Shown: positions 1 to 64,000 of the stretch, one piece after another
Numbering within the stretch: position 1 is the stretch's first letter
Layout of the letters: each line of letters begins with the position of its first letter
Assembly: GCA_003599755.1 (NCBI GenBank)
Contig: QZJO01000009.1
Span: 150,362-214,361, forward strand
Direction: 5' to 3'
Source of the DNA: Candidatus Parcubacteria bacterium
GTDB lineage: Bacteria; Patescibacteriota; Minisyncoccia; Sungbacterales; SURF-37
Length of the DNA: 64,000 nucleotides
Made by a program: the position numbers and the translations under genes
Notes under the pieces: generated by a model
Databases searched by the model: none
Seen by the model: only the letters and a program-made list of their open reading frames with translations
Told to the model about the DNA's origin: nothing

Positions 1-309
1 GTCATGCCCTTCCCGAATTTTCTCCACCAGCGCCGGGATTCGCTCCGGCAGCGAATTCCCGTCGGGGCTGAAGGTAATGATGGCGTCTCCCGTAATATGC
101 GGCAGCGCCTCGAGATATCCTTGGCGGAGTCCGCGCTTTTTTTGACGGACGACCACGAGGCCGAGGGACTCGGCGTACTCCACCGTGCCGTCTGTCGATC
201 CCCCGTCCACGACCACAATCTGGTCCACCCACTCGCGCCGAATCTGCGGCATCGTACGGCGCATGCCCTCGATTTCATTGAGCGTCGGAATGAGCAAGCT
301 GACATTCAT
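1..309 (-). CDS. Glycosyltransferase family 2, Dpm1/GtrB-like polyprenyl-phosphate sugar synthase (N-terminal ~103 aa in window; gene continues past position 1)
   Basis: Reverse-complement translation from ATG at 307-309: MNVSLLIPTLNEIEGMRR...VVVDGGSTDGTVEYAESLG...ITFSPDGNS, i.e. GT2 N-terminus with DxD-type motif; start overlaps stop of downstream epimerase (ATGA). Confidence 0.7.
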   Translation of the reverse strand, partial: MNVSLLIPTLNEIEGMRRTMPQIRREWVDQIVVVDGGSTDGTVEYAESLGLVVVRQKKRGLRQGYLEALPHITGDAIITFSPDGNSLPERIPALVEKIREGHD

Positions 310-1241
310 ATGCGGTGCGTCGCCTTAAACCATGCGACAGTTTCGCTCAAGCCGTCGGTGAGCTTTACCGTGGGGCGGTAGCCGAGGATGCGGCGCGCCC
401 GGCGAATATCAACCCAGAACCGATCTACTTCGGCTGGTTTCGGCGGCTTGCGGATCGGTCGATTGTTCGGGCGGCCAAGAATCGCTGCGAGCGCGGCGTA
501 TAAATCCGCCATATCAGTCTCTTTGCCGGAGCCGATATTGAAGACGGGATCGCCCCGATACCCGCGGATCTCCATGGCCGCGAGATTGGCCCGGACAATA
601 TCGGTGACGTGGACATAATCGCGGGTCTTTGCGCCGTATATCGCCGCGCGCCGGCCGTTTGAAATTTTCAGTATGTAATCTTCAATAACCCGAGATACCT
701 GCCGCGGCCCGTAGACCGTGCTGTAGCGGAGAATGACAGAATCGAGGCCGTGATGCTCGCGGTAAAATTTCAGATACTGCTCACCCGCGAATTTTGAGAT
801 ATTGTACGGGGCAAGCGGCTGGAATGGCTCGGTTTCGGGCGTAGGAAATCGCCCGGCGTTCCCGTAAATATACCCCGACGAAGCGTAGAGCACTCGTTTC
901 GCCGTGTGCGCGCGAGAGAACTCGAGGAGATTGAGGAGGCCGGCGAGTCCTGCGACGTCGCGCAGCGGCTCGACTATGGAAACCGGAGGGTTGGATACCG
1001 CGGCGAACGCAAAAACATACTCGGGCTTCTCCCGGCGGAATACATTGCCGAGCGCCCGCGAAGCCGTCGGCATCCGGTAGAACCGGACGTTGGGGTGCAC
1101 GTTTTCGCGCCGTCCGCTGGACAGATCGTCCACCACGGCCACGCGCGCCCCTTGAGCGACGAGCGCATCAACCGTATGCGAGCCAATAAACCCCGCACCG
1201 CCGGCGACGAGCACCCTTCGATGGTTCCAAAATTTCTTCAT
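306..1241 (-). CDS. NAD-dependent nucleotide-sugar epimerase/dehydratase (extended SDR)
   Basis: N-terminal Rossmann motif VLVAGGAGFIGSH, YxxxK-type core; 311 aa. Confidence 0.8.
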   Translation of the reverse strand: MKKFWNHRRVLVAGGAGFIGSHTVDALVAQGARVAVVDDLSSGRRENVHPNVRFYRMPTASRALGNVFRREKPEYVFAFAAVSNPPVSIVEPLRDVAGLAGLLNLLEFSRAHTAKRVLYASSGYIYGNAGRFPTPETEPFQPLAPYNISKFAGEQYLKFYREHHGLDSVILRYSTVYGPRQVSRVIEDYILKISNGRRAAIYGAKTRDYVHVTDIVRANLAAMEIRGYRGDPVFNIGSGKETDMADLYAALAAILGRPNNRPIRKPPKPAEVDRFWVDIRRARRILGYRPTVKLTDGLSETVAWFKATHRI

Positions 1242-1312
1242 AGGGACAGATGCGGTTTGGCGGGGCTAATGAACGCTATTTGAATTCAAAAATATAGGGA
1301 AGTCAATGCCGC

Positions 1313-2671
1313 TCATTTCGCCGCACGAAGGATTGCAGCGGCAAGACGTTCGGCCGCGTGGCCGTCGAACGGGCCGCACTGTTCCGCGACAAGACGTGAG
1401 CGCGCCTCGCGATCTTGGGCAGGATCCGCCAGGTATGCCTGGATCATCCCCAATAATTCGTCAGGACTTTTGGGCATGCGGATCGCGCCGGTGGCGAGGG
1501 CATTTTTGTAGTGTGCCATCTGGTAAAACTGCGTCGGCGACTTCAACAGGCGCTCGTTCACGTGCATTTCAAAATCGATGTTAATGATCGGCTTATCGAA
1601 GCAGGCCGCGTCCACGCTCATGCTCGATGCATAGCAGATGAGCATCTCCATATGCGCGAGCGTATCGGCAAGGTGCGTGAGCTCATCTTCTCCCATGTCC
1701 CAATCCACGCCGCGCGCGGCCGAGAAGCGCGTCCCAGGACGATCGTAGCGGAGCCACGGCCGTCGTTCCATCTCCTGTTTCGCGAACGTGTCGTTGGGCT
1801 GGAAGCGCACAAAGAGTTTTACCTCCGGCCCGAACGAACCGTTCGTCTCCCAGCGATGCAAAAGATCGATGATGTCCCAGTCCGACGTGGAAAACGCCTC
1901 GCCCATCGGGGCGTACAGCACGAATCGCTCGTTCGGCGCAAGACCGATTTTTTTTAAAAAATCGGAGCGAAACGTCGGCCGATACCCTACATAGCGGTCA
2001 TACTGCGGAATGCCCGCAATCGCAATCCGTTCGGCCGGCATATCCGCGTATTGGATCGCCTCGTCGCGCACGATCGCATTGAACACCAGAAGCGTATCGG
2101 GAAGTAGGCGCAGCGCGGAGCGCGCCGTGAGTTTGTCCCACGAGTTGATGAAGCCGATAACCGGCACCCTGCGGCGCTTCGCCTCGCGCACGAGCGCGTT
2201 TTCAGCATCATCGAACAGATGCGCCGCCAATACCGCCCGCGGCTGATAGCGCTCGAACAACGGCGCAAAGGTATGGTCGCGCGCGAACCGCTCGTCGATG
2301 CGGCGCAGCCACGCCCGCACGCGCGGTCGCGCGAGCCAGCCGTTGATGCGTTTGCCGATGCGGTATCCCACCGCGCGCTCGCGACGCTCCCAGATCATGC
2401 GGCGGCGCAGATCCGTCGTCGCGGTCTTGAGCGTGAAAAATTTGAGCCGTGCCAAAAGCCGCTCCCAAAACCCGCGCGGCTGCCAGCGCACCACTTCGTA
2501 ACGCAGCCGCGGATCCGAAAATTCCTTTGCGTAATGTTCCTTGCGACTTTCGCTCGTAACGAGCAGCACCACTTCGGTATCGTCCCCGGCGAGCAGATAC
2601 CGTACGACGCCGGTACGCAAAAGGTTCTTTGCCTCCACGCCTTGAAAAAGCGTTACGAAGACCGTTTTCAT
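1313..2671 (-). CDS. TagF/TagB-family (Glyphos_transf) CDP-alcohol phosphotransferase-like polymerising enzyme, paralog 1
   Basis: Motifs GIPQYDRY (cf. TagF GYPRxD), VLYAPMGEAF (cf. vLYAPTwR), ICYASSMSVDAACFDKPIINIDF (cf. DYSSvmfDfaltgKPiI). Confidence 0.55.
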   Translation of the reverse strand: MKTVFVTLFQGVEAKNLLRTGVVRYLLAGDDTEVVLLVTSESRKEHYAKEFSDPRLRYEVVRWQPRGFWERLLARLKFFTLKTATTDLRRRMIWERRERAVGYRIGKRINGWLARPRVRAWLRRIDERFARDHTFAPLFERYQPRAVLAAHLFDDAENALVREAKRRRVPVIGFINSWDKLTARSALRLLPDTLLVFNAIVRDEAIQYADMPAERIAIAGIPQYDRYVGYRPTFRSDFLKKIGLAPNERFVLYAPMGEAFSTSDWDIIDLLHRWETNGSFGPEVKLFVRFQPNDTFAKQEMERRPWLRYDRPGTRFSAARGVDWDMGEDELTHLADTLAHMEMLICYASSMSVDAACFDKPIINIDFEMHVNERLLKSPTQFYQMAHYKNALATGAIRMPKSPDELLGMIQAYLADPAQDREARSRLVAEQCGPFDGHAAERLAAAILRAAK

Positions 2672-4032
2672 GACGCAGTGATGATCCGTTCTATGAATGC
2701 GACCGTGCGCTCGGCACTCTTGCCGTCGCGGAACGGCACGTATTTGGCGAGGCAGCGGCGGCGGCCGTCATGGTCGCGCGCCGGATCGGCCAGATAGGCA
2801 TTCACCTCGGCGGCGAGCGATTCGATATCATCCGCACGCCGCACGCCGCCTGCCTCGACCATGCCGCGATTATATTCATACTCATACACGACGCGTCGGT
2901 GCGACGGGAACCCGATCGTAATAACCGGGCGGTCGAAAATCGCGGCCTCGATGATAATGGTCGAGACGAAATTGATCACCACGTCGGCATACCGAAGCGT
3001 TGCCGAAAGATTCATAAGATCATCTTCTCCCATTTCGATTTTTTGTCCCCCGGCAGAATCGGGCCTGGTTTGCCGGCCGGCCCGTTCGAAATGCAGCCAC
3101 GGCGCATGCAGGCCTGCATACGTATCGAGCGCGTCGTTCGGATGGATACGGATAAGGATATTCGGCTCGCCGGCAATGTGACCAGCGCGGCGCATCTTTA
3201 CAAGCCCTTCCACGAGTTCGCGCCGCGGCGGATAGTTCGACGGCGTGGGCCCGGCAAGCACGATCAGGGACTTTTGTGGATCCAATCCTTTAGACCGTAA
3301 GAATGTTTCGCGAGACGGGAATGCCGGATCTTTCGGATCGGCGAAGTAGTGGTCGAACCGCAGGCAACCGGCAATCGCAAGCTCTTCGTCGCGGTAGCCG
3401 TGCAGCGATTTGGCATCCTCGATCATGACGCTATTCCATACGGCCAAGAAATCCGTTTTGCGCATCATCTTGCCGTTTGAGGTGAGATTGTCGTGATTGA
3501 TATTGATGGCAGCGGTGCGGATTCCCAGCGCTTTGGCCGCGACAATCACCTCGGCCTCGAACGGCGTAAAACCGGGAGTCGCCGTGATAACCAGCACGGG
3601 ATGCTCGCGTTGGAACAGCGGCTTGAGCGTATCGGGTACGCCCGCGAAGCGCATCTCCCAACGGGTCAAGCGATCGGTCGTAAAGAGCCAGCGCGGAAAC
3701 AGAATCCGCGCGCGCATCAATAGTTTCCGGAATGACGCATGCGGCCGCTCGTAGAAATGGCGCATGTACGACAAATGGTCGAACGCCCGGGTGAGCGGCA
3801 CGCGCAAATATTTATCGAAAACATTCCAGAGGCGAGGCCGCGCGAGCGGCACGCGCGCGTAGCTGATGGTGGGGCCGCGCGGATAGCGGTCGCGCTCGGC
3901 CACAGCCGCGTCGATAGCCGGCGTGAGCACGACGACGCGGAAGCGTTCGGCCAAAAGCTCAATGCAGCCGGTGCGCAAGACATCGGAATAGTGGCTGAAT
4001 TGCGCGAGTGCGACAAAAACCGTCGGCATCAT
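2668..4032 (-). CDS. TagF/TagB-family (Glyphos_transf)-like protein, paralog 2
   Basis: Same architecture as paralog 1 (AGCLRFDHY, IVLAGPTPS, TIIIEAAIFDRPVITIGF); ATGA overlap with both neighbours. Confidence 0.5.
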   Translation of the reverse strand: MMPTVFVALAQFSHYSDVLRTGCIELLAERFRVVVLTPAIDAAVAERDRYPRGPTISYARVPLARPRLWNVFDKYLRVPLTRAFDHLSYMRHFYERPHASFRKLLMRARILFPRWLFTTDRLTRWEMRFAGVPDTLKPLFQREHPVLVITATPGFTPFEAEVIVAAKALGIRTAAININHDNLTSNGKMMRKTDFLAVWNSVMIEDAKSLHGYRDEELAIAGCLRFDHYFADPKDPAFPSRETFLRSKGLDPQKSLIVLAGPTPSNYPPRRELVEGLVKMRRAGHIAGEPNILIRIHPNDALDTYAGLHAPWLHFERAGRQTRPDSAGGQKIEMGEDDLMNLSATLRYADVVINFVSTIIIEAAIFDRPVITIGFPSHRRVVYEYEYNRGMVEAGGVRRADDIESLAAEVNAYLADPARDHDGRRRCLAKYVPFRDGKSAERTVAFIERIITAS

Positions 4033-4760
4033 GCAGCCAGATTCGGGAAGCCGCCTTTTTTGAGAATCAACTCGGCAACGTCAAAATCAAAATCGGTATC
4101 AAGATCCACCTGCGGATGGTCCACAAAATACGGCAATACTTTGTCACCGATCACTGATTTTTTCTCGCGGAGCGTCTGGTAGCGGACCACACCGATATTG
4201 GCGTTCGTCGCGTAGACCTTCGGCAAGAGTTGGCGCGGCATATTGAAATGTTCGGGAATGGCGCTTTGCGAAAGGAACGGCACCATGAACGCCCCTTCCA
4301 GCTTCCACATTTTGTGCGGCGTCTTGTCTGGCTCGTGCACCGAGCGAACCGAATCCGCTTCGGGAAACCGCGATAGAAGATCGAGCGCTTCTTCGATTTC
4401 CTTCGGAGCGCGGATAGGTCCGGTCGGCCGCAGATGCACGACGATATCCGGCTTCCATTTCTCATGTGCCTCGAGCCAATCAAGGCAATGCTCGAATACC
4501 GGATAATCCGGCGTCAGGTCCTCGGCCAATTCCGCCGGCCGCAAAAACGGGACTTCGGCGCCATAGCGTTTGGCAACGTCGGCAATCTCCTCCGAATCGG
4601 TCGATACGATTACGCGGTCGATCGCCGGCGAGGCCTTGGCGGCGATGATGCTGTAGGCAATCAGCGGCTTGCCCGCCAAAAGCCGCAGATTCTTTTTCGG
4701 CACGCCCTTGGAACCGCCGCGGGCCGGGATCAGAGCGAGAACGGATGCATTCCTATACAT
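4029..4760 (-). CDS. Acylneuraminate cytidylyltransferase family (CMP-nonulosonate synthetase, NeuA/PseF/LegF-like), copy 1
   Basis: N-terminal LIPARGGSKGVPKKNL motif of CTP_transf_3 family; 243 aa. Confidence 0.8.
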   Translation of the reverse strand: MYRNASVLALIPARGGSKGVPKKNLRLLAGKPLIAYSIIAAKASPAIDRVIVSTDSEEIADVAKRYGAEVPFLRPAELAEDLTPDYPVFEHCLDWLEAHEKWKPDIVVHLRPTGPIRAPKEIEEALDLLSRFPEADSVRSVHEPDKTPHKMWKLEGAFMVPFLSQSAIPEHFNMPRQLLPKVYATNANIGVVRYQTLREKKSVIGDKVLPYFVDHPQVDLDTDFDFDVAELILKKGGFPNLAA

Positions 4761-4916
4761 ACCCGGTAGTAGAATTTCAAATATAATGACGTTTTCCCTT
4801 GCTATCCCTCTTGAATCTTTTCGAGATTACCTGGCATGCAAAATGGCCAGTCGGCCCAATTGAAATTTCACTACCGGGCATACATAAAACCTATACTGTT
4901 TACTACCAGAATGGAA

Positions 4917-4945
4917 CGGGGCGGGTTGCAGAGAACCCGCCCCGG
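4917..4945 (-). terminator. Candidate intrinsic terminator after GT-B gene (11-bp stem CGGGGCGGGTT/AACCCGCCCCG)
   Basis: Perfect inverted repeat 3 nt downstream of the stop at 4948, followed on the minus strand by UUCCAUUCU; lies in an AT-richer 187-nt gap that also has a TATATT element upstream of the NeuA-like start. Confidence 0.45.
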
Positions 4946-4947
4946 TG

Positions 4948-6150
4948 CTAACTACCTCCCCTTCTCTTCTCGACGGGAATCATCCCGACCGATGCATGAC
5001 CGGCACTATTGGCGATGATGGCGGCGGCGTACCGGTTTCCGTCCAACATCCCGAAGCGCCGCCGCAACTCTTCATTGCGGGCCCGAATGCCCGGCCGCAA
5101 TGCATCGCTGTCGGAGATCAGCTCTTGAAGGGACTCGCCGCGCCATACGATGCCAAGACCCAAGACCTCGATGCAGCGGTTGTTGTAGAGGATCTCCGGA
5201 TCATCAGCCGGGTCGAAGTCGGGCACCACGAGCGGCGTACCCGAGAGCTGCGACAACCACACCGACCCCCAGCCGGCCCGCGCGAATTGGAACAGGATCG
5301 CCGGATTCGGCACCACATGGGGCAGCATACGCTCGCCCCCGGGCACCGCGTCGGGATCGTTGGTATACAGATGCATGCCGAGCGCCTTGGCTTCCTGAAA
5401 GAGGCGCTCGAGCCCGGGAATCCCGGTTACGGTCACGAAGATACCGACATCGAGCGGGTCGTCGTTAGGCGCCGGCGGCGTGATCGTCGGCGGGATCGCG
5501 CGCTCCGTTCGATACCGGCGCATGCGGCCCTCCAGATACGAGAACGTGCCCGGCTCGGCGAGGCCAACGAACTTGGCCTTTTCTTCCAGAACGCGGAGCA
5601 TCGGGATCGCTTCGCGCACGAGATTGCGGTCGACCTTGACCATCTCGGATGATTCCCCGAGCACGTGCTCGAGAATCTCGGAGATATGAGCGAACGTGAC
5701 GTCGTAGCGCGGCGAGATGCCGAAGTCGACCCGCGGCGAACGAGCAAGCTGCAAGACGATGTCGCTTCCCGGCACGGCGTTCGATTCGCCGGACAGGTTC
5801 TGGACCGCGAGCTGGCCAGCAAGATACATCTGCGCATCCCGGCTCGCATCGGCGCCTTCGGTCACGAAGCTCTTGAGCGCGGTCTCGTAGTCGCTCTCAC
5901 CGTAGAACACCCGCTTCAGGATGGCGCCCAGCGTCGCATCCAGGAGGATCTCGCCCGGATGCTTTATGTCGTGCTGCGCGAATTCTTCGAGCATGACCCG
6001 CCTCTGGTCTTCGCCGTACACCCAGGGGACGATGATTCCGAGGCGCTCTTGGCGCCGGCCTTCCCGCGCGGCATTGAGCGCCAGCGCGAGTTCCACGGTT
6101 CGGAGGTACGGCCCCCGCCCGTAGGCGAAATTTACAACTGCGTAGCGCAT
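4948..6150 (-). CDS. GT-B fold glycosyltransferase/UDP-sugar hydrolase (MurG/PseG-like C-terminal signature)
   Basis: C-terminal ARAGWGSVWLSQLSGTPLVVPDF...DDPEILYNNRCIEVLGLGIV resembles the GT1/GT28 nucleotide-sugar binding motif; sits between NeuA-like and NeuB-like genes. Confidence 0.4.
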   Translation of the reverse strand: MRYAVVNFAYGRGPYLRTVELALALNAAREGRRQERLGIIVPWVYGEDQRRVMLEEFAQHDIKHPGEILLDATLGAILKRVFYGESDYETALKSFVTEGADASRDAQMYLAGQLAVQNLSGESNAVPGSDIVLQLARSPRVDFGISPRYDVTFAHISEILEHVLGESSEMVKVDRNLVREAIPMLRVLEEKAKFVGLAEPGTFSYLEGRMRRYRTERAIPPTITPPAPNDDPLDVGIFVTVTGIPGLERLFQEAKALGMHLYTNDPDAVPGGERMLPHVVPNPAILFQFARAGWGSVWLSQLSGTPLVVPDFDPADDPEILYNNRCIEVLGLGIVWRGESLQELISDSDALRPGIRARNEELRRRFGMLDGNRYAAAIIANSAGHASVGMIPVEKRRGGS

Positions 6151-6228
6151 GGCTGCTCCTTTCGACGCGTCAGTGAACTACCCGGATCAGCAATATCACA
6201 AATATACCGCCGACTCAAGCGCATCGAA

Positions 6229-7200
6229 TTATGCCGCGAGCGAGCGCTCGTCCCAATTTTGAACCCATTCTCCGCCTATATTACTGGCGAAGCGGCCGCG
6301 GTAATAGTCGCGGTTCAGCATCTCGGTATGCGTCATGTCGCGCGTCGCCGAACCGAGCATCACGCGCCAATCCGGAATTTCGCGTTCCAGCAGCGTCATG
6401 CGTTCCTCGCGCGACCGCTTGGCAAAATCCGCGAGCTCGCGCAATTGATCGGGATTGATGGATACCGGGCCATCCTTGGTAGCATCGGCCGGAAGAATCG
6501 TGAAATGCCGCTCGATATAATCGGCGCCCAGGGCCAACGCCGCCTTTGCCGCTTTGATCCCGTCGCGGGCGACGAGCGTATGGTCGGACCAGCCGACTTC
6601 GGGCGCGAATTGGCGGAGCCAATCCATGCGCGCCAAATTCGACATGGCAAGCGTATTCGGATAGCTCGTCACGCAATGGAGCATCGCATAGGGCTTGCCG
6701 GACGCCTTCAAGATTTCCGATGCCTTGGCGATCTCGTCATCGAGCGTCGCGCCGGTCGAGACGACCAAGCGGTCAAACGATCCGGTAAGATCCCGCAGCA
6801 TGGGAAAGCTCGCGCAGTCGTAGCTCGCGACCTTCACCAATTTCTCCTTCCACGGCAACGACGCCGCGAATGGGATGCGCTTCTTCGCGAACACGGTCAT
6901 CATCGGCGCCACGCCCGCCCGATGCGCTTCTTCGATGAAAAAATGATAGTCGTCTTCGGCCAAATCCAGCGACGCAAGCCGCGCCTTCTCCGGCTCGAAC
7001 GGACGCTGGATGGCTTTACGCACGCCGTTGGATTCCACGACGCCGGTTTCAAACCGCTCGCGGGGATGCAGATCTTCGGAAAAAATAATCTGGCCCTTCA
7101 CAATATCCGCGCCGGCCTCGGCCGCGCGCTGAATCATATCGCGAAGGACCCGGCGGTCCCCTTTGTGGTTCTGGCAAACCTCGGCGATTAGTTTGGCCAT
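6229..7200 (-). CDS. N-acetylneuraminate synthase family (NeuB/PseI/LegI-like), copy 1; no obvious C-terminal SAF domain
   Basis: N-terminal IAEVCQNHKGD (NeuB IAEIGxNHNGD motif), TIM-barrel-like length 323 aa. Confidence 0.75.
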   Translation of the reverse strand: MAKLIAEVCQNHKGDRRVLRDMIQRAAEAGADIVKGQIIFSEDLHPRERFETGVVESNGVRKAIQRPFEPEKARLASLDLAEDDYHFFIEEAHRAGVAPMMTVFAKKRIPFAASLPWKEKLVKVASYDCASFPMLRDLTGSFDRLVVSTGATLDDEIAKASEILKASGKPYAMLHCVTSYPNTLAMSNLARMDWLRQFAPEVGWSDHTLVARDGIKAAKAALALGADYIERHFTILPADATKDGPVSINPDQLRELADFAKRSREERMTLLEREIPDWRVMLGSATRDMTHTEMLNRDYYRGRFASNIGGEWVQNWDERSLAA

Positions 7201-7270
7201 GGAGGCTGAGAGTAGATACGCTTATATGACCCCAACGTAGCACACTTCGTTTCCGCGGAAATCATGCTAA

Positions 7271-7300
7271 AGAGAGAAGCCGCAGCGCACTGGCTGCGGC
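7271..7300 (-). terminator. Candidate intrinsic terminator downstream of small ORF 7323-7643
   Basis: Hairpin GCCGCAGC-gcactg-GCTGCGGC (7279-7300) followed on the minus strand by CUUCUCUCUUU. Confidence 0.4.
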
Positions 7301-7322
7301 TCCGCCGTGATGCAGAAAACGC

Positions 7323-7643
7323 CTACTCGTAGGCCCGCTTTGCTCCCTCGGACAGGCGTTGGAAGAACTCGTCGCCCTCGGTCGGGTTCGGGCCCAGATC
7401 CGGGCGCCTGCTCGGGTTCGAGGCATGTTTCGTTCCGTCTCGCCGAAACGCCTCGATGCCTCCCACGTTCTGAAGGGCGTCGAGCTGCTCCTCGGGAAGA
7501 TCGCCGCTCACGATGCCATAGCGCTCGAGGCGTTGCTGATTGATAGCCGTCATGCCGAGCGCCGCGAGGCGGTTGAGAACTTCCTGCTTTGTCGCCGGAT
7601 TAGCCGCGACATTTTTCTTGAGCACGATATGCACATTCATCCC
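7323..7643 (-). CDS. Hypothetical small protein (~106 aa from MNVHIVLKKN...)
   Basis: ORF in frame with a longer 146-aa reading; start chosen at internal ATG 7641-7643; no recognisable motif. Confidence 0.35.
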   Translation of the reverse strand, partial: GMNVHIVLKKNVAANPATKQEVLNRLAALGMTAINQQRLERYGIVSGDLPEEQLDALQNVGGIEAFRRDGTKHASNPSRRPDLGPNPTEGDEFFQRLSEGAKRAYE

Positions 7644-7713
7644 CAACCTCCAGCGGTTCGTATTTGAGCGGTACCACGATCCCGACTCGATTGACAATCG
7701 GATTGACCGGCAA

Positions 7714-8484
7714 TCACGCGACGGGCTTCCGACCGTCGACGGCCCAGCTGTTGCCATTAACATGAACTACCGAAACATGTTCCAAACCCGCCTGGCGCAA
7801 AAGTTCTTCGGCTTCGGATCGGCGATAATAGCGCGCGATCGCCGGCAGGAGCTGATCAAACGCGATGCTGTGCAAATGCGAAAAGCGGAAATTCCGAATT
7901 TGACGCAGGTACGGATGCTTCACCGGCCAGACGCGGAGGAATACGTACAGCGGCGCCGAGCAACCGTACGTCAGGACGTGCAATAGCGGCGGCGGCAGAT
8001 GGCTCGTGATGGCTCGACGCACCGGCGAGACGAACCGCTCGATCCATTCATTCCCCTCATATCCATAGACCCAGATATGCACCCGGCCGCCGGGCCTGAC
8101 CGCATCGGCGAGTTTCCGCACCGCCGCGGCCGGATCGGCAAGATGATGGATCACGCCGATCGAGAACGCGAGATCGAACTCGTTCGTCCATGGCGCGTCG
8201 TAAACGCTCAGGGTCTGGACGCGGACATTCGGATACGAGGCCAGGTTTGCTTGGGCCGCGGCAACGGAACGCCCGTCCGCATCGAACGCTACAACTTCGG
8301 CCGCACCCCACCGAAGCGCCCATACGCTGTTGCGGCCCATGCCGCAGCCGGCGTCCAATACGCGCTTGCCCGCGATATCGGCCGGCCCGAGCGGCGCCAT
8401 CCAACGCCGAAACTGCTCCTCGTATTCCGGGAGTACCGCTGCATAGGTCTGCCACTCGAAGGCGAAACGGTCGGCGGAAGCCAT
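7714..8484 (-). CDS. Class I SAM-dependent methyltransferase
   Basis: Motif I VLDAGCGMGRNS and downstream acidic-loop / PGGRVHIW pattern. Confidence 0.75.
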   Translation of the reverse strand: MASADRFAFEWQTYAAVLPEYEEQFRRWMAPLGPADIAGKRVLDAGCGMGRNSVWALRWGAAEVVAFDADGRSVAAAQANLASYPNVRVQTLSVYDAPWTNEFDLAFSIGVIHHLADPAAAVRKLADAVRPGGRVHIWVYGYEGNEWIERFVSPVRRAITSHLPPPLLHVLTYGCSAPLYVFLRVWPVKHPYLRQIRNFRFSHLHSIAFDQLLPAIARYYRRSEAEELLRQAGLEHVSVVHVNGNSWAVDGRKPVA

Positions 8485-8487
8485 GGA

Positions 8488-9066
8488 TCAGGCGCGTGAT
8501 GGTTTTTCAAAAATGAATTCGATCTCGTCGAACCCGCCGACCCAATAACACCAGAGGCGGCTGGCAAGCGCCGGCGCGGCATTCGCGAATGCCGAAACCA
8601 CGGCATTGACGGCGCGCGCGGCCGCGATGCGGACCGCGCCGTACCCCATGTGCGGTAAGAGATGGAAATGGGCAATGTAGCTCAGGCGCATGCGCCGCAG
8701 GAGAAATTCGGTGCCGGTATACCCGGACTTCGTGAACGCAGCATTGAAATATAACGGAAACGTCACGTCGAATCCGTGCGCGTGCTCGGCATGCGTAAAT
8801 CCACGGCTAAAGTGCGGCACTTTGACATGCAGCACGCCGCCGGGCCGGAGAATACGATTGAGCTCGGCCATCACCGCAAACGGCCGATCCAGATGCTCGA
8901 GAACGTGGAATGCCTCGATCCGGTCGAACGACCGGTCCGGAAACGGATACGGCAGGACGTTCAGATCGTGCACCACGTCGGGATGCACGCCGGCCTGCCA
9001 ATCCACGTTGACGTAGCCGTCTTTGCGGTCTTCGCCGCAGCCGAGGTTGAGTTGTTTCAGTTCCAT
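8488..9066 (-). CDS. Class I SAM-dependent methyltransferase (Methyltransf_11-like)
   Basis: LNLGCGEDRKDGYVNVD motif I and ILRPGGVLHVKVP motif. Confidence 0.7.
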   Translation of the reverse strand: MELKQLNLGCGEDRKDGYVNVDWQAGVHPDVVHDLNVLPYPFPDRSFDRIEAFHVLEHLDRPFAVMAELNRILRPGGVLHVKVPHFSRGFTHAEHAHGFDVTFPLYFNAAFTKSGYTGTEFLLRRMRLSYIAHFHLLPHMGYGAVRIAAARAVNAVVSAFANAAPALASRLWCYWVGGFDEIEFIFEKPSRA

Positions 9067-11018
9067 GATAGCCGCCAGACGCGCCAGGCATCCGGTGATT
9101 CCGCATCACTATAGACCGGCTCGGCACCGAGCCGCAACAGGCAATCCGGATCGCTCCGCATGGGCTCGACGCCCGGCCGCGCGACTACGTAGGCGATGCC
9201 GAGGCGGCGCAGACCATTGGGATCGCATGCGGACTGAAATGCCTCGTATGCGGCCAGCTCTTCCGCGTAGCCCCAGCCGACGATGAACGGGCCGGGCGCG
9301 AAGCGTCCAGTCTCGCGGATGAATTCCTCGCTGAACGGATAGAACCGGTCGGTATGCGCCGAGTTGCCCCGTACCCACGCATAAAGACGCGCCGCTTCGG
9401 GTACCGGCGCGTCGGGTATGCCGAGAAACGGCCGGGAAAAATCGCCGACGAATCCGAGCGGCGTCAACGTATAGATAACGAGAAACGCCAGCGCGGTTCC
9501 GCCCATGGCGAACGCCGCGACGCCGACCGCGGCCGTCCGCCAGGAAAACCGCCGCCACGCGCCGGATCGCTCAACGATTTCGGCGAGCAACATGCCGGCA
9601 AGAAACGAAAAGAGTTGGGTCGAAAACGCGAAGAACCGTTCCATTTCCCGCGGGCGGGTTTCGTAGCGAACCGCCAGCGGTACAAGAAACGCGATGGCCG
9701 GGATCATAGCTATGAACAGGGCCCTCGGATTACCGCGGAAGCGCCATGCCGCGAACGGAAACAGCGCGAGCGGCAGGCCGAACTCAAGAAAGAATGACGG
9801 ACGAAACGGCAACACGCCCTTGTCCGTAATTTCGGTATTCCAAAAATCCTCCACGAATGCGAATGCTTGCGGTTCCTCGGATTGTCCGAGCGTGGAGAGA
9901 ATCCCGCCCTGCCAAAACGCCATCGCGGTACCCACACCGAGTATGATTGCCGTGACGGCAATCGCGCGCCCCGGCGTCCCGGGTATCGCGCGCGCGAACC
10001 GAGTAGGCCAGATGCGGCCGAGCGGCCCGGCGGCGATCCCCGCGGCGACAAATGCCGCAAACAGTACGGCAACATGCGTCTCGAGCGCGAGCGCAGCGTA
10101 GCCGTACGCGATGCCTGCCACAAGCGCGAACGCGAACCAGCGCGTACCGGTCGCGAGCGCGCGCAGATAGGCGTAGAGAGCCACGAGCAGTACTGGCAAT
10201 CCGAGCGCCGTGGTGTGATTGGATGCCATCACGAAGCTCGAATCGAACCGCGGCGTTGTCATGGCCGCCAAAAACGCCCATGGCGCATCGCGCGCCTCGC
10301 CGAGTATGAATGTCTGCCAAAGGCCGACTATGCCGGGGACCACCGCGAGCCAAGCGAGTCCTCCGCCGATGCCGAAAAATACCGCGCCCCATACCGCCGC
10401 GTGCGTACCGAAGCCGAGCTCGCGCGCGAGCGCAAACGCCATGAGCAATCCGGCAAAAACGAAGAGGAACGTCTGCAGATCGTAACCGATCCACAGCGGC
10501 GTACCGGCTACGCGGGAAAATATCGCAGAGAGCATTTCGGGCGCGTAGTGGTACGCGACCGGATGATCGGGCGCGGACGGATCCGACACCGGCAGATTGC
10601 CTTCAGCGATCGTAGCTGCGAGCGGCAGATGGCCGAGCTTCACGTCTGAATCCTGCAACGTGCGGAGCGCGACAATACCGGCCAGCGCCGCGATGCCAAG
10701 CGCGATGCCGAACAGCACGAAGGCCTCGTGCCGCGAAATATCGCCGCGCTCAAGCGATGCCGCCTGCCGCGCGGCAAGCCATTGCCAGCCGAACGCGGCT
10801 GAAAGCGCCATGAGGCCGAGTATGAGCCAAACCGCGGCGTCGAACGGGAGGAAAAATCCCGCAGCGTTGACCGCCGCGCCGAGCGTTCCGAACCCGGCAA
10901 TGATCGCTATCGGCGCAACGGCCCAGACGCGCCGCTCGCCCAATATACCCACGGCAACAAGGCCGCCGAACGCGGCCGCGACCCCGAGCAGTCCGATAAA
11001 GAAAATAATGCTGAGCAT
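9057..11018 (-). CDS. Polytopic integral membrane protein with ~200-aa C-terminal soluble domain (possible glycan polymerase/GT-C-like; family unclear)
   Basis: At least 12 hydrophobic segments then a non-hydrophobic tail; architecture resembles the 40413-42131 protein. Confidence 0.45.
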   Translation of the reverse strand: MLSIIFFIGLLGVAAAFGGLVAVGILGERRVWAVAPIAIIAGFGTLGAAVNAAGFFLPFDAAVWLILGLMALSAAFGWQWLAARQAASLERGDISRHEAFVLFGIALGIAALAGIVALRTLQDSDVKLGHLPLAATIAEGNLPVSDPSAPDHPVAYHYAPEMLSAIFSRVAGTPLWIGYDLQTFLFVFAGLLMAFALARELGFGTHAAVWGAVFFGIGGGLAWLAVVPGIVGLWQTFILGEARDAPWAFLAAMTTPRFDSSFVMASNHTTALGLPVLLVALYAYLRALATGTRWFAFALVAGIAYGYAALALETHVAVLFAAFVAAGIAAGPLGRIWPTRFARAIPGTPGRAIAVTAIILGVGTAMAFWQGGILSTLGQSEEPQAFAFVEDFWNTEITDKGVLPFRPSFFLEFGLPLALFPFAAWRFRGNPRALFIAMIPAIAFLVPLAVRYETRPREMERFFAFSTQLFSFLAGMLLAEIVERSGAWRRFSWRTAAVGVAAFAMGGTALAFLVIYTLTPLGFVGDFSRPFLGIPDAPVPEAARLYAWVRGNSAHTDRFYPFSEEFIRETGRFAPGPFIVGWGYAEELAAYEAFQSACDPNGLRRLGIAYVVARPGVEPMRSDPDCLLRLGAEPVYSDAESPDAWRVWRLSWN

Positions 11019-11024
11019 ACGCTG

Positions 11025-12905
11025 CTATCGCCCCCTCCCGAGCCACCGCCGATGCCATAGCAAGAACACCATCAACGTCCAAAGCTGCTTGCGGTTGTCC
11101 CGCCGGCGGGCGCGATGGTCATCGAGCAGCCGCTGGACTTCAGCCGCGTCGAACAGGCCGACGGACGCAACCGAGCGAGGCGACAAAAGATCCGTCGCAA
11201 ATTCTCGAAGTTCGCCGTTCAGCCAGCGCGTCAACGGGATGCCGAAACCCTTTTTCGGCCGATCCGCGATGCCTGCCGGCAGTCGGGACCGCATGAGCGC
11301 CTTCAAAATGTATTTGGTCGTAAGGCCCCGGCATTTCCAATGGTACGGCAGCCGGTGCGCAAACTCCACGACGCGGTAATCGAGAAACGGCGCGCGCACT
11401 TCAAGGGCTGAACGCATGCTCGCGCGATCCACTTTCACGAGCACGCCATCCATCAGATACGCGCGCAGATATTCATACAGCACTCGCTGCATCGGGTCGG
11501 CATGCGCAAGCTCGGCGCGCCAGCGGTCCACGTCGTCGAATTCGTTTTCGGCCGCGAGCGCGCGCCACGCATCCGGCCGGAACAGGCGCGCGCGCTCGTC
11601 GCGATCGAACGCGGCAAGCCACCGCGCGTGACGATAGCGTTCCGGTCCGCGAAGCCCGCGCAGAAATCGCGTCGCCTTGAATCCGAAGCTGAAATTGGTG
11701 TCGCGCACCGGCAGGCGCGACACCCAGGACTCGGCTAATCCGCGCACCGCAGCGGGCAGCCGGCGTACGAACGCCGCGAGTCGTTCCGCGGGGAACGTCG
11801 GATAGCCGGCGAAAAGTTCGTCGCTGCCGTCGCCGCCGAGCGCGACGGTCACGCGGCGGCGGGCAAACTTCGCGAGCAAAGCGCTGGGCAACAGCGACGC
11901 GTCGGCCAACGGCTCATCGGCAAGATCGGCAATTTCCGGCACAAGCTTCAGTACGTCGCCGGCAACGAACGCCGTCTCATGGTGCGTGGTTCCGAGATAT
12001 TCGGCTACGCGCCGCGCATACGGCGCCTCGTCAAAACTCTCCTCGTGGAAGGAGATCGAAAACGTCTCGACCGGCGTACGACTCGCCTGGACCGCGTAGT
12101 AGGCCACGGTCGAGCTGTCCAGGCCTCCGGAGAGCAGCACGCCGACCGGCACGTCGGCCGCGAGGCGCGGAGTCACGCTTGCCGCGAGCAAACGATCGAG
12201 CTCGACCGTCGCATGCGCGAGGCCGATCGGCTCGGCCGGCGCATCCGGAAGGCGCCAATACGCGCCGGTGCGCTTCACGCCGTCCTTCCAGACCAGATAT
12301 GATGCCGGCGACAACTTTTGGATATGCTTGAAGATCGTCCGCGGGGCGGGAACGTATTCGTATGCGAGATACTTGTTGAGCGCGACCAGATCCAATTCGC
12401 GCGTCACCGCCGGATGCGCTACGAGCGCTTTCAATTCGGAACCGAATACCAGCGTATTGCCGAACGCGCCCCAGAAAAGCGGCTTTTTGCCGAAGCGATC
12501 GCGCGCGAGCGTAAGTTCGCCGGTCTTGGTGTCGAAGAGCGCGAGTGCGAACATGCCATTCAGCCGGGCGAATGCGCCGGTGCCGAATTCGTCCCAGAGC
12601 GCCAGAATGACCTCGGTGTCTGATTCCGAACGGAATGTTCGCCCGCGCGCGGCAAGTTCGGCGCGCAGTTCCCGGAAATTATAGATTTCGCCGTTAAACG
12701 TGATCCAAACCGTCCGGTCGGCGTTCGGCATGGGTTGGTGTCCGGCCGGGCTCAGGTCGAAAATCGCGAGGCGCGCGTGCGCAAGCCCCGCGCCCTCTCC
12801 CGTCCAAATACCGCCGCCGTCCGGTCCGCGGTACCGAATGGCGCCGATCATTTGTTCCAGATCATCCCGCCCGCCCGCACCGACGAATCCCGCGATGCCG
12901 CACAT
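11025..12905 (-). CDS. Asparagine synthetase (glutamine-hydrolysing) family amidotransferase, AsnB/WbpS/PseA-like
   Basis: Start at MCGIAGF (N-terminal nucleophile Cys2), RGPDGGG, SGGLDSS PP-loop motif; the upstream in-frame 56-codon extension is judged non-coding. Confidence 0.8.
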   Translation of the reverse strand: MCGIAGFVGAGGRDDLEQMIGAIRYRGPDGGGIWTGEGAGLAHARLAIFDLSPAGHQPMPNADRTVWITFNGEIYNFRELRAELAARGRTFRSESDTEVILALWDEFGTGAFARLNGMFALALFDTKTGELTLARDRFGKKPLFWGAFGNTLVFGSELKALVAHPAVTRELDLVALNKYLAYEYVPAPRTIFKHIQKLSPASYLVWKDGVKRTGAYWRLPDAPAEPIGLAHATVELDRLLAASVTPRLAADVPVGVLLSGGLDSSTVAYYAVQASRTPVETFSISFHEESFDEAPYARRVAEYLGTTHHETAFVAGDVLKLVPEIADLADEPLADASLLPSALLAKFARRRVTVALGGDGSDELFAGYPTFPAERLAAFVRRLPAAVRGLAESWVSRLPVRDTNFSFGFKATRFLRGLRGPERYRHARWLAAFDRDERARLFRPDAWRALAAENEFDDVDRWRAELAHADPMQRVLYEYLRAYLMDGVLVKVDRASMRSALEVRAPFLDYRVVEFAHRLPYHWKCRGLTTKYILKALMRSRLPAGIADRPKKGFGIPLTRWLNGELREFATDLLSPRSVASVGLFDAAEVQRLLDDHRARRRDNRKQLWTLMVFLLWHRRWLGRGR

Positions 12906-12909
12906 GGCA

Positions 12910-13875
12910 TTAGGGCGCGCTTCGCTCGTGCACGCTCTCGACGACATAAAACGGCTTCTGAGTCGCGGCGTATTGCGTGCGGATGAGCATCTCGGCGAAC
13001 AATCCCATAAGAATGAACTGCACGCCGATGATGGCGAACAGGACCGCGACCGCCGGCAGCGGCGTGGCCACAAACGATTTTCCCTCGCCGTACTTCAGCC
13101 AGACCATAACGGCGAAGGTCAAAGCGCTTGCCGCCAAACTCCAGAAGCCAAACCAGCCGAAGAAATGCATCGGCCGCGAACGGAATCTCCGAAAAAAATA
13201 ATGCGCGAACACGTCGAGTACGACCTTGAAGGTCCGGGAAAAGCCGTATTTGGACGTACCGAACTGCCGCGGCGAAAATCGAATCGGCACCTCGGCGATG
13301 CGCCCGCCGGCATGCACGGCCATCATGCGGTGCATGTCGCCAATGAACGCGAGCGATACGATCCGATCGCGGCGGTAGACCTTCAGCGGACAGCCGTGAT
13401 CATGCAGCCGAACGCCGCTGACCCATGAAATAAGCGTATTGGCGAGCATCGAGGGAATGCGCCGCGTGAACAGATGATCCCGCCAGCGATCGCGGCGCCA
13501 GCCCGATACCACGTCGTATCCTTCGGCAAACTTTTCCAGAAGCGATGGAATATCATCCGGATCGTTCTCCAGATCGCCGTCAAGCGTCACGATAATGCGA
13601 CCGCGCGAAGCATGGATGCCGGCCGCGAGCGCGGCGGTCTGGCCATAGTTCTCGCGCAAGCGAATGAAATGGAGCGGCGCGCATCGTTCGGCCGCGGCGG
13701 CCGTTCCATCGGTCGAGCCGTCGTCGACGAAAATAAGCTCCCAGGTCATCGGCATGCGCCCGAGCGCTTTGCACAGGCGCGCATGCAGCCGCGGCAGCGA
13801 TTCTTCTTCATTGAAAAACGGTACCACGACCGAAAGGTCGAGTCGCGCGATTGCATTGGCATCGGAATTCGGCAT
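12910..13875 (-). CDS. Glycosyltransferase family 2, Dpm1/ArnC/GtrB-like polyprenyl-phosphate glycosyltransferase with two C-terminal TM helices
   Basis: LSVVVPFFNEE, FVDDGSTDGT, VTLDGDLENDP motifs; hydrophobic C-terminus. Confidence 0.8.
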   Translation of the reverse strand: MPNSDANAIARLDLSVVVPFFNEEESLPRLHARLCKALGRMPMTWELIFVDDGSTDGTAAAAERCAPLHFIRLRENYGQTAALAAGIHASRGRIIVTLDGDLENDPDDIPSLLEKFAEGYDVVSGWRRDRWRDHLFTRRIPSMLANTLISWVSGVRLHDHGCPLKVYRRDRIVSLAFIGDMHRMMAVHAGGRIAEVPIRFSPRQFGTSKYGFSRTFKVVLDVFAHYFFRRFRSRPMHFFGWFGFWSLAASALTFAVMVWLKYGEGKSFVATPLPAVAVLFAIIGVQFILMGLFAEMLIRTQYAATQKPFYVVESVHERSAP

Positions 13876-13880
13876 GGAGC

Positions 13881-14942
13881 TTAGTGCACGTGGGACTCCA
13901 GAATTTGCTCGTCGGCTTCGATCATGACGCGGGCGGTCTTTCCGACGATTCGGTCGGCCATCGCCGGCGCCAATCCGCCTTTGCCCGGCCGTTTGAACGC
14001 GATCATATCCCGCGTAATAGCCATACCCGCCGCGATATCCCTGCGCGCCACGATAGCCTGGCTCGCCCAGTTGCGGCCGGTCTCGAGTCGCCGCAGCCGC
14101 TCTGCATCCGGCACCGGCCGCAAAGCCGCTTCCACATCGCGGATCTGGCGCACCATGAGCTTGAACTCCGCGGGCAAAAGCGCCCCCGGGTTATCGAGCG
14201 AACGCGGATCGTCCTTATCAAAGGTAAGGTGTTTTTCGACGACGCATGCGCCGAGCGCCACGGCAGCAAGGACAACCTGCCAGCCCACCGAATGATCCGA
14301 GATGCCGACCGGCAGGCCCGTCAATTCGCCGATGCGCCGCATCCGCGTAAGGTCGATTGCATCGTACGGCGTGGGATACAGCGTCGTACAATGCAGCGCG
14401 ATCATCGGCCCCGCGCCCGCCTGGCTGAGTGTGTCGATCGCGCGCACGACCTCGTCATCCGACTGTAAGCCGAACGATATCATGATGGGCTTTTTCGCCG
14501 CGCCGACCCGCTTGAGAAAATCTATGTTGCCCGCCTCCCCGGACCCGATCTTCAGAAACGGCGGATCGAATTCGCGGAGCAAAAGATCCAAACTCTCTTC
14601 CTCATGCGCCGTTGCGAAAAACGGGTAGCCCGCCGTGCGCGCGTAACGCGCGAGATCGGCGAGCGCCTCGAGTGATAGTTCCTTGTATTTCACGCGTTCG
14701 AACCAATCGAAGCCAAGCTCCGGCGCAAGGCGCTTGGCGACTTTCCTGCTGATTAATGCCTCGGTGTTCGTCACCTGAAACTTCACGATATCCGCACGCG
14801 CGGCCGCTGCGGCATCTACCTGGCGTTTGGCGAGTTCCAGATCTCCATAATTGGTAACGCCGCCTTCGCAAATAACGAAAACGGGTTGGCCGGGGCTGAT
14901 AATCCGACTGCCGGCGCGAAATGGCGGCTGGGATTGATTCAT
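13881..14942 (-). CDS. N-acetylneuraminate synthase family (NeuB/LegI/PseI-like) with C-terminal SAF domain, copy 2
   Basis: VFVICEGGVTNYGD motif, SAF-like C-terminus (IVARRDIAAGMAI...); start chosen at the ATG giving ATGA overlap with the upstream gene (alternative ATG at 14963). Confidence 0.8.
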   Translation of the reverse strand: MNQSQPPFRAGSRIISPGQPVFVICEGGVTNYGDLELAKRQVDAAAAARADIVKFQVTNTEALISRKVAKRLAPELGFDWFERVKYKELSLEALADLARYARTAGYPFFATAHEEESLDLLLREFDPPFLKIGSGEAGNIDFLKRVGAAKKPIMISFGLQSDDEVVRAIDTLSQAGAGPMIALHCTTLYPTPYDAIDLTRMRRIGELTGLPVGISDHSVGWQVVLAAVALGACVVEKHLTFDKDDPRSLDNPGALLPAEFKLMVRQIRDVEAALRPVPDAERLRRLETGRNWASQAIVARRDIAAGMAITRDMIAFKRPGKGGLAPAMADRIVGKTARVMIEADEQILESHVH

Positions 14943-15901
14943 AGCGGATGTCGGCGGCACCATTGCACGGTAAGCTCGGCGATATGAAGCATCGATTTTT
15001 CCGTGGCTTCTCTCGTAGCGCCGCCCAGATGCGGGACGATAATCATATTCTCATGAGTCCGGGCATAGTCAACCAGCGGATGCGTTTTGACGTGCGCGCC
15101 ATCGGGCGTCTCGCCGGCCAGCGTATCCACTGCCGCACCGGCAATGCGCTTGGCCTTGAGTGCAGCCAAGAGCGCGGATTCGTCCGCGATCTCGCCCCGC
15201 GCGGTATTGATGAACACTGCCGTCGGTTTCATCAGGCGGAAATGCCGGGCACCGAGCATACCGGCAGTTCTATCGCTGTACACGCAATGCACCGAAACGA
15301 CATCGGCGGCGCGCAACAGCGCGTTAAGCCCAGCGCGGCGCGCGCCGCCGCGAGCCATTGCGCTTGCCGAAACATACGGATCATAGGCGATCACGCGCAT
15401 GCCGAACGCGCGCGCATAGCGCGCGACATACGAACCGAGCCGCCCGAAGCCGATGACGCCGAAGGTCTTGCCGGCGAGCTCATGGCCACCGTACCGGCGC
15501 CGTTCCCAGCGCCCCGCCTCCAGCGAGCGCATGGCCCAGGGAATATTGCGCACGAGCGCGAGTACGAGCGCGAACGTCTCTTCGGCCGTGGACGGAATTT
15601 GGCGCAATACCGGGGAGTCGCCTTTGATATGCACGACAGCGATCCCCCGCCGCGCGGTTTCAGCGCGGTCGATGTGCCGCAGCTGTGTGGTGCGCGAGGC
15701 GACAAGCTCGAGGCGCGGCGCGCGATCCAGCACGGCTTTGGTGAAATTCACCTCCAGCCCTGCGACCACGACATGCGCGCGCGGCAAATTTTTAAAAAAC
15801 ACCGAGCGGCTGCCGAACGGAATAACGCGGCCGACGCGCGCCAGCATACGCATTGCCTGCGGGCTGAATTCCCGTTCTGCGATAAGGATAACGCGCTTCA
15901 T
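14939..15901 (-). CDS. D-isomer-specific 2-hydroxyacid dehydrogenase (NAD-binding; glycerate/phosphoglycerate dehydrogenase-like)
   Basis: GVIGFGRLGSYVARYARAFGMRV Rossmann motif; FINTARGEIADESAL; catalytic H in VPHLGG. Confidence 0.75.
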   Translation of the reverse strand: MKRVILIAEREFSPQAMRMLARVGRVIPFGSRSVFFKNLPRAHVVVAGLEVNFTKAVLDRAPRLELVASRTTQLRHIDRAETARRGIAVVHIKGDSPVLRQIPSTAEETFALVLALVRNIPWAMRSLEAGRWERRRYGGHELAGKTFGVIGFGRLGSYVARYARAFGMRVIAYDPYVSASAMARGGARRAGLNALLRAADVVSVHCVYSDRTAGMLGARHFRLMKPTAVFINTARGEIADESALLAALKAKRIAGAAVDTLAGETPDGAHVKTHPLVDYARTHENMIIVPHLGGATREATEKSMLHIAELTVQWCRRHPL

Positions 15902-16629
15902 ACGAGCCCTGCCCGAATTATGCATTCGGCGAGCGCCAAGTCGTTCGGCGTATTAATATCGAACGCGCCGAGCTCATCGATACCGAGACCGACGCGCCGA
16001 CCGACTTCAAGGCCGTGTTCTCGGAAAAATGCGTCGCGCCTGAACCAGTAGCAGTTGCCGAACGCATAGCGCCTGGGGTCCGATTGGCGCGTCGGATGGG
16101 CATAATGCATTTCGGGCTGATCGAATTCCAAAAATCCCTTATCAGTCATGCGGCGCACATGATAGGGATGGAAAATGCGCGGCACCTCGATACAGGTAAT
16201 GCCCGAATCGGCGCCCTTGGTCGTTACGAGTTCGAATAGCCGATCGATATGGTCCGACCGGATGAACGGTTCCGTGGGCTGAGCGAGCAACACGTATTCG
16301 GGTGCGTAGTGCTCATGCTCTTCAAGCCACCGGAGCGCATGATCCACGACGGGAATCATCGGCGTAGAATCCTCGGCCAATGCGGCAGGACGCACATACG
16401 GCGTCTCGGCGCCGTATTGGCGCGCAATCGCGGCGATCTCCTCGTTATCGGTATCGACGATCACCCGCCGTACTGAGTGCGCATGGTGTATTGCCGCCAA
16501 AACATACGCAAGCAACGGTTTACCGGCGAGGGGATGAATATTCTTTTTCGGAATCATTTTCGATCCCCCGCGTGCGGGAATGATCGCCAACGTTTCCTGC
16601 GGCTCGTCTCTGGTCACAGTCATGGTCAT
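15898..16629 (-). CDS. Acylneuraminate cytidylyltransferase family (CMP-nonulosonate synthetase), copy 2
   Basis: IIPARGGSKMIPKKNI motif; 243 aa. Confidence 0.8.
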   Translation of the reverse strand: MTMTVTRDEPQETLAIIPARGGSKMIPKKNIHPLAGKPLLAYVLAAIHHAHSVRRVIVDTDNEEIAAIARQYGAETPYVRPAALAEDSTPMIPVVDHALRWLEEHEHYAPEYVLLAQPTEPFIRSDHIDRLFELVTTKGADSGITCIEVPRIFHPYHVRRMTDKGFLEFDQPEMHYAHPTRQSDPRRYAFGNCYWFRRDAFFREHGLEVGRRVGLGIDELGAFDINTPNDLALAECIIRAGLV

Positions 16630-16640
16630 ACCGGAATCCT

Positions 16641-16689
16641 AAAGAAAACGGGGGTCGTCGTGAAGCGCTCTGCTCCCTCGACGACCCCC
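16641..16689 (-). terminator. Candidate intrinsic terminator after SQD1-like gene
   Basis: 11-bp perfect stem GGGGGTCGTCG/CGACGACCCCC (16650-16689) followed on the minus strand by GUUUUCUUU. Confidence 0.5.
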
Positions 16690-16695
16690 TCGAAC

Positions 16696-17883
16696 CTATA
16701 GCGATCGCGTCTGGCGCCACTGCACCGTCGGCATGATCGCCTCGCGGTTGATGGCTTCCTTGGCTTCGCTCACCCGCCGCAGGAGCGACTGCACCAGTTC
16801 ATCCGACAACGCGGTCGGCGTGAGCCCGAGACGCAGGAGGTGGTCGTTGCGCGGGTTGTAGTAGTGGTCTTCTGCTTCGACCCGCGGGTTCTCGATCCGG
16901 CGGATCGTCGCATCCCATCCGAGTATGCGAGCCGCGTCGCAGACGGCCTTGGCAAGCTCGAATACGGAAAAGACCTCGGTGAACTGATTGAACACCCGGA
17001 ATTCGCCTGCCGCGGGAGGGTTCATGGAGGCGAGCTCAACGCACTGAATGGTGTCGCGGATGTTGAGGAACCCGCGCTTCTGATTCCCTCCTCCGTACAC
17101 GGTGATCGGATGGCCGGTCGCCGCCTGCACGACGAAGCGGTTCAGCGCCGTTCCGAACACGTGATCGTAGTGGAAACTCGTCACGAGCCGCTCGTTCATG
17201 TCCGTCTCGGGAGTAGAGATGCCGTAGACGACTCCCTGGTTCAGATCGGTCGCCCGCAACTTCCAGATCCGGCAGGCGAAGGAAATGTTCCCCGAGTCGT
17301 GAACTTTGGACCAGTGGTACCAGGATCCTGCCTGCTTCGGAAACGGAAGGGTGTCCTTCCGCCCCCGATGTTCGATCTCGATGAAGCCCTCCTCGATGTC
17401 GATGTTCGGGGTTCCGTACTCACCCATGGTCCCGAGCTTCACGAGGTGCGCGTGCGGCACCACCTCCTGCATGGCGTACAGCACATTCAGGGTTCCGATG
17501 ACGTTGTTCCGCTGCGTGAACGTCGCGCGGCGATGATCGATCATCGAGTACGGCGCCGACGGCTGTTCGGCGTAGTGGATGATCGTCTCGGGCCGGAACT
17601 CCTGAAAGACGTCCTTCAGAAACTCGAAATCGCCCGCGATGTCGCCCAGAGAGCTTCGGATCCGGAGACCCGAGCACTCGCGCCAGGCGGCGAGTCGCTG
17701 CCGCAACGATGGAATCGGGAACAGCGGCATGGCGCCGACTTCCTCCTCCCACCGCCGCTTGGCCATGTTGTCTACGATCGCGACGTCATGCCCCTTGGCC
17801 GAGAAGTGCAGCGCCGTGGGCCAGCCAAGATACCCATCGCCGCCAAGAACCAGGATCCGGAGTGGGCGGAAGTCGATCCGCAT
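16696..17883 (-). CDS. UDP-sulfoquinovose synthase (SQD1/SqdB)-like extended SDR
   Basis: Diagnostic N-terminus RILVLGGDGYLGWPTALHFSAKGHDVAIVDNMAKRRWEEEVG matches the SQD1 signature (GGDGYCGWATAL...IVDNLVRR); strong SD AAGGAGG 4 nt before the ATG. Confidence 0.7.
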   Translation of the reverse strand: MRIDFRPLRILVLGGDGYLGWPTALHFSAKGHDVAIVDNMAKRRWEEEVGAMPLFPIPSLRQRLAAWRECSGLRIRSSLGDIAGDFEFLKDVFQEFRPETIIHYAEQPSAPYSMIDHRRATFTQRNNVIGTLNVLYAMQEVVPHAHLVKLGTMGEYGTPNIDIEEGFIEIEHRGRKDTLPFPKQAGSWYHWSKVHDSGNISFACRIWKLRATDLNQGVVYGISTPETDMNERLVTSFHYDHVFGTALNRFVVQAATGHPITVYGGGNQKRGFLNIRDTIQCVELASMNPPAAGEFRVFNQFTEVFSVFELAKAVCDAARILGWDATIRRIENPRVEAEDHYYNPRNDHLLRLGLTPTALSDELVQSLLRRVSEAKEAINREAIMPTVQWRQTRSL

Positions 17884-17963
17884 GCTGCCCTCCTTATGGG
17901 GACAAAGTATTGAGGAACTGCTATTCCTCTTATAGCGCTAAGTCCGGTAATTGTCACCATTGA

Positions 17964-18000
17964 CGCAAAAAATATGCTGCCTGGTTCACAGACAGCATAT
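17964..18000 (-). terminator. Intrinsic terminator after NeuC-like gene
   Basis: Stem ATATGCTG/CAGCATAT (17972-18000) followed on the minus strand by UUUUUUGCG (A-run 17965-17971 on the plus strand); starts 3 nt after the stop. Confidence 0.6.
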
Positions 18001-18003
18001 CCA

Positions 18004-19170
18004 CTAGCGCCCGATGACGAGGCGCTTGCGAAAGAGCGTTTCGTTGAGCTCGAGCGCTTTGACGATCTCGAGCACCCTGTTGCTCGCGCGCCCGTCACCG
18101 TAGCGCCGGCCGCAGGAGGCGAGCGCGGCGCGGAAACCCGGATCGCGACCGACGAACTCGATCGCCTCGCGAATAGCCGGTACCGCCAGAGGAACGTCGC
18201 GAACATTCGCTTCCCGATCGCGTCCTTGCTGGCGCGCACCGATGTTCAAAGCGGGGAGACGGAAATACGGCGCCTCTACGAACGCTGCCGACGAATTCCC
18301 GAGCATCACCTCGGCGCCGGCCATCAGACCGAGAAAATCGAAATTCTCGATGTTCGGAAACAGCCGGAACCGCGGATGCCCTCGCCGCTGCTCCAGAACC
18401 TCGATGATTTCGTCATAGCCGGGATCCGAACACGGGTATACGGCGATCCACGTGTGGCCGCTCGCGATCGCCGCCGCACACACCCGTTCCGCGACTTCGC
18501 GGTTCTCCGATGCTCCGAGGAACGTATCGGGATGCAGGATGAGGATACCGTAGCGCTCGCCCGGGCCGATGCCGTAGCGCCCGGCCGCTTCGCCGGGCGG
18601 CGTATACATCTGGCGCAAGATACGATCGATGTAGAGCGAACCGACGGCGTGCACCCGCCATGATTCTTCACCGAGCGCCCGAATGCGGGAGGCCGCTTCT
18701 TCGGTCTCCGCGAAATGCACATGGGCGAGCTTCGTGATCGCGTGGCGCTGGATGTCGTCGATGTTGCCCGACACCTCGCCGCCCTGGGTATGCGTCACCG
18801 CAATACCGAGGGTTACTGCGGCAAGCGCCACGATGAGATGCTCCGCGCGATCGGCATGCACCATGACGATATCGGGCCGCTCGCGTTCGAGCAGGCGCGC
18901 GGCCTCGCTCATGCAGCGGCCGAGGTTTTCTGCCCGCACAAGCGCACTGCCTCCGCGTCCGGCCCCCATCTCGATGCGATGTATGGCGCGCGCGGGAAAA
19001 AGATTTTCTGCCTCCCGTACCGTCGCCCCGAACTCGGCGGCCAGATGCATGTCGCCGAGCAGGATCATGAGCTCGAGATCAGGATCGGCTTCGATCGCAC
19101 GCATGAGCGGTACATACGCGCCGAAGCCGCCGCGCTTTCCCGAAAAGGCGCAAATTTTTTTTGGCTTCAC
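18004..19170 (-). CDS. UDP-N-acetylglucosamine 2-epimerase family (NeuC/LegG/WecB-like)
   Basis: Epimerase_2-like layout, HTQGGEVSG motif; GTG start at 19168-19170 preceded by SD AGGGAGG. Confidence 0.7.
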   Translation of the reverse strand: MKPKKICAFSGKRGGFGAYVPLMRAIEADPDLELMILLGDMHLAAEFGATVREAENLFPARAIHRIEMGAGRGGSALVRAENLGRCMSEAARLLERERPDIVMVHADRAEHLIVALAAVTLGIAVTHTQGGEVSGNIDDIQRHAITKLAHVHFAETEEAASRIRALGEESWRVHAVGSLYIDRILRQMYTPPGEAAGRYGIGPGERYGILILHPDTFLGASENREVAERVCAAAIASGHTWIAVYPCSDPGYDEIIEVLEQRRGHPRFRLFPNIENFDFLGLMAGAEVMLGNSSAAFVEAPYFRLPALNIGARQQGRDREANVRDVPLAVPAIREAIEFVGRDPGFRAALASCGRRYGDGRASNRVLEIVKALELNETLFRKRLVIGR

Positions 19171-19244
19171 CGGCCGCCCTCCCTTCGTTCAAAGATCTTC
19201 GACGTGTTGCTTCCGATATTGGTATCGCCGATCGGCGATCGGTG

Positions 19245-20285
19245 TCAATGCTCTTGAACATAGATGTGTCGTGACAGCCGCAACGGCGGCGCGATCGCCG
19301 TCGGCGCGCCTCCTTCGACCCGAAACAGCGCTCGCCTGCCGCCCGGCGCATCATTCGCATCAATGCGCGCCAACAAGAGTGGTTCGGTCAACGATCGATT
19401 GAAGGCCCGCTCCATGGTAAATCCAATCTTCATGCCGGCCGCGCGCGCCGCATCGGCGACTGCGACATTCACCTGACTCGCCGTGCCATACGGATAGGAG
19501 ATGCTTCTGACGGCCTCGGGCCTGATTCCGGCCGCGCGCGCGACGGCATCGCGGCATATCCGGATATCCGCTGCGGCGTCATCCGGCTTCAGCAGTCCGA
19601 GCGGTCGATGCCGATAACCATGGATACCGAGGTATCCGCGCGCGGCTAGATCCTTAAGCCCCTCTTCCGATATGTACCACGCGCGGACGAATCCCGTATC
19701 GTCGCCGTGATGTTCCGTAAAAACATCGGCAACCAGACGTTCCTCAAGCTCTTGGCCCAAGACGCCTTTGGTAAGGACGTATTTCACGCGCGCATCTTCG
19801 AGCGCGTCATATGCGTATTGCGCGCGGACCATCGCGTCGGCAATGCCGAGCGATGCGAGGTCGAACGGCATCCCCGTTATCCGCGTATATGCCGTTCCGA
19901 TCTGCTCAAGCAATTCCGCGGGGGGCATATGCGCGCGGAGCCAATGAACCATATGGATATGGAGCGGTCGCTTCTCGGCATACGGCAATCCATTCGCGAA
20001 AAACAGGGCTGGGATGCCGAGCGCATCGAGTATTGGCAACGCAATCGCATATTGGTCCGCGAGGCCGTCATCAAACGTGATGACGCAGGCGCGTTCGGGA
20101 AGCGGTTGGTCTCCCGCGAGCGCCGCGAGGATATCGGCCTGGCCTACGAATGCGAATGCGCGCGCCAGTTCCTCAAGCTGGCGGCGAAACACGGCGGCGG
20201 AGATCGCATAGATCGCCGGATGCGGGTACGCCGCCTCGCCGATGTAATGATAATTGACGGCAAGTAACTGCATACCCGGTGGCAC
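19245..20285 (-). CDS. Polysaccharide deacetylase (NodB/CE4 homology domain)
   Basis: VITFDDGLADQY NodB motif 1. Confidence 0.65.
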   Translation of the reverse strand: MPPGMQLLAVNYHYIGEAAYPHPAIYAISAAVFRRQLEELARAFAFVGQADILAALAGDQPLPERACVITFDDGLADQYAIALPILDALGIPALFFANGLPYAEKRPLHIHMVHWLRAHMPPAELLEQIGTAYTRITGMPFDLASLGIADAMVRAQYAYDALEDARVKYVLTKGVLGQELEERLVADVFTEHHGDDTGFVRAWYISEEGLKDLAARGYLGIHGYRHRPLGLLKPDDAAADIRICRDAVARAAGIRPEAVRSISYPYGTASQVNVAVADAARAAGMKIGFTMERAFNRSLTEPLLLARIDANDAPGGRRALFRVEGGAPTAIAPPLRLSRHIYVQEH

Positions 20286-20397
20286 AACTTCGAAGTTAAC
20301 GAGTAAATCCCCTAACCGTGAAAACCGCTATGCGCATGCGACAACCACGCGGCGGCGGATCGGTGTGAAAAATTTTGAAGTAGCGCCGCCGGACATA

Positions 20398-21198
20398 TCA
20401 CGCGACGATGGGAAACCGCGCGTCGCGCCGGGCGCGGTCCGCAAGATACGCCGGGATCATGCCCTGGGCGAATCGCTCGCGCATGCGGCGGATAGCATCG
20501 GCGTTGAAATCGCGGTTGCGGAATAGTTTTCCGCCGCCTGGTTGCTGCAAAACGGGCAGCACGGACCCGGCGGCATAGTCCGCAAGCGTAGCCGCGAGCG
20601 TTCGCGCACCCGCCTCGATCGTGCGGCAGCCGATGGTATGACAGTCATCATCCGGACCCATCGCTGGCCGCACTTGCCGGAGAATCGGACCGGCATCCAC
20701 GCGCGCGCTGGCAAGATGAATCGTCGCGCCTACGCATTCGGGCTCGCCCTCGACGAGCGGCCAGAAGTTGGTCGCCGTGCCGCGATAGTATGGAGAGAGG
20801 CCGAGATGGATATTCACGACGCGGTCGGGAAACGCGTTCAGAAGCCGATCCTGAATAATGCTCGATCCGAAGAGCACCACGTACGTCGGCCGACGCTCTT
20901 GAATCCAGGCAAACGCGGCATCGCTGTTCGCTTCGCCGTGCGCAAGCGCCACCGTATGTTCGGCAGCAACCGGAAAGGATTGCGCCTGACCGAAAAACCG
21001 CTGCTCCGCCGCGGCGAATCCCTCAACGTGCTCGCGCATCAACGGATCGGATTCGGGCGCGGGCGCGGCACCGGCGCGCTTCCCTTCCGCGATCACGCCC
21101 GCAAGATCGCAAACGGCGGCCAGCGCGTACGCGAGAAACCGATGCCGCGGCTTGGTGCTGGTAATCAGTACGAGTGATGGACGAGTTGGCGCCCTCAT
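20398..21198 (-). CDS. Formyltransferase (Formyl_trans_N; sugar N-formyltransferase/Fmt-like)
   Basis: VLFGSSIIQDRLLNAFPDRVVNIHLGLSPYYRG (N10-formyl-THF binding HxSLLPxxxG-type motif); start taken at the internal ATG giving ATGA overlap (ORF extends to 21270). Confidence 0.7.
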   Translation of the reverse strand: MRAPTRPSLVLITSTKPRHRFLAYALAAVCDLAGVIAEGKRAGAAPAPESDPLMREHVEGFAAAEQRFFGQAQSFPVAAEHTVALAHGEANSDAAFAWIQERRPTYVVLFGSSIIQDRLLNAFPDRVVNIHLGLSPYYRGTATNFWPLVEGEPECVGATIHLASARVDAGPILRQVRPAMGPDDDCHTIGCRTIEAGARTLAATLADYAAGSVLPVLQQPGGGKLFRNRDFNADAIRRMRERFAQGMIPAYLADRARRDARFPIVA

Positions 21199-21959
21199 GC
21201 GTCGCGTTTTGTGCATGCGTATAATATATCGGTGCCGAACCAAGCGCGGAATCGCTCCCGTCCGAACCAAACGCGTTGAGCCCCCGCGACTTTGAGCCAG
21301 CCGAAGCGGCTCTGACGTAGTTTTGCGATATCTAGCGTATATTCGCGCGCGCGAATGCGGAACGCAGGCGAGAATATCTTCTCGACAAGCGCCGGAGTAA
21401 AAATAGCGATGTGGTTATTCTTCGTCGAGTAGCGTTCGAGCTCGCCGCTGCGCAGAAAATTCTTCCTACTGAGCAGTGAAGCGACGTTCGGCATAGACCA
21501 AAAGAATATGCCTCCGGGTTTCAACACGCGCGCGACTTCGCGGACGAAGTGAAACGGGTTTTCCAGATGCGGCAGCACGCACCATGCAGTAACGAGATCA
21601 AACGATGCATCCGGCCATGGCAGCGGATCGCTCGAAAGATCGGCAGTTTGAAAATCGCGAATCAGGCCGCGCTCGCGGATTTCCGACGCACGATAGTCGT
21701 CGATGTCCACGGCGGCGATCGTGCGGATGCCGATGCGTCCCAGTTCCTCTGCGAAGTAACCGCTTGCGGTTCCGCAATCGAGAGCGTGAAGCTCTGAAAA
21801 CAAGGGAAGCTCCGACCGCCACCGCTCAATAAATGCCGCACCAATCCCGGCTGCGTCGCCGAAATGCCCCTCGAGCGCCGCGCGGGCTTTCGCGGCGGCA
21901 GGGCCGCGGATTTCGGCCGCGGTCAAATACGGAAGCGTAATTCTGTCTTTCTTAGGCAT
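21195..21959 (-). CDS. Class I SAM-dependent methyltransferase
   Basis: LDCGTASGYFAEELG motif I, VLKPGGIFFWSMP; start at MPKKDRITL (ATG 21957-21959); the long upstream in-frame extension is judged non-coding. Confidence 0.7.
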   Translation of the reverse strand: MPKKDRITLPYLTAAEIRGPAAAKARAALEGHFGDAAGIGAAFIERWRSELPLFSELHALDCGTASGYFAEELGRIGIRTIAAVDIDDYRASEIRERGLIRDFQTADLSSDPLPWPDASFDLVTAWCVLPHLENPFHFVREVARVLKPGGIFFWSMPNVASLLSRKNFLRSGELERYSTKNNHIAIFTPALVEKIFSPAFRIRAREYTLDIAKLRQSRFGWLKVAGAQRVWFGRERFRAWFGTDILYACTKRDA

Positions 21960-23310
21960 GCGTGCGTATGCCGATATGCTCGAGAAGCGCGTCGGCCACG
22001 CGCTCGGATGCCTTTCCATCTGGGTCGCTGCCGTATTGTTCGCGGATGATACGCCGCCGGCCCTCGCGGTCGAGCGTCGGATCGGCCAGATACCGCCGAA
22101 TCCAGGCACGAAACTCGTCGGCGGTATCGGCGCGCGCAACACCCCCGCTTTCCAAAATAGCGCGGAAATGAATATACCCGTACGGCCGTACGCCTTCAAA
22201 GCCGGTCTTGGGCGTGCGGTGGAAATTGGCGATGATCGTCGGTTTGTCGAACAAAGCCGCCTCAATAGCGATCGTTGAGGGGCCCGTCACCACGAGATTC
22301 GCATGCCAGATGCCATTGACCAGCATCGCGTCGTCTTCGGGTGTAAGATCCCGATCGCCCACCCGGTTCGGGTCATAGGTAACGCCGGGGCGGTCAAAAT
22401 ACATATGCGGCGGCGGGACAAACCCCTCAAGGCCGCTTACGCGGTCTGCGGGCGGAAACCGCACGATGACATTCGCATCGAGCTCGGCCAGAATATCCAT
22501 CGCATAGCGGTCGACATCATTTTCGCGAATATAAAGGTCTCCTATGGGTGCGAAAAAAATCAGCGGCTTTGCGGGATCGGCGTTGATGCGCCTGAAAAAT
22601 TCTTCGCGCGGAATTTTCAGCCCTTTCAGATACTGATCATAGTGCGGAATACCGACCACGCGAATGCGCTCGGCCGGCATGCCGTCCAGTTCGATCGCCT
22701 CGCGCCGCAATCGCTCGCTCCATACGAGCAGCTCATCGGGAAAGATGCGCAATAAGCTATGGATGGTAAGGTTGTCCCAGGATCGCACCATGCCGATCGT
22801 CGGAATGCCGCGGCGCCGGGCATCATGCATGAGCGCGATATCGTTTTCGTTCAATATGTCCGTGGCAAACACTAAATCCGGGCGCATCCGATCGAGCAGA
22901 TCCCCGAACAGTTCGCGGGGCCCGAGCACGCGATCAAGCCACCGAACGATTCGCGGCGCGGCCTTGGTCCGGCCGATCGCTTGCGAACCGTAATAGAGCG
23001 CTCGATACCACCACGGCTTGCCCAGGTACATGAGGTATTCTTCACGAATCCGAATGCTTTCGGTCGCAAGCATCAAACGCGCAAGACGCTTGCAGAACAG
23101 TCCGCGGCGCGTGCGCGTCGGCCTGCTTGCGACAACGCCGACGATTTCGACATCCTGCCGGGCGAACCGATCCGTAAAGTAGGATACTTTATAATCCGGC
23201 ACAACGACGACGATCCGATGTCCTGCCGCGAGCAGGCGCGGAATGATATCGGTCGCGATGATGTTTCGGGAAATGAGGAGGTGGAAGCTCGTTATGAAGA
23301 TCGTTTTCAT
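21952..23310 (-). CDS. TagF/TagB-family (Glyphos_transf)-like protein, paralog 3
   Basis: VVGIPHYDQY, IFFAPIGD, TIAIEAALFDKPTIIANF; start MKTIFITSF chosen (ATGA overlap). Confidence 0.55.
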   Translation of the reverse strand: MKTIFITSFHLLISRNIIATDIIPRLLAAGHRIVVVVPDYKVSYFTDRFARQDVEIVGVVASRPTRTRRGLFCKRLARLMLATESIRIREEYLMYLGKPWWYRALYYGSQAIGRTKAAPRIVRWLDRVLGPRELFGDLLDRMRPDLVFATDILNENDIALMHDARRRGIPTIGMVRSWDNLTIHSLLRIFPDELLVWSERLRREAIELDGMPAERIRVVGIPHYDQYLKGLKIPREEFFRRINADPAKPLIFFAPIGDLYIRENDVDRYAMDILAELDANVIVRFPPADRVSGLEGFVPPPHMYFDRPGVTYDPNRVGDRDLTPEDDAMLVNGIWHANLVVTGPSTIAIEAALFDKPTIIANFHRTPKTGFEGVRPYGYIHFRAILESGGVARADTADEFRAWIRRYLADPTLDREGRRRIIREQYGSDPDGKASERVADALLEHIGIRTHA

Positions 23311-24683
23311 TCGTTCTTGTTCATGACGGCTAGGCGGCTTCGCGCGCCAAGAATCTTCGCGAGCCGCGCGCTCGCGCCCCCGTCCAGCCGCCAGGCCTCT
23401 TGGGTTACGATGCGTGCCCTGCCGGCGCGATCGAGCTCCGGATCGCTGCAATACCGTCCAATCCATTTCCGAAGCTCTTCAGGGCTTTCAGCAAAGCGGA
23501 TGCCGCCGGCGGCGCGCAATGAAGCAAAATGATCGTAATCGTAGTAACGCCGAATGCTCTCATAGTAGGGACGGTTCGGGGTCGGGTCAAAGGCGATCGC
23601 TATCGCCGGCGTATCGTAGACCGCGGCGTCGATGAGAATCGTTGAGGGGCCGCCAACCACGACTTCCGCAAATGCGAGCGAATCGCGCAGCACCTCATCG
23701 TCCTCCAGCGTCAATTCGTTGTGCTTGAATCCTTTGCCCGTCCCCAGCTGCCGCCCGGGCCGGTGCACGAGCGCGGCGGGCGGCAGATCGGCCGCGATGC
23801 GCATGCTATCGCTCGGCGGAAGCCGCACCACGATCCGCCATCCCGCAGGCAGCGCATCCGCCAACAGCCGGATGACGAATCCGTCCAGATCGTTTTGGCC
23901 CAAATACCGATCCCCGGTCGGCGCGTAGAGCACGAACCGCTCGTCCGGCCGAAGGCCGAGACGCGCGGCGAAATCAGCGCGCGCATGCGGCGGCGCGCCG
24001 CCGTACCGGTCATAATGCGGGATGCCGATGACCTGAAGCGCCCCGCGCGGAATGCCATGGTACCGCGCCGCTTCTTCCGCGACGAGCTCGTTATTGACGA
24101 CAAGCGTGTCCGGAATCGTACGGACGAGACCTTTCGCCGTCAGATTGTCCCAGGAACGCACCATACCGATCGTCGGCACGCCCGCATCGCGCGCCGCCTC
24201 GATAAGACGTGCATCGGCATCCTGTTGGACATCGGTTGCGAACACCGCATCCGGCCGATACGCGCGCACAATAGCGCCGAATGGCTCGCGCGGCGCGAGC
24301 CAGCGGCTTACCTGCCGGATCAACGCCTGCGCCCAGCGCCGGTTACCGATCAGACGGACGAGCAGCGCGCCGCGGCCGCCCAATTCGGTCTTGCGCTTAA
24401 TCGCCAGCGAATGGGTATCCGTCGCCGCGAGCGCGAGATAGCGCAGCGCGGCCTCAAACCGCGTTGATGCGAACGCGACCGGATGGATAATAAGGCCGGG
24501 TCGCAAAAATTCCGAAAGAAAAAACAATTGCTTCTCTACAGGAACCAGCAGAACGACGCGCGTCGCGCCATCGGCAAGCAACGCATCCAGAAGCGGCGAC
24601 GATATGATGTTACGAGAAATAAGGACGTGAAAACTCGTCATGAGTATCGTCCTCGGTCGAACGGTCGGTGGTTGGCTAGTCAT
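23307..24683 (-). CDS. TagF/TagB-family (Glyphos_transf)-like protein, paralog 4
   Basis: VIGIPHYDRY, FVLYAPTGDRY, TILIDAAVYDTPAIAIAF. Confidence 0.55.
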   Translation of the reverse strand: MTSQPPTVRPRTILMTSFHVLISRNIISSPLLDALLADGATRVVLLVPVEKQLFFLSEFLRPGLIIHPVAFASTRFEAALRYLALAATDTHSLAIKRKTELGGRGALLVRLIGNRRWAQALIRQVSRWLAPREPFGAIVRAYRPDAVFATDVQQDADARLIEAARDAGVPTIGMVRSWDNLTAKGLVRTIPDTLVVNNELVAEEAARYHGIPRGALQVIGIPHYDRYGGAPPHARADFAARLGLRPDERFVLYAPTGDRYLGQNDLDGFVIRLLADALPAGWRIVVRLPPSDSMRIAADLPPAALVHRPGRQLGTGKGFKHNELTLEDDEVLRDSLAFAEVVVGGPSTILIDAAVYDTPAIAIAFDPTPNRPYYESIRRYYDYDHFASLRAAGGIRFAESPEELRKWIGRYCSDPELDRAGRARIVTQEAWRLDGGASARLAKILGARSRLAVMNKNE

Positions 24684-24781
24684 GGGAAACGAGCGGAATG
24701 CGGATCCGCTCATTTATAATACGGCTTCCCTGCCTGCCCTGTTTCCTCCCCGTGCCTGTCGCGCTCGGAACTCTTTGTACG

Positions 24782-26053
24782 TTACTCTCGCCGTTCCGGG
24801 TCCGCAGTGAGCGGCGCTCCCTTGAGCACATGCTCAAAGATCGCAAGCTCGCGATCAGCATATTTTTCCCAGGTAAACGTCCGGCGCACGAATTCGGCCG
24901 CATATGCGCTGATGCGCTCGTAGCGCGCCGGGTCATCCACGAGCGCGCGCACTGAGCGCGCGATATCGGCCGGATCCATGGCATTGGCCAATAGGCCGTT
25001 TTTTTCTTCGTCAATAATTTCGTGGATGCCGGCACCTCGCGAAACGACCGGCACGAGGCCGCAGGCCATGGCTTCGGTCGGCGCGAGGCCGTCGGATTGC
25101 ATGGTATGCGGATAGAGAAAAATATCTGCCTCGTGGTACCGCTCGATCAATTCTTTTTCGGAAATGCGCTTGAGAAAAATCACGCGCTCGGCCAGCTTGA
25201 GCTCGTCCACGAGCTTGAATAGGCGCGCCGCATACTCGGGATCCCCTGCCGGATCGCCGATGATGCGCAGGATCGCATCATAGCCCTGATCGGCGAGAAT
25301 CCTGGTCGCGCGAATTGCGTCCTCGAACCGGCGGTGCGGAAAAAATATGCCGCTAGTCAGCAAGTTTACTTTTTTATCCTTGGGCGCGGTGCGCGGCTTG
25401 TACGTGAACTGCGCGAGATTCGGGCCGTTGCGGGCCACGAACGCTTCACGGCCAAAGTAATCGCGCACCGCTTTCTGGTTGAATTTATCCACGACCACGA
25501 TTGCATCAAGCGGCCGGATGAACCGCCAATTCTCGTACGCGTCACGCATGCGATAGATCCATTGTTTCAAGAGCGGCTGGACATAGCGGTCCGGATCCAC
25601 GGCCGCAAGTTTGTCGACCAGATGCCGCATAGAATGTGTGTCGTTCGTATTCCAGACCGCGGGCACGCGCCGGGTGACCCGCGCGCGGAAAAACTTCACT
25701 GCGCGATGCGCGACGCGGTCATGCACGTTCAAGAGATCAACGTCGGGCTTAATAAGCTTTGCCATCGCTCTGGCCGAGCGTGTTTCGTGGCCCATGGTGA
25801 GCAATGTCGCGGCATAGCGGCCGAGCGGAATTGAGCGCAGCGTTTTATATTCCGGATCACGCGCCTGTTGAGGATCGAGCGCGATCACGTCGAATCCTTC
25901 CAGTAAGTCCGGGTAACACGCTTCTTTGGAATAAAAAAACGGATAGATGGTCACCTCGTGTCCCCGCGCGCGAAATTGATTCGCGAGATACAAAAACAGC
26001 CGCTGCGTGCCGCCTTTCACGTCCAGGCGGCGGATGACCATGGCGATCTTCAT
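24782..26053 (-). CDS. Glycosyltransferase family 4 (GT-B, Glycos_transf_1)
   Basis: N-terminal glycine-rich RRLDVKGGTQR, C-terminal E-x7-E-like PTEAMACGLVPV. Confidence 0.8.
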   Translation of the reverse strand: MKIAMVIRRLDVKGGTQRLFLYLANQFRARGHEVTIYPFFYSKEACYPDLLEGFDVIALDPQQARDPEYKTLRSIPLGRYAATLLTMGHETRSARAMAKLIKPDVDLLNVHDRVAHRAVKFFRARVTRRVPAVWNTNDTHSMRHLVDKLAAVDPDRYVQPLLKQWIYRMRDAYENWRFIRPLDAIVVVDKFNQKAVRDYFGREAFVARNGPNLAQFTYKPRTAPKDKKVNLLTSGIFFPHRRFEDAIRATRILADQGYDAILRIIGDPAGDPEYAARLFKLVDELKLAERVIFLKRISEKELIERYHEADIFLYPHTMQSDGLAPTEAMACGLVPVVSRGAGIHEIIDEEKNGLLANAMDPADIARSVRALVDDPARYERISAYAAEFVRRTFTWEKYADRELAIFEHVLKGAPLTADPERRE

Positions 26054-26075
26054 AACAATGCTGGGACAAAATTCT

Positions 26076-26081
26076 TACGGG
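26076..26081 (-). promoter_or_regulatory. Perfect TATAAT -10 element ~36 nt upstream of GT4 gene start (divergent from the IMPase promoter)
   Basis: Reverse complement of ATTATA at 26076-26081; no convincing -35. Confidence 0.3.
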
Positions 26082-26129
26082 CTGATTATAGCGGAGTGCG
26101 GCCAAATCGCAATGATGCGCATATTCCTA

Positions 26130-26157
26130 TTGACAATTTACAGAAAAGATATACAGT
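26130..26157 (+). promoter_or_regulatory. Sigma-70-like promoter for the IMPase-family gene
   Basis: TTGACA (26130-26135), 16-nt spacer, TACAGT; AT-rich patch; GAGGTGA SD before GTG 26207. Confidence 0.4.
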
Positions 26158-26206
26158 TTTTACAGCCAAACTGCCCTTCGACAACTTCAACCAGCGAGGT
26201 GAAAGT

Positions 26207-26995
26207 GTGAACTACGTGAATGAACTCGAATTCGCGCAACGAACCGCCCTGGATGCCGGAGTCCTCCTGCTCGACTTCTTCGGCAAGGCCCAAGAAGTAG
26301 AGCAGAAGAGCCGGACCGACTTTCGCACGCGGGCGGATCGCGAAGCCGATCTCCTGATTCGCGGCCGCATCGAGAAGTATTACCCGCTCGATGCGATCAA
26401 TTCCGAGGAACTCGACGCCAAGGAAACCGGTTCGCAGCGGCGCTGGATCGTGGATCCGCTCGACGGCACGACCGGCTTCGTGCTCGGCGACTGGAATTTC
26501 TGCGTCGCCATCGGGCTCGCGGTGAATGGCAAGATGGTGCTCGGCGTGATCTACTGCCCGAAGCGCGAGACCTGTTACTGGGCTGCCGCGCATACTCCGG
26601 CGATTGCGTTGATCATCGGACGGGGCTGCACCGCCATTCGCGTCAGCGACGAGATCAATCTCAATCGCGCCATCATCGCGCTCGAACCCGGCAAGGCGCC
26701 GGGACGCGAGCGCAAGGCCGACATGGAACGCCGACTGCTGGCCGATGACGGCGCGCGCATCTCGCTGACCTGGGCCAGTGCGGCGGTATCGCTCGCCGCG
26801 GTAGCGGCGGGCAACCTCGACGGCTTCGTCGGCCACAAGCTCGAGCCCTGGGATATGGCCGCAGCCGTGCCCATTCTGCTCGAGGCCGGCGCAAAGGTCA
26901 CGAACATCGCCGGTGAACCCTGGCAGATCGGCGACGAATCCATCGTCGCCGCCAACCCCGCGCTGCACGATCAGATCCTCAGGCGGATCAACTGA
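26207..26995 (+). CDS. Inositol monophosphatase family protein (IMPase/SuhB/CysQ-like)
   Basis: WIVDPLDGT motif, ~263 aa if started at in-frame GTG 26207 (ORF extends upstream to 25958 but overlaps the GT4 gene). Confidence 0.7.
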   Translation: MNYVNELEFAQRTALDAGVLLLDFFGKAQEVEQKSRTDFRTRADREADLLIRGRIEKYYPLDAINSEELDAKETGSQRRWIVDPLDGTTGFVLGDWNFCVAIGLAVNGKMVLGVIYCPKRETCYWAAAHTPAIALIIGRGCTAIRVSDEINLNRAIIALEPGKAPGRERKADMERRLLADDGARISLTWASAAVSLAAVAAGNLDGFVGHKLEPWDMAAAVPILLEAGAKVTNIAGEPWQIGDESIVAANPALHDQILRRIN

Positions 26996-27055
26996 TCGGA
27001 CACCCCGGCATCAAGCTCGACTGACCGTCGAGCGCAGTACCTTCGAGAAAATCGA

Positions 27056-27096
27056 GCGCCCCACAGAGAAAGACCTCTGCGGGGCGCGTTCGTTTT
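27056..27096 (+). terminator. Intrinsic terminator after IMPase-family gene
   Basis: Stem GCGCCCCACAGAG/CTCTGCGGGGCGC (1 mismatch) followed by GUUCGUUUU. Confidence 0.55.
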
Positions 27097-27173
27097 AATC
27101 TCGCAACACCATGCGTGTACTATTAACACGCTATAGCATAATTACAGTACATAGCGTAACCCACTCATGATTT

Positions 27174-28379
27174 TCACTTTTCTGAGCGGCGGTAATAAAG
27201 TTCCTCCAGTACCCGGGCAATGCGCTTGATATCTTGATTCTTGATAGCCGGATGGCAGCCGATGAGCAGCGCCCGGTTATGTAAAAAATCCGCTACCGGG
27301 AATGCATCGGGCTTTGGCGTATCCTGACCGAGAAATGCATACTGCCGAAGTAAATTGCCGCCCATGAAGCGCCGCGTTTCCACACCTACCCGCTCCAGTG
27401 CCGCGGCTACATCGGCCGCATCGCGGCAGCCGGGCGGCAACTGGCGGAGCGTCACCTGTAGCGCGTAATACGTATTGAATGAGCTCTTTGGCTCTTCTGG
27501 CAAAAATAATTTCTCATCCCGGATTAGCTTCCCGAACGCTCGCCAGTACGCCGCGACGATCGCGCGCCGCTTCCGGTTCATAGCCGGAAGTTTTTCGAGC
27601 TGCACCATGCCGATCGCCGCATGCAGATCCGTCATGCGCAGATTATAGCCGAGCCGATCGAACGCATAGCGCACATCATAGCGCGAGCCGGACGCGAGCT
27701 TCACAAACCGCTCGTTCGTGATGCGGCGGCCGAATTCGCGGATGGAACGGCAGAGATCCGCGAGCTTCGCGTCATCGGTCGCGATCATGCCGCCTTCGCC
27801 CGCGGTCATATTGTGCGCGACATAAAACGATGTCGTCGAAGCATCGCCGAAGCCACCGACGATCGTCTTCCCGACTTTCGCGCCGTGTGATTCGCAGCCG
27901 TCTTCCAAGATGCGGATACGATGGCGGCGCGCCCAGCGCACGATCTTGGGCGCATCGAGACACGGTACGCCGAGCGAATGTACGAGCACAATACCGCGCA
28001 GTCGCTTCGCGCCCGCAGCGGCGTGTTCAAGCGCTTCAAGCGTCATATTCCCCCGCTCATCTACGTCCACCCAGAGCGGCCGGAGACCGGCTTGCAGCAC
28101 CGGCATGACCGCGGTCGCGAATGTCAGCGCGGGTACGGCAACAAAATCGCCATCCTTCCAGCCATAGCGTTCTTTCACCGCAAGAAGCGCGATGAGATTC
28201 GCAGAAGAGCCGGAATTCGCGGCAATCGCCGTGCGCCGGCCGACTGCGCGCGCCCATGCGTCTTCGAACGCGCGAACGAACGGCCCCTGGCTCAATCGAC
28301 CCTGCTTAAGAACGTGCATCACCGCCGCAATTTCGCGTCGATCCGTGATCGGCCAGCCAATGGATACTCGCGTAGACAT
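27174..28379 (-). CDS. DegT/DnrJ/EryC1/StrS family PLP/PMP enzyme; His replaces the Schiff-base Lys (ColD/E1-like sugar 3-dehydratase signature)
   Basis: AIAANSGSSANLIALLA and TSFYVAHNMTAGEGGMIA; aligns to family motif sFhptKnlt-GEGG with H189 at the K position. Confidence 0.7.
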   Translation of the reverse strand: MSTRVSIGWPITDRREIAAVMHVLKQGRLSQGPFVRAFEDAWARAVGRRTAIAANSGSSANLIALLAVKERYGWKDGDFVAVPALTFATAVMPVLQAGLRPLWVDVDERGNMTLEALEHAAAGAKRLRGIVLVHSLGVPCLDAPKIVRWARRHRIRILEDGCESHGAKVGKTIVGGFGDASTTSFYVAHNMTAGEGGMIATDDAKLADLCRSIREFGRRITNERFVKLASGSRYDVRYAFDRLGYNLRMTDLHAAIGMVQLEKLPAMNRKRRAIVAAYWRAFGKLIRDEKLFLPEEPKSSFNTYYALQVTLRQLPPGCRDAADVAAALERVGVETRRFMGGNLLRQYAFLGQDTPKPDAFPVADFLHNRALLIGCHPAIKNQDIKRIARVLEELYYRRSEK

Positions 28380-28388
28380 ACCTATCGA

Positions 28389-29432
28389 TCATTCGGTCTT
28401 ATTTGGATGATCCTTGTACCACTCGTACGTCCGTCGCAATCCTTCCTCGAACGGAATTTCCGGCCTCCAGCCGGCCAGACGCTCCAGTTTCGTAATGTCG
28501 GGCAGCCGTCGCTTTACGCTGCCGGCCGGTGCGGGCTTACGAACCAATTCGCGCGGCGTCCAACCCGCAATTGCGAACAGCGCATCGGCAAGTGCGGCAA
28601 CACTTACCTCATTACGGTCACCGATATGCACGGTCTCGATGGGCTGGCCGTCGGTGGCCGAAGATTCCATGAGCATGCGCATAGCGCGGACCGCATCCTC
28701 GATATAGCAGAACGAGCGCGTCTCGTCCGCACCCATGAGCGCGAACGGATCCTCTCGGCTCGCGATCCGAAGCGAGAGCTGCGGAATCACGTGCTCGTAG
28801 CCCGCGCGCGGACCATAGAAATTATGCGGCCGTACGACCAGGCCGCGCAATCCGTACTTGGTCGCGTAATGAATCATGATCTGCTCGCCGATAAGCTTCG
28901 TGCCTGCATACGACCAGCGGGGGTTATACGGATCTTCGATCACGAGCGGCACGGCTTCGGGCGTAGGGAACGGCAGCGCGCCGAACGCGTGCAGCCCGCC
29001 GGCATACGCCTCGTTCGACGACGTAAAGCATATCTTGGCGCCGGGATTTTGGGCGCGCATCCAATCAAGGACAAAGAAAAGCGAAAGAATATTGATGCGC
29101 AGCACTTCATGCGGCATTTCGTAAAAGTTCTTCGTTCCATTGATCGCTGCAAGATGATAGATATGCGTAAAACCGGTACCGAGTTCTCCGTACGCAGCCG
29201 CGTTGGTCAAGTCAAGCGCCATAAAACGCACGCGCGGATTGGCGATGAGTTTATCGAACGCATCATCCATCCGACCGCGCTGCAAATTATCGGCGCTCAC
29301 GAGGTCGGCCTTGGTGGCGGTAAGCAAATGCCGCGCGAGGTGATAGCCGATGAACCCTGCACCTCCGGTGATGAGAATTTTTTCAGGCGCTGCCATGCGA
29401 TTCATCATGCCAAGCCGGGGCTGAAACGACAA
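28389..29432 (-). CDS. NAD-dependent nucleotide-sugar epimerase/dehydratase (extended SDR)
   Basis: ILITGGAGFIGYHLARHL, YAGTK active-site motif; start ambiguous among several N-terminal ATGs. Confidence 0.75.
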   Translation of the reverse strand: MSFQPRLGMMNRMAAPEKILITGGAGFIGYHLARHLLTATKADLVSADNLQRGRMDDAFDKLIANPRVRFMALDLTNAAAYGELGTGFTHIYHLAAINGTKNFYEMPHEVLRINILSLFFVLDWMRAQNPGAKICFTSSNEAYAGGLHAFGALPFPTPEAVPLVIEDPYNPRWSYAGTKLIGEQIMIHYATKYGLRGLVVRPHNFYGPRAGYEHVIPQLSLRIASREDPFALMGADETRSFCYIEDAVRAMRMLMESSATDGQPIETVHIGDRNEVSVAALADALFAIAGWTPRELVRKPAPAGSVKRRLPDITKLERLAGWRPEIPFEEGLRRTYEWYKDHPNKTE

Positions 29433-30728
29433 TCACGCCCGCGCGGCCCTATTTGAGTGACGGGGCCAAAAATTCCAAATGTCGATGAAACGTTTTGCCG
29501 GATAGCGCCTTGGGTCAATTGCGGCGTATGCCTTGTGCGGCGCGGCAAGGATTACGATATCCGATTCCGCAAGCACGGTCCGGACCGGATGAAACGCCGG
29601 ATCTTTGATGTATTCATCGGTGCAGAGAACTCGCTTGGCCTCGGCCTCGGCTATTTTTTTAAGCTTATACGACAACGAATCGCGCGGATCATCGCTTTCA
29701 CCCTTGAAGGCCATACCCAGGATTCCGACGGTCTTGGTTTTGAGCCAGCCGGGAGCTGCGGCTTCGGCGCCAATAAGCTCACGCAACGGATTTTCGTTCG
29801 CAAACCGTACCGTCGGCACCGCGGCCGGCGACGCGCCGTGGCGGAGCTTCTTCACGATGAAATTCGGCATGCCTTCATTGACAAGCATCGCCGCATGCCC
29901 GAGAAAAAAATTGTTCGAATGATACGCCGCAAGTTGCATCGTGTCCTTCAAGAGGCACGGCCCTGCCGCGAACCCCGGCGATGGCAGATCGCGATTGCGT
30001 GGATAGTCCTCGCGCATCGCTTGGTAAATACGGTGGTAGTCCAGGCCATGATCGGCCGCGATCATGAAGAATTGATTGCCGACCGCGAATTTGATATAGC
30101 GCCAGGCATTCGAGAATAGCTTCGCAAGCTCCGCCTCCACCGGCTGGGCGGTCGCCACGGTCTTGGGAGCTATGTTCCGAAAGAGCTTCGATACTTTCCC
30201 CAGCGTCTGCGGATCGAATGCCGAAACGATTTGGGGCAGTGTCATCAATTCGGCAAGCGCATTGCCCTCTACGATCCGTTCGGGACAAAACGCCACGTTA
30301 ACCCGCTTACTCCGTTCACGAAAATACCGCTGAATGCGCTCGGACGTGCCCGGATATACGGTGCTGCGTAAAATAAGCACCTGGCCGTTTTTGAAATACG
30401 GTAGGTAAGCATCAATAACCCGCGTGATCGCGTGAATGCTCGGATTTAAATATTCATCAACCGGCGTACCCACCACGAGCAACACGAACGCGCTTCGTCC
30501 AATGACGTCCGGAGTATGCGCGGTCGCGAGCTTGCGCTTCTCCAGCGCGCGGCGCAGTTCGCGGTCGCCGTCTTTTTCTTTAAACGGAAAACGGCCCCCG
30601 GCAATCACCTCCAGTGCCTCGCGGTTCGTATCGAACAGCACGGTCGAGACGCCGGCGTTAGCCATCGCCACCCCGAGCGGCAGGCCGACGTGTCCCGCGC
30701 CGCCGACAATGCAAAGGTCGTATTTCAT
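29433..30728 (-). CDS. UDP-glucose/GDP-mannose dehydrogenase family (nucleotide-sugar 6-dehydrogenase; WecC/WbpA-like)
   Basis: CIVGGAGHVGLPLGVAMA, GFAAGPCLLKD catalytic Cys motif, C-terminal UDP-binding domain. Confidence 0.8.
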   Translation of the reverse strand: MKYDLCIVGGAGHVGLPLGVAMANAGVSTVLFDTNREALEVIAGGRFPFKEKDGDRELRRALEKRKLATAHTPDVIGRSAFVLLVVGTPVDEYLNPSIHAITRVIDAYLPYFKNGQVLILRSTVYPGTSERIQRYFRERSKRVNVAFCPERIVEGNALAELMTLPQIVSAFDPQTLGKVSKLFRNIAPKTVATAQPVEAELAKLFSNAWRYIKFAVGNQFFMIAADHGLDYHRIYQAMREDYPRNRDLPSPGFAAGPCLLKDTMQLAAYHSNNFFLGHAAMLVNEGMPNFIVKKLRHGASPAAVPTVRFANENPLRELIGAEAAAPGWLKTKTVGILGMAFKGESDDPRDSLSYKLKKIAEAEAKRVLCTDEYIKDPAFHPVRTVLAESDIVILAAPHKAYAAIDPRRYPAKRFIDIWNFWPRHSNRAARA

Positions 30729-30850
30729 TACCTCCGATCTATACCATAGAATACTCGCCTCATGCGACCTCGGTTTTCAAAAGAAGATCGGCCGGTACAC
30801 GCGGTACGCCGGCTGCATAAGGCCAAAACGCCTCCTCCTTGAGAAAGGCG

Positions 30851-31561
30851 TTATGAAGGCGTTTTGACCAAAAAATATTTCCCGTAGCGCGAATCTGCTT
30901 GCGGCCGCCAGGGCGTATTCGCAAAAAATTCGTCAATCGCTTTTTTGGCACCAGGACATTTCACAGCTTCGTTGCCGCGCGCATATTCATCGAATAATAT
31001 GATTCCTCCTGGCGCAACATGCGGGAATAATTGGTCGAGACAGAGTTTATATGCCGCGTATAAATTTACGTCTAGATGCAGATATGCGATCGGGCCCATT
31101 TCCTCGATAACCGATGCCAGCACGTCTTCGAAAAATCCCGGTACGATGCGGACGCGCGCGTCATAGTACTCAGCCGGCACGCCGGCGCGCAAGAGAATCG
31201 GCCGCACTTCGTCGGCACGAATAATTTTCCACTGACCCTTTTTCCGATTGCGCGGACTCTCATCCTCTGGAGACACCTCCGGATATCCCTCGAACGAATC
31301 AAATCCCCAAATCACCTCCGGCCGTTGGTGCGCGAGCGCCAAGAGCGTAATCATCTGGAAACTCTTGGCCTTGCCCACACCCATCTCGACGATCGCGCCG
31401 GGCACGTTCTCGATTCGTTCGAACATACGATGGAAATACAAAAGCCGATCGACGTTCCCCCGAGTAAACGGGAGATTATATCGGGCATCGTGCGGCTCAG
31501 CCTTTCGCATTTCATAATGAAAGGGGTGCAGGATGCGATTGACCGATGACTTGATCGTCAT
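30851..31561 (-). CDS. TylF/MycF-family (macrocin O-methyltransferase-like) sugar O-methyltransferase
   Basis: GAIVEMGVGKAKS and IAYLHLDVNLYAAYKLCLDQLFPHVAPGGIILFDEY match PF05711 signatures. Confidence 0.75.
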   Translation of the reverse strand: MTIKSSVNRILHPFHYEMRKAEPHDARYNLPFTRGNVDRLLYFHRMFERIENVPGAIVEMGVGKAKSFQMITLLALAHQRPEVIWGFDSFEGYPEVSPEDESPRNRKKGQWKIIRADEVRPILLRAGVPAEYYDARVRIVPGFFEDVLASVIEEMGPIAYLHLDVNLYAAYKLCLDQLFPHVAPGGIILFDEYARGNEAVKCPGAKKAIDEFFANTPWRPQADSRYGKYFLVKTPS

Positions 31562-31685
31562 TGCAAGATTAACGATACCACTTCGGCTCGCGCTGAGCGA
31601 AATCGTTGGCTAGAGCATAATGCGCCTGTGGCGACAGGGTAACGAAATCGAAATTCGGCGGCAATCGACATATGCGCTGAATCGC

Positions 31686-32570
31686 TCACGCTACTGCATA
31701 GCGCACTCGCGGATCTAAGTCCGCCGGCGCACGCGCCGAAGGCGCATACTGCGTGGCGCGAGCGGAACCCGGCGTCGTAAAGACGCTCGTATACATCACG
31801 CGCTCTTTGGCCGTCGCATATCCGCCGCGGTGGATGCCGCTCGTATCGCAGAAAACCAGTGAGCCGGCGTTGCCCGTTGCGATGAAAATATCTTCGGGCG
31901 GAATCGTCCGCTCGATGAATGCCGGATCGGGATGGCGACTCCTTTGCTTGGGCGCGAACGGAAACAGATGCCGCCAGCGCCCGCCCTCTTGCGTGCCGCG
32001 AATATACGTAAACGGTCCCGCTGTCTCATCTACGTCCGATAAATAGAGAAACGTTTTCACCATGCGCCGATCGTCCGGATCGGCATGCCAGCGCTGGGAA
32101 GCATACGGATTCGTGCCAGTCGGCACGGGTACCGTTACGTGCAACCAAAATTCGCGAAACTTCGGCCACATGCCCAAATACGCGGAAACGACATTAAGCA
32201 TCGGATCGCTCAGTGATGTCCGCAACAGCGGATGATTGAAATCCAATATATGCGGTCCACCCCAGAGATCTACTAAAAAAGAGTCCTTCTTGCCATCGAT
32301 AGGGCTGTCGCGTACCGCGCGAATACGCTCGTCTATGCCAAGACGGATCCGTTGGTCGGCAACCCAGGCCCGCAGCGCCGGCTTCAGATCAGGCCCGAAA
32401 AGATCATCCAGATGCGTAAGCGCGACGCCGTCGCGCCGCAGCAGCTCGGCAAGGCGGGATTCCTCGGCAGTGACCGCCGGTCGCCGAAATGCATGCCGAA
32501 TAACCGCCGGCATAGTTTTAAGCCGCCACACCAGTCTGGATTGCCGCAATCGCGCGCCAATATCCGCCAT
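31686..32570 (-). CDS. Putative Fe(II)/2-oxoglutarate oxygenase, PhyH-like (weak)
   Basis: WHADPDD ... GIHRG pattern suggestive of an HxD...H facial triad; otherwise no strong motif. Confidence 0.35.
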   Translation of the reverse strand: MADIGARLRQSRLVWRLKTMPAVIRHAFRRPAVTAEESRLAELLRRDGVALTHLDDLFGPDLKPALRAWVADQRIRLGIDERIRAVRDSPIDGKKDSFLVDLWGGPHILDFNHPLLRTSLSDPMLNVVSAYLGMWPKFREFWLHVTVPVPTGTNPYASQRWHADPDDRRMVKTFLYLSDVDETAGPFTYIRGTQEGGRWRHLFPFAPKQRSRHPDPAFIERTIPPEDIFIATGNAGSLVFCDTSGIHRGGYATAKERVMYTSVFTTPGSARATQYAPSARAPADLDPRVRYAVA

Positions 32571-32579
32571 ATGTCATTA

Positions 32580-33719
32580 CTATACGGTCCCGCGCGCGCC
32601 CGCGCGAATCATCGTATCATAGAGCGTGCGATAGCGAGCGATCACGGGTTCCCAGCCCATTCTCGCTGCGAATCGGCGTGATCCGGCGGCAAGCTGGGCG
32701 CGGAGCCCAGGATCACCGATAATCCGCCGCATCGCCGCGGCTGCCGCATGCGGATCGCGCGGCGGCACGACAAGGGCATTCTCCCCTTCCGCGATCGCAT
32801 CATCCGCACCGCTGCCGCGACTTGCCACTACCGGTACGCCGGCAGCCGCTGCCTCGAGAAATGCAAGACCGAAACCCTCAATATCCTTGCGGTCGTCCAC
32901 CGGCAGCAACATGAAAAGCTCGGCGTTCGCATAAAGCGCTCTGAGCAACGGCCAGCGGATGCCCTTGAGGGTCACGACCGACTCGGTAATGCCAAGCGAC
33001 TCGGTCAATTGCGGCTTCGGGCCGATGCCGCAGATTACATAATGCATAGCAGGGATCTGCCGCTTTAAATCCGCGAACGCGGCGAACGAATACGCGAATC
33101 CCTTGCGCGGTTTCCATGCGCCAACCGAGAAGATGTACGGTCGTAGCGATGCGATGAGTCGGTGCTCGTCCGGGCTGAGCTCTTGGTCCGGATGGGCGAA
33201 CTCTTCGGCGTCGATGCCATGCCGAATAACTTCTATGTCAAGGTCCGGCGCCCGCCGGAGTATTTCATCGCGGGTATTCCGCGACACCGCCGAGAGTACC
33301 GCGGCGCGCCGATATGCCCAGACCACGAGCGGCGCATACCAACGGTACAGCGACTGCACCCCGCCCGTCCCAATCGCGGTAATCACGATTGGCTTGCCGA
33401 GACCCAAGCTGGCAAGCACGGCGACCACGCCATAGGGGTAGCCATCGAGCGCGTGAATAACATCGGCTCCGCGAAACGCCCTGCGGATGCGCGGCAATGC
33501 GAACAGCATGCGCCAGCCGCTTTCGGACACAATAGGTCGCTCCCCGGGGTAGCCGGATGCGACGGACGTCAGCACGGTAATCACAAGCGAGGGATCATAT
33601 TCGCGCATGCGCTCTACGAAAAGTCGGCCGAACCGCCCTGCGCCCGTCGTTGCTTTCATATCGTGGTTGAGCAGACAGAGATTCACCCGCCCAACTTTTT
33701 CTTTCACATGAGTTTCCAT
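32580..33719 (-). CDS. Glycosyltransferase family 4 (GT-B)
   Basis: C-terminal EGFGLAFLEAAAAGVPVV E-x7-E motif. Confidence 0.8.
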   Translation of the reverse strand: METHVKEKVGRVNLCLLNHDMKATTGAGRFGRLFVERMREYDPSLVITVLTSVASGYPGERPIVSESGWRMLFALPRIRRAFRGADVIHALDGYPYGVVAVLASLGLGKPIVITAIGTGGVQSLYRWYAPLVVWAYRRAAVLSAVSRNTRDEILRRAPDLDIEVIRHGIDAEEFAHPDQELSPDEHRLIASLRPYIFSVGAWKPRKGFAYSFAAFADLKRQIPAMHYVICGIGPKPQLTESLGITESVVTLKGIRWPLLRALYANAELFMLLPVDDRKDIEGFGLAFLEAAAAGVPVVASRGSGADDAIAEGENALVVPPRDPHAAAAAMRRIIGDPGLRAQLAAGSRRFAARMGWEPVIARYRTLYDTMIRAGARGTV

Positions 33720-33735
33720 GATTATACGGGCAGGT

Positions 33736-35139
33736 TCATGGCTGCGGGATACGCGGATTTGCCGGTCGACGAATCCACCAGCGCGGCTTCAATACCGAGG
33801 CGACAACGGCGCGGAAAAGATCGCGATCCTCCCGCGATACGGTAAAAAAATCACGGAATCGAACGGTCAATTCGGGATACCGGCGCCGAAGATAATACGT
33901 GTAAAGTCCCACGCGGCCACCATAATCCACGAGAAAGGTCAGCGCCATTGCATAGAGTTTTAAGAGGGGTAGAAGCGTGAATGCGATGACGGCATTAATC
34001 GCGATCTCCGACAAAAACCGCTTAGCCAGAAGCTCCTGCTCGCGCAGCGTTACCAGAAACGACTTCTGATATTTGTATACGGCGTAAAGCGGCAACGTGG
34101 TCAATAGCAGGAGAACCAGTGGCAGCGCCGGTTCATACTTGGGCATGGCGAAGTATATGATTGGCGGCGCGACCAGAGCCGCGCCGAGCGCCACTGCCGT
34201 GCCCACCCAGACGCCGTACTTTAGCATGCGCCGATAAATTATTGCCAAACGTCCGCGATCACCCGCTTCCCACGGCAGAAGAACACCGAGCATCGCCGTC
34301 GGCACGAAACCCTGGAAAATCGTCAAGAGATTGACCGCGAATGCATAGAGGCCGACCGCCTCCGTGTTCAGGAACACCCGCACATACCAAACATCGATCC
34401 CCTTTGCCGCCCGGGACACGGCATAGCGCGTAAGAACCCAGACGCCATACCGCCGAATCAATCCGGGCAAAATCCAGCCGGCGGAGGGCGCAATGCCGGT
34501 AAAGAGTTCGCGCCAGCGGCGGAAAAAATAAAATGACGTATATGCAAGCGTGACGCCTGAAGCAATGGCGCCCGCCCACAAAACCTCGCCCAGTGTCAAC
34601 CCGCCTTGCCACCATAATGCAACAAGAAGGCCCAGCCGCGTCGTCTCGGCGATGATCTCGGCGCCGAATGCCGCAAAAGAAACTGTTGCGCGAAAGAAAA
34701 GCACCTGCATCGTACGCAGTGCCGGGAACAGGACAAGAAAGCTTGCGATGCGAACGGAGCCGCCGATGTCCTGATCATAGTATCGGGCGATGAGTTCCGC
34801 GCCGAAAAACACAAGCGCCCATACCGCAAACGCGATAATCGTTTTGGCGCCGATATACTCTGCCGCAAGCCGCTTCGCGTCCTTCCGCTTACCCTCGGCA
34901 GTGGCGCGCGCAAGGTCGTTCGTGACCGCCTCATCAAACAAGCCGCTGGTAAGGTGCACGGCAACCGCAACGGCGGTAAGAATAAGCTGGTAGAGGCCGT
35001 AGAGATATACCGATACTGTCGCGAGAATAAAAAAAGAGCTCGCGATGCCGAGGCCACGGAGAATCAGATGAATAATTTGCCCGCGCGATTCGCCCCAGAG
35101 GAGCGTTTCGCGAAACGAATACGTTGGAGCTCGTGCCAT
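33736..35139 (-). CDS. Polysaccharide biosynthesis protein / Wzx-like flippase (MOP superfamily)
   Basis: ~12-14 predicted TM segments, 467 aa, no soluble domain; location within the glycan locus. Confidence 0.55.
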   Translation of the reverse strand: MARAPTYSFRETLLWGESRGQIIHLILRGLGIASSFFILATVSVYLYGLYQLILTAVAVAVHLTSGLFDEAVTNDLARATAEGKRKDAKRLAAEYIGAKTIIAFAVWALVFFGAELIARYYDQDIGGSVRIASFLVLFPALRTMQVLFFRATVSFAAFGAEIIAETTRLGLLVALWWQGGLTLGEVLWAGAIASGVTLAYTSFYFFRRWRELFTGIAPSAGWILPGLIRRYGVWVLTRYAVSRAAKGIDVWYVRVFLNTEAVGLYAFAVNLLTIFQGFVPTAMLGVLLPWEAGDRGRLAIIYRRMLKYGVWVGTAVALGAALVAPPIIYFAMPKYEPALPLVLLLLTTLPLYAVYKYQKSFLVTLREQELLAKRFLSEIAINAVIAFTLLPLLKLYAMALTFLVDYGGRVGLYTYYLRRRYPELTVRFRDFFTVSREDRDLFRAVVASVLKPRWWIRRPANPRIPQP

Positions 35140-35180
35140 ATCAGTACTACCGCTCCGAAGAGCGCTCCGTCAGCGCCGCG

Positions 35181-37649
35181 TCAAAGCGCATAAATATCCA
35201 CGATCGAGCCGAACCGTTCCATGCGCCAGAGCTCGCGGATCGGCACGCCCGCGATCTCGCCGGAGAGTTCAATCGCCTGATCAAATTCCGCTCCGGCAGG
35301 ATACGGCGAAAACCGCTGAACGAGCTTCAACTCGCTAATAAGCGATCGGGTCTCCGGCTCAAGATCGGATTGATCTCGATAATTGTACTCCACAACCAAG
35401 TAACGATACCCGCGCTCGCGGAAAAATGCGGCATCCCGCGCATCGCGCTCCGGCTTTCCGCGCGCGATGAAATGAAGATTCAGGAATTCGTATGCCGGGC
35501 TCGGATACGCGTCGGACGAATGGCGCAGCAGCGCACGATCCGCGGCGCGCACGCCGGCCGCATCGGCGGCTTCAAGCGCACGGATACCGTCGGGCGTATT
35601 GATAAGCCGCAGGTACGGCGTGTCACCCACGATCTTTTCGCCCGCGGAGATATATTCTGCAATCCAATCCCGCGCCATAAGGCGGGTTTCCGTGCGGATC
35701 GCGAGCATATCGTATCGAAGCGCAAGAACCAGCGGAAAACCGAATACCGCGAGGAGTGACATCGCGGTTATACCGCGCCGCATGACGAAAACGCGCGTGC
35801 TTACAAGCTGCAGCAGGGCATCCAAGCCCGCGCCCGCAAGGATAGCGAGAACCGGTACGATGAACACCAGTGCGCGGGGAATCGCATTGAAAAACGCATA
35901 AAGAAACGAAATATAGGCAACAGCTACGACAACCGCCGGTATGACAAACGACGCTTTGCGCCGCCAAAGTATCGCTGCGCCGACAACCGCGGCCGCAAGC
36001 AACGGCAACTCATACCGCAGGAGAAGTCCGGCATATCCGCCCAAGAATGCGAGCCATTCCCCCATGCCTTTTCCCGCCAGAATGCCGAAGCGACGGCCGA
36101 GATCCCCGCCTACGGTTTCGCCTCCTTCGCCGCGCGTGAATCCATAGGGATACAAAAGAATCGTCATGCCGACCATGAGCACGGCGATACCGACCATCGC
36201 GAGCGGTCGTACGGAACGGATCCTTGTTCGCCAAGATTCGCATCCGAACAGATAATGCGCGAAAAGTCCGGGTATAAGCGCGATTGCGGCTGACGTATTG
36301 ACCGCGGTTGCAAGACCCGCGAATACGCCGGTAAGTATGTACGGACGCCATCGATCGCTCGTGCCGATACCGAAACTCGCGTACCACGCGAGATACAAGA
36401 GAAGCGCAGCCGGCATCCAATGGCGCACCACATGGGATAGCTGAATATGATAGAACGAGAGAGCGAGAAATGCGGCGGCAAACCATCCGGCACGCCGAGA
36501 CCCGGAAACGGCCTGAGTCATGCGCGCGACCAACGCAATCAATATGATGCTGAGTCCAAGGTTCGCAAGCCGGCCCGCCCACCAGAGAAACGTCGGATCG
36601 AGCGCCAGCATATCGCGCCATGCCGCAAGCTGCGGGAATCCGGCCAAAACGAAATGAACTGCCAGCGCGGGCGCGATAACCAGCAAATAAAAATAGGAAA
36701 GCAACGGCGGATAGTTCAGCACCGCGCGGAATGATTCTGCATGCAGCGCCGGAATCAGCGTGCGCTCTTCGAGCATTTTCAGCGCGCCGTAGATAAACGC
36801 CGGTTCATCATTCACCAAAAACAACGGGAAGCCGTATCCGATCGCCGGCAGCCGCAGCAAAACCGCGACCAATAAAATCCAGGGCAGTGGACTTTTCCAG
36901 CGCGCCGGAGCCAAAAACCACCGGGCCAACGACGCGTTCGATCCTTCGGGCAACAGCCGTATCCGCCACGGCTCCACGAGTCCCTCGGAGATGATGCTCC
37001 GTGAAATTTTGGACGTGCCGAGGCGCCGCTCGGTGAACGTTATGGGAACTTCCGCCATGCGCGCGCCGCGCCGCCAAAACATCATGCGCAACGTAAACCA
37101 CCATGCGTATCCGTTGGCGCGAACGTCGGCAAACGGTACGCGGCGCAAGAACTCCGTGCGCATGCAGGAAAATCCGGAGGTGCAATCCGCAAGCGGCAGG
37201 CCGGTGATCGTACGCACGTACCAGTTGCCGCCCCATGATAGCAAGCGCCGCCCAATGCTCCAGTTCTCGATCCGACCGCCGCGCACGTAGCGCGAACCCA
37301 CCACGAGATCAGCTCCTTCAGCCGCGCGGATCAGCGCCGGAATGTAGCGCGGATTATGGGAGAAATCCGCGTCAATCGTTATCACGAATTCGTCGGTACC
37401 GTCGGCAAGCACGCGCGCGAGCGCGTCCTGATACGCGGCGCGAAATCCCCGCGGACCCGAGCGCGTCATGAGCGCAACGCGCGGCTCCTTGGCGGCAAAC
37501 TCCCGCACGAGCTCGGCCGTGCCGTCGGGTGATTGATCGTCCACGACTAAAATCCGCGTGCCGTTTGGTGCGGCCGCCAACAGTTCTGCGATCAGCGAGA
37601 GGATATTCTCGCGCTCGTTGTACGTCGGGATAATGATGCGCGTCGCCAT
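35181..37649 (-). CDS. Fusion protein: N-terminal Dpm1-like GT2 polyprenyl-phosphate sugar synthase + C-terminal ArnT/PMT-like GT-C membrane glycosyltransferase
   Basis: N-term IIIPTYNEREN, VVDDQSPDGT, ITIDADFSHNP; C-term polytopic domain with first-loop motif FLVNDEPAFIYGALKMLE (ArnT/PMT 'DE' motif). Confidence 0.7.
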   Translation of the reverse strand: MATRIIIPTYNERENILSLIAELLAAAPNGTRILVVDDQSPDGTAELVREFAAKEPRVALMTRSGPRGFRAAYQDALARVLADGTDEFVITIDADFSHNPRYIPALIRAAEGADLVVGSRYVRGGRIENWSIGRRLLSWGGNWYVRTITGLPLADCTSGFSCMRTEFLRRVPFADVRANGYAWWFTLRMMFWRRGARMAEVPITFTERRLGTSKISRSIISEGLVEPWRIRLLPEGSNASLARWFLAPARWKSPLPWILLVAVLLRLPAIGYGFPLFLVNDEPAFIYGALKMLEERTLIPALHAESFRAVLNYPPLLSYFYLLVIAPALAVHFVLAGFPQLAAWRDMLALDPTFLWWAGRLANLGLSIILIALVARMTQAVSGSRRAGWFAAAFLALSFYHIQLSHVVRHWMPAALLLYLAWYASFGIGTSDRWRPYILTGVFAGLATAVNTSAAIALIPGLFAHYLFGCESWRTRIRSVRPLAMVGIAVLMVGMTILLYPYGFTRGEGGETVGGDLGRRFGILAGKGMGEWLAFLGGYAGLLLRYELPLLAAAVVGAAILWRRKASFVIPAVVVAVAYISFLYAFFNAIPRALVFIVPVLAILAGAGLDALLQLVSTRVFVMRRGITAMSLLAVFGFPLVLALRYDMLAIRTETRLMARDWIAEYISAGEKIVGDTPYLRLINTPDGIRALEAADAAGVRAADRALLRHSSDAYPSPAYEFLNLHFIARGKPERDARDAAFFRERGYRYLVVEYNYRDQSDLEPETRSLISELKLVQRFSPYPAGAEFDQAIELSGEIAGVPIRELWRMERFGSIVDIYAL

Positions 37650-37658
37650 CGCGAATGA

Positions 37659-38768
37659 TTACTTCGTAAACAGGGCAATAAATTGATCGCGCACGATTAC
37701 TCGATCATATCGGCGCACCCAGGCCGCTTCGATCTCGCCGATGGCCCGCCGCTCGTTCGCCGAGCGCTCCAAAAGATCGATCAGGGCCTCAGCGATGCGC
37801 TCGCTGTTCCCGCTCGGCGCAAGGTATGGCGTGAGCGCAGGCGGGGTGATTTCGCGCACGCCGCCGACATCGGTCGCGACATAGGGCGTACGGGCAGCCA
37901 TCGCTTCCAGCAGTACGTGGGGAAATCCCTCCTCTTCAGACGGCATCAAGAATGCATCCGCGGCTCCGAAATATGCGGCAATATCCCGCTGCGGCACGCT
38001 GCCGAGCAGCCGTGCGCCGGATGCAATGCCGCGCCGCTCCATATCCGCTCGGATTGCTTCCCGCTCCGGACCGTCGCCTGCAATCAATACCATAGCACGA
38101 GGCATGCGGGCCAGTATCCGCGCGGCGATATCGGGCAAAAGATCCGCGCCTTTGCGGCGCGACAAGCGGTGCGCGAAGAACACCACGGGGGCATTGGCCG
38201 CGATGCCGAAATTTTGGCGGATATCGCTGTCCCGCGCCGCGGCGCCAAAGAGATCGACGTCGATCCCATTGGGCAACACGCGGATGCGATCCGGCCGCAA
38301 TCCGTATATGCGCGCATAGGTCACGGCAAGACCCGGCGTGCCGGTCACGAGGATCGCATGGCGCAATACGAATCGAAATGCCGCTTCGGCGAATCGGTTT
38401 CGGCGATACAGCCACGGCATGCCGCAATTCCAATAATACGCTCGGCCGCCGGTGCAGCCGAATACGAGCCACGCGGCAAGTCCGCCGTAGATCGAATAAT
38501 GAACGTATGCATGCCGCACCCCGCTGATGCGCGCCGCAAGAAGCAGAACGAAGAGTTCGAGGAGCCGAAGCGGACCGAACGCGAAGCGCTGCGCGCGGAT
38601 GCGGTATGCGGCCTCGGGAATCGCGCCCCGCGCCCGCTCGGCAATGACCAGAAGATCAAGCGCCGATGCGGCATCGCCGAGTAATGCGTAGATATATGAA
38701 AAATGGCTGCCCGTGGCAGCGTCGTATTCCGGCAGTATGAAGACCGCCCGCGGCCGGTAAGAAGTCAT
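37659..38768 (-). CDS. Glycosyltransferase family 4 (GT-B)
   Basis: EEGFPHVLLEAMAARTPYV E-x7-E motif. Confidence 0.8.
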   Translation of the reverse strand: MTSYRPRAVFILPEYDAATGSHFSYIYALLGDAASALDLLVIAERARGAIPEAAYRIRAQRFAFGPLRLLELFVLLLAARISGVRHAYVHYSIYGGLAAWLVFGCTGGRAYYWNCGMPWLYRRNRFAEAAFRFVLRHAILVTGTPGLAVTYARIYGLRPDRIRVLPNGIDVDLFGAAARDSDIRQNFGIAANAPVVFFAHRLSRRKGADLLPDIAARILARMPRAMVLIAGDGPEREAIRADMERRGIASGARLLGSVPQRDIAAYFGAADAFLMPSEEEGFPHVLLEAMAARTPYVATDVGGVREITPPALTPYLAPSGNSERIAEALIDLLERSANERRAIGEIEAAWVRRYDRVIVRDQFIALFTK

Positions 38769-38771
38769 AAT

Positions 38772-39455
38772 TCAGCGATTGAGTTCTTCGCGCATGCGCG
38801 CGAGGCGGAGCTCAGTCCCCAGATCCTCCCACCGGCCGCGGTGCTCGAACGCGCGAAGTTTTCCTTCCGCGGCAAGTACGGGAAACAAATGCTGTTCAAG
38901 CATGGAAAATCCCTGCGGTAGACGGTCGCGATGCTCGGGCTCCAATACATACAGCCCCGCATTGATATGCCCAGCCGTCGGTTCGCTCGGCTTTTCCCGA
39001 AACTCCTTGATCAAGCCGTCCTCGATGTGCAAAAGACCAAAGTCGCGCGCATCATCCCGCCAATGAGCGGCCATGAGCGCGTGGCCGGGCACATGCGAGC
39101 GCGCGAGCGCGAGAAAATCGAAATCCGCGATCGTGTCGCCGTTGAGCACCGCGAACGGTTCTCGAAAATCCGCGGCCGCAAACCGGACCGCGCCGCCGGT
39201 TCCCAATGCCTCGGGCTCTATCATCCAATCGCACGCGAGACCGCGATCGGTCACGAAGCGAATGATCTGATCCGCACGAAAACCGAGCGCGAGCCGCACG
39301 CGGGTGAATCCGGCGTCCGCGAGCGCCCGGAGCTGCCGCTCCAAGATCGCCTGCCCCCCGATTTCGACAAGCGCCTTCGGAATATCGCGCGCGGAATTCG
39401 GCAGCCGCGTGCCGCGGCCGCCCGAAAGTATCAATGCCGGGAAGGATTGCTGCAT
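38772..39455 (-). CDS. Sugar-1-phosphate nucleotidylyltransferase (NTP_transferase family)
   Basis: ALILSGGRGTRL pyrophosphorylase motif, GTGGAV. Confidence 0.75.
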   Translation of the reverse strand: MQQSFPALILSGGRGTRLPNSARDIPKALVEIGGQAILERQLRALADAGFTRVRLALGFRADQIIRFVTDRGLACDWMIEPEALGTGGAVRFAAADFREPFAVLNGDTIADFDFLALARSHVPGHALMAAHWRDDARDFGLLHIEDGLIKEFREKPSEPTAGHINAGLYVLEPEHRDRLPQGFSMLEQHLFPVLAAEGKLRAFEHRGRWEDLGTELRLARMREELNR

Positions 39456-39472
39456 GGATCAATGCGAATTCC

Positions 39473-40411
39473 TTAGGTAATACCGGTTTTCGCGCCTTCC
39501 CGTTGCGCCATATCCGGCGACCGTTCGGCGAATATGCAGAAATTATCGCGAATATTCACGGGGAGCGCGAGCCGATTCAGGGGCGTGCGCCCGATCCAGC
39601 GGCTTGCCGCATCCCAGAAGCCGATTCCTTGCCAGCGCGCGAGCATGGAAAATACGTAGGCCGGCGTGAAGCGCTTGCCGAATTTACGCACGGCAAGCGG
39701 TCGGAATCCGGTGCTGCGCAATAACGCAGCGGCGTTTGTCGCATTAAAATACGAAAGATGCTCGGGCGGACAGTAGGCGTGCCATCGGGTACCGAACACG
39801 CGCGCCCAAGCGCTCGATGCATCGGGCGTATTGATCGCGATGATGCCGCCCGGCCGCAAGAGCGCACGGCAGCGCGCGAGCATGCTCGCCGGATCGCTGA
39901 CATGCTCCAGAACGTCCATGAGCGTAATGGCATCAAATGCGCCGGGCGGCAAAGAAACCGTTTCCAGCGTGCCGCATCGTACGTCGAGCCCTGCCGCGTG
40001 AGCTCGCCTGCACGCAAAGGACGAAATTTCGACCCCCGTACCGCGCCAACCCTCCATCTGCGCCATGCGCAGAAAAAATCCGGTTGCCGCGCCTATGTCC
40101 AAGAGCGCGCCGGGCGGCGAACGAAACGAACGAATCGTCGCGAGAACGGACGCGAAGAACGATTCCATGGCGATCTTATCTTCATCGTAGTCGGCATAGC
40201 CGAATCCTGCGGCCGCGCCGCGAAAATAATCTTCATCGTAGATTGCCTCGGTAGACGGAGGCGCGGGCCATACGAATCGAAAGTCGCAGGCCGGACACCG
40301 CCAAATGCGCCATTCCCGTTTTGTGAACGCGAATACTGCCGACGCTTGGCATACCGGGCACTGCAGCGGGGTCTGGACGGTATCGGCATGCATCACCAGC
40401 GGTCCGGACAT
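39473..40411 (-). CDS. SAM-dependent methyltransferase with N-terminal Zn-ribbon
   Basis: CPVCQ...CPACDF Cys4 ribbon then LDIGAATGFF motif I; start at MSGPLVMH (ATG 40409-40411). Confidence 0.65.
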   Translation of the reverse strand: MSGPLVMHADTVQTPLQCPVCQASAVFAFTKREWRIWRCPACDFRFVWPAPPSTEAIYDEDYFRGAAAGFGYADYDEDKIAMESFFASVLATIRSFRSPPGALLDIGAATGFFLRMAQMEGWRGTGVEISSFACRRAHAAGLDVRCGTLETVSLPPGAFDAITLMDVLEHVSDPASMLARCRALLRPGGIIAINTPDASSAWARVFGTRWHAYCPPEHLSYFNATNAAALLRSTGFRPLAVRKFGKRFTPAYVFSMLARWQGIGFWDAASRWIGRTPLNRLALPVNIRDNFCIFAERSPDMAQREGAKTGIT

Positions 40412-40412
40412 A

Positions 40413-42131
40413 TCAGAGGCGTACGCGATACAGTTTGAATTCGCCAATTTGGGCCGCCGGTTCCAAAAACGGAAATTGTTCGAACGGCAGCTCAGGATCG
40501 CGGACAACATCCCATACGATATAATCGACGCGGTACCGCCTCAGCGCCTCGCGGAATCCCATCGCGCGCAATTCAGCCGCGCCGAGAAGCGTTGTCACAA
40601 TGTATTCATCCGCCGCCGGCAGCGGACGCGGCTCGAATCCCAGTAACCGACGCAGCCGATTGCCTTGCGCGATATGCGCCCGCAGGTCAATGCCGTAAAC
40701 GCCGACCAGCGCCCGCTCGTGCGCCGCCACGAACGCCGCATCAAACGGATCCGCAAAAAAATTCTGGATGATGAACCGGTCGGCAAGCTCCGCATCGGAC
40801 ACAAAAAAGAGCCGCGCCAGCTGATCGAAGTATACGTTCGCATGTGTCGCTATGGGAATCAAACCGGAAAGATCCCCGGACGCGTATACGACCGCATCCC
40901 GGGGAACCTCCCGATCGATCCAGCGGAACAATGGTTCATAGCGCACCCAGGCCGCGCGCCGAGCTTTCGGCGGTTCGAATAATTCGGGAATATCGCGCAC
41001 GGCCGGCGCAGCCAACACGATCGCGGCACCCAACGCTCCGGCGGCCACCCACCGGCGCTGCATCGGCAAGCGCGCCATGATCCGTCCCGCGAGAAATGCA
41101 GCTGTCGCGACGAACCATAGTCCGGCGGGCAATAGATAATGGCTTGAGAACTCTAGATTTTTACCCGTGATGAGATGCTGATTAACACTAATCACTATTG
41201 CCGCGATACCGCTGATAAGAACCAACGCCTCAGGCCTTGTCGTCGACCGCTTCCGCAACCATATCCCTGCGAGTACGGCGAACAAAAGCACCGCAGGAAT
41301 AACGATGGCGATACCCGAGGGGAATCGCGTCTCGATCATGCCGATGCGGTGCAGCGTTTCTGCGTATTCAGGCAATCGGATTGCCTGAATGAAAAACCAA
41401 AGATACGGCAGCGCTACCAGCAGTGCACCCCCGAACACCATCGAAAACTGCCGCGCTTGCTCGCGCTTATTCGAGAGCCAAAATACGGCCGCCAAGAGCG
41501 CCGTGCAGATAAACGCGAACACCGCATAATACGTATAGAGATACGGAAGCAAGCCAATGCTTGCCGCGGCAATAGCGAGGGCGCCGCGCCGCGCCGGCAG
41601 CGCTTGCGCTATAGCCAGAAGCGCTATGATCGCCGCGAGCAAGACCGGTATATGTAATTGCGGACTTACGCTACGGCCGAATTCGTGAGGGAACATTCCA
41701 ACAAAAAAAATCAGCGCCGCAGCAATAGCGATCGCGCGGCTCCATGCCAGACGCAGAAACAAAAGATATGCGGCAAGCACTGCAAGCGCGGGCAACACGA
41801 AATCAAGGATAATACTTTGCGCGATGACGTACGGGCCGATCACGAACAGTGGAAGCGCGATCAGGAATTCGCCCAGGAATATGGGCGCGGGCGGTTTCGA
41901 TTTATGTTCGGCCAGATACGGATTCCCGATGGTGACATGGCCGTCTACAACTTCTCGGATGCGCGCGAAATATAATGCTTCGTCATCGGCTCGCATATGC
42001 GCCGGACTATTCAACGGAATATCGTACCGAAGCCAATGCCAAAGCGGCGTAGTGACGAGCATGGCGCTCACGAAAAATGCCAAACCAAATGCCGCCCCAT
42101 GGCGTTGCAATGTCGATATCAATCCGGTCAT
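40413..42131 (-). CDS. ArnT/PMT-like GT-C family membrane glycosyltransferase (putative)
   Basis: Polytopic N-terminal domain with first-loop RADDEALYFARIREV (DE motif) plus ~180-aa C-terminal soluble domain. Confidence 0.5.
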   Translation of the reverse strand: MTGLISTLQRHGAAFGLAFFVSAMLVTTPLWHWLRYDIPLNSPAHMRADDEALYFARIREVVDGHVTIGNPYLAEHKSKPPAPIFLGEFLIALPLFVIGPYVIAQSIILDFVLPALAVLAAYLLFLRLAWSRAIAIAAALIFFVGMFPHEFGRSVSPQLHIPVLLAAIIALLAIAQALPARRGALAIAAASIGLLPYLYTYYAVFAFICTALLAAVFWLSNKREQARQFSMVFGGALLVALPYLWFFIQAIRLPEYAETLHRIGMIETRFPSGIAIVIPAVLLFAVLAGIWLRKRSTTRPEALVLISGIAAIVISVNQHLITGKNLEFSSHYLLPAGLWFVATAAFLAGRIMARLPMQRRWVAAGALGAAIVLAAPAVRDIPELFEPPKARRAAWVRYEPLFRWIDREVPRDAVVYASGDLSGLIPIATHANVYFDQLARLFFVSDAELADRFIIQNFFADPFDAAFVAAHERALVGVYGIDLRAHIAQGNRLRRLLGFEPRPLPAADEYIVTTLLGAAELRAMGFREALRRYRVDYIVWDVVRDPELPFEQFPFLEPAAQIGEFKLYRVRL

Positions 42132-42179
42132 ACGTCGGTACGATTACGCCGCGGCATACCCAACGATGCTACCACACAA

Positions 42180-43340
42180 CTACACCCGCGCCAGGCCCCC
42201 CAGAATCCGCTCGGCGCGCGCAGCCCAGGTATACCGCTGGACCGCCTGTTGGGCGCGTGCGGCGCGATGCGCCGCTTCCTGGGGATGTTCAATACCGGCA
42301 CGAATCGCATCAGCGAGTGCCGCCGCATTATCCGGCTCTGCAAGCGCGACAGTGGTCTTGTCCACGATTTCGCGGATCGAGGGCAAATCTGATGCCACGA
42401 TCGGCCGGCCCGATGCCATGTATTCGAATAATTTCATGGGCGAGGTATGCAACCGCGACTCTTCGTCCTTGGCCGTGTTGGGCAGTACTAAAACGTCCGC
42501 GGCTCGCAGCCATATCGGCATCTCACTCCATGGCCGCTGGCCGAAAAACCGCACCCGATCAAACGGGTCGCCTCCGGCCCATTGCCGCACCGCCCCGATC
42601 GCGGCTTCATCCCCGCCCACAATGCATATCAGATAATCGGCGGGCAGCAGGCGCGATGCCCGGAGCAAGGTCTCGACGCCCTTCCAGCGGAAAAGTTGCC
42701 CCGTATAGCAGACGATCTTTTTGTCCTGCGGCAGACCGAGTTCCGCGCGCGCCTCGTCCGCGGCGAGCGTGCTTTGGAATTGTCCAACATCCGTGCCATT
42801 CGGCCAGGATACGATACGCTCCGCAGAAATGGAAAAATCTCTTTGCAACATTGCCACCTTCGCGCGGGTCTGAGTCACGATGCAACGCGCGCGCCGCAGC
42901 ACGCGCGCGTACCAAAAACTTTTGACCGGATAGGAGTGGATATCGTAGGCGATATACGGCGCGACAAAACTCGCGAAAAACAACGGAATATGATCATGCG
43001 AGAATACGACGGCATCGCGCAGCCGGTGGACGCGCAGCGCGAGCCAAACCGCGGCAACCAAAGAAAATGAAAACAGCTGAACCGGAAACCAAATACGCTG
43101 GCCGAATCCTAGCCACAACAAATCGAAACTGGGCACGCGGACAATGCGGAAATTTTTTGGCACGCCGTAAAACGCATATGGATCATCTTTGATCGGATTC
43201 CAACGCCACGGCACCACGACCGTAGTCGGGATGCCGGCCGCGGCGAACGCGGAGGCGAGCTTTACGGTGGCCAAGCCGTGCGCTTTTTCGGTCGGCAGGC
43301 GGGCGTTGGTCACATATACGATTTCGGACGGGAATTTCAT
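42180..43340 (-). CDS. Glycosyltransferase family 4 (GT-B)
   Basis: Start at MKFPSEIVYV (ATGA overlap with the upstream gene); C-terminal KLFEYMASGRPIV motif. Confidence 0.75.
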   Translation of the reverse strand: MKFPSEIVYVTNARLPTEKAHGLATVKLASAFAAAGIPTTVVVPWRWNPIKDDPYAFYGVPKNFRIVRVPSFDLLWLGFGQRIWFPVQLFSFSLVAAVWLALRVHRLRDAVVFSHDHIPLFFASFVAPYIAYDIHSYPVKSFWYARVLRRARCIVTQTRAKVAMLQRDFSISAERIVSWPNGTDVGQFQSTLAADEARAELGLPQDKKIVCYTGQLFRWKGVETLLRASRLLPADYLICIVGGDEAAIGAVRQWAGGDPFDRVRFFGQRPWSEMPIWLRAADVLVLPNTAKDEESRLHTSPMKLFEYMASGRPIVASDLPSIREIVDKTTVALAEPDNAAALADAIRAGIEHPQEAAHRAARAQQAVQRYTWAARAERILGGLARV

Positions 43341-44428
43341 ACGAACGATTCGCGGTATCGGTTCCGGTATTCCGCCTCGGTCCCCGGCTCCATGGCGAGC
43401 ACGACGCGCTGGGCCTCGGCAGCCATGGTCTTGGTCCACTCGCCTTCCCGGCGAGCCGCAATCAATGCGCCACCCAGAGCCGCGGCACTCCCCGGGAGAA
43501 CCACGCGGCCGGTTTTCTGGTCTTGAATGATCTCGCCTGCGATCCCGACGTCGGTCATGATTACCGGCAACCCGGCAGCCGCGGCCTCGATCACGCCGCG
43601 GTTATATCCTTCATGATTCGACGTAAGCAAAAAGCAGTCCGTTCCTTTATAGTACGGTAAAAGATCATCCTGCCATCCAAGGAATTCGACGCGTTCAACG
43701 CCGAGCAGCCGTTCGCGTTCCGGCCCATCGCCGACCACAACCATGCCGCTCCGAGGAAATTCCTTGCAGAGCACCGTGAAGGCCTCGAGTGCGAGAGGAA
43801 TATTTTTCTCGCGCACGAGGCGCGCGGCAAAGAGCACGATCCAATCGTACTGCGGGAATTTAGCATGAAGATCGAATGCCGGCGCGGCAGCGGCAATGGC
43901 CGAGCGATCCACGAAAATCGGCAGCACGCGGATGCGGCCCTCCGAAATGCCCCGCGCGACCAGCGAACGCTTGATACGCTCGGATACGACGCGAAATCGC
44001 GCGGCGCGGCGGATAACATACCGTGCAATCCAGAAGCGAAGCCGATCTTTGATCGATTGCCGCCGGAAGGCGGGCGCGAAGAAATCCGCGTGCAGCTGCA
44101 CGTGCAGCGGTACGCGCGTGCGCCGCACAGTAAGCCATCCGGCAAGACCGGATTCGGCTGGATCTTGGGCGCTCACGCAATCGATAGCCGTCTTTTTCAG
44201 TAACGCGCGCGCGATCCGCGCGGCATCAAACGGCCGGAACGCCGGCTGGCGGGAATTGGTCGGAAAAATTCGGGCATTAGCCGCGATCGCGGTCTCTGAA
44301 AATCCCGGCGGCGTCATGACGACGATATCGAGCGTATCGAACAGCGACGCATAGCCGGCGATGCGCTGGCGCGCGGCCGAGTCAGGGCGGAACAATTCGC
44401 GGTCCGTGCCGATAACTAAAAGCTTCAT
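43337..44428 (-). CDS. Glycosyltransferase family 4 (GT-B)
   Basis: HEGYNRGVIEAAAAGLPVI E-x7-E motif. Confidence 0.8.
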   Translation of the reverse strand: MKLLVIGTDRELFRPDSAARQRIAGYASLFDTLDIVVMTPPGFSETAIAANARIFPTNSRQPAFRPFDAARIARALLKKTAIDCVSAQDPAESGLAGWLTVRRTRVPLHVQLHADFFAPAFRRQSIKDRLRFWIARYVIRRAARFRVVSERIKRSLVARGISEGRIRVLPIFVDRSAIAAAAPAFDLHAKFPQYDWIVLFAARLVREKNIPLALEAFTVLCKEFPRSGMVVVGDGPERERLLGVERVEFLGWQDDLLPYYKGTDCFLLTSNHEGYNRGVIEAAAAGLPVIMTDVGIAGEIIQDQKTGRVVLPGSAAALGGALIAARREGEWTKTMAAEAQRVVLAMEPGTEAEYRNRYRESFV

Positions 44429-44545
44429 CCCGTTAGAAATAGGACGCAGACGCCATAGGCGCCAGGCCGACTGAATTATTGCTGATAAAATCCAATTTCG
44501 ATCTGTGGTCCATAGTCAGGACGCGTCCGCGATGTCTAACGGGAT

Positions 44546-46864
44546 TCATGCCTGGACCCGATCAATATTATCGAGCCAGCGCCGAGCAACCTCCGGCCAG
44601 CCGGATTTCCCGGGAAACGCGGCGATGCGCGCCGAAAGTTCCGCGCGATGCCGCGGACTCGCCACTGCCGCGATGCCTGCCGCAATCATTGCTTCATCGA
44701 GCGGGTCGACAAGCACTGCCAAATCCCCGATCCATTCGGCAAATCCGGTCTCGCGCGTGAGCAATACGGGCGTGCCGGCCGCGATACATTCCAAAACGAG
44801 ATTCGGGCTTACGTCGGACAGCGACGGCAGCGCCACGGCCGCTACCGCCGCGATGCGCGCGGCCAATTCTTGCCGCCCGAGGGACGGCAGCACGCGGATG
44901 CGATCCTCGGCCCCGGCCGCGCGGATGGCAATATTAAGCGCGTGGCGCTCCGGTCCCTCGCCGATGAGCTCCAGCCGCATCGAACGCGGAGCTTTTTTCG
45001 CAAACACGCGCACCAAACGGCTGAGATTCTTCACGCGCACGAAACGGCCCGCAAACAACAGTACCGGCTCGCGCGCTTCCGCTCCGGTACCGCCGGCGGG
45101 AACCGGCGGCGAAATAATCGCGATGCGTGCGGGCGCGATGCCATAACCGGCAGCAAGGGTTTTCTGGCGCCATGCGGATGAGCAGACGAACTGCCGCGCT
45201 TGGGTAAAGGTCCGACGCGTCATGCGCCGGATCAAACGCTCTTTGCGCGTAAATTCAAACACGGTGATGTGCTCTGAAAATTTCGGCAGCGTAAGATCGG
45301 TACCCGTTCGCTCGATGTACGACTCCCATAGCCGATCCCCTTCGATGCGCAGAATCAATGGCCGCCGCCAGAGTCGCGCGGCTGCGGCGACCGGTACGCC
45401 AACCCCAACCGGATCAAGCGCGATCACCGCATCAGCAAGCCGCAGATGCCAAAGCGCCTTCAGAAAATACATGCCCTGACGCAGACCGGGCGGCAGGCGC
45501 ATGGATACCGTACGGAGATGAAATCCTTCGGAGTACGGTATTGCGCCCTGCGGCCGATAACTTAGTACCGTCACCCAGCGGCCGGCGGCAGCCATTTCTT
45601 GAGCCAAACGCCATGCATAGGTCGCGGGGCCGCCGAGTGCGGGCGGCACAAACGGCGTTGCCAAAAGCACGCGCGCTGCCGCGCGCTGTTTGACCAGCGG
45701 CACGAATGCAGTCCTGAATGATTCGGCGATCGCGTCCCATTGATAGAATTTCTTCACCGTCTCACGACCCGCCGCACCCAGCCGCTGGCGCAAAAGACCG
45801 TCGCCCAACAGCCGCGATAATTTCGCCGCCAGATCCTGATAATCATCTACCTTAGCGGCAATACCGTTTTCGCCGTCACGCAAAAAATCTGTAATACCGC
45901 CTACTGCGGTCGCCACCACGGGCACGCCTGCAGCCATAGCTTCCAAGAACGATACGCCAAGTCCTTCGGAACGCGACGGCCGACAATAGATATCCGCAAT
46001 CGCCAGATACCGCGGAATATCCGCATTAGGAACCGAGCCGACAAACTGTACGCGTTCCGCCACACCCAGCGTTCGCGCCAATGTCACGAGGCGCTCTCGC
46101 TCGTGGCCATCGCCGACGATGACGAGCGCCGATGGTGATGCGCCACTCTCGCGATGCATCCTGGCGAACGCACGGATCAAAACATCAATCGCGTTTTTCT
46201 CGACCAGGCGCGACGTGGTGACAATGACGCGGGCATCGGAGGCGATGCCGAGGCGCTTCTTCAGCGCTTCGCGATCCTCGACCGACATGGGATTCTGAAA
46301 TACTGAAAAATCGATACCGTTGGGTATGACGCGCACGCGGCCGCGATAGCCGAATTGGCGAGAGAAATCGCCGAGGTATGAGCTGATCGCCTGCACTTCG
46401 TCGGCGCGGCGCAGTGCGAACCGCCATGCAAATCCAGTCATGCCGAACCGACCATGGCGGATATGCGCTTCCGAGTCGCCCTCCTGCAACGTCTGAAAAA
46501 CCGGTATGTGATCCCAAAACCGCAGCGTATTAATAAAATATGGAATAAGCCCGGACCAATTCACCATCACCGGCCAGAAGAACGCGGGCTTCGTGCGCCG
46601 CATCATACCGAGCACCTTGATCGTCCCCCAAAACGGCAAGAGGAACTTATCGTAGCGGGTGCCTAGGCCGACCCGCACGATCACGCCCTCTTCCCGAAAC
46701 TGCATGGGCGCAAGATCGCGGTTCATGCGCGCGGTAATAATAAAAAAGCGGTACTCCGAAGCGAGCCGCCGCGCGACATGTTCGATTGCGATCTCCGCCC
46801 CGCCGATATACGGATGGTATGCGGTGGTAAAGACCAAGACCGCGGGCTTTTCGGTAGCCATCAT
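44546..46864 (-). CDS. Tandem two-domain GT4 glycosyltransferase (bifunctional, 772 aa)
   Basis: Two complete GT4 units: residues ~1-380 (SEGLGVSFLEAMAAGVPVV) and ~390-772 (VLLATPFVPPALGGPATYAW...). Confidence 0.7.
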   Translation of the reverse strand: MMATEKPAVLVFTTAYHPYIGGAEIAIEHVARRLASEYRFFIITARMNRDLAPMQFREEGVIVRVGLGTRYDKFLLPFWGTIKVLGMMRRTKPAFFWPVMVNWSGLIPYFINTLRFWDHIPVFQTLQEGDSEAHIRHGRFGMTGFAWRFALRRADEVQAISSYLGDFSRQFGYRGRVRVIPNGIDFSVFQNPMSVEDREALKKRLGIASDARVIVTTSRLVEKNAIDVLIRAFARMHRESGASPSALVIVGDGHERERLVTLARTLGVAERVQFVGSVPNADIPRYLAIADIYCRPSRSEGLGVSFLEAMAAGVPVVATAVGGITDFLRDGENGIAAKVDDYQDLAAKLSRLLGDGLLRQRLGAAGRETVKKFYQWDAIAESFRTAFVPLVKQRAAARVLLATPFVPPALGGPATYAWRLAQEMAAAGRWVTVLSYRPQGAIPYSEGFHLRTVSMRLPPGLRQGMYFLKALWHLRLADAVIALDPVGVGVPVAAAARLWRRPLILRIEGDRLWESYIERTGTDLTLPKFSEHITVFEFTRKERLIRRMTRRTFTQARQFVCSSAWRQKTLAAGYGIAPARIAIISPPVPAGGTGAEAREPVLLFAGRFVRVKNLSRLVRVFAKKAPRSMRLELIGEGPERHALNIAIRAAGAEDRIRVLPSLGRQELAARIAAVAAVALPSLSDVSPNLVLECIAAGTPVLLTRETGFAEWIGDLAVLVDPLDEAMIAAGIAAVASPRHRAELSARIAAFPGKSGWPEVARRWLDNIDRVQA

Positions 46865-46877
46865 GAGTAGTACTCGC

Positions 46878-48425
46878 TCAGCCGAATTTCCGCTTCAAGG
46901 CGATCACGCCGATCGCCAGAAGGGCGCTTGCGCCAGCACTGATCCCGAAAAATAACCACGTGCGCGATTGGCTTGGCAATGCGGCGGATAGCGCCGCGGT
47001 CTCGCCTGATGCCGGGACCGACGGCGGCTCAGATTCCCGGGCCAGTATCACCGGCGGTTCCACAGGCGGAGGCGCGGACGTCCGAAGAGCTGCCGCCGGA
47101 CGCGGCATCGGCGCCGGTGCGGCAGCAACGTTCACTGCAACCGCCGGTTTAGCCGGTGCGACAAGGCCGGGCGTGGCAACGCGCTCCACGACAAATGCAT
47201 CGCCATTGCGCACCCAGCTGCCGCTGCCTGGAGAACCGACCAGTGCCGCCGCATCCAGAATCATGCCGCGCGCATCGGCGAGCGTGATCGCGGGCGCCGG
47301 CTTGAGCCACGTGGCGCTGTTCGGAAACGCGATCACGCCCCCTGCCGCAATCAATGTATTGGCCGGAATCGCAAAATTCGTTCCCGCATCATCAGTCAAG
47401 CGAATGCCGGCAAGATCGATGCGCGCGTCGCCGGCGTTGAAAATTTCGACGAACCCATCGTTGCCGGGCTTCACTTCGCTGATGATGAGTTTGGGCGGAT
47501 ATACGATAATCATCCGCCAGTCCGCGCCTGCAAGTTCGCCCGATGATACAGAAAGGTGCGCGTGATACGTTCCCGGGAAATAATAAATATGCGTCAGGGC
47601 TTTGCCTTCTTTGACCCAGCCGTCGCCGAAATTCCAGAGGAATCGGGCGTTCGGGATGAGCTCCTTGTTCAGGCCGTACGCAAGTCCGCGAAATTCAACC
47701 ACCGCGCCGGCAATCACCGTTGTATCGTCCCCCGCGTCGGCGCCGAGTCCCTGCGGCGGCGCGACGGCGATATCCCCGCCCCCTGCGGTCGATTGGTCGG
47801 TATCCGCGCCGCCGGACGACGTAGGCGGCGGATTCGAACCCGGATCGGCCATGCCGGGCGAAGTCATAATGCGCCAAGCGCTTGCCGACCCACGCACGCC
47901 ATCGGCAGCCAATCCGATCGAATCGCCTTCGGCGAGCGAACCAGTATCCACGAACGTTCCCGCGGTCCAGAGGCCGGCTTCGGCCGCGGCCGATTCCCAG
48001 GTCTTTCGCTCGCTCGCGCCGGGCTTTTGGTAGCGGACAAAATCCTCGATCGTATCTGCGGAGCGGCCACCGGGCCGGAACAATGCCACTGAGCCGGACG
48101 AGTTGCCCATGTTTGTCGTCGGCGACGCATGATAATGATTCGCCGCATCGCCGGTTCCGGATGCGCGTAGATGAATCGTCAAAAATGAATGACCCGCAAG
48201 GGATGTCCCTGCGGGAAACGCATAATACCCGATGCCGTCCGGATACAGTTCCCAGCCGCTCAAATCCGCGGGGTTCGATCCGGCATTATAGAGCTCGATC
48301 CTCTCAAGACCCGTGTCCGCGCCGGCCGGATCAAACAGAATCTCATTGATAACCACTGCAGCCCCAGCACCGGCAGGGACGGCTGCGATGATCAAAACCG
48401 CCAATATACCGGGAAAGATACGCAT
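46878..48425 (-). CDS. Secreted/cell-surface protein with two lamin-tail domains, a PKD-like domain, Pro-rich linker and C-terminal TM anchor
   Basis: Signal peptide MRIFPGILAVLIIAAVPAGAGA; LTD motifs VINEILFDPAGADTGLERIELYNAG and IISEVKPGNDGFVEIFNAG; PKD-like WNFGDGW; C-terminal WLFFGISAGASALLAIGVIALKRKFG. Confidence 0.7.
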   Translation of the reverse strand: MRIFPGILAVLIIAAVPAGAGAAVVINEILFDPAGADTGLERIELYNAGSNPADLSGWELYPDGIGYYAFPAGTSLAGHSFLTIHLRASGTGDAANHYHASPTTNMGNSSGSVALFRPGGRSADTIEDFVRYQKPGASERKTWESAAAEAGLWTAGTFVDTGSLAEGDSIGLAADGVRGSASAWRIMTSPGMADPGSNPPPTSSGGADTDQSTAGGGDIAVAPPQGLGADAGDDTTVIAGAVVEFRGLAYGLNKELIPNARFLWNFGDGWVKEGKALTHIYYFPGTYHAHLSVSSGELAGADWRMIIVYPPKLIISEVKPGNDGFVEIFNAGDARIDLAGIRLTDDAGTNFAIPANTLIAAGGVIAFPNSATWLKPAPAITLADARGMILDAAALVGSPGSGSWVRNGDAFVVERVATPGLVAPAKPAVAVNVAAAPAPMPRPAAALRTSAPPPVEPPVILARESEPPSVPASGETAALSAALPSQSRTWLFFGISAGASALLAIGVIALKRKFG

Positions 48426-48476
48426 GGCCGTTCTCTCTACCGTACTGCTCGGACCAGCGCCCGCCAAGAAATAGTT

Positions 48477-48506
48477 GTCCCCGCCTACTCTCGGGCAGGC
48501 GGGGAC
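48477..48506 (-). terminator. Candidate intrinsic terminator after ORF 48511-48936
   Basis: Perfect 10-bp stem GTCCCCGCCT/AGGCGGGGAC followed on the minus strand by AACUAUUUCUU. Confidence 0.45.
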
Positions 48507-48510
48507 GAGC

Positions 48511-48936
48511 TCAGCGCTTCGGGTAGAGCTCAGCGCGGTCGATGGCGTCCACCTGATCAGCCAAGGCGATGAGAATCCGGACCACCGAGCGGAATTTATC
48601 CAGGAACGCGGGCTTGAACGTGGCAAGTACCGCTGCCTCGAGTGAGAGAAGCCACTCCGAGAGATGCTCGATGGATCTGAACACTCCATTCACACTGAGG
48701 CAGAGCTCATCACCTTCCGCTCGTATCTCGAACCGTGCCGAAAGCTCGCAAACTTGCGAACCCCCGATGCGCCGCACGTCGTCGATGAAAACCCAGCCGG
48801 TAAATATTCCGTGGGTATGCATGAACGGCCCGAAGGTCTTTCCCGCAGTTACCATGGAACTCTCCTTTCGCCAGCAGGCCTCCAACTTCCCTATCACGGC
48901 ATCCGACTCCCCGCAAGGGAAAACTTCGCGTACCAT
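48511..48936 (-). CDS. Hypothetical protein (141-aa ORF; possibly shorter from internal Met)
   Basis: ORF with protein-like composition between locus end and GT-C gene; no motif recognised. Confidence 0.35.
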   Translation of the reverse strand: MVREVFPCGESDAVIGKLEACWRKESSMVTAGKTFGPFMHTHGIFTGWVFIDDVRRIGGSQVCELSARFEIRAEGDELCLSVNGVFRSIEHLSEWLLSLEAAVLATFKPAFLDKFRSVVRILIALADQVDAIDRAELYPKR

Positions 48937-48944
48937 ATAAGGCG

Positions 48945-50681
48945 ATGCCCCACAGCACTGTCGCCCGCATTCTGTTTTTGATCATTCTGGCTCTTGCGGC
49001 AATTTTGCGTTTGGCGAATCTCCACCAGGGCGATCCGTTGAACGATGAAGTCGCTTACGCGTTTCGCGCGGTGGCGCTGATCGATTCATACGCTGCCGAA
49101 GAAACGCCGCTTGAGAAGCTCGACCCGAACCGGCCGAGCTGGCTTTCGTTTTCCTTCCATGACCACCCGCCGCTCGTGTTCTGGGTTCAGCATGCTGCGA
49201 TAACGCTCTTCGGCGAAACGCTCTGGGCCGCCCGTCTGCCGTCGGCGTTGCTCGGCATTATTTCGGTATGGCTTATATTCCTCATCGGCCGGCGCATCGC
49301 GACTCGCCCCGCTCCGGCTCCGGCGAAGCGGGCCGAACGATCAGGCCTGATTGCCGCGGCGCTGCTTGCGGCTACGATTCACCACGTATATATATCGCGC
49401 ACCGCGCAGCAGGAGGCATACGTCATCTTCTTTTTGCTCTTGGGCATATGGTTTGCACTCAAATCCCGAGAACAGCCCCGTTACCTCATCGCGCTCGGCG
49501 TAACGGCCGGACTGGGATTTCTCGCCAAATACACCACGCTCGTACTGTTTCCCATCGCTGCCGTCCTATTGACTCCCGTGCTGCGCGAACATCTCCGCCG
49601 CCGCGAGTTCTGGATAGGCGCCGCAGCCGCCGTTCTCGTCGCAAGCCCGGTCCTGATCTACAATTTCCAGCTCTGGCGTACCCTCGGCCATTTTGATCTC
49701 CAGTTCGCGTACCTTTTCGGCAATGCCCCCGAATCGTGGCAGCAAAGCCCCGGCAAGGACATCGGCTCGCTGGGCCATCGGATTGCCGTATTTCTGCCGC
49801 GCCTTGGCCAGACCAACTCATGGTTATTTCTCTCGTTCGCCGTCGCCGCGATCGCGGGATTCGCGGCGGGGTTGACACGCGCTCCTCGAGACACGTTTCG
49901 GCGCTTCGGCGTCATCGCGGCCTCGCTTGTAGCCGTCACGCTGCTTCTTTTGGCCATCGGTCCCTCCATCCGGTTCCTCGCCCTCCTTACGCCGTTTCTT
50001 GCGCTCGCGATCGGCATATTCCTCGATCGCGCGCTGACGCGGCTGCCGCAGCGCTTCGCAGCCGCAGGGATAGCCGCCGTCGTTTTTTTTGCCGCATTTG
50101 AGGCAGCATACAGCTGGAACAACGAAATCGCGGCCGTGCCGGTCGGTTCAAGACCGTGGTTTATCTCTCCCTTGCAATATGAAACCCCGCGTCTCGGCTA
50201 TACGGAACTGGAAGCATGGTTTGCGCATGAATTCGCCAATACATATCCGGTCATAACATTCGAAACGACGTTTGCGTTTACTCAAGAACTCCAAGAGCGC
50301 TCCATACGCCGCATGCGCCAGGCCGGCGCCTCGTCCCGGGCGGCGCTCATCGTGACGTACGGCGATTTTACCCCGCATGCCGAACTCTGGACGTTCGAGC
50401 GGCGGAGGATGCATCAGGGCTGGCCGATCCTTTCGCTTGCCGACTACCAGGCCGCGATTGCCGAGCAGGGACCCGAATTTTTCGCCGCGGCCGGATTTAC
50501 GGAACTCCATATCGTCATCTCCGCGACCATGGTGATTCCCGATGCGCTCAAAATGCTCATTGCAACGCCGGGAACCGAAGAGACCGCCATTCAAAATCCG
50601 GCCGGCAAAACCGCATTCCGGATATTCACCATCCCGCTTACCCAAGCTTTTCGGCCGATCGCATCGCCGGTACAATGGTAA
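48945..50681 (+). CDS. ArnT/PMT-family GT-C glycosyltransferase (dolichyl/undecaprenyl-phosphate-sugar dependent)
   Basis: Polytopic; first-loop LNDEVAYAFRAVALIDS DE motif typical of ArnT/PMT_2; 578 aa. Confidence 0.75.
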   Translation: MPHSTVARILFLIILALAAILRLANLHQGDPLNDEVAYAFRAVALIDSYAAEETPLEKLDPNRPSWLSFSFHDHPPLVFWVQHAAITLFGETLWAARLPSALLGIISVWLIFLIGRRIATRPAPAPAKRAERSGLIAAALLAATIHHVYISRTAQQEAYVIFFLLLGIWFALKSREQPRYLIALGVTAGLGFLAKYTTLVLFPIAAVLLTPVLREHLRRREFWIGAAAAVLVASPVLIYNFQLWRTLGHFDLQFAYLFGNAPESWQQSPGKDIGSLGHRIAVFLPRLGQTNSWLFLSFAVAAIAGFAAGLTRAPRDTFRRFGVIAASLVAVTLLLLAIGPSIRFLALLTPFLALAIGIFLDRALTRLPQRFAAAGIAAVVFFAAFEAAYSWNNEIAAVPVGSRPWFISPLQYETPRLGYTELEAWFAHEFANTYPVITFETTFAFTQELQERSIRRMRQAGASSRAALIVTYGDFTPHAELWTFERRRMHQGWPILSLADYQAAIAEQGPEFFAAAGFTELHIVISATMVIPDALKMLIATPGTEETAIQNPAGKTAFRIFTIPLTQAFRPIASPVQW

Positions 50682-51931
50682 TTATGAACACCTCCAAGCT
50701 TGGACTCATCGGCGCCCTCGTAATCGCCGGCACCCTAATGGCACACTCAGCCGCAGCTGCCACACGGGAAGAAATGATTGCGTCATTGCAGGCGCAAATC
50801 GACGCGCTGCTAGCGCAACTGGCTATGCTCCAGCCCTCGGCGCCACCATCAGTTGTACTACCGTTTACGGAAACCTTGCACCTTGGCTCCCGAGGTCAGG
50901 AAGTGCAAACTCTGCAAAAATTTCTCCGGGACTTTTCGCTCAACCAACCGCACATCTATCCCGAAGGGCTCGTAACTGGGTATTTCGGCCCGTTGACCGA
51001 GGCGGCCGTCAAGCGGTTCCAGATACACTACGGCATCGAGGCCGTAGGCATCGTAGGCCCCAAAACGCGCGCAAAATTGAATGTGCTAGTTCCGCCCAAG
51101 CCGCCAGCGCTCGTCCCTACGCCGGTGACCCCGCCTCCACCCGCTCCTGCCCCAACGCCAGCGCCGGCCCCCGCGCCAACGCCCGCTCCGGCGCCTACGC
51201 CGACCCCTCCGCCTCCGCCTGCATATATTCCCACCCCTTTCCAGCTTGGATTGCCTACGATCAGTGCATTCAAATGGGGATCAACATCGCTGAATCTCAC
51301 GTTCGCGCATGATCCGGGAAATTATACCCGCTCCTACGCGATATACCTGAAAAAATCCGGGGAAACCGCGTTTACCAAATTCGGACCCTACGCGATGCCG
51401 AACATCGGCGAAAGCACGACCGCGGCCGACGGCACATCCCTGCGGCGCATTGCCGTAAACGTTTGGGAATGGAAGCAGCCGGTGGACTACGCGACCCAGG
51501 CCGATGGTGATTACACGGCGTATCTGACGGCCGTCGGCGATGGCGGCGTGGAAAGCCAGGCAACGCCGATGTGGGGCGCGGTTCTCTATTCGGCAATTGA
51601 ATTTGACGAATTCCACCACGACGCGCCGATCCAAGCGGTCATCAACAACGTATTTTCCGATTTCCCGCTCCGCATGCGCATCGCCAATTCCCAAAGCGAT
51701 CTCTATTATAAATACTGGATCTACGACGGCGATACGCTCATCTGGGACAGCGCGTATACCAACCAGGCCGCAAGCTCCAAGATCGAAGTAAGTTTCCAGA
51801 ATCTCGACGGGTACCCGTTTGAGAACGGCAAATCCTATCGCATACGCGCCGAGTCGTTCGACAACAATGTCGGCAACGACTCGCAGATCAGGCAAAAACC
51901 TGCGGAACGGACTCTCACGTACGTCCCGTAG
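50675..51931 (+). CDS. Secreted peptidoglycan-binding (PG_binding_1) domain protein with Pro/Ala/Thr linker and C-terminal beta-rich domain
   Basis: Signal peptide, coiled-coil IASLQAQIDALLAQLAMLQ, PG_binding_1 (LHLGSRGQEVQTLQKFL...GYFGPLTEAAVKRFQ), PAPAPTPAPAPAPTPAPAPTPTPPPPP linker. Confidence 0.75.
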   Translation: MVIMNTSKLGLIGALVIAGTLMAHSAAAATREEMIASLQAQIDALLAQLAMLQPSAPPSVVLPFTETLHLGSRGQEVQTLQKFLRDFSLNQPHIYPEGLVTGYFGPLTEAAVKRFQIHYGIEAVGIVGPKTRAKLNVLVPPKPPALVPTPVTPPPPAPAPTPAPAPAPTPAPAPTPTPPPPPAYIPTPFQLGLPTISAFKWGSTSLNLTFAHDPGNYTRSYAIYLKKSGETAFTKFGPYAMPNIGESTTAADGTSLRRIAVNVWEWKQPVDYATQADGDYTAYLTAVGDGGVESQATPMWGAVLYSAIEFDEFHHDAPIQAVINNVFSDFPLRMRIANSQSDLYYKYWIYDGDTLIWDSAYTNQAASSKIEVSFQNLDGYPFENGKSYRIRAESFDNNVGNDSQIRQKPAERTLTYVP

Positions 51932-52014
51932 TATCCCCGCCGCCGAACCCATGAACGAGGAGCTCCATTCCTCTCCGCCGCTCGGCGGCGGGGTATCCTG
52001 GAGATAAACAAATG

Positions 52015-52044
52015 AAAAGAACCCGCCGAGCGGGTTCTTTTCAT
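52015..52044. terminator. Bidirectional intrinsic terminator between convergent genes
   Basis: AAAAGAACCCGC-CGAG-CGGGTTCTTTT: GC stem flanked by an A-run and a U-run. Confidence 0.6.
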
Positions 52045-52056
52045 GGGTGAGCAAGC

Positions 52057-52857
52057 TCAGTTCCCTTGCTTTTTTGCGATCCGCTCCAGCGCCGCGCGAG
52101 CCGCCGCTCGCTCGGCATCGGACAGATCGGTCAGGCCGAGTAATGTTTCGTAATATTTCTTTGCCTTCGCGTATTCCCGCTGCTCTTCATACAGCGACGC
52201 CAAGCCCCCCACAAGCCCCGCGTCTTCGGAAGCGACGCGGAGGCCGGCGAGAAGAACTTCTTCCGCACGACCCGGATTATGTACGACTTCACGATAGAAA
52301 GCCCCGAACCCGTAGTAATACGCGGCGTGATTCGGATCGCGATCGATCGCGGCCTGGAACTTCGCCTCGGCCTTGGCCGGCTCTTTCAAATAATAACCGT
52401 ACAGCAGCGCGAGATTGTAAAATGGCAGGCCGTCGCTGGGAGAAATGATGTTGAGGTATTCGTAGGCATCGCGCGCACCAGCGTCGTCGTTATAAAAATG
52501 CTTGATATACGCCACGCGCATCCAAAGAGCCGGTACGCGAGGGTCTTTTTCGAGCTGATGCGCGATATCCGCCAATTCCGCGCGCAATTTCGCGTCGGTC
52601 TCCGGCGGCACCTGTTTGAGAAAATCCGGATCAGCGTTGAGCGTTGCTACGGCAACACCCAGATAGTTCGGCGTCTCGCCGTCGATCATCGGCGTCCCCG
52701 TGGCCATGCCAACGTCGATCGGCGCGTCGGCAGGACCATCTGCCGCACCGGGCATTTTGCCATAATACCGCCAAACAACCGCTGCGATTACAGCGGCGGC
52801 AGCGACGAGCGTAACGATTCCGAGCGTGCGATAGTTGCGAAAGCCAATCCCAAGCAT
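52057..52857 (-). CDS. Membrane-anchored TPR-repeat protein
   Basis: N-terminal TM helix, C-terminal TPR-like repeats (YYYGFGAFYREVV..., AKAKKYYETLLGL). Confidence 0.55.
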   Translation of the reverse strand: MLGIGFRNYRTLGIVTLVAAAAVIAAVVWRYYGKMPGAADGPADAPIDVGMATGTPMIDGETPNYLGVAVATLNADPDFLKQVPPETDAKLRAELADIAHQLEKDPRVPALWMRVAYIKHFYNDDAGARDAYEYLNIISPSDGLPFYNLALLYGYYLKEPAKAEAKFQAAIDRDPNHAAYYYGFGAFYREVVHNPGRAEEVLLAGLRVASEDAGLVGGLASLYEEQREYAKAKKYYETLLGLTDLSDAERAAARAALERIAKKQGN

Positions 52858-52887
52858 ACGAACGCCAGTGTAGCGGAAATCGCGCCA

Positions 52888-53433
52888 TTATTCAAACGGG
52901 GCACTCCTATGGTTCGGATTGACGTGATCCGGCGTAAATGGGATTTCGGCGTAGGGCATGCCGCCTCGCCAGTTGCGGATCCCGATCGCGACGTGGTGCA
53001 TAAGATTGGCCGGCAACGCATCAAGCGAGAACCAGCGAAGTTCATCGCATTTATGCGGTTCGCGGTTTTGCGGCTCGCCCTGCCATTGTTCGACAAGAAA
53101 AAATAAATCCACGCGCTCACCGGTTTTGTCGTGCTTGGCGCGATACATCGTGTGCACGAGCCGAGCAGCCGCAGGATCAAACGTAATACTGATTTCCTCC
53201 ATTGCCTCGCGCGCCATTGCTTGGAGCGGCAATTCGCCGGCCTCAATATGGCCGGACGGCACCGTATACCAACCGTCATAATAGCCGGTGTTGATGCGGC
53301 GGCTGAGAAGAATTCCGCCATCCCGATGCAAGATAAGATATACGGCCGGAACCGCTTTGTGCCGATCCTTCACCTGCCCGATGTTTCCGGTAGATTCAGT
53401 CATGAAAATATGAGCTGTATGCAAATGCTGCAT
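52888..53433 (-). CDS. NUDIX hydrolase
   Basis: Nudix box GHIEAGELPLQAMAREAMEEISI; start ambiguous (MQHL at 53433 or MTES at 53403; ORF extends further upstream). Confidence 0.7.
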   Translation of the reverse strand: MQHLHTAHIFMTESTGNIGQVKDRHKAVPAVYLILHRDGGILLSRRINTGYYDGWYTVPSGHIEAGELPLQAMAREAMEEISITFDPAAARLVHTMYRAKHDKTGERVDLFFLVEQWQGEPQNREPHKCDELRWFSLDALPANLMHHVAIGIRNWRGGMPYAEIPFTPDHVNPNHRSAPFE

Positions 53434-53587
53434 TGAGTTTACCCGAAAATTGTATAGAAAAATTCGGCGGGCGCATGCGATCATGATACCGCGGGATAAC
53501 TCAAAAGCCCCGGCATGGCCGGGGCTTTTGGCAACGCTAAACCCCGCCCACAAGGGGCGGGGTTTAGCCGAGTCACAAGGAGAACTC

Positions 53588-56500
53588 TTAGAGCGTGAAG
53601 GTCTTCGGCTCGGCACCGTCAGACGGCAAGCCAGGGATCTGGAAGCCGTTGTACCAGTCCGGACCCATGATGCCGCCGCCAGAACCACTGTGCGTGGTCG
53701 TGGAGTTGCCGGACCAGATGAAGTCATCACCCGATCCTATGGCATCGTTGTTCGAACCGGTAGTCAGTGCAGTGCCGCCGGAGGTACCAGCCTGCGCGGC
53801 ATCAACATACGGCGCCGTTGTGGCGAACCCGTAGTTGATCGCGCCTGCGAGGAAGCCGGCGTCATCGTACGCCGTGGTGCCGCCACTGGTATTGGCGATT
53901 GCCGGATACCATGTGCCGTCGCCCATGAGGCGAACCGTTGCGGAGTCGCCGGTATCGGCGCCGCTCACGTCACCGCGAAGCTCGAAGTAGTACGTCGCGC
54001 CTGCGGGAATGTGGAGCGATTCTGCCGATGTGACCGCGGAAGCCGAGGTATTCGACGGGTTGAAGTAGATCGCGAAGTCCGTTGTGGTCGCGCGATCACT
54101 TTCCATGCCGTCTACCACGCTGTCGGACGAACCGAACAGCGAGCCCTGGTTCACCGGATTTGCGGCGAATGCGTCGCCCGAAAGCGTAGTACCGACTTTC
54201 GAGGTATACGCGTAGAGCTTCAGGTTGGTAACCGAGAAGTCCGTCGTGAAGACGCCACCAGATACGCCCGTAGTCTCGTCAGAAGTCGTGGAGACCTGGA
54301 AGGTCACCTTGTAGAGCGAGACGCCGTTCGTGCCCGACGGGGCAGAGACGGAGAAGCGATACAGCGGCTTGCCGCTCTGATCGGCGAAGCTCGACGAGAT
54401 ATCCCCGAGCAGCGGCGTGATCGTCGGGTATGCCCGTACGACGCGGACACCATTCGAAGCGGTATCAGCGCTCGAGGAGCGTACGGTGTCCGATGATTGC
54501 GTGCCGATGCCGTAGGTCGTCGAGAGGCCGTTTTGGTTCACCTGGTCGAAGTCGACCGCAACGAGGTGGCCTGGCCGGCCGGACTCGTTGTTGCCGATGG
54601 GTGCGAGCTGCGCTTTGACCGTGACGATCTTGTCAGTGTCTTTCGCAACCGTGAGGCCCGTGGTGGTGACGATGATGCCCGAATCCGAAGAGGATGCGGA
54701 GACCTCGCCTACCTTGGTCGAGCCGTCCCAGACCGAAAGCTTGATCAGGTCAGCCGGCGTGTTCGAGGCGGTGTTCGAGAGCTGCAGCGTAAGCTGCTTC
54801 ACGTCCATGCCTTCATTGGTCGCCGTCAGGCGGAGCTTCAGCATTTCGATTTCCTGACCCGCGAGCGCGAGGCGCGTTCCCGCTGGCGCTTCTTGCGCGA
54901 TCGTGAAGGTGCCGCCGGCCGAGAAGGTCATGAGGTTCGATACCGAGGACGAGGCCACCGCCGGGTTGATGGTGTTACCGGAGGTAAGACCGGTTCCCTG
55001 GATGGCGCTCGAGCCGTATTCGTCACCCGCGAGCGAGAACTGCGCCGATGCGCCCGTGCCGCTCTTGGAGATGTCGCACTTCACGGCAACCGTCTTCGAA
55101 GTTCCTTTCGGAACGACCAAGGCGTTGTCGAGCGTGAAGGTCAACTCGTGAATGCCTGCCGTGGACGGATTCTGAATGTTCGAACCGGTGTTGAGGGCAG
55201 TAGTGCCGTCGAACATCTGGCAGTTCGATACATCGGATGTCACGGAAGCGTGGAGCTGGACGCGCGCCTGGTTGAAGCGAACGTCTTCACCCGAGTTGGA
55301 TGCGTCGAAGATGAGGTTGGCGAAGGTGAAGGCCTGAGCGCCGCGGATCACGCTTTGCGCGGTCGGCGAGTTGCCAACCGATACGTTCACCGCGCCGGTC
55401 TTCACGGTCATCGAGACGCCCGATACGGTGCCGGTGTTGGCAGTCGTAATGGAAGCGCCCGAGGTTTCGCCGCGAACCGAGGTCCAGTCGGAGTTCGGCG
55501 TAGTCGAAGCGGACACCAAGGTGTCGGCATCGAAGTCCGTCGAGAGCTTGCCCTTCAGGACGTAGACATTCTTCCCGACCGGGAAGGTGACCGCATCCGT
55601 GTAGGTGAAGACCATCTGGCCGTCGGCCGTGCCGGAGCCGTCCTTCGGACCCGCAACGACCGCGCCCGTCGCGTTGTTGACGAGTTTGACGTCGGTGTAA
55701 TCGGCTTCGGTAACGTTGGAGTCGTTCTTATTGGTCGAGACGCGCACGACGATAGAGGAAACCGTAATCGGTTCACCCTTCACGTCGACGTCGAAGGCGC
55801 CGAGCACCTGGTCGTTCAGGTTAACCGCAATGTTCTGCGCCTGAACGGCGTTCGATGCGGTAACCGTGAGCGTACCGTTGCCGACGGTCGCTTCGTATGC
55901 GTCCCATACCGGGTTCACGTCGTCGTCGAGCGTGCCGTCGTCGTCGGTCTGCGAATCATTCTGGTCGGAAGATACCGCCGGCGTAAGGCCGAACCCGAAC
56001 TGCTTGCCGACAACATAGATGTCGGTCAGGCGGTAGAGGTCAAAGTCCACACCGCGGTTTGATCCGCCTTCGATATCGCCTTTGACGTACACCTCAACGC
56101 TGTTGCCTTTCTTGATGTCCACGCCGCTGCCGAAGGAAGCCGAGTAGTACTTGCCGTCGGAGGAAATGACTGCGGCGTGATCCGTGCCGCCCACGTTGAT
56201 GACCACGTTCTTCAGGTCAGACGCTGCAGCCGAACCGGACTGGTTGAAGGTGATCGACTTCAAGCTTACGTCCTCGTCCGAACCCGCGGTCAGGCGGAGG
56301 CCGGTGAAGATGTAGCCCTTGGTGCCGATTTCCTTGGTCTGGCCGGATCCCGGATCGTTCACGCCCTTTTGGAAGGTGAGCGAGCCGATGGTCAGGGTCG
56401 CGTTCATGGTGATGGAGCTGCCGACGATCGGAAGCGAACCGCTCACCGAGGACGAACCCGCATCAACCGCGACAACCGCAAACCGCGCGATGGAACCGCC

Positions 56501-57297
56501 GTCAGTTCCTGACGCGGGGCGGTTAAAGGCAATCGTCAGCGTGCGGGATGTTCCGCGCGCAACCGTGAACTTTTCGTTCAAGATCGCCTGGTGGTTCGAG
56601 TTGAGGGTCTTGGAGATGCCGATCTGGAGGCCGTTCTCATCGAGGAGTACGACGCCCGAAACCGACGAATCGTTTGCCGGGCCCTGGCGCTCCACCGTGA
56701 TGGAGTTGACCGTCACGTCACCGTCAGCAGAGGCGGTAAGCGTGATCTTGGTTGCCGGGACGCGCGCGGCGTTCAACGGAGCGAGCGAGTCGCCCGGTTG
56801 GGACGCCGTGGATACCGAGAGGCCGGAGCCAACCGGTCCCGGAGGCGTCGGCGTACCCGGAGGCGTCGGGGTTGGCGTCGGCGTCGCAGCCATGAGCGCG
56901 TTGTACTTCGCGCGCGAGATGGAGCCGAAGTAACCGGCCGTCGGGCTTACGCCGTTTGCTGCCTGCCATTTCGATACGGCTTGCTGGGTGCGAGCACCGA
57001 AGTAGGTGGTCTCGTTCCCGGGCGAGCCGGCACCGCTGGCCGCAACTTGGTGGCCCGCGGCGTTGAGATATTTCTGCAGGCACATGACATCGTCACCCGT
57101 GACCCCGATGGTGAGGTCGCGCGTGAAGGTGCACTTGGCCGCAGTACCGCCGCCGCCTTGCTGACCAAGGAGCGCGTTCAGTTGCGCTTGCAGTTGCGCG
57201 ATCTGAGCGAGCAGCTCTTCGATCGTTACCGCGGAAGCCGTTGAGGCGCTCGCGAGCAACGCGACAGTCGAGAGAGCAACGATGACTTTCGCCATCG
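53588..57297 (-). CDS. Giant secreted cell-surface protein (1236 aa): signal peptide, coiled coil, PG_binding_1 domain, then ~1000-aa Ser/Thr/Gly-rich beta-rich region (S-layer/adhesin candidate)
   Basis: Start MAKVIVALSTVALLASASTASA preceded by SD AGGGAGG; IEELLAQIAQLQAQLNALL; PG-binding CLQKYLNAAGH...TYFGARTQQAVSKWQ; Pro/Thr linker PTPTPTPPGTPTPPGP. Confidence 0.75.
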
Positions 57298-57348
57298 TTC
57301 CTCCCTTAGGAAGAAATCTATTCATAGCGACTGATTCACTGATTAGCG

Positions 57349-57370
57349 ATTCCGCCGGATGGCGGAATCA
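57349..57370. repeat. Perfect 9-bp-arm palindrome GATTCCGCC-ggat-GGCGGAATC in leader region
   Basis: Read directly. Confidence 0.6.
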
Positions 57371-57684
57371 ATCTTCGAGGCCGGCCGCTTCGACGCGTTA
57401 GTGCGGCGCATGCCTGAAGAGTTACGGAATAATTAATGCGGATAGCGAATGGAGGTTTGTGGTGAGGATTCGCGAGGGGCTTTTTTGTGCCCGCTGCGGC
57501 CGGAACGGGAATCGAGCGGCGGATGCTACCGCCGTCCTGCAATCCCCCATCCGGACGCAGAGGGAGATCGACCGGGCCTGAAACGCGAACCCCGGGAATT
57601 GGGTAACTAAGATAGGATTCGAGAAACGTAACCTTGTTCGCTCAGTTGTCAACGTTCTGTCCGACCTGGCACATGCGTTCCAGC

Positions 57685-57733
57685 CAGGATCTCAAGCGGG
57701 TTTCCGCGGAAAAGAAACGTTCTTGAGATCCTG
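57685..57733. repeat. 12-bp-arm inverted repeat CAGGATCTCAAG ... CTTGAGATCCTG with 25-nt loop
   Basis: Read directly; potential RNA structure or protein-binding site upstream of the giant gene. Confidence 0.6.
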
Positions 57734-57876
57734 CCTGCAACTTTAGAATCACGAATAGAACTGGCTGCCAATAAATGAGGACGTGCTAAAAACGGCTCGG
57801 TAAGCCCTCACCTCATTGGCGACTGGGGTATCACTTGCCCCATTATATAGCGGCCTTTTTCCTCGGCAACCATTTA

Positions 57877-57885
57877 TGTGGATAA
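57877..57885. promoter_or_regulatory. Perfect DnaA box TGTGGATAA (reverse complement TTATCCACA)
   Basis: Exact 9-mer consensus. Confidence 0.5.
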
Positions 57886-57992
57886 GTTCTCCTGAGGAAA
57901 ACGCTGATGAGCACTATATTTCCGCACACTTTTCGCAAGAGAGCAAATCCGGTCAAAAAAGAACGAGGATGCCCTCATGCCTACGATTCGCG

Positions 57993-58001
57993 TGTGGATA
58001 A
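57993..58001. promoter_or_regulatory. Perfect DnaA box TGTGGATAA, same orientation, 116 bp from the first
   Basis: Exact 9-mer consensus. Confidence 0.5.
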
Positions 58002-58099
58002 GTAACGCCCTGCGCCGCTCACCAGCGCAATAGGCGAGGATCTGACGCTGGGACTATCCGTAGCATTCAAGAGCTATTCGAAGCTATTGCAAAAACAAA

Positions 58100-58275
58100 A
58101 TTTTATTGGATAATTTTTATCTGATCTCTATCGGACATGCCTCGAGGTATATTGACCATATAAAATGAACATTTTCCTATCAGACATCTATCGGACATAA
58201 ATATTCACGCATATCGGACATTGGTTAAAAACGCCTCAGGAATCCATAAATCCTGAGGCATTTCTATGTCCGACA
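58100..58275. repeat. AT-rich island (~30% G+C by count) with five copies of a TATCGGACAT-like 10-mer (58129, 58178 variant, 58189, 58212; inverted near-copy at 58266) and hairpin GCCTCAGG...CCTGAGGC
   Basis: Direct counting: 58081-58200 contains 37 G+C in 120 nt; repeats read directly; degenerate DnaA-like TGGATAA at 58107-58113. Confidence 0.6.
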
Positions 58276-58340
58276 AGTTTCGTTTCCGATATGGCGTCCC
58301 CTAGATCCGTTGATAGCCAAACGAAACGAATCGGATGAGC

Positions 58341-59048
58341 TCACAGAGCTTTAGCCGTTCCCCGGTTGTACGAATAGGTCGTCCAACGATTGTCCCCGTG
58401 GCGGGATATGATGCCTGCGGTAACGAGCTGAAGAAGATCGCGCTGGATGGTCTTCTCGCTGACTATTGCGTCAAACAGTTTGACGATGTCGCTGATCTGC
58501 GCGTGCTCGACGGTTTGGAGATGTTCGATGATCTTTTTCTGTCGGGCGTTGAAGAGAAGCGCGGCTGGCGCCTGTTGCTCATTCACGGCTACGGGGATGG
58601 ATGCGGCCGTTGCCTCCTCTAAACGTACGGATTCTGCCGTAGAATTGGCCGGCGCAAGCGAAGACAATGGTTTAAGCGTTACGGGCTCGGCTGGAATGGA
58701 TGCCATGACCGGCGGCTCAAACACGGCCACTGCATCGGCAAGATCCTGATAGGCCTGACACAGACGGTCTTTGTTTTCGGCGCTGACTAACCCGAGGTCG
58801 GCCGCGAGCCGAATGAGCTCTTGCGCGCCGGCCGAGGCCGCGCGCACCATGTCGCTGCCCGCCTCCGATCCGCCGAGAATCGTGACCGCTGCCACGGCCG
58901 AAATCACCTCGGCCGCTTTTTGCCGAAGCGTGGTGCGCAACGCCGGATCGAACCATTCCGGATTGCTGACGCGCCAGACCGCTTGCGCGGCCGCGAGCGC
59001 CCGCGAGCGCAATTGAGCCGCTTGTTCTTGAAATTCACTACTGGGCAT
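58341..59048 (-). CDS. Putative regulator: N-terminal four-helix-bundle-like domain fused to C-terminal DeoR-type winged HTH
   Basis: C-term KKIIEHLQTVEHAQISDIVKLFDAIVSEKTIQRDLLQLVTAGII; N-term LRQKAAEVIS...RAASAGAQELIRLAADLGLV loosely matches the four-helix-bundle family; start at MPSSEF (the ORF extends to 59195). Confidence 0.4.
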   Translation of the reverse strand: MPSSEFQEQAAQLRSRALAAAQAVWRVSNPEWFDPALRTTLRQKAAEVISAVAAVTILGGSEAGSDMVRAASAGAQELIRLAADLGLVSAENKDRLCQAYQDLADAVAVFEPPVMASIPAEPVTLKPLSSLAPANSTAESVRLEEATAASIPVAVNEQQAPAALLFNARQKKIIEHLQTVEHAQISDIVKLFDAIVSEKTIQRDLLQLVTAGIISRHGDNRWTTYSYNRGTAKAL

Positions 59049-59283
59049 ACGATGCGGCCATCCTAGCGAGCTTAAAAAATATTCGCAAACAGAAGAGCGC
59101 CGACACGGAATGCCGACATTCTTCCGTCGGCCCGCGTCGGCGCTGGCTATTTGTCCTTCCGTTCCCACGGCGGAGATCTGCGGCATGCGCCGCATCGACC
59201 CGTTCCCTGGGTAGACATCTGTGACACCTGTGCGCCGCAGAGTTCACAGTTGACCAGAAGCGGCAGCATCCCCATCCCCCTCC

Positions 59284-59550
59284 CTACCGCCGCTTCGCGT
59301 AGACGCGGAACGTCTCCTCGGTGACATTCATGATCCTCGCCTCGCGGCCCGCGGAGAGCCAGAGCTCCATCGCCTCCATTTCCGGGATCGAATAGCGTTC
59401 GGCGATGGTGGCGAGCTCGCCGGCCTGGAGATTGCACTCCTCTGCGATCTGGGCTTCGCTCATCTCGCTGTCACAACCGACCGCATTGCGGGTCGCGATG
59501 AAGCGGAGATACTCCTTGGCACTCGACTTATACTTCTGCGTTCCATCCAT
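59284..59550 (-). CDS. Small (88 aa) HTH-containing hypothetical protein
   Basis: Strong SD GAGGAGG 6 nt upstream; MSEAQIAEECNLQAGELATIAERY helix-turn-helix-like segment. Confidence 0.45.
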   Translation of the reverse strand: MDGTQKYKSSAKEYLRFIATRNAVGCDSEMSEAQIAEECNLQAGELATIAERYSIPEMEAMELWLSAGREARIMNVTEETFRVYAKRR

Positions 59551-59562
59551 ACTCTACCTCCT

Positions 59563-59853
59563 CTATCGAATCGGAATGCCTTGCCCGCGATCGCGCTCCT
59601 TCAGGCGGTCTTTCAGCGGCGAGCCGCTGTAGTTCACCCAGTAGCGTCGATGTGTGTGCACCAACGGTCGGCCCGGTGCGCGGCTCTCCACGAACGTCTG
59701 GCGATCCTCCGGTCTCGCATCGCGAAATACTTCGATGAGCACCACATCCCCTCGCCACTCGATGTGTCGCAAGGCAGTTCGCGGCGTGACGATTTCAGTC
59801 AGGAACTGTTCGAGCCCGAATGGCGCAGCCAGTCGATTCATAATCGTGGCCAT
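59563..59853 (-). CDS. Hypothetical protein (96 aa)
   Basis: SD AGGAGG 7 nt upstream; AT-rich TATAAT-containing region upstream; no motif recognised. Confidence 0.45.
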   Translation of the reverse strand: MATIMNRLAAPFGLEQFLTEIVTPRTALRHIEWRGDVVLIEVFRDARPEDRQTFVESRAPGRPLVHTHRRYWVNYSGSPLKDRLKERDRGQGIPIR

Positions 59854-59889
59854 TGCTATCCTCCTGTCTCAGGAAAAACATAATATTAT

Positions 59890-59934
59890 AAGAAAGTCAA
59901 ATATGCTACCGACCTGCCGTGTGGCAGGTCGGTA
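59890..59934 (-). terminator. Intrinsic terminator after clpB
   Basis: Perfect 12-bp stem TACCGACCTGCC-gtgt-GGCAGGTCGGTA followed on the minus strand by GCAUAUUUGACUUUCUU. Confidence 0.6.
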
Positions 59935-59957
59935 CACATCGCTATCGATAGAGAACT

Positions 59958-62624
59958 CTACACCGATGCGCCGACCGGCTCCTTGGTCGGCTGCGGCTGG
60001 GCTTTGCCGAAGACCACCGTGCCGTCTTTGACACTGACAAGCACCCGATCCCCCGCCTGAATCCGGCCGCTGATGATTTCTTGCGCGAGCGGGTTCAGAA
60101 CATAGGTCTGGATCGCCCGCTTGAGCGGCCGCGCGCCGTAATGCGGGTCGAATCCCTTGTTTACGATGAACGTCTTCAGTTCCGGCGTGAACGCAAGCTC
60201 CACGCCCTTGCGCGTCGTGCGCTCTTTCATGCGGCCAAGCTGGATATCCACGATCGCTTCGAGAATCGGCCTGGTCAGCGAGCTAAAGATGATGATTTCG
60301 TCCACGCGGTTCAAGAATTCGGGCCGGAAATTGCGTTCCAAGGACTTGCGGATCTTGTCTTTGAGATCCGTCTCCTCGCGCTCGCGGCTCATCTCGGCCT
60401 CCATCGCAAAGCCGATCTTCGCCAAGTCGGACATAAATTCCGAACCGATGTTCGAGGTCATGATGATGATCGCATTTTTGAAGTTGACCACGCGGCCCTT
60501 GGCATCGGTCAGCCGGCCGTTGTCGAGGATCTGCAACAGCACGTTGAACACCTCCGGGTGCGCCTTTTCGATCTCATCGAAGAGAATCACCGAGTACGGC
60601 CGGTGTTTGATCTTCTCGGTCAACTGCCCGCCTTCCTCATAGCCGACATAGCCGGGCGGCGAACCGATGAACTTGGCCACCGTGTGGCGCTCCATGTATT
60701 CGGACATGTCCACGCGGATGAGCGCCTTTTCATCGTTGAACAAAAATTCGGCAAGGGTCTTGGCCAATTCGGTCTTGCCCACGCCCGTGGGCCCGAGGAA
60801 CATGAATGACGCGATCGGCCGGTCCTCATCCTGAATACCGGCGCGCGATCTGCGCACCGCATGAGATACCTTTTCGATGGCCTCGTCCTGGCCGATAACG
60901 CGCTGTTTCAACACGTCTTCGAGGCGCAACAGCTTGTCGGTCTCGGATTCGAGCATGCGCATCACCGGGATGCCGGTCCAGCGGGCGACCACGGTCGCGA
61001 TATCCTCCTCAGTCACCTCTTCTTTCATCATCTTGCGCTCGTGCTGCACCTTCTGGAGCTTTTCTTCCGAGCCGACGAGCTCCTGCTCGGCGTTCGGAAT
61101 CAAGCCGTAGCGCAGTTCCGCGACGCGCTCAAAGTTGCCTTCGCGTTCGCGAATGTCGGACTCCTGGCGCAATTCGTCGAGTTTCTTTTTCTGGGTGCGA
61201 ATCGAAGCGATGAGATCCTTTTCCGATTGCCAGCGGCCTTCCAATTTCTTGGCTTTGGCTTTGAGCGTTTCGATTTGCTTGGCAAGCGTCGCGGTGCGCT
61301 TCTTGGCCGCGGGCTTGGTCTCCTGCTTCAAGGATTGGCGTTCGATCTCGAACTCCGCCAATTCCCGGCGAATTTCTTCCAACTCCTTGGGCATGGAATC
61401 GATTTCCAAGCGCAGGGATGAAGCCGCTTCGTCCATGAGATCCACGGCCTTGTCAGGCAAGAAGCGGTCGGTAATGTAACGCGAGGAAAGGTCCACGGCC
61501 GACGTGATCGCGCTGTCGGCGATGCGCACGCCATGATGCACCTCGTAGCGCTGCTTCAAGCCGCGCAAAATCGTGACTGCCTCTTCGAGCGACGGCTCTT
61601 CGACGTACACCGGCTGGAACCGCCGCGCGAGCGCGGGGTCTTTTTCAATATGCTTATGATATTCCTTGAGGGTCGTGGCGCCGATGGCCCGAAGTTCGCC
61701 GCGCGCCAAGGCGGGCTTCAGCATGTTCGAAGCATCAATCGCGCCTTCGGCCGCGCCCGCACCCACGATGGTATGCAACTCGTCGATGAAAATGATGTAT
61801 TTGCCCTGCTGGCGCTCCAACTCGCGCAGGATCGCCTTCAAGCGGTCCTCAAACTCGCCGCGGTACTTCGTTCCGGCCACCAATGAGCCCAAATCCAAAC
61901 TAATCAGCTCTTTTTCCTTGAGCGACTCGGGCACCTCGCCCGAGACGATACGCTCGGCCAAGCCCTCGACGATCGCGGTCTTGCCCACGCCCGCCTCGCC
62001 GATGAGCACGGGATTGTTTTTCGTCCGACGGCTCAATACCTGCATCACGCGGCGGATTTCCTCGTCGCGGCCGATAACCGGATCGAGTTTTTCCTCGCGC
62101 GCGAGCTTCGTGAGGTTGCGCGCGTATTTCTCAAGCACGTTGAATTTCGCTTCGGGCTCGGGGTCGGTAATGCGCTGTGCGCCGCGCAGTTCCCCGAGCG
62201 CCTTCATAACGGTCTCGTGATTCACGCCATGCTCGGCCAACAGATCCTTGGCCAAGGACGGCACCATGGTCAGCGCGAGGAACAAATGCTCCACCGAGAT
62301 GAATTCGTCCTTCATCTGGCCGGCTTCGCGATGCGCTTGCTCCATGACGCGGCCCAAATCCTGGGATAAATACAAGGACGCGATGCCGCCGCCCCCGCTC
62401 ACGCGCGGCTGGCGGTCCAGAGTATCCAAAAGTTTTTCCGAAAACTGCGCAACGTCCTGCCCGATGCGGTCTAATACCTCGTCGATCGTGCCTTCTTCCT
62501 GCAGCACGAGCGCGGCGAGGATGTGCAACGGAGTAATTTGCTGGTGCGAGCGCTCGACGGCCAAATCGTGCGCGCGTTTAAGGGCTTCTTGGGCTTTGAT
62601 GGTGAAATTGTTGAACGGAGTCAT
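59958..62624 (-). CDS. clpB: ATP-dependent chaperone ClpB (Hsp100, two AAA+ modules with middle coiled-coil domain)
   Basis: Clp N-domain repeats, Walker [16 protein letters not shown] and [15 protein letters not shown], long coiled-coil M-domain, 888 aa. Confidence 0.95.
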
Positions 62625-62640
62625 GCGTGATGTGCTACGA

Positions 62641-62677
62641 ATTTGCCGTCAGTATAGCAAAAATCCGGCAAAAATCA
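62641..62677 (-). promoter_or_regulatory. clpB promoter (-35 TTGATT, 16-nt spacer, -10 TATACT) with inverted repeat TTTGCCG...CGGCAAA bracketing the -10
   Basis: Reverse complement of 62650-62655 = TATACT and of 62672-62677 = TTGATT; IR arms at 62641-62647 and 62665-62671. Confidence 0.5.
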
Positions 62678-62737
62678 AGGATCCTCGATACCGCATCATT
62701 ATCTCTATTACCGCGCGGCCAAGATCTTGGTCAGCGG

Positions 62738-63952
62738 CTAGGGTGTCGGCCGCTCGGCAAGCTCTACGGTAACCGTAAACGTGTCGTTTCCCCGCCGCAC
62801 CGCGAGGCGCACGGAGTCGCCGGCCTTGCGTTCGCGGATCAAGCTGGCGAGCGGGCGGTCCAGATTCACGGCCGTACCGTCGAACTCCACGATAATATCG
62901 CCCTCGACGAGACCCGCCGCGGCTGCGGGACTGCCTTGAATCACCGCGCTCGAGCCTTCGCCGCCGACCAAGAGCGCGCCCTGATCCACGGGGAGATTCC
63001 GCTCCTCGGCCAGTTCTTTGGTGATCAGCTGGTAGCGGATACCCAAGTACGGATACACGATGCGGCCCCGTTCGCGCACGCTCTCGACATCGCGCCGCGC
63101 ATAGTTCGACGGTATGGCAAAGCCGATGTTTTCGGCGCCGCTGGCCATTGCCACGTTGACGCCGATAACCTCGCCGCGCAGGTTCAAAAGCGGCCCGCCC
63201 GAATTGCCGGGATTGATGGCCGCATCGGTCTGGATCAGTTCCTGCAATTCCTCTACTTCGCCGCGGCCGCCGCTGGCGAATACGCTCCGGTGCAGGCCGG
63301 AAACCACGCCGACGCTCACCGTGTTCGAGAACTCGCCGAGCGCGTTGCCGATGGCGATCGCGGTCTGGCCCGGCTTGATAGCGTTGGCATCGCCAAACGC
63401 GAGTATGGGCAGATTCTCGCGATCCACGCGCAGCACCGCCAAATCCTGGAATTCATCACGCGCAAGCACGCGGGCCGGCGCGCTCGAGCCGTCGTTGAAA
63501 AACACCGTATAATCCGCGGTCGTGTCGGCCACAACGTGGCGATTCGTGATGATCAATCCGTCGGCCGAGACGATGAATCCCGATCCGGCCGAAATCTCTT
63601 GGCGTTCGGTCTGGCCGGGATCTTCGGGCGTGATGCCGAAAAATTGCTGAAAGAACGGATCCTCGGCAAACGGTGAAAACCGGTCCACGACCGGCACGTC
63701 CTTGGCCGCGACAATGCTGACGACCGCCGGCGACGCGCGCGCCACGACCGCAACCACGGCCTCCTCATGCGCCTGCGCTTGCTCTTGGTCTTGGGCAAGA
63801 ACGTTTTGCGCCGTGTCGGCAAGTCGCGCCACGATGTCGGCCGGCCGCTCGCCGGTTACCAGGCCGTAGGTCGCCGCTGCCGTCAATGCCGAACTGCCGA
63901 TCGCGACCGCGACCACCAACGCCAAAAATTGTTTTCTAGTCCACGCTTCCAT
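62738..63952 (-). CDS. htrA: HtrA/DegP-family periplasmic serine protease (trypsin-like domain + PDZ)
   Basis: N-terminal TM/signal; catalytic-triad context IITNRHVV (His), GNSGGPL (Ser); C-terminal PDZ-like GDIIVEFDG. Confidence 0.9.
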   Translation of the reverse strand: MEAWTRKQFLALVVAVAIGSSALTAAATYGLVTGERPADIVARLADTAQNVLAQDQEQAQAHEEAVVAVVARASPAVVSIVAAKDVPVVDRFSPFAEDPFFQQFFGITPEDPGQTERQEISAGSGFIVSADGLIITNRHVVADTTADYTVFFNDGSSAPARVLARDEFQDLAVLRVDRENLPILAFGDANAIKPGQTAIAIGNALGEFSNTVSVGVVSGLHRSVFASGGRGEVEELQELIQTDAAINPGNSGGPLLNLRGEVIGVNVAMASGAENIGFAIPSNYARRDVESVRERGRIVYPYLGIRYQLITKELAEERNLPVDQGALLVGGEGSSAVIQGSPAAAAGLVEGDIIVEFDGTAVNLDRPLASLIRERKAGDSVRLAVRRGNDTFTVTVELAERPTP

Positions 63953-64000
63953 ATACAGTGACGAAAATAATCAGTCGTCTACCGCCTCTACGCGCCGCAC

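Follow-up and report, generated by a model that had tools for sequence, protein, structure and literature searches.

A putative surface-glycan amidotransferase of the AsnB family and its linkage to an ArnC-type glycosyltransferase in Patescibacteria and other phyla

Several AsnB-like proteins are known to modify surface sugars. WbpS of P. aeruginosa O6, WbqG of E. coli O121, PGN_1234 of P. gingivalis, and WbpS of H. pullorum convert HexNAc-uronic acids to uronamides, and there is genetic evidence for uronamide formation by WbpS, WbqG, and PGN_1234 (PMC7468200; PMC6025236). WbpS itself is encoded in a Wzx/Wzy O-antigen cluster, where its neighbors are the dehydrogenase and the epimerase (WbpO/WbpP) and GT4 enzymes. 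Because AsnB-like amidotransferases are already known from O-antigen clusters, another AsnB-family gene in a glycan locus is by itself ordinary. In another kind of system, polyprenyl-phosphate-linked sugars are modified before they are transferred; this is an established pattern, as in the E. coli operon that encodes ArnC, ArnD, and ArnT.

Here we consider an AsnB-family gene that lies inside a ~48-kb glycan locus of a Candidatus Parcubacteria bacterium (within the window, i.e., the whole stretch of 64,000 nucleotides that we analyzed). The new element is that one subgroup of AsnB is tightly linked to one subfamily of ArnC-type GT2 glycosyltransferases across many phyla. In Patescibacteria, the pair has additional partners, namely a GT-C protein and methyltransferases. 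We found no description of the pairing in the literature when we looked for asparagine synthase with polyprenyl/GtrB or ArnC/ArnT, or for asnB with Patescibacteria.

The gene, its operon, and its family

The mechanical ORF spans 11025-13073 on the minus strand. An ATG at 12905 gives a protein of 626 amino acids that starts with MCGIAGF, and the stop codon of the upstream GT2 gene (TAA, 12910-12912) is 4 nt from this start codon. Homologs also begin with MCG, so the bounds in Table 1 are the right ones. The earlier note on this DNA had proposed a full-length AsnB-family protein with Cys2 and SGGLDSS at this position, between a GT2 and a membrane protein; the translation, the Pfam domains, and the conserved residues confirm this, and both neighbors are as it described. 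The Pfam matches are far above chance: Asn_synthase (PF00733) matches with 329 bits (E = 5.9e-98) over profile positions 1-354 of 354, and GATase_6/7 matches residues 28-162 (E = 1e-45).

Table 1. Positions of the AsnB-family gene, its parts, and other genes in the window (window coordinates)
Feature	Position	Strand	Details
Class-I SAM methyltransferase, 256 aa	7714-8484	minus	Pfam; also near GT2-AsnB outside Patescibacteria
Small class-I SAM methyltransferase, 192 aa	8488-9066	minus	Methyltransf_11; overlaps GT-C gene by 10 nt
Membrane protein, predicted polyprenyl-P-sugar-dependent extracytoplasmic glycosyltransferase	9057-11018	minus	653 aa, ~12 TM segments; GT-C fold
AsnB-family glutamine-dependent amidotransferase	11025-12905	minus	626 aa; translation, Pfam, NCBIfam, solved-structure matches
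Asn_synthase adenylating domain	11049-12203	minus	residues 235-619; Pfam, alignment, invariant residues
PP-loop SGGLDSS, ATP pyrophosphatase motif	12111-12131	minus	residues 259-265; translation
N-terminal Ntn glutaminase domain	12306-12905	minus	~residues 1-200; GATase_6/7, alignment to E. coli AsnB, invariant columns
ArnC/GtrB-type GT2, predicted polyprenyl-phosphate monosaccharide synthase	12910-13875	minus	321 aa; Glycos_transf_2, structure matches
Formyltransferase	20398-21270		
DegT aminotransferase	27174-28379	minus	possible precursor supply, putative link only
SDR	28389-29432	minus	possible precursor supply, putative link only
Nucleotide-sugar 6-dehydrogenase	29433-30728	minus	TIGR03026, 237 bits (cutoff 190)

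The catalytic motifs are in place. Cys2 (codon at 12900-12902), R45, N71-G72-E73, and D96 are conserved, as judged from the alignment columns of 20 homologs and from the alignment to E. coli AsnB. In the E. coli and human enzymes, the counterparts of R45, N71-G72-E73, and D96 are R49, N74-G75-E76, and D98 of the glutamine site. The roles of the glutamine-site residues in asparagine synthetase have been described (PMC6748925). In the PP-loop, S259, G260, G261, D263, S264, and S265 are invariant across 20 homologs. The adenylating domain also contains GGDGSDE (residues 357-363), with an invariant Asp in place of E348 of E. coli. To judge from its sequence, the gene encodes a full-length class-II glutamine amidotransferase that is apparently active.

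The operon has the order NeuB-like, GT2, AsnB, GT-C, methyltransferase, methyltransferase, with gaps or overlaps of 3-10 nt at the junctions. The GT2 matches Glycos_transf_2 in Pfam (110 bits) and matches the structures of ArnC (9bhc/8vxh, 163 bits), GtrB (5ekp, 103 bits), and DPMS (5mlz, 58 bits) over its full length. Its residues 14-315 share 34% identity with E. coli ArnC, and two C-terminal transmembrane helices are predicted. The membrane protein has no match in Pfam or NCBIfam and no BLAST similarity to ArnT. When we compared its AF2 model (of moderate confidence, with pLDDT 63 and pTM 0.70) to known structures with Foldseek, ranks 1-11 and rank 13 were GT-C enzymes, including AglB, STT3, DPY19, AftA, AftD, and Pmt4 (probability 1.00, TM 0.37-0.47). 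This GT-C family is small, with 553 representatives among 1.84 billion proteins. We did not find a flippase gene of the GtrA or ArnE/F type in the window; nearby, just one small ORF (7323-7640) is unassigned, and its product is predicted to be soluble.

The smaller methyltransferase is 70% identical to its ortholog in locus L002, and methyltransferases of 187-197 amino acids directly follow AsnB in L095, L097, L093, and the P0047 locus, so it is a member of the cassette in Patescibacteria. The larger one has orthologs in L002 (66% identity) and L005, and its family spans 26 loci. We considered whether the larger enzyme might be a CmoB-like carboxymethyl transferase that creates the carboxyl group for AsnB. 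We rejected this idea: at the residues that serve Cx-SAM in CmoB, equivalents of K91 and R315 are absent and the position of Y200 is His in 6 of 6 orthologs, and a PDB search gave only generic matches to class-I methyltransferases.

Of the other genes in the wider locus, two are NeuB-like, two encode CMP-transferases, and one encodes a NeuC-type epimerase. The tight operon continues directly upstream with genes for NeuB+SAF, a D-2-hydroxyacid dehydrogenase, and a CMP-transferase. The uronic acid dehydrogenase and the nonulosonate modules that the earlier note had listed are thus present, but the proposed link from the dehydrogenase to AsnB is weak, as the two genes are 16.5 kb apart and such dehydrogenases are rare near related cassettes (see below). 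The dehydrogenase-SDR-DegT trio also occurs in L002, where the SDR is 63% identical, and it is not conserved in the other related loci.

Which branch of the asparagine synthetase family is this? On the NCBIfam models TIGR03108, TIGR01536, TIGR03104, and NF006949, the protein scores 559, 469, 386, and 278 bits. The corresponding scores are 553, 458, 357, and 275 for a protein that we take to be WbpS, given its position in an O6-type cluster of P. aeruginosa and the layout of that cluster, while they are 245, 510, 220, and 1,050 for E. coli AsnB. We could reject an E. coli-type AsnB (277.7 bits on NF006949, where the cutoff is 499), and the NF006949 match is in two stretches, of which the best spans only residues 1-371. 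In the alignment, ~100 residues (371-485) have no counterpart in E. coli AsnB. The protein does pass the generic asparagine synthase model, TIGR01536 (468.9 bits, cutoff 267). However, this model also accepts WbpS (458 bits) and a true XrtA-type amidotransferase (462 bits), so it cannot separate asparagine synthases from glycan amidotransferases. Three other assignments also fail. First, the protein scores 558.7 bits as an XrtA/PEP-CTERM amidotransferase (TIGR03108), where the cutoff is 816.9 and a true member scores 868; also, we found no exosortase XrtA or PEP-CTERM genes among the annotated ORFs of the window. Second, it scores 201 bits as a lasso-peptide cyclase (cutoff 525). Third, it scores 386 bits as an NAGGN amidotransferase (TIGR03104, cutoff 570). 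The partner genes for the second and third are missing.

The protein is 39% identical to WbpS, 39% identical to the true XrtA-type amidotransferase that is encoded next to xrtA (locus L088), and 31% identical to E. coli AsnB. By sequence, its closest solved structures are TsnB9 (7YLZ, 218 bits) and E. coli AsnB (1CT9, 158 bits). In a neighbor-joining tree of AsnB homologs with WbpS and XrtA references (628 columns, 200 bootstrap replicates), it falls in a 71-member clade that lacks these references, and the GT2 is present for 51 of the 61 assessable members of this clade. The split of the GT2-linked clade from the references has a bootstrap of 84/200, so we make no claim that the clade is robustly distinct. 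Overall, these comparisons place the protein nearer to the WbpS type than to housekeeping AsnB.

Conservation of the pairing with GT2

We scanned species representatives for homologs of AsnB and obtained 80 loci (40-50% identity) from Acidobacteriota, Desulfobacterota, Chloroflexota, Verrucomicrobiota, Myxococcota, Bacteroidota, Firmicutes, Actinomycetes, and Patescibacteria; 68 of these could be assessed for the GT2. The orthologs of the window's GT2 that we count here score at least 300 bits, compared with 245 for E. coli ArnC when scored with this profile. An ortholog lies at most 500 bp upstream of the AsnB homolog and on the same strand in 44 of the 68 loci, from at least 9 phyla, and within 5 kb in 6 more. 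Candidate cultivable carriers are among the loci, with relatives of Chloracidobacterium, Heliomicrobium, Desulfomonile, and Myxococcaceae at L017, L019, L011/L030, and L047/L053; at L021, L025, L040, and L072, the pair is on Mb-scale contigs or chromosomes. In 12 further loci, the GT2 and AsnB are adjacent or one to four genes apart, with varying order and surroundings. Nine of these were fetched via AsnB homologs and are mostly named Patescibacteria (L002, L004, L005, L006, L095, L096, L097, the P0047 locus, and L003, which is a short duplicate of L097, so that both are among the 12). Two more, L092 and L093, were fetched via the GT-C. The last, L013, belongs to a Patescibacteria MAG that had come up in the 80-locus scan and is counted there as well.

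Orthologs of the window's GT-C adjoin AsnB in L002, L004, L092, and L093, and we did not find this type of GT-C next to AsnB outside of Patescibacteria-like loci. Any large polytopic protein is within 6 kb of AsnB in only 17 of 47 loci, which implies that the GT-C is a lineage-specific partner and lies outside the universal core. PMT_2 GT-Cs flank AsnB homologs in some other phyla. Beyond what the earlier note had seen, the GT2 and the membrane protein on either side of AsnB are its conserved partners in function and not mere neighbors.

Other genes near the pair are less consistent. In L006, a GtrA lies between the GT2 and AsnB. In L092, the genes between them encode a 4,6-dehydratase-like SDR, an ArnB-like aminotransferase (41% identity), and an ArnA-N-like formyltransferase, and this gene set predicts a formamido sugar with no obvious carboxyl group, which counts against our preferred reading (below). 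An Arn-like pathway does not work as a general explanation: across ~90 loci, profiles of nearby genes identified a formyltransferase at 1, a DegT at 7, and a deacetylase at 1. Because Arn-like genes are near so few loci, we view the L092 arrangement as specific to that locus. We also searched the 6-8 kb around the loci with a profile of four nucleotide-sugar dehydrogenases, and these are not enriched: we found one near 1 of 26 GT2-adjacent loci and near 1 of 12 loci without the GT2. So the argument for a uronic-acid substrate comes entirely from homology.

Proposed function and alternatives

The AsnB-family protein is probably not a housekeeping enzyme and is probably dedicated to a surface glycan. 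On balance, we favor the view that it uses glutamine and ATP to amidate a carboxyl group of a sugar that passes through a polyprenyl-phosphate decoration pathway resembling Arn or Gtr. It would act in the cytoplasm on a carboxylate, belong to the WbpS-like (eps_aminotran_1-like) amidotransferases within the asparagine-synthetase family, and follow the chemistry that is established for this family. The Cys2 glutaminase domain would free ammonia from glutamine, the PP-loop domain would adenylate the carboxyl group, and the ammonia would displace AMP to give a primary amide.

We infer the substrate, the order of the steps, and the acceptor as follows. The five-gene operon would encode one pathway, with the AsnB homolog performing one step of it. 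The ArnC-type GT2 would use a nucleotide sugar to charge polyprenyl phosphate with a monosaccharide on the inner side of the membrane. Just before or after loading, the AsnB homolog would convert a carboxyl group of the sugar (most likely C6 of a hexuronic acid) to a carboxamide, and the two methyltransferases would put on methyl groups. After flipping, the GT-C would move the neutral, amidated sugar to an acceptor outside the cytoplasm, for instance a wall polymer, an S-layer protein, or a pilin.

A bolder version, which we offer tentatively and with considerable doubt, is that the GT2-AsnB(-methyltransferase) cassette is an undescribed pathway of many phyla in which AsnB acts at the membrane on the polyprenyl-phosphate-linked sugar itself, in a role like that of ArnD in the Ara4N pathway. 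The product would be neutral, amidated, and methylated, and the GT-C would attach it to wall polymers, S-layer proteins, or type IV pilins.

It seems unlikely to us that some other acidic group of the glycan is amidated, such as the C1 carboxyl of an ulosonic or nonulosonic acid or a glyceric acid, lactic acid, or amino acid substituent. The genes directly upstream in the tight operon (NeuB+SAF, the D-2-hydroxyacid dehydrogenase, and the CMP-transferase) would suit this, most related loci have no sugar dehydrogenases nearby, and the cassettes of L002 and L091 likewise have NeuB-like and CMP-transferase genes nearby, as that of L006 has a CMP-transferase. Yet NeuB and CMP-transferase genes are near AsnB in only 2-3 of ~90 loci, while the GT2 is the constant partner, and ArnC-type GT2s take UDP- or GDP-sugars and are not known to take CMP-sugars. 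Also, no ulosonic acid with a C1 amide is known to us.

We consider it improbable that the substrate is an envelope carboxylate that is not on a sugar, such as the stem peptide of peptidoglycan, or an Asp, a Glu, or the C-terminus of a protein that the GT-C glycosylates (such as a pilin). Long AsnB paralogs (LtsA, AsnB1-type) are reported to amidate mDAP in Gram-positive bacteria, and the lasso cyclases of the AsnB family modify side chains of peptides, although our protein is below the cutoff of the lasso model at 201 bits. And in one Patescibacteria-like locus, GT2-AsnB-methyltransferase-methyltransferase is surrounded by type IV pilus genes, among them PilC, a prepilin peptidase gene, and six genes of the prepilin type. 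But this context was seen just once, no mur, peptidoglycan, or pilin genes adjoin the AsnB-family gene in the window, and the partner that is conserved across phyla is a GT2 that loads sugars, which would be needless for the amidation of peptidoglycan or protein.

It is quite implausible that the protein is a housekeeping, glutamine-dependent asparagine synthetase whose position in a glycan locus is incidental. Long bacterial forms of AsnB can make asparagine, the protein passes TIGR01536, and its homologs are annotated publicly as "asparagine synthase (glutamine-hydrolyzing)." Of the Asp-binding set of E. coli (E348, D351, E352, D384, and R387), E348 is replaced by D359, and D362 and E363 are retained; the region of D384 and R387 aligns only ambiguously (D486...K491). 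In human ASNS, E364, D367, and E368 form the acidic cluster that binds the amino group of Asp (PMC6748925), and D359, D362, and E363 are their counterparts. However, TsnB9 keeps the same motif and its substrate is not an amino acid, so the motif is not diagnostic of specificity for Asp. The failure on NF006949 (278 bits against 499) and the unaligned residues 371-485 also argue against a housekeeping enzyme. Above all, a housekeeping role cannot explain why a single GT2 subfamily adjoins the gene in so many loci from at least nine phyla, with the order shuffled.

Finally, we find it hardly credible that an amidine (an acetamidino or formamidino sugar) is formed from an N-acyl group by analogy to PseA: this would yield a cationic sugar that is functionally like Ara4N, and there is a formyltransferase in the window as well as one between the GT2 and AsnB in L092, but no WbuX/PseA-type model is among the NCBIfam matches at E <= 0.001, just 1 of ~90 related loci has a formyltransferase, and no enzyme of the AsnB family is known to us to activate an amide carbonyl, as the characterized ones that we know of activate a carboxylate rather than an acetamido group. 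The earlier note had allowed for either amidated or acetamidino sugars. The score profile favors the first of these (carboxylate amidation of the WbpS type) and the NCBIfam matches speak against the second, so that its reading as a whole is partly supported.

If our preferred reading of sugar amidation within a polyprenyl-phosphate pathway is correct, then these systems include an additional tailoring step, and there is a testable surface-glycan pathway for the ultra-small Patescibacteria, whose envelopes mediate attachment to their hosts. If AsnB acts on the lipid-linked sugar, then this would be a new class of substrate for the family, and many "asparagine synthase" calls in Patescibacteria would reflect the decoration of the surface and not the biosynthesis of an amino acid. 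On the preferred reading, and because TIGR01536 also accepts WbpS and XrtA-type amidotransferases, an annotation of asparagine synthase in a reduced genome would be poor grounds for inferring asparagine prototrophy.

Comparison with known systems

The protein resembles E. coli AsnB and human ASNS in its fold family, its glutamine-site residues, its PP-loop, and its acidic SGxGxDE-type motif. It differs from E. coli AsnB in its overall sequence (31% identity), in failing the equivalog model, in having Asp in place of E348, and in being encoded in a glycan operon. TsnB9 (PDB 7YLZ) is also a long-form homolog of AsnB that acts on a carboxylate other than an amino acid, but it is a hydroxyamidotransferase of secondary metabolism that makes a hydroxamate, and it has no glycan context. 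PseA, WbuX, and WbpG are similar in being PP-loop, ATP-dependent amidotransferases from glycan loci, but they are from a different family. They are not known to have an Ntn glutaminase domain and depend on HisH/HisF-like partners, and we saw no such imidazole-glycerol-phosphate-synthase-like genes in the window.

Among named families, the XrtA/PEP-CTERM amidotransferases (eps_aminotran_1, TIGR03108) score the best, at 559 bits, but this is under the cutoff of 816.9, and the genes for exosortase and PEP-CTERM proteins were not found in the window. The similarity to WbpS is more extensive: the two proteins share a two-domain architecture, are of nearly the same length (626 and 627 amino acids, at 39% identity), are encoded in surface-glycan loci, and have near-identical NCBIfam profiles, with TIGR03108 at the top yet below its cutoff. 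Unlike WbpS, the cassette gene lies between an ArnC-type GT2 and a GT-C, with methyltransferases next and no conserved dehydrogenases nearby, and in the tree it is outside the WbpS/XrtA group (bootstrap 84/200).

The layout of the operon resembles those of Arn (ArnC, ArnD, and ArnT) and of the three-component systems of the Gtr, Pgf, and CsbB-YfhO type, with an ArnC/GtrB-type GT2 and a GT-C in one operon and a cytoplasmic tailoring enzyme between them. In related loci, the likeness extends to a GtrA (L006) and to ArnB-like and ArnA-N-like genes (L092). In contrast to these systems, the GT-C is from a small family that Pfam does not model, the window did not yield a flippase gene, and the tailoring enzyme is an AsnB-type amidotransferase instead of a deformylase or deacetylase. 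If the enzyme does amidate the sugar, then the removal of charge in this system would be the counterpart of the addition of charge by Ara4N.

The AsnB-family protein and its nearest relatives

The mechanical open reading frame that contains asnB covers 11025-13073 on the minus strand. We set the start at the ATG at 12905, 4 nt past the TAA that ends the GT2 gene upstream, which gives a protein of 626 amino acids with the N-terminus Met-Cys-Gly-Ile-Ala-Gly; homologs share this start. Pfam finds GATase_6/7 at residues 28-162 (E about 1e-45) and a complete Asn_synthase domain at residues 235-619 (E = 5.9e-98). In an alignment to E. coli AsnB (PDB 1CT9), R45, N71-G72-E73, and D96 correspond to R49, N74-G75-E76, and D98, and the PP-loop (SGGLDSS) lies at residues 259-265. 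The glutamine-pocket residues, whose roles in the family have been described (PMC6748925), and the PP-loop are invariant across 20 aligned homologs. So the earlier note was right in every detail about a full-length AsnB-family protein with Cys2 and SGGLDSS, and also about its neighbors, a GT2 and a membrane protein.

Public pipelines name homologs of this protein "asparagine synthase" through the generic model TIGR01536. To calibrate the NCBIfam scores, we used four proteins: E. coli AsnB; a true TIGR03108 member (the XrtA/PEP-CTERM system amidotransferase) that is adjacent to XrtA; the asnB of a Sphingomonas taxi EPS locus; and a WbpS-position protein, which is the asnB of a P. aeruginosa O6-type O-antigen cluster and was picked by its place there (wzz, tviB/wbpO, tviC/wbpP, flippase, GT4, asnB). 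The window protein scores 559 bits on TIGR03108 (below the curated cutoff of 817), 469 on TIGR01536 (cutoff 267), 386 on TIGR03104, and 278 on NF006949, the E. coli AsnB equivalog, which it fails (cutoff 499). The WbpS-position protein is nearly its equal (553, 458, 357, and 275 bits, in the same order); E. coli AsnB scores 245, 510, 220, and 1050 bits, and on TIGR03108 the true XrtA enzyme reaches 868. Because the WbpS-position protein and the XrtA enzyme also pass TIGR01536, the public name is no evidence of function. The window protein is 39% identical to the WbpS-position protein, 39% to the XrtA enzyme, and 31% to E. coli AsnB. By sequence, TsnB9 (7YLZ), a hydroxyamidotransferase, is the nearest protein of solved structure (218 bits), and E. 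coli AsnB is second (158 bits).

There is genetic evidence that WbpS-class proteins turn uronic acids into uronamides: glucuronamide is lost in a knockout of P. gingivalis PGN_1234 (PMC7468200), and a Helicobacter pullorum wbpS mutant builds in HexNAcA in place of HexNAcAN (PMC6025236). Given this literature, the score profile, and the identities, the window protein is best filed, on sequence grounds, as a WbpS-like member of the family. By the NF006949 cutoff, it is not an E. coli-type housekeeping enzyme.

We built a neighbor-joining tree of 87 sequences over 628 columns and rooted it on E. coli AsnB. The window protein lies in a clade of 71, and the GT2 is present in 51 of the 61 members that could be assessed. 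The references (WbpS, XrtA, and S. taxi) group elsewhere, among sequences that mostly lack the GT2, but bootstrap support for keeping them out is 84/200, so the subgroup is not robustly set apart from WbpS-type enzymes. We treat these proteins as one broad WbpS-like family, with GT2 linkage as its commonest context.

A cassette conserved across phyla

As previously proposed, asnB sits in a glycan locus, which is a single minus-strand unit (306-48689). The NeuB-like gene just upstream and the genes of its cassette are spaced by 3-6 nt or overlap by 10 nt (see table). The GT2 matches solved ArnC structures along its whole length (residues 13-315, 163 bits), as well as GtrB (103 bits) and an archaeal Dol-P-Man synthase (58 bits). 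Its identity to E. coli ArnC is 34%, and its C-terminus carries two TM helices. From these matches and helices, we predict that it is of the polyprenyl-phosphate monosaccharide synthase type. The 653-aa membrane protein has no match in Pfam or NCBIfam and few word-based homologs, and an exhaustive HMMER scan of 1.84 billion proteins found only 553 representatives of its family. The best 11 PDB matches to its AlphaFold model (pLDDT 63, pTM 0.70), along with the 13th, all have the GT-C fold (AglB, STT3, DPY19, AftA, AftD, and Pmt4; probability 1.00, TM-scores 0.37-0.47). It is a predicted GT-C fold glycosyltransferase.

We reached nine related loci, mostly from named Patescibacteria, via AsnB homologs that are 50-59% identical. 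In all nine (L002, its short duplicate L003, L004, L005, L006, L095, L096, L097, and the P0047 locus), a GT2 of 312-331 amino acids adjoins AsnB or stands one gene away. In L013, a Patescibacteria MAG from a genome scan, AsnB starts 6 bp after the GT2 ends. Among loci fetched via the GT-C, L092 and L093 have both GT2 and AsnB, four to six genes apart, and L091 has no AsnB within the available sequence. Gene order varies (GT-C-GT2-AsnB, GT2-AsnB-GT-C, GT2-GT-C-AsnB, or GT2-GtrA-AsnB-membrane protein), and the surrounding genes are entirely different between loci. Methyltransferases of about 190 and 256 amino acids follow AsnB in the majority of these loci. By BLAST, the GT2s are 36-61% identical, the window-type GT-C is about 40% identical (L002 and L004), and both methyltransferases are 66-70% identical to their L002 counterparts.

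A scan of one genome per GTDB species yielded AsnB homologs of 40-50% identity in 80 loci, which belong to Acidobacteriota, Desulfobacterota, Chloroflexota, Verrucomicrobiota, Myxococcota, Bacteroidota, Heliobacteria, Actinomycetes, Planctomycetota, and others. We searched these loci with a profile of AsnB-linked GT2s and counted orthologs of at least 300 bits (E. coli ArnC reaches 245 bits on it, and the second GT2 of the window 78). Upstream sequence was sufficient in 68 loci; 44 of them have such a GT2 upstream on the same strand within 500 bp of AsnB, and 6 more have one within 5 kb. The 256-aa methyltransferase family occurs in 26 loci, an SDR epimerase-like family in 22, and PMT_2-type GT-C genes immediately flank AsnB in five loci of other phyla. 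Neither chance nor a housekeeping role can account for adjacency across phyla with shuffled gene order. Targeted full-text searches of a literature collection with incomplete coverage turned up no description of the GT2-AsnB pairing.

Some loci have further genes. In 13 loci of the Pyrinomonadaceae type (in L015, at 6838-8022), AsnB is always directly followed by a conserved protein of 394 amino acids, whose sole Pfam match is a sub-threshold Pec_lyase; farther downstream are WbpB/WbpD/WbpE-like genes, DUF354, and an initiating sugar-phosphate transferase. B12-binding radical SAM enzymes in or beside the cassette (L093:4371-5795, which scores 198 bits on HpnJ, and L097:8305-9720 and L097:1-1282, which are recognized by Pfam alone) may mean that the same sugar is C-methylated or undergoes ring chemistry.

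Other genes of the glycan locus

Genes of the cassette, the glycan locus, and its flanks
Feature	Coordinates	Strand	Details
TagB/TagF-like proteins (three)	1313-2671, 2668-4032, 23307-24713	minus	about 450 aa; weak Glyphos_transf matches
Ulosonic module 2	4029-7200	minus	
CMP-transferase	4029-4760	minus	module 2
400-aa protein	4948-6150	minus	module 2; no Pfam match
NeuB-like	6229-7200	minus	module 2; without SAF
Methyltransferase	7714-8484	minus	cassette; 256 aa
Methyltransferase	8488-9066	minus	cassette; 192 aa
Membrane protein	9057-11018	minus	cassette; 653 aa; downstream of AsnB
AsnB	11025-12905	minus	cassette
GT2	12910-13875	minus	cassette; directly upstream of AsnB
Ulosonic module 1	13881-16629	minus	
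NeuB-like	13881-14963	minus	module 1; with SAF; first of tight run
D-2-hydroxyacid dehydrogenase	14939-15925	minus	module 1
CMP-transferase	15898-16629	minus	module 1
SDR	16696-17883	minus	full-length UDP-sulfoquinovose synthase match; NF041015 479 bits (cutoff 575)
NeuC-type epimerase	18004-19170	minus	TIGR03568 303 bits (above cutoff, 236)
Arn-like parts	19245-21270, 27174-30728	minus	nucleotide-sugar dehydrogenase (29433-30728), SDR, DegT, formyltransferase, polysaccharide deacetylase
276-aa soluble protein	26138-26968	minus	no Pfam match
822-aa fusion	35181-37649	minus	N-terminal GT2 domain (94 bits), PMT_2-type GT-C; about 9 TM
572-aa protein	40413-42131	minus	about 10 TM; no Pfam match
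603-aa protein	46878-48689	minus	LTD and PKD domains; at locus flank
Third GT-C	48945-50681	plus	PMT_2 95 bits, PMT 36 bits; just beyond locus
1245-aa protein	53588-57325	minus	PG_binding_1 its sole recognized domain; flanks locus

The two NeuB-like proteins may produce unusual acids, since both score far under the cutoffs of the NeuB and PseI models. The SDR with the UDP-sulfoquinovose synthase match is a hint that this Parcubacteria glycan may contain a sulfonated sugar or a related 6-modified one, and the TagB/TagF-like trio may be transferases that use CDP- or CMP-activated donors. The 822-aa fusion is a second polyprenyl-P-sugar system and naturally joins both of the enzyme types that flank AsnB. 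The 572-aa protein is a candidate polymerase, ligase, or further GT-C. Among the scattered Arn-like parts, the DegT aminotransferase is 32% identical to ArnB, the formyltransferase is 36% identical to the ArnA N-domain over 116 amino acids, and the polysaccharide deacetylase has the fold of the ArnD family. Added to the ArnC-type GT2 and the GT-C, these parts would make up a complete candidate Ara4N-like route, with a putative link to the cassette. Plus-strand AT skew climbs to 0.18-0.25 at 8001-12000 and 34001-42000, probably because of the T-rich hydrophobic codons of the minus-strand polytopic membrane proteins encoded there.

Substrate, acceptor, and parallels

One conserved operon combines intact glutaminase and adenylating sites with an ArnC-type GT2, a GT-C, and two SAM methyltransferases. 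Our main reading, which we think somewhat likelier to be right than wrong, is that AsnB amidates a carboxyl of a sugar that travels on polyprenyl phosphate. Following the chemistry of the family, Cys2 would hydrolyze glutamine, the carboxyl would be adenylated at the PP-loop site, and ammonia would displace AMP to leave a primary amide. The context suggests that the substrate would be the sugar that the GT2 loads onto polyprenyl phosphate, most simply a hexuronic acid, amidated either as the nucleotide sugar or once lipid-linked. Once methylated and flipped, the product would be attached by the GT-C to an acceptor outside. The methyltransferase orthologs of Patescibacteria have a hydrophobic insert (KD19 1.3-1.9), which is a weak hint of chemistry close to the membrane. 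In the P0047 locus (JGI sample 3300072015), the cassette (GT2-AsnB-methyltransferases of 187 and 254 amino acids) lies amid a type IV pilus cluster (a PilC-like T2SSF, six prepilin-type N_methyl genes, and a prepilin peptidase), which suggests pilins as a possible target. As a precedent, TfpW of P. aeruginosa, a membrane glycosyltransferase/oligosaccharyltransferase, reportedly glycosylates pilin.

Three results count against a simple uronamide picture. First, the uronic acid dehydrogenase that the earlier note cited in support is 16.5 kb from AsnB, and among 26 GT2-adjacent loci only one has a nucleotide-sugar 6-dehydrogenase within 6-8 kb. Second, in L092:100-8785 (GT2, 4,6-dehydratase-like SDR, DegT, formyltransferase, AsnB, GT-C, methyltransferase), the genes in between point to a formamido sugar, in which no carboxyl is evident; the DegT is 41% identical to E. 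coli ArnB, and the formyltransferase shares 31% identity with the N-domain of ArnA. Third, we tested the 256-aa methyltransferase as a CmoB-like carboxymethyl transferase that would supply the carboxyl, and rejected this.

On these grounds, we hold the main reading at that modest level and retain its rivals. AsnB might amidate another acidic group of the glycan, which is unlikely, or a non-sugar carboxylate of the envelope, which we consider distinctly unlikely. Housekeeping asparagine synthesis is improbable, as it does not fit with so frequent a GT2 neighbor in many phyla. Amidine formation is very improbable: to our knowledge, the characterized AsnB-family enzymes all activate a carboxylate, none of AsnB's NCBIfam matches at E ≤ 0.001 is a WbuX/PseA-type N-acetyl-sugar amidotransferase model, and the window has no HisH/HisF-like partner genes. 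Of the amidated or acetamidino sugars in the original proposal, uronamide-type amidation is plausible, but the PseA-like half, acetamidino formation, is unsupported.

The main reading, amidation of a polyprenyl-linked sugar, has parallels. We propose that AsnB works like WbpS. A hexuronic acid substrate would have parallels in WbpS and in Rhizobium RgtE, whose product, polyprenyl-P-galacturonic acid, is a donor for GT-C enzymes. Decoration systems of the Arn/Gtr/Pgf type are recognized by a GT2 together with a GT-C; they put a sugar on polyprenyl phosphate, flip it, and transfer it on the outer side of the membrane. The window cassette would work alike, although its tailoring enzyme is an amidotransferase and its GT-C belongs to a family without a Pfam model.

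Follow-up and report, generated by a model that had tools for sequence, protein, structure and literature searches.

The closest described enzymes to the gene analysed here are the UDP-sulfoquinovose synthases SQD1/SqdB of plants and cyanobacteria and Agl3 of archaea. Without sulfite, SQD1 and Agl3 release UDP-glucose-5,6-ene (PMC4388408, PMC8987622), and the R101A variant of Agl3 is inactive (PMC4388408). The fingerprint listed for the enzyme class is [ST]MG..Yx3K, and a 5,6-ene-forming SDR, Pen, starts a pseudaminic-acid pathway, giving a chemical precedent (PMC8987622). In the nonulosonic acid field, Asn74 on the beta2-alpha2 loop of Neisseria meningitidis NeuB (NmNeuB) contacts the C6-OH of ManNAc (PMC11339185), and knock-outs of Tannerella homologues of the transferases discussed below lose nonulosonic acid (PMC5420450).

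The SqdB-like gene is located in a 64-kb stretch of DNA from a Candidatus Parcubacteria bacterium MAG, called the window below (Table 1). Its 395-aa product begins with MRIDFRPLRILVLGGDGYLGWP...VDNMAKRR and is identical to NCBI RJQ36802.1 from a Candidatus Parcubacteria bacterium MAG, currently annotated as no more than 'NAD-dependent epimerase/dehydratase family protein'. In phmmer searches against the PDB, Arabidopsis SQD1 (1i24/1qrr) was the top match, covering residues 8-391 with E 3e-152 and 510 bits, and identity was about 60% over the full length (384 residues). The next matches, UDP-glucuronate decarboxylase and GalE, had E-values of 1e-9 or worse. The NCBIfam model NF041015 'UDP-sulfoquinovose synthase' scored 479.3 bits, under its 575-bit cut-off, other SDR models (GalE, dTDP-glucose dehydratase) scored below 40 bits and Pfam Epimerase matched at 5.7e-17. 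The GxxGxxG NAD site reads GGDGYLG at residues 14-20, as expected for an extended SDR. KLGTMGEYGT and SWYHWSKVHD align with SQD1 142-151 and 180-189, so that T-M-G and Y-H-x-x-K are kept. T145, M146, Y182, H183, K186 and H96 of SQD1 are conserved in the alignment, and His95/96 is present in IIHYAEQ. By homology, the window gene and the plant UDP-sulfoquinovose synthase are truly related. The original prediction of an SQD1-like protein that groups with SQD1/SqdB/Agl3 was borne out, since about 60% identity and the retained catalytic motifs argue against an ordinary 4-epimerase or 4,6-dehydratase.

One further position differs, as SQD1 Arg101 is replaced by proline (EQPSAP). GalE Lys84 and WbpP Gly102, part of the sugar 'box', are presumably equivalent to this position. 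The remaining sugar-pocket motifs are identical to those of plant SQD1, including the HYYN stretch that aligns with the GalE gatekeeper position. Pro101 was found in 54 of the 80 nearest SqdB homologues and in all SqdBs of the conserved module defined below; it also occurs beyond the module, in SqdBs paired with ordinary GT2 transferases.

Table 1. Features of the sqdB region, with positions counted from the first nucleotide of the window
Feature	Position	Strand	Basis
ArnC/GtrB-like polyprenyl-phosphate glycosyltransferase (GT2)	12910..13875	(-)	PDB ArnC 9bhc 8e-47
NeuB-family nonulosonate synthase (TIM barrel + SAF domain), putative	13881..14963	(-)	Pfam NeuB 3e-59 + SAF
PGDH-like D-2-hydroxyacid dehydrogenase	14939..15925	(-)	Pfam 2-Hacid_dh_C 8e-55
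NeuA-like CMP-nonulosonate synthetase (cytidylyltransferase), 243 aa	15898..16629	(-)	CTP_transf_3
Terminator-like hairpin, 11-bp GC-rich outer stem + inner stem, then GUUUUCUUU	16641..16689	(-)	Folding vs shuffles
SqdB/SQD1-like UDP-sulfoquinovose synthase, 395 aa	16696..17883	(-)	Homology to SQD1
Shine-Dalgarno AAGGAGG, 5 nt before ATG of sqdB	17889..17895	(-)	Read from sequence
Sigma-70-like promoter candidate GTGACA (17957-17952), 17-nt spacer, TATAAG (17934-17929)	17929..17957	(-)	Consensus match only
Terminator-like hairpin, 14-bp stem + U6 run, upstream of sqdB	17967..18002	(-)	Folding vs shuffles
NeuC-type hydrolysing UDP-sugar 2-epimerase, putative, 388 aa	18004..19170	(-)	TIGR03568 NeuC_NnaA
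Polysaccharide deacetylase	19245-20285	(-)	Pfam + NCBIfam matches
Formyltransferase	20398-21270	(-)	Pfam + NCBIfam matches
TagF/TagB-like transferase, putatively of the BFO_1060 (Tannerella Pse/Leg transferase) family	21952..23466	(-)	NF046086
Tandem paralogue of TagF/BFO_1060-like transferase	23307..24713	(-)	38% identical to 21952-23466

Genes resembling those of nonulosonic acid synthesis flank sqdB. The NeuC-like protein scored 302.7 bits with TIGR03568 NeuC_NnaA, over the 235.9 cut-off, against only 83 bits with the non-hydrolysing WecB model, and its top PDB match was the hydrolysing GDP/UDP-diNAcBac 2-epimerase 5zlr (1.8e-47). The NeuA-like protein matched Pfam CTP_transf_3 at 3.9e-22, over the Pfam cut-off; its top NCBIfam model was PseF with 139.8 bits, under the 205.7 cut-off. 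The NeuB-like protein reached 256 bits with the NeuB equivalog model (cut-off 400) and 179 bits with that for PseI (cut-off 340), too low for either. The dehydrogenase encoded between these two had phosphoglycerate dehydrogenases as top PDB matches (2e-44) and is kept at the same position in many relatives. Both of its junctions are ATGA overlaps, in agreement with the predicted translational coupling of the neighbours, and the following gaps are 5 nt (NeuB-like/GT2) and 4 nt (GT2/AsnB-like). The ArnC-like GT2, which scored 167 bits with NF007986, below the cut-off, could be an alternative user of a nucleotide sugar within the window. Directly upstream of the NeuC-like gene, the same strand run holds the deacetylase/formyltransferase pair; deacetylase homologues were present in just 2-3 other module loci, and whether the pair belongs to the module is uncertain. 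The TagF-like transferase scored 54.8 bits with NF046086, well under the 200 cut-off, and its paralogue had a weak Glyphos_transf match. One start codon of this pair was probably miscalled, as the ORFs overlap by 160 nt. Five GT4 genes and a GT2-PMT_2 fusion are also present in the window.

No adjacent GT4 sulfolipid synthase (SqdX/SQD2) and no SqdD/SqdC were found by sqdB, so this is not an SQDG-type locus. For the GT4 that follows sqdB in Terribacillus, the matches in the window (at 43.5-46.7 kb) were weak and distant, with 24-26% identity. Patescibacteria largely lack lipid synthesis. As a possible sulfite source, CysH/CysDN was sought in the 64-kb window and not found there, but relatives carry one beside sqdB. 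DegT-type aminotransferases and N-acetyltransferases were absent from the conserved families of 20 module loci and from the scanned window genes. A standard Leg/Pse pathway of 4,6-dehydratase, PLP aminotransferase and N-acetyltransferase was considered and rejected because no aminotransferase or acetyltransferase was found among these.

The original prediction described sqdB as a separate transcription unit preceded only by a weak TATAAG element. TATAAG is present but not alone, as GTGACA precedes it at 17-nt spacing and both hexamers match the consensus at 5/6 positions. The automated promoter scan missed the pair because it required T at -10 position 6. The upstream hairpin (17970-18002) begins 2 nt past the NeuC-like stop codon and folds with -27.5 kcal/mol (z -4.8; 0/200 shuffles as stable). 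Downstream of sqdB, the hairpin at 16650-16689 is followed by GUUUUCUUU at 16641-16649 and reaches -32 kcal/mol (z -3.5; 1/200 shuffles as good). With a scan score of -30.4 it was the strongest terminator-like structure in the window, where a relaxed scan found 25 sites versus 8-13 in shuffles. These signals fit a separate unit, but full insulation is doubtful: the 3' hairpin stops 11 nt short of the NeuA-like ATG, and under full insulation no promoter would be evident for the run NeuA-dehydrogenase-NeuB-GT2-AsnB. Instead of ending transcription completely, the hairpins may serve to attenuate the transcript or to stabilise it. The GC3 of sqdB, 0.83, was the window maximum (window 0.70 +/- 0.05). 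Together with the promoter-like site, the strong Shine-Dalgarno sequence and the flanking hairpins, it suggests that the expression level of sqdB differs from that of the coupled genes downstream and is probably higher.

A scan of species-representative genomes yielded 455 SqdB relatives, most of which belong to non-photosynthetic Actinomycetota, Acidobacteriota, Chloroflexota and Patescibacteria. In the alignment, identity to SQD1 was 57-67% across phyla, with His183 and the TMG motif included. At gene level, the number of relatives contradicts the expectation that such a sulfosugar is uncommon in bacteria. Among the 80 nearest genome loci, a NeuA-like gene was located within a few kb of SqdB in 19, NeuC-like in 18, NeuB-like in 17 and the same transferase family in 15. 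The module, defined as SqdB, NeuC, NeuA, NeuB and a TagF/BFO_1060-type transferase, was counted in 19 of these 80. Its hosts were Patescibacteria, Actinomycetota (Gaiellales), Gammaproteobacteria and Desulfobacterota (Desulfarculales, Syntrophaceae). Module loci are tight operons. The minimal operon L048 has the order NeuB>NeuC>NeuA>SqdB>transferase with gaps of 1-20 nt, L060 reads transferase>NeuC>MT>NeuA>CysH>CysD>CysN>SqdB>NeuB, and four other loci have the same gene order as the window.

The linkage was also seen in reverse. Metagenome loci were sampled in which the NeuB was at least 48% identical to the window NeuB-like protein and enough flank was available, and SqdB was present in 10 of the 11; no SqdB was found in the loci of NeuB matches at 36% identity or less. 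The co-conservation of SqdB and Neu genes is reciprocal, cross-phylum and operonic. No literature on a SqdB-Neu gene linkage was found. In a neighbour-joining tree, the window SqdB-like protein fell outside the main module clade. Several loci contain, in addition, another NeuB/NeuA set that looks canonical. A PAPS/APS reductase, CysH (PF01507 3e-45, ECGLH), adjoins sqdB in seven loci, L060 among them, and is accompanied by CysD/CysN in two of the seven. Because CysH adjoins them, the Pro101 relatives are probably still sulfite-dependent. In CPR loci, a GalE-like epimerase accompanies CysH and SqdB (224.6 bits vs the 262.3-bit GalE cut-off).

The TagF/BFO_1060-like family was present in 16 of 20 module loci and was the only transferase co-conserved with the module; in L048 it is the sole transferase. 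Its family profile matched TarL at 6e-6 and TagF-like capsule polymerases at 2e-4, both of which work with CDP donors. Neither the ArnC-like GT2 nor GT2+DUF2304 had a homologue in the other 28 module loci, and GT4 genes were located within 10 kb in 7 module loci. No SqdB-following UDP-sugar transferase was conserved across module loci. Outside the module, a GT2 or GT4 glycosyltransferase directly follows SqdB. This was GT2+DUF2304 in 23 non-module loci, a GT4 in Terribacillus, from the CAZy family that also includes the SqdX/SQD2 sulfolipid synthases, and a GT2 in Pseudonocardia.

Judged from aligned motifs, the NeuB and NeuC linked to SqdB form subfamilies of their own, with changed motifs in the substrate-binding region. 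SqdB-linked NeuC has GKRGG[FY]GA and YPCSDPGY, compared with GTRxxY and YPNxDxG in other hydrolysing epimerases. SqdB-linked NeuB keeps the metal/PEP motifs, and its beta2-alpha2 loop, 'TPF', 'NH' and 'GPD' are replaced, with new invariant Trp/Arg/Lys positions. 'RS[LF]D' stands in place of 'GPD' at the ManNAc-binding Asp247, and Glu predominates at the loop position that aligns with Asn74. E25, K53/Q55, the K129..E134 motif, H215, H236, D247 and R314 are common to NmNeuB and the window protein; Arg314 (KRPG), N-acetyl-binding in NmNeuB, is thus retained. These NeuB signatures might reflect phylogeny and not function.

The original prediction read sulfoquinovose as a sugar of a surface glycan. 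The SqdB identity supports this, but the reading is probably incomplete, as the flanking NeuC-, NeuA- and NeuB-like genes are conserved across phyla. Because of this linkage, UDP-sulfoquinovose is more likely a nonulosonate intermediate than a plain 6-deoxyhexose donor. We propose, with about an even chance of being right, that a CMP-activated 9-deoxy-9-sulfo nonulosonic acid is made from it. SqdB would then be the predicted sulfite-dependent entry enzyme of a nonulosonic-acid (sialic-acid-like) pathway, a role for which we see the balance as even. It would convert UDP-glucose and sulfite to UDP-6-deoxy-6-sulfo-glucose, from which a NeuC-type hydrolysing 2-epimerase would release 6-deoxy-6-sulfo-mannose, a sulfonate mimic of mannose-6-phosphate or ManNAc-6-phosphate. 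Condensation with PEP by the NeuB-type synthase would give the 9-deoxy-9-sulfo nonulosonic acid, of Kdn type, or of Neu5Ac type if the hexose is GlcNAc. The NeuA-like enzyme would activate it with CTP (calculated [M-H]- of the CMP-sulfo-nonulosonate 636.075 for the Kdn type and 677.102 for the Neu5Ac type), and TagF/BFO_1060-type transferases would attach the sugar to a surface glycan or protein of the Patescibacteria cell. Tailoring steps may fall to the PGDH-like dehydrogenase, the methyltransferases, the AsnB-like amidotransferase and the deacetylase/formyltransferase pair. We infer all substrate assignments past the SqdB step. The TagF/TarL-like, cytidine-nucleotide-donor fold of the conserved transferase family counts in favour of a sulfo-nonulosonate, as do the SqdB identity, the linkage in both directions, the CysH genes beside sqdB, the contrast with SqdBs outside the module, the separate NeuB subfamily and the precedent of Pen. 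The wider view, equally poised, is of a new class of nonulosonic acid with a C9 carbon-bound sulfonate, made by a SqdB -> NeuC -> NeuB -> NeuA cassette with sulfite supply and TagF-like transferases, and spread horizontally among Patescibacteria, Gaiellales and other Actinomycetota, Gammaproteobacteria and Desulfobacterota.

Two independent pathways could instead share one glycan island, which is close to the original prediction and which we regard as possible but rather unlikely. UDP-sulfoquinovose would provide a 6-deoxy-6-sulfo-hexose via GT2/GT4 enzymes, transferred directly or through a polyprenyl-phosphate carrier by the ArnC-like GT2, NeuC/NeuB/NeuA would make an ordinary, Neu5Ac-like nonulosonic acid from UDP-GlcNAc, and the linkage would mark a co-inherited glycan cassette. 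No new specificities would be needed, because SqdB for UDP-sulfoquinovose and NeuC+NeuB+NeuA for Neu5Ac are each biochemically complete alone; this counts against a sulfo-nonulosonate, as do the window GT4/GT2 genes and the ArnC-like GT2, which could use UDP-sulfoquinovose. The NeuC-like score over the curated cut-off, the retained Arg314, the ArnC-like GT2 just past NeuB, the GT4 genes of the window and of the 7 module loci, the GT2-PMT_2 fusion and the promoter-like site and terminators of the window sqdB are all consistent with separate routes, and SqdB-glycosyltransferase pairing in at least 23 other lineages indicates that use of UDP-sulfoquinovose for glycans or lipid carriers is evidently common. 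However, the module has no UDP-sugar transferase family conserved along with it, the two GT2 types being absent from the other 28 loci, and the minimal operon L048 has a TagF-like transferase only. Moreover, sqdB and cysH/cysDN are interleaved among neuA, neuC and neuB and form no separate block, this NeuB subtype almost never occurs without SqdB, and it deviates at motifs that NeuB/PseI homologues otherwise share.

Two further explanations concern the substrate and product of SqdB itself. In an improbable sub-variant, whose probability is counted inside that of the sulfo-nonulosonate proposal, SqdB would form UDP-6-deoxy-6-sulfo-GlcNAc, leading via 6-sulfo-ManNAc to 9-deoxy-9-sulfo-Neu5Ac, and the adjacent deacetylase and formyltransferase could exchange the N-acyl group. 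The NeuC/LegG-type hydrolysing epimerases characterised so far all have, to our knowledge, 2-acetamido sugars as substrates, and the 2-OH of UDP-sulfoquinovose counts against the sulfo-nonulosonate route proposed from it. The N-acetyl-binding Arg314, the position of the deacetylase/formyltransferase pair and Pro101 at the presumed sugar 'box' in all module SqdBs also point to GlcNAc. Yet Pro101 occurs in SqdBs paired with ordinary GT2 transferases too, the rest of the sugar pocket is that of plant SQD1 and the GalE-like epimerase of the CPR loci fits UDP-Glc/Gal supply, though also GlcNAc/GalNAc. It is very improbable that SqdB, having lost Arg101, is only a UDP-hexose 4,6-/5,6-dehydratase that opens the route to a 9-deoxy nonulosonic acid, as the first SDR usually does in Pse/Leg pathways. 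The inactivity of Agl3 R101A, the 5,6-ene released without sulfite (PMC4388408, PMC8987622), the score under the NF041015 cut-off and the window without a sulfite source agree with such an enzyme; the Arg101 replacement, the missing CysH/CysDN and the tree position outside the main module clade also count against a sulfo-nonulosonate. Pro101 is nevertheless common to 54 of the 80 nearest homologues, the conservation of SQD1 features across phyla is extreme, and seven Pro101 relatives have a PAPS/APS reductase beside sqdB inside the operon, two of them with CysD/CysN as well, which would be hard to explain unless sulfite is consumed.

If the sulfo-nonulosonate proposal is true, the product would be a new member of the sialic-acid/nonulosonic-acid family with two permanent negative charges and a C-S bond resistant to phosphatase and sulfatase, and UDP-sulfoquinovose would gain a metabolic destination other than sulfolipids and archaeal N-glycans. 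NeuC and NeuB accepting 6-sulfo sugars could serve the chemoenzymatic synthesis of sulfonated sialic-acid mimetics. The cassette in genome-reduced, episymbiotic Patescibacteria, with sulfate-activation genes carried for it, suggests an important surface role, e.g. in host attachment, phage evasion or immune evasion, and offers a lead into the surface chemistry of CPR. If two separate pathways are present, sulfoquinovose glycans would be far commoner in non-photosynthetic bacteria than the literature suggests.

Compared with SQD1/SqdB and Agl3, the window gene shares the extended SDR fold, the motifs and about 60% identity to SQD1, and its relatives adjoin the sulfite-generating CysH; Sinorhizobium-type SqdB is just about 40% identical. 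It differs in its NeuC/NeuA/NeuB setting, Pro101, the sub-cut-off NCBIfam score and the Patescibacteria MAG host, and neither a sulfolipid synthase (SqdX/SQD2/SqdD) nor an Agl1/2/4 set adjoins it. The SqdB+GT2(DUF2304)/GT4 pairs of Gaiellales, Acidimicrobiia, Terribacillus and Pseudonocardia resemble it in SqdB (56-65% identical), non-photosynthetic hosts and a glycan or lipid-carrier context, but there a UDP-sugar glycosyltransferase directly follows and Neu genes are absent, the reverse of the window. With the NeuC-NeuB-NeuA sialic and LegG-LegI-LegF pathways, the window has in common that one operon holds the late steps, with a hydrolysing UDP-sugar 2-epimerase, a PEP-condensing NeuB-family synthase with SAF domain and a putative CMP-transferase, and Leg/Pse pathways likewise start with an SDR that modifies a nucleotide hexose at C4/C6. 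That SDR is here a putative sulfoquinovose synthase and not a 4,6-dehydratase (LegB/C/H are upstream in Leg), a conserved aminotransferase/N-acetyltransferase is missing, NeuB and NeuA are under all equivalog cut-offs and motifs of NeuB and NeuC are replaced. The animal Neu5Ac-9-phosphate/Kdn-9-phosphate synthase uses a mannose-type substrate with a C6 anion and forms a C9-anionic product, as the window enzyme would by analogy if the proposal is right; in animals a phosphatase removes the phosphate, whereas a non-hydrolysable C-sulfonate would be kept in the product, and the window synthase is of the bacterial NeuB type instead. The Tannerella forsythia transferases (Tanf_01245, TFUB4_00887, BFO_1060; PMC5420450) have a TagB/TagF-like region in common with the module family, which differs in having several paralogues per module locus and whose sole NCBIfam match, weak at 45-55 bits vs the 200-bit cut-off, is the BFO_1060-type model.

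The sqdB gene encoded a protein of 395 aa with the N-terminus MRIDFRPLRILVLGGDGYLGWP. Against all PDB chains, its sole strong matches were the three entries of SQD1, the UDP-sulfoquinovose synthase of Arabidopsis (E 3e-152, 510 bits, residues 8-391 against 12-394). The next-best matches, UDP-glucuronate decarboxylase and GalE, had E values of 1e-9 or worse. Pfam returned only the generic SDR families Epimerase and GDP_Man_Dehyd. The NCBIfam equivalog for UDP-sulfoquinovose synthase scored 479 bits, below its cut-off of 575 bits but over tenfold higher than the scores of all other SDR models. His96, the T145-M-G motif, Y182, H183 and K186 were kept in the alignment with SQD1, and [ST]MG..Yx3K is the fingerprint of this enzyme class (PMC8987622). 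The near full-length match and the retained catalytic motifs bore out the SQD1-like identity claimed in the original prediction. The protein was nearer to plant SQD1 (about 60% identity) than to the classical Sinorhizobium SqdB (only about 40%). An identical protein from a Candidatus Parcubacteria bacterium MAG, RJQ36802.1 at NCBI, is annotated there only as NAD-dependent epimerase/dehydratase. By itself, the gene merely adds one more ordinary member to the SqdB family.

Arg101 of SQD1 and of the archaeal synthase Agl3 was replaced by Pro in the window SqdB (EQPSAP). The Agl3 mutant R101A is inactive (PMC4388408). Residue 101 was Pro in 54, Arg in 23, Ala in two and Cys in one of the 80 nearest genome homologues, and no characterised Pro101-type enzyme was found in the literature. 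Judging from gene context, the Pro101 enzymes are probably active and use sulfite, since several Pro101 homologues adjoin a sulfite-producing enzyme; that SqdB acts as a non-sulfonating dehydratase appears highly improbable. The idea that this exchange signals a change of substrate to UDP-GlcNAc, or a nonulosonic acid (NulO) context, was rejected, because Pro101 also occurs in SqdBs paired with a GT2 carrying DUF2304.

All genes around sqdB were encoded on the minus strand. The surrounding 45-kb region formed a surface-glycan island with many GT4 and GT2 glycosyltransferases, a flippase, Ugd and PMT_2-type GT-C enzymes. The window DNA had 60% GC. For the gene maps, ORFs were chosen by cross-locus conservation and not by length alone; longest-ORF picking had overlooked the ArnC-like GT2, whose gene is separated by 5 nt from the NeuB-like gene before it and by 4 nt from the true start (MCGIAG) of the AsnB-like gene after it. 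The coordinates of the tandem TagF/BFO_1060-like paralogues overlapped by 160 nt; the start assigned to 21952-23466 therefore probably falls on an internal codon. The plus-strand ORF 23721-24467 is likely spurious. Leg/Pse-type aminotransferases and 4,6-dehydratases were absent among the neighbours of sqdB. No Pfam or NCBIfam matches were obtained for the ORFs 9057-11018, 4948-6150, 7323-7763, 26138-26968, 27921-29456, 40413-42131 and 52279-53106.

Features of the window, beginning with the sqdB neighbourhood in transcription order from the formyltransferase
Feature	Position	Strand	Remarks
Formyltransferase	20398-21270	-	
Polysaccharide deacetylase, ArnD-like	19245-20285	-	
NeuC-type epimerase	18004-19170	-	Above curated hydrolysing-type cut-off; best PDB match hydrolysing LegG-type 5zlr
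SqdB	16696-17883	-	Between NeuC-type and NeuA-like genes
NeuA-like cytidylyltransferase	15898-16629	-	
PGDH-like D-2-hydroxyacid dehydrogenase	14939-15925	-	
NeuB-family synthase with SAF domain	13881-14963	-	
ArnC/GtrB-like polyprenyl-phosphate GT2, 321 aa	12910-13875	-	PDB match ArnC, 8e-47
AsnB-like amidotransferase, 653-aa unknown protein, two methyltransferases		-	3' of ArnC-like GT2
Two tandem TagF/BFO_1060-like transferases	21952-24713	-	Upstream; 38% identical to each other
SDR	306-1241	-	Second NulO-type set
Two TagF/BFO_1060-like transferases	1313-2671, 2668-4032	-	Second NulO-type set
Second CTP_transf_3	4029-4760	-	PseF model, 157 bits
400-aa unknown protein	4948-6150	-	Second-highest GC3
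Second NeuB-family synthase, without SAF domain	6229-7200	-	
Ugd	29433-30728		Arn-like set
PMT_2/ArnT-like GT-C	48945-50681		Arn-like set
Lamin-tail (LTD)/PKD-domain protein	46878-48689	-	Adjoins glycan island
PG_binding_1 protein	50675-51931	+	Adjoins glycan island
1245-aa protein with peptidoglycan-binding domain	53588-57325	-	GC3 0.78; adjoins glycan island

The loci of the best 80 of 455 SqdB relatives in species-representative genomes (57-67% identical) were searched with the window's neighbours. Within a few kb of sqdB, NeuA-like proteins were found at 19 of these loci, NeuC-like at 18, NeuB-like at 17, the TagF-like transferase at 15 and the dehydrogenase at eight. Only five families were conserved across the module loci, in which sqdB stands beside Neu genes: SqdB, NeuA, NeuC, NeuB and the TagF-like transferase. 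An actinomycetotal operon (L048) had the order NeuB, NeuC, NeuA, SqdB and transferase with gaps of 1-20 nt, and a Saccharibacteria operon (L009, L010) comprised NeuC, SqdB, NeuA and transferase. The Gaiellaceae locus L003 showed the window's order of SqdB, NeuA, dehydrogenase and NeuB, with NeuC adjacent. In Falkowbacteria (L060), transferase, NeuC, methyltransferase and NeuA were followed by CysH, CysD, CysN, SqdB and NeuB. The reverse search, with the NeuB-like protein as query against metagenome contigs, yielded 35 loci. SqdB lay within 7 kb in 10 of the 11 with a NeuB at least 48% identical and enough flank (L082, L084, L086, L087, L092, L093, L095, L096, L097 and L098), and CysH was also present in two of those 10. 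The eleventh, L083, had only 2.5 kb upstream, filled by another gene. On short metagenome contigs the order NeuA-dehydrogenase-NeuB was still visible. SqdB was never found near NeuB matches of at most 36% identity in the metagenome loci. A cultured carrier of the module was looked for in the plasmid collection and not found: it contained no NeuB more than 38% identical to the SqdB-linked subtype, and its best SqdB, from Pseudonocardia (56%), had an ordinary GT2 context. The dehydrogenase between the NeuA-like and NeuB-like genes was kept in most close relatives and absent from CysH-bearing CPR loci; L082 held both dehydrogenase and CysH.

In a neighbour-joining tree of 82 SqdBs, most module-linked proteins fell in one region, and a long branch joined the window protein with one from Streptomyces. 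The tree was taken as unresolved and a clean phylogenetic separation of the module SqdBs was rejected, so the module placement of the window protein rests on best hits. Its top seven matches were all module-linked, as were 10 of the top 11; the exception was L008, whose contig ends upstream of sqdB.

The NeuB-like protein of the window remained below curated cut-offs (256 against 400 bits for NeuB, 179 against 340 bits for PseI). SqdB-linked NeuBs were aligned with N. meningitidis NeuB (NmNeuB), canonical-looking second copies of the same loci and other homologues. They kept Arg314 as well as the residues that ligate metal and PEP. Three motifs common to the other homologues, 'NH(30)', 'TPF(112)' and 'STGM', were replaced by 'TNY', 'T[AP]H[DT]' and 'SFGLQ', and 'GPD(247)' by 'DPRS[LF]D' in the two closer of three subclades. 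The beta2-alpha2 loop was remodelled and carries the invariant motif W..R.[KR].K at NmNeuB positions 79-86, where Arg takes the place of Ile82, and the residue aligned to Asn74 was mostly Glu. In NmNeuB, ManNAc is bound by Asp247, Gln55 and Tyr186, and Asn74 of the beta2-alpha2 loop contacts the C6 hydroxyl (PMC11339185; numbering in that paper offset by 2). Set against these contacts, the changes cluster at the distal end of the sugar and add basic residues. Such a pocket would fit an anionic C6 substituent. The SqdB-linked NeuCs formed a subfamily with GKRGG[FY]GA and YPCSDPGY, compared with GTRxxY and [YW]PNxDxG in LegG and unlinked copies. In the PDB, a profile built from the co-conserved transferases matched only TarL and TagF-like polymerases (6e-6 and 2e-4), which are CDP-donor enzymes. 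Its sole NCBIfam match was the Pse/Leg-derivative transferase family of Tannerella forsythia, in which deletion of these genes led to loss of the terminal nonulosonic acid (PMC5420450).

A sulfite source, named as a point to check in the original prediction, was present beside sqdB in relatives but not detected in the window. In L001, L002, L017, L043 and L060, the small gene adjoining sqdB encoded a PAPS/APS reductase (PF01507, 3e-45; C-terminal ECGLH). Searching the window by tblastn with the relatives' CysH, CysD and CysN gave no match at E 1e-3. In Patescibacteria, a GalE-like SDR was located directly upstream of CysH-SqdB in L017 (8230-9228) and L043 (8126-9058) and directly upstream of SqdB in L026 (9008-9934), where CysH was not detected. 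The GalE-like match was to TIGR01179 at 224.6 bits (cut-off 262.3). This arrangement suggests that the UDP-hexose substrate has a supply of its own.

Where Neu genes were missing (61 loci), a glycosyltransferase most often came directly after sqdB. In 23 loci within L018-L080 (e.g. L039, 11181-12233) this was a GT2 bearing a DUF2304 membrane domain at its N-terminus. Hosts included Gaiellales, Acidimicrobiia and Solirubrobacterales MAGs, and both Pro101 and Arg101 enzymes occurred. This suggests that envelope glycans containing sulfoquinovose (SQ), or lipid-linked SQ, are widespread in Actinomycetota. A type I phosphodiesterase and a Wzx-like flippase often accompanied the gene pair. In Terribacillus a GT4 follows sqdB, and in cultured Pseudonocardia sqdB adjoins a GT2. 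None of the transferase types of the Neu-less loci occurred in the other 28 module loci, and the window's sole matches to them were two generic GT2s (30-32% identity). Twelve loci of Acidobacteriota (L052, L055, L056, L058, L059, L061, L063, L068, L069, L075, L077 and L078) held an Arg101-type sqdB beside, and in most immediately downstream of, a gene for an AsnB-like amidotransferase 42-44% identical to that of the window. A GT21-like glycosyltransferase and an EamA-like membrane protein also belonged to this block, which may represent a different, uncharacterised SQ-related pathway.

Regarding expression, the Shine-Dalgarno sequence AAGGAGG was located 5 nt from the sqdB ATG. The 3' hairpin at 16650-16689, followed by GUUUUCUUU, reached -32 kcal/mol (z -3.5). 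It was the strongest terminator-like structure in a relaxed scan of the whole window, which gave 25 sites against 8-13 in shuffles. The hairpin at 17970-18002 with U6, after the NeuC-like gene upstream of sqdB, reached -27.5 kcal/mol (z -4.8, 0/200 shuffles). The ribosome-binding site and the flanking hairpins were thus as originally predicted. The TATAAG element, described there as weak and standing alone, was confirmed but has GTGACA 17 nt upstream; read from the sequence, this is a good sigma-70-like pair and a candidate promoter, at which a stricter promoter scan made no call. With 0.83, sqdB had the highest GC3 of 37 genes scored (0.70 ± 0.05). The genes 3' of sqdB were connected by ATGA overlaps (NeuA-like/dehydrogenase, dehydrogenase/NeuB-like) or 4-5-nt gaps, in contrast to sqdB. 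Separation of sqdB as its own unit was upheld in part: the hairpins are real, but they do not prove a monocistronic unit. The next start codon follows only 11 nt past the end of the 3' hairpin, so complete termination would orphan the long coupled operon. Both hairpins are likely attenuators or stabilisers setting a different expression level. The search for a riboswitch or other known RNA around sqdB gave only a sub-threshold Rfam match, to sbcD RNA, at 17963-18116 (-) (24 bits against a gathering threshold of 40, E 0.04). It covers the NeuC-like 3' end together with the hairpin behind it, and probably arose by chance. The other two strong terminator-like hairpins with U-tracts were at about 48430-48480 (-), within or close to the 5' portion of the LTD/PKD gene (-28.0 kcal/mol), and at about 27045-27095 (+), in a 950-nt gap after ORF 26138-26968 (-27.1 kcal/mol).

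Elsewhere, a second nonulosonate-type gene set was present at 306-7200 (-). L001, L002, L004, L005, L026, L043 and L093 likewise had, next to their SqdB-linked NeuB, a second copy that looks canonical. The ArnC-like GT2, formyltransferase, deacetylase, Ugd and PMT_2/ArnT-like GT-C resembled an Arn-type route of lipid-carrier modification; an aminotransferase was not found. The three candidate surface or cell-wall proteins adjoining the island are possible glycan acceptors.

In the proposed pathway, SqdB would form UDP-6-deoxy-6-sulfo-glucose. The NeuC-type enzyme would eliminate UDP and hydrate the glycal to 6-deoxy-6-sulfo-mannose, which the NeuB-type synthase would join with PEP, giving a 9-deoxy-9-sulfo nonulosonate. 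Formation of the CMP derivative would fall to the NeuA-like enzyme, and the TagF-like transferases would install the CMP-activated sulfo-nonulosonate. We give this sulfonated nonulosonate, including a variant with GlcNAc instead of Glc as the hexose, roughly an even chance. The variant would suit the preference of NeuC enzymes for acetamido sugars, to our knowledge a property of the known ones, as well as the retained Arg314 and the deacetylase and formyltransferase neighbours, whereas all SqdB pocket motifs are identical to those of SQD1, favouring UDP-Glc.

Two complete ordinary pathways, to UDP-SQ and to a Neu5Ac-like NulO, might instead merely share a glycan cassette. Sharing would need no new specificities, and the window offers candidate SQ-transferases in the ArnC-like GT2 directly behind the NeuB-like gene and in a number of GT4s. 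It appears less likely, however, as no UDP-sugar transferase is conserved across the module loci, sqdB and cysH are interleaved among neu genes, and the NeuB subtype is near-exclusively associated with SqdB and altered in its pocket motifs.

Full-text literature searches brought up no paper on a linkage of SqdB or SQ to nonulosonic acid, sialic acid synthase or NeuB, and known sulfated sialic acids are O-sulfates (e.g. PMC13634767). As far as we can tell, the conserved SqdB-NulO cassette represents a variant form of nonulosonic acid biosynthesis that has not been described before. The proposed sulfo-nonulosonate pathway would follow the logic of legionaminic acid synthesis, with a C6-modifying SDR, a hydrolysing 2-epimerase acting on a 6-deoxy sugar, a synthase and a CMP-transferase. 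An SDR forming a 5,6-ene, Pen, already opens a pseudaminic acid pathway (PMC8987622), and the 6-phosphorylated mannose-type substrates of the animal pathway parallel the proposed 6-sulfo-mannose.

Follow-up and report, generated by a model that had tools for sequence, protein, structure and literature searches.

The window, a 64,000-nucleotide stretch of DNA from a Candidatus Parcubacteria bacterium, carries on its minus strand a gene for a putative sugar N-formyltransferase which, judging from the genes around it, lies in a nonulosonic-acid (sialic-acid-like sugar) operon. In this genome, from the candidate phyla radiation (CPR), glycan genes take up at least 48 kb, and those that bear on the formyltransferase are as follows:

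13881–14942, minus strand: NeuB-family nonulosonate synthase (Pfam NeuB, E 3.3e-59, plus a SAF domain; TIGR03569, 256 bits, below cut-off)
15898–16629, minus strand: CMP-nonulosonate synthetase, NeuA/LegF/PseF-like (CTP_transf_3, E 3.9e-22; TIGR03584, E 9.8e-41, below cut-off)
16696–17883, same strand block: SDR enzyme, SQD1-like
18004–19170, minus strand: NeuC/LegG-type hydrolysing UDP-GlcNAc 2-epimerase (TIGR03568, 302.7 bits, above the cut-off of 235.9)
19245–20273, minus strand: CE4 de-N-acetylase, 342 residues (Pfam Polysacc_deac_1, E 2.9e-16; PgaB-like by NCBIfam and PDB matches)
20398–21198, minus strand: likely formyltransferase coding sequence, 266 residues; the Formyl_trans_N fold stands alone and is followed by a short helical tail at the C-terminus
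21195–21198, minus strand: ATGA overlap of the methyltransferase stop and the formyltransferase start (read directly from the sequence and the ORF ends)
21195–21959, minus strand: SAM-dependent methyltransferase, 254 residues, immediately upstream (Pfam Methyltransf_11, E 6.8e-18; gene call on the source contig)
27174–28379, minus strand: sugar aminotransferase of the DegT family, which belongs to the same strand block and lies about 6 kb upstream (DegT_DnrJ_EryC1, E 4.3e-77; no NCBIfam equivalog cut-off reached)
28389–29408, same strand block: SDR enzyme

The minus-strand reading frame spans 20398–21270 and gives 290 residues from a TTG, and an ATG at 21198 gives an intact protein of 266 residues. 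We take 20398–21198 as the likely coding sequence because this ATG overlaps the methyltransferase stop codon and because homologues begin at the same point. The overlap suggests translational coupling of the methyltransferase and formyltransferase genes; the CE4 gene follows 124 bp downstream on the same strand, and a promoter and terminator scan of 18900–22400 returned sites no more numerous than in shuffled controls, compatible with one operon. An earlier note, made from the letters of this DNA, had placed a sugar N-formyltransferase candidate in a sugar locus beside a deacetylase and a methyltransferase, and the NeuC, CMP-nonulosonate synthetase and NeuB homologues of the operon, together with the two flanking genes, bear this out. 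The NeuB-family synthase finds its top PDB match in Neisseria meningitidis NeuB (E 9e-41) and scores below the equivalog cut-offs of both NeuB and PseI. The deacetylase has no N-terminal hydrophobic segment, and its family keeps H9, T66-D68-D69-G70, H107, H110, H218 and H222 invariant.

Fold and catalytic site of the formyltransferase

The protein matches Pfam Formyl_trans_N (PF00551) with an E-value of 1.2e-14 (55 bits against a cut-off of 26.1, profile positions 64–178), and the Pfam search returned no match to Formyl_trans_C (PF02911) anywhere in its 266 residues. An AF2 model predicts the formyltransferase fold with confidence (pLDDT 94.3) and renders the C-terminus as three short helices rather than the tRNA-binding (OB-fold) domain of Fmt. 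Foldseek searches with this model placed the N-terminal domains of Fmt and ArnA at the top with probability 1.0, a value also reached by WbkC and PurN, and in structural alignments no solved structure exceeds 24% identity. The description in the earlier note, an Fmt-type N-terminal domain of about 270 residues that lacks the tRNA-binding domain, was therefore accurate, and the motif that it had picked out, NIHLGLSPYYRG, is real and occupies residues 129–140.

The Asn-His-Asp triad, which the earlier note had left to be checked, is present as N129, H131 and D168 and aligns in register with N102, H104 and D140 of ArnA. All three residues, along with HLGLSPYY(R)G, are invariant across the 32 family members that we aligned, as is an additional pair that is specific to the family:

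20695–20697, minus strand: codon of D168, the third triad residue
20779–20814, minus strand: catalytic Asn/His and folate-loop motif, N129-I-H131-L-G-L-S-P-Y-Y-R-G140
21142–21147, minus strand: codons of R18-H19, the family-specific pair just after strand beta-1 (32 of 32 sequences)

From its position the R18-H19 pair may contact the acceptor. We predict that the protein is an N10-formyl-tetrahydrofolate-dependent transformylase of the Formyl_trans_N superfamily, and the company kept by its relatives lends indirect support to folate dependence: a gene for SHMT, with or without FolD, adjoins the formyltransferase gene in three independent loci, and one homologue, which has SHMT and FolD genes beside it, carries a fused 5-formyl-THF cyclo-ligase domain.

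A formyltransferase family and its gene neighbourhoods

Sequence comparison assigns the enzyme to a distinct, large and uncharacterised family of about 265 residues, comprising 638 clusters at 50% identity and found in 311 species genomes from many phyla. The closest non-identical relatives share about 53% identity over 97–100% of the length (E about 1e-80 to 1e-85), a match far beyond chance. Homologues are automatically annotated as "PurN" or "methionyl-tRNA formyltransferase". The curated models score the window protein well below their cut-offs: 45.1 bits against 201.5 for TIGR00460 (fmt), 49.4 against 150.1 for TIGR00639 (PurN), 23.4 against 285.95 for TIGR00655 (PurU), 29.6 against 238 for NF005755 (dTDP-4-amino-4,6-dideoxyglucose formyltransferase) and, for the ArnA models, 50.1 against 777 (NF005998) and 57 against 316 (PRK06988), with no decarboxylase domain. 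We rejected orthology to Fmt, PurN, PurU and ArnA on these NCBIfam scores below cut-off and on the missing C-terminal domain. Of the likeness to WbkC, VioF and the ArnA N-terminal domain that had been proposed at the outset, the fold, the triad and the lack of a tRNA-binding domain stand; the enzyme itself belongs to a separate family and is an orthologue of none of WbkC, VioF, ArnA and PseJ.

We collected the gene neighbourhoods of 85 family members, 54 of which are well covered, having 8 kb or more of flanking sequence on each side. A homologue of the window deacetylase occurs in 53 of the 54, and across all 85 loci it directly adjoins the formyltransferase on the same strand in 67. Among the well-covered loci, 44 have a NeuA homologue, 43 a NeuC homologue and 37 a NeuB homologue; at least one of the three is in view in 70 of the 85, with the CE4/formyltransferase pair typically embedded between them. 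About a fifth of the well-covered loci (roughly 10 of 54) have no NeuA within 8–10 kb, and some of these (L089, L057 and L058) have other glycan genes only. A DegT aminotransferase homologue lies within 8–10 kb in only 11 of the 54, and a methyltransferase homologue is near in only 9. Six-gene cassettes, for example methyltransferase-NeuB-NeuC-formyltransferase-CE4-NeuA at positions 6874–12553 of Anaerolineaceae CP070708.1 (locus L002), stand alone amid unrelated genes and contain neither an aminotransferase nor a dehydratase. The two domains are also joined in single polypeptides, with the deacetylase at residues 2–259 and the formyltransferase at 340–606 of one protein (P0152) and the reverse order in another (P0161), both of them metagenome gene calls that could be frameshift artefacts. 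The separate family, the near-obligate coupling to CE4 and the merely occasional presence of the methyltransferase all go beyond the earlier note.

When the scan was turned round to start from the deacetylase family, 40 loci had enough flanking sequence on either side, and in 24 of these the formyltransferase was adjacent. The other 16 have no formyltransferase, and most of them still have NeuB, NeuC or NeuA homologues nearby. Beside the deacetylase in such loci we find a GNAT acyltransferase (7 loci, none of which has a formyltransferase), a sulfotransferase (4 loci, plus 1 that does have a formyltransferase) or, in some, an adjoining methyltransferase. Across the two scans, the formyltransferase appears to need the deacetylase, whereas the deacetylase does not appear to need the formyltransferase. 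Such a one-way dependence would follow if the amine came from the deacetylase and were capped by a partner that differs from locus to locus.

Proposed exchange of an N-acetyl for an N-formyl group

We lean towards a reading in which the protein is a cytoplasmic sugar N-formyltransferase that acts after the CE4 deacetylase, as the second half of a two-enzyme module for N-acyl editing. The PgaB-like deacetylase would de-N-acetylate an intermediate in a NeuC/NeuB/NeuA-type nonulosonic-acid pathway, and the formyltransferase would then formylate the freed amine at its Asn129-His131-Asp168 site, with N10-formyl-THF as donor, so that the displayed sugar would end with an N-formyl in place of an N-acetyl group, most simply at N5. 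What the analysis shows is that the protein has the fold and catalytic residues of a formyltransferase and no tRNA-binding domain, and that its gene is coupled almost obligately to that of the deacetylase and linked to genes for nonulosonate and folate metabolism. We infer from sequence and gene context which reaction would come first, what the acceptor would be and at which stage it would be modified (as a free sugar, a UDP-sugar or a CMP-sugar), and the nitrogen concerned; because aminotransferases are few, with most clusters having none within about 8–10 kb that could provide a different amine, the acetamido nitrogen is the likely target.

The window itself also holds features that count against such a swap, namely the DegT aminotransferase and SDR enzymes 6–9 kb upstream, together with the finding of no hexapeptide N-acetyltransferase among the window ORFs scanned, so the enzyme could here formylate an aminotransferase-made amine instead. 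It would then replace PseJ or LegH and act on the DegT-installed 4-amino group of an NDP-4-keto-6-deoxy-HexNAc, the nitrogen that would become N7 in a legionaminic-type sugar, with the CE4 enzyme independently freeing N5. The SDR enzymes on either side of the formyltransferase gene would fit this route. So would two precedents: PseJ, with solved structures, formylates a UDP-4-amino sugar in the pseudaminic-acid pathway, and Ca. Kuenenia, where the authors place a formyltransferase in the LegH position, makes CMP-sugars with one formyl group and one free amine, plus a methyl (+14 Da), much like the product expected here (bioRxiv 10.64898/2026.04.20.719630). We nevertheless regard this route as unlikely: across the family DegT accompanies the formyltransferase in 11 well-covered loci against 53 for the CE4 partner, and the stand-alone NeuB-NeuC-formyltransferase-CE4-NeuA cassettes lack the enzymes that it calls for. 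It accounts neither for the rarity of the formyltransferase away from the deacetylase nor for the GNATs that take its place beside the deacetylase, and the window protein is only remotely similar to PseJ.

The fifth or so of the well-covered loci without a nearby NeuA suggest that the substrate of the pair may be a hexosamine precursor and not a nine-carbon sugar. The two enzymes would turn UDP-GlcNAc or another HexNAc into an N-formyl hexosamine, which might or might not go on to NeuC and NeuB; the target would then be an ordinary glycan amino sugar, as the loci with other glycan genes only would allow. The closest solved relatives (ArnA, WbkC and QdtF-type enzymes) all act on nucleotide-hexoses. 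Set against this are the 70 of 85 loci with a NeuA, NeuB or NeuC homologue and the usual position of the pair between them, as well as the deacetylase-only loci, which are also mostly NeuBCA clusters, and we consider hexosamine editing improbable.

ArnD, the CE4-family deformylase, suggests a further arrangement, in which transient formylation pulls an unfavourable transamination and the CE4 enzyme removes the formyl group to leave a free amine. The ArnA N-terminal domain is the closest in sequence among solved structures, and the window also encodes a UDP-sugar dehydrogenase, an SDR enzyme, an aminotransferase and a GT2 glycosyltransferase. A dedicated deformylase would not be expected to lack the formyltransferase in 16 of 40 loci, however; aminotransferases are absent near most loci, and the CE4 protein resembles PgaB and matches no ArnD model at E-values up to 1e-5. 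We down-weighted an ArnD-like role for the CE4 gene on the lack of an ArnD model match and on the occurrence of its family without the formyltransferase, and the arrangement as a whole seems very improbable. Finally, the chance that a housekeeping one-carbon enzyme (Met-tRNA formyltransferase, PurN or PurU) sits in the sugar locus by accident is negligible: the common fold and triad and the automatic annotations are what it would offer, against curated equivalog scores all 3- to 15-fold below cut-off, the absent tRNA-binding domain, the gene's embedding in an operon with apparent translational coupling, and the family-wide linkage to glycan genes.

Beyond the proposed replacement of acetyl by formyl at this locus, a broader reading is possible, one that we offer tentatively and think rather doubtful as a whole: the CE4 de-N-acetylase may be the hub of a widespread and previously unrecognised N-acyl editing of sialic-acid-like sugars, in which an interchangeable neighbour (formyltransferase, GNAT or sulfotransferase) recaps the amine, in CPR bacteria and at least 10 other phyla. 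Clusters with NeuC, NeuB and NeuA only would then make CMP-5-N-formylneuraminic acid. Our literature search found no report of natural N-formylneuraminic acid, and a search joining formyltransferase, polysaccharide deacetylase and sialic acid returned nothing.

The N-substituents of sialic-acid-like sugars set surface charge, recognition by phages and lectins, and immune visibility, and the enzymes that install substituents other than acetyl are largely unknown. If the exchange of acetyl for formyl is correct, the family supplies the missing step that turns the UDP-GlcNAc-derived N-acetyl nitrogen into an N-formyl one, as in 5-N-formyl-legionaminic acid. A CE4 gene beside a Formyl_trans_N gene of about 265 codons within a NeuBCA cluster would then be a genomic marker that predicts N-formyl nonulosonates in hundreds of uncultured lineages, including Parcubacteria, whose cell surface presumably matters for contact with other cells. 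Carriers of the family also include cultured Flavobacteriaceae with the same module, which makes the N-formyl prediction directly testable. Among the cultured carriers are Christiangramia sabulilitoris, Zunongwangia atlantica, Salinimicrobium catena, Gillisia mitskevichiae DSM 19839, Salegentibacter salinarum DSM 23400 and Rhodohalobacter sulfatireducens.

Comparison with known formylation systems

The closest solved structure by sequence, the N-terminal domain of ArnA (PDB 2BLN/1YRW/1Z7E; E 7e-15, profile E 1.6e-18), shares with the window protein its fold, the triad and a similar H-x-x-L-x-P-x-x-R-G loop, and its pathway likewise pairs a formyltransferase with a CE4-family enzyme, ArnD. Unlike ArnA, the window protein has neither the Fmt-like C-terminal subdomain nor the fused decarboxylase, and its PgaB-like partner is predicted to deacetylate before formylation, whereas the partner of ArnA deformylates after it. 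The small sugar N-formyltransferases WbkC, VioF, WlaRD, QdtF/FdtF and Rv3404c are similar in their length of about 240–270 residues, their fold and triad, their lack of a tRNA-binding domain and their glycan loci (profile E 1e-9 to 1e-13; 16–22% identity in structural alignments). They differ from the window protein in the N-terminal half, where it has an insert at about residues 39–50 and the invariant R18, H19, E38, H57 and E65, and in gene context, which is that of dTDP- or GDP-deoxyhexoses rather than nonulosonates.

PseJ from Anoxybacillus kamchatkensis (PDB 6CI2/6CI4) is also a short, stand-alone Formyl_trans_N enzyme in a nonulosonic-acid cluster, and its product, Pse5Ac7Fo, is an N-formyl nonulosonate. 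Its similarity to the window protein is confined to residues 106–194 (E 2e-6), and its substrate is made by an aminotransferase, whereas members of the present family accompany a deacetylase and, in most cases, have no aminotransferase close by. We know of no CE4 partner of PseJ.

[quoted passage not shown] In Ca. Kuenenia, CMP-nonulosonates carry a formyl group and the cluster encodes both a deacetylase and a formyltransferase (bioRxiv 10.64898/2026.04.20.719630). In this legionaminic-type cluster of Ca. Kuenenia stuttgartiensis (KSMBR1_RS09820-09860), genes for a WbqC protein and a putative formyltransferase accompany that of the PIG-L deacetylase. Both clusters pair a deacetylase with a formyltransferase among nonulosonate genes, and the window has a methyltransferase beside the pair as well; the Kuenenia deacetylase belongs to the PIG-L/LmbE superfamily and not to CE4, so this precedent is analogous rather than homologous. 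A functional analogy only, with unrelated proteins, is offered by the eukaryotic, polymer-acting heparan sulfate N-deacetylase/N-sulfotransferase (NDST), which removes an N-acetyl group and recaps the amine with a different group, and some of the CE4-only loci have a sulfotransferase where the formyltransferase would otherwise sit.

The formyltransferase and its gene

The enzyme encoded beside the CE4 deacetylase gene of the sialic-acid-like sugar operon is very probably an N-formyltransferase that depends on N10-formyl-THF and has an amino-sugar intermediate of the nonulosonate pathway as its acceptor. The genes concerned are:

19245-20273 (-), CE4, PgaB-like deacetylase
20398-21198 (-), formyltransferase
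21195-21959 (-), methyltransferase

The longest formyltransferase reading frame (20398..21270, minus strand, 290 aa) has a TTG start, and the ATG at 21198 gives 266 aa. This ATG overlaps the end of the methyltransferase gene upstream in an ATGA that contains its TGA stop, the source contig's own gene call has the 266-aa start, and homologues start at the same position in the alignment, so that 20398-21198, where the earlier note had placed the gene, is the likely coding sequence. A site scan found no terminator-like sites above background between the methyltransferase, formyltransferase, and deacetylase genes. The source contig (263,839 bp; its proteins include ClpB, RJQ36833.1, and NeuB, RJQ36799.1) belongs to a MAG whose deposited name is Candidatus Parcubacteria bacterium, and GC content is ~60%.

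The protein matches Pfam Formyl_trans_N (E 1.2e-14, profile positions 64-178), and a Pfam search finds no Formyl_trans_C domain. We rejected a curated orthologue of Fmt, PurN, ArnA, and the like, since every matching NCBIfam equivalog scores far under its cut-off: PRK06988 (57 against 316), ArnA (50 against 777), PurN (49 against 150), fmt (45 against 201.5), and dTDP-4-amino-4,6-dideoxyglucose formyltransferase (30 against 238). The top solved-structure match is the ArnA N-terminal domain (E 7e-15 for the single sequence and 1.6e-18 for the family profile), followed by the LgrA F domain, PurN, WbkC, QdtF-type enzymes, PseJ, and Fmt. N129/H131/D168 align in register with ArnA N102/H104/D140 and, together with HLGLSPYY(R)G, are unchanged across 32 homologues. 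An AlphaFold2 model built from the alignment of these homologues is confident (pLDDT 94.3, pTM 0.91) and retrieves only formyltransferases with Foldseek (TM-scores ~0.6, identity at most 24%); its C-terminal ~35 residues form three short helices, which replace the OB-fold domain of Fmt and ArnA. These domain, score, structural, and catalytic-residue results bear out the earlier note's observation of an enzyme lacking the tRNA-binding C-terminal domain, as well as the tests it proposed, on the Asn-His-Asp triad and on orthology to Fmt.

The nearest non-identical relatives (~53% identity, 97-100% of length, E ~1e-80 to 1e-85) are annotated at source as hypothetical, 'PurN' or 'methionyl-tRNA formyltransferase'. 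Searching 1.84 billion cluster representatives with a profile gives 638 clusters at E <=1e-30, and scanning a single genome for each species by motif turns up family members in 311 genomes, including CPR bacteria (Harrisonbacteria, Komeilibacteria, Saccharibacteria, Parcubacteria), Anaerolineae, many Flavobacteriaceae, Planctomycetota, Acidobacteriota, Gemmatimonadota, Proteobacteria, Actinomycetota, and, among archaea, one Hadarchaeota. Five invariant residues of the N-terminal half (R18, H19, E38, H57, E65) are the family's own, lying outside the generic profile, and we infer that they may take part in acceptor binding.

The surrounding glycan island

As the earlier note said, the gene lies within a sugar locus. 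The same-strand run of glycan genes encodes a UDP-sugar dehydrogenase, an SDR enzyme, a DegT aminotransferase, three glycosyltransferase-like proteins, the methyltransferase, formyltransferase, and CE4 deacetylase, a NeuC-type hydrolysing 2-epimerase (exceeding the TIGR03568 cut-off), a UDP-sulfoquinovose-synthase-like SDR enzyme, a CMP-nonulosonate synthetase, a 2-hydroxyacid dehydrogenase, a NeuB-family synthase, a GT2 protein, and an AsnB-like amidotransferase. Further features of the island and its flanks are:

306-1241 (-), epimerase/dehydratase, second nonulosonate set
1313-2671 and 2668-4032 (-), two Glyphos_transf-like proteins, second set
4029-4760 (-), CTP_transf_3 cytidylyltransferase, second set
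4948-6150 (-), 400 aa, no Pfam match
6229-7200 (-), second NeuB-family synthase
9057-11018 (-), 653 aa, no Pfam match
11025-12905 (-), AsnB-like glutamine-dependent amidotransferase, same operon
14939-15901 (-), PGDH-like 2-hydroxyacid dehydrogenase, between the cytidylyltransferase and NeuB genes
16696-17883 (-), 395-aa SDR enzyme, between the NeuC and CMP-nonulosonate synthetase genes
21952-23310 and 23307-24641 (-), two ~450-aa paralogues with faint Glyphos_transf/GT4 and BFO_1060-family matches
31686-32570 (-), 294 aa, no Pfam match
40413-42131 (-), 572 aa, no Pfam match
46878-48689 (-), 603-aa flanking protein with lamin-tail and PKD domains
53588-57325 (-), 1245-aa flanking protein with a peptidoglycan-binding domain

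Consecutive glycan genes, including several GT4, GT2, and PMT_2 transferases, a flippase, and methyltransferases, extend over 306-50681 (nearly 50 kb); CPR genomes are usually small, and the island looks like a large investment for one. With the second set at 306-7200 (-), whose NeuB and cytidylyltransferase part spans 4029-7200, the island may yield two different nine-carbon sugars. The SDR enzyme at 16696-17883 has strong homology to UDP-sulfoquinovose synthase (NF041015, E 8e-144, 479 bits, cut-off 575) and close homologues in related loci L004, L037, L048, L064, and L069 (E ~1e-130 to 1e-153), and PAPS-reductase or CysNC genes occur in some related loci (L004, L089); a sulfonated sugar or nonulosonate may result. 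The AsnB-like enzyme might, speculatively, amidate the sugar or turn an N-acyl group into an amidine, the ~450-aa paralogues are candidate nonulosonate transferases, and the two flanking products could be surface proteins or targets of glycosylation.

The formyltransferase and CE4 across genomes

We collected 85 non-redundant formyltransferase loci, translated all ORFs, and searched them with the window proteins. In the 54 loci that extend 8 kb or more to each side, homologues are found of CE4 (53), NeuA (44), NeuC (43), NeuB (37), the Glyphos_transf-like glycosyltransferases (36, where they adjoin the formyltransferase/CE4 pair), AsnB (19, often directly after NeuA or the formyltransferase), the 2-hydroxyacid dehydrogenase (13), the DegT aminotransferase (11), and the methyltransferase (9); Pfam-annotated example loci give a similar picture. 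A same-strand CE4 gene lies immediately beside the formyltransferase in 67/85 loci (49 upstream, 18 downstream), and a complete Anaerolineaceae chromosome carries a self-contained MT-NeuB-NeuC-FT-CE4-NeuA cassette (MT, methyltransferase; FT, formyltransferase) with unrelated genes on either side. Among the homologous proteins, P0152 (612 aa) carries a full-length CE4 half ahead of a full-length formyltransferase half, P0161 joins the pair in the opposite order, and P0119 (L004:8001-9347) fuses 5-formyl-THF cyclo-ligase to the formyltransferase, in a locus with SHMT and FolD genes beside the CE4 gene; all three fusions were predicted on metagenome sequence, where a frameshift artefact could have produced them. 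In three independent loci, of which two are CPR, an SHMT gene lies beside the pair, either alone or together with FolD. Fusions and neighbours thus tie the formyltransferase and CE4 to each other and to folate.

The reciprocal scan of metagenome contigs with the CE4-family alignment gave 80 loci, 40 with room on both sides; the formyltransferase adjoins CE4 in 24 of these and is missing from 16, most of which still have NeuB, NeuC or NeuA homologues in view. The formyltransferase therefore requires CE4 (98%), and CE4 does not need the formyltransferase (60%). In the formyltransferase-negative loci other group-transfer enzymes touch CE4: a GNAT acyltransferase in seven (gaps of 3-7 bp; none in positive loci), a sulfotransferase in four (and in one positive locus), and a methyltransferase in one; elsewhere the neighbour is a protein without Pfam match. 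Examples in NeuBCA clusters, with GNAT, sulfotransferase or methyltransferase beside CE4, are L148:6907-7746, L155:2089-2931, L122:2977-3933, L132:2047-2958, and L108:5076-5990. This suggests that the CE4 neighbours are interchangeable capping enzymes, and the asymmetry is expected if CE4 frees an amine that a variable partner caps.

CE4 resembles the PgaB deacetylase domain and keeps the metal and catalytic motifs (H9, TFDDG at 66-70, H107, H110, H218, H222, YPYG). It begins directly at the catalytic domain, with no signal peptide visible in the sequence, so a cytoplasmic substrate is plausible.

A putative acetyl-to-formyl exchange and known systems

On balance, the acceptor is probably the amine freed by CE4, a reading drawn from sequence and gene context: CE4 would deacetylate and the formyltransferase would then formylate, replacing the N-acetyl group with N-formyl, in the simplest case at N5. 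This nitrogen of nonulosonates comes from the 2-acetamido group of UDP-GlcNAc, and the exchange could occur on UDP-GlcNAc, ManNAc, the free nonulosonate or the CMP-sugar. The main rival, a less likely one, is a PseJ-like route in which a DegT-made 4-amino group is formylated and CE4 acts on the other nitrogen; the window itself is compatible with it, having a DegT gene 6 kb upstream of the formyltransferase and no hexapeptide acetyltransferase among the ORFs scanned. The asymmetry argues against CE4 as a dedicated ArnD-kind deformylase.

Overall, the earlier note's candidate sugar N-formyltransferase beside a deacetylase and a methyltransferase is a real finding with a supported interpretation. 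The enzyme is best filed as a separate, widespread sugar N-formyltransferase family, defined by its near-obligate CE4 partner and nonulosonate context; its chemistry is expected, and the module is uncharacterised and broadly distributed, including in CPR bacteria, with cultured Flavobacteriaceae allowing a direct test.

Our literature search, of incomplete coverage, found no paper describing the CE4/formyltransferase pairing and no mention of a natural N-formylneuraminic acid, an absence that is not proof. [quoted passage not shown] PV6, for which a formyltransferase gene is predicted only and no deacetylase is named in the text (PMC6137143). The CMP-nonulosonates of Ca. Kuenenia carry one formyl, one free amine, and an optional methyl, and their cluster encodes a PIG-L deacetylase, a WbqC protein, and a formyltransferase (bioRxiv 10.64898/2026.04.20.719630). 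That module is analogous to the CE4/formyltransferase module, but its PIG-L deacetylase belongs to a different superfamily from CE4.
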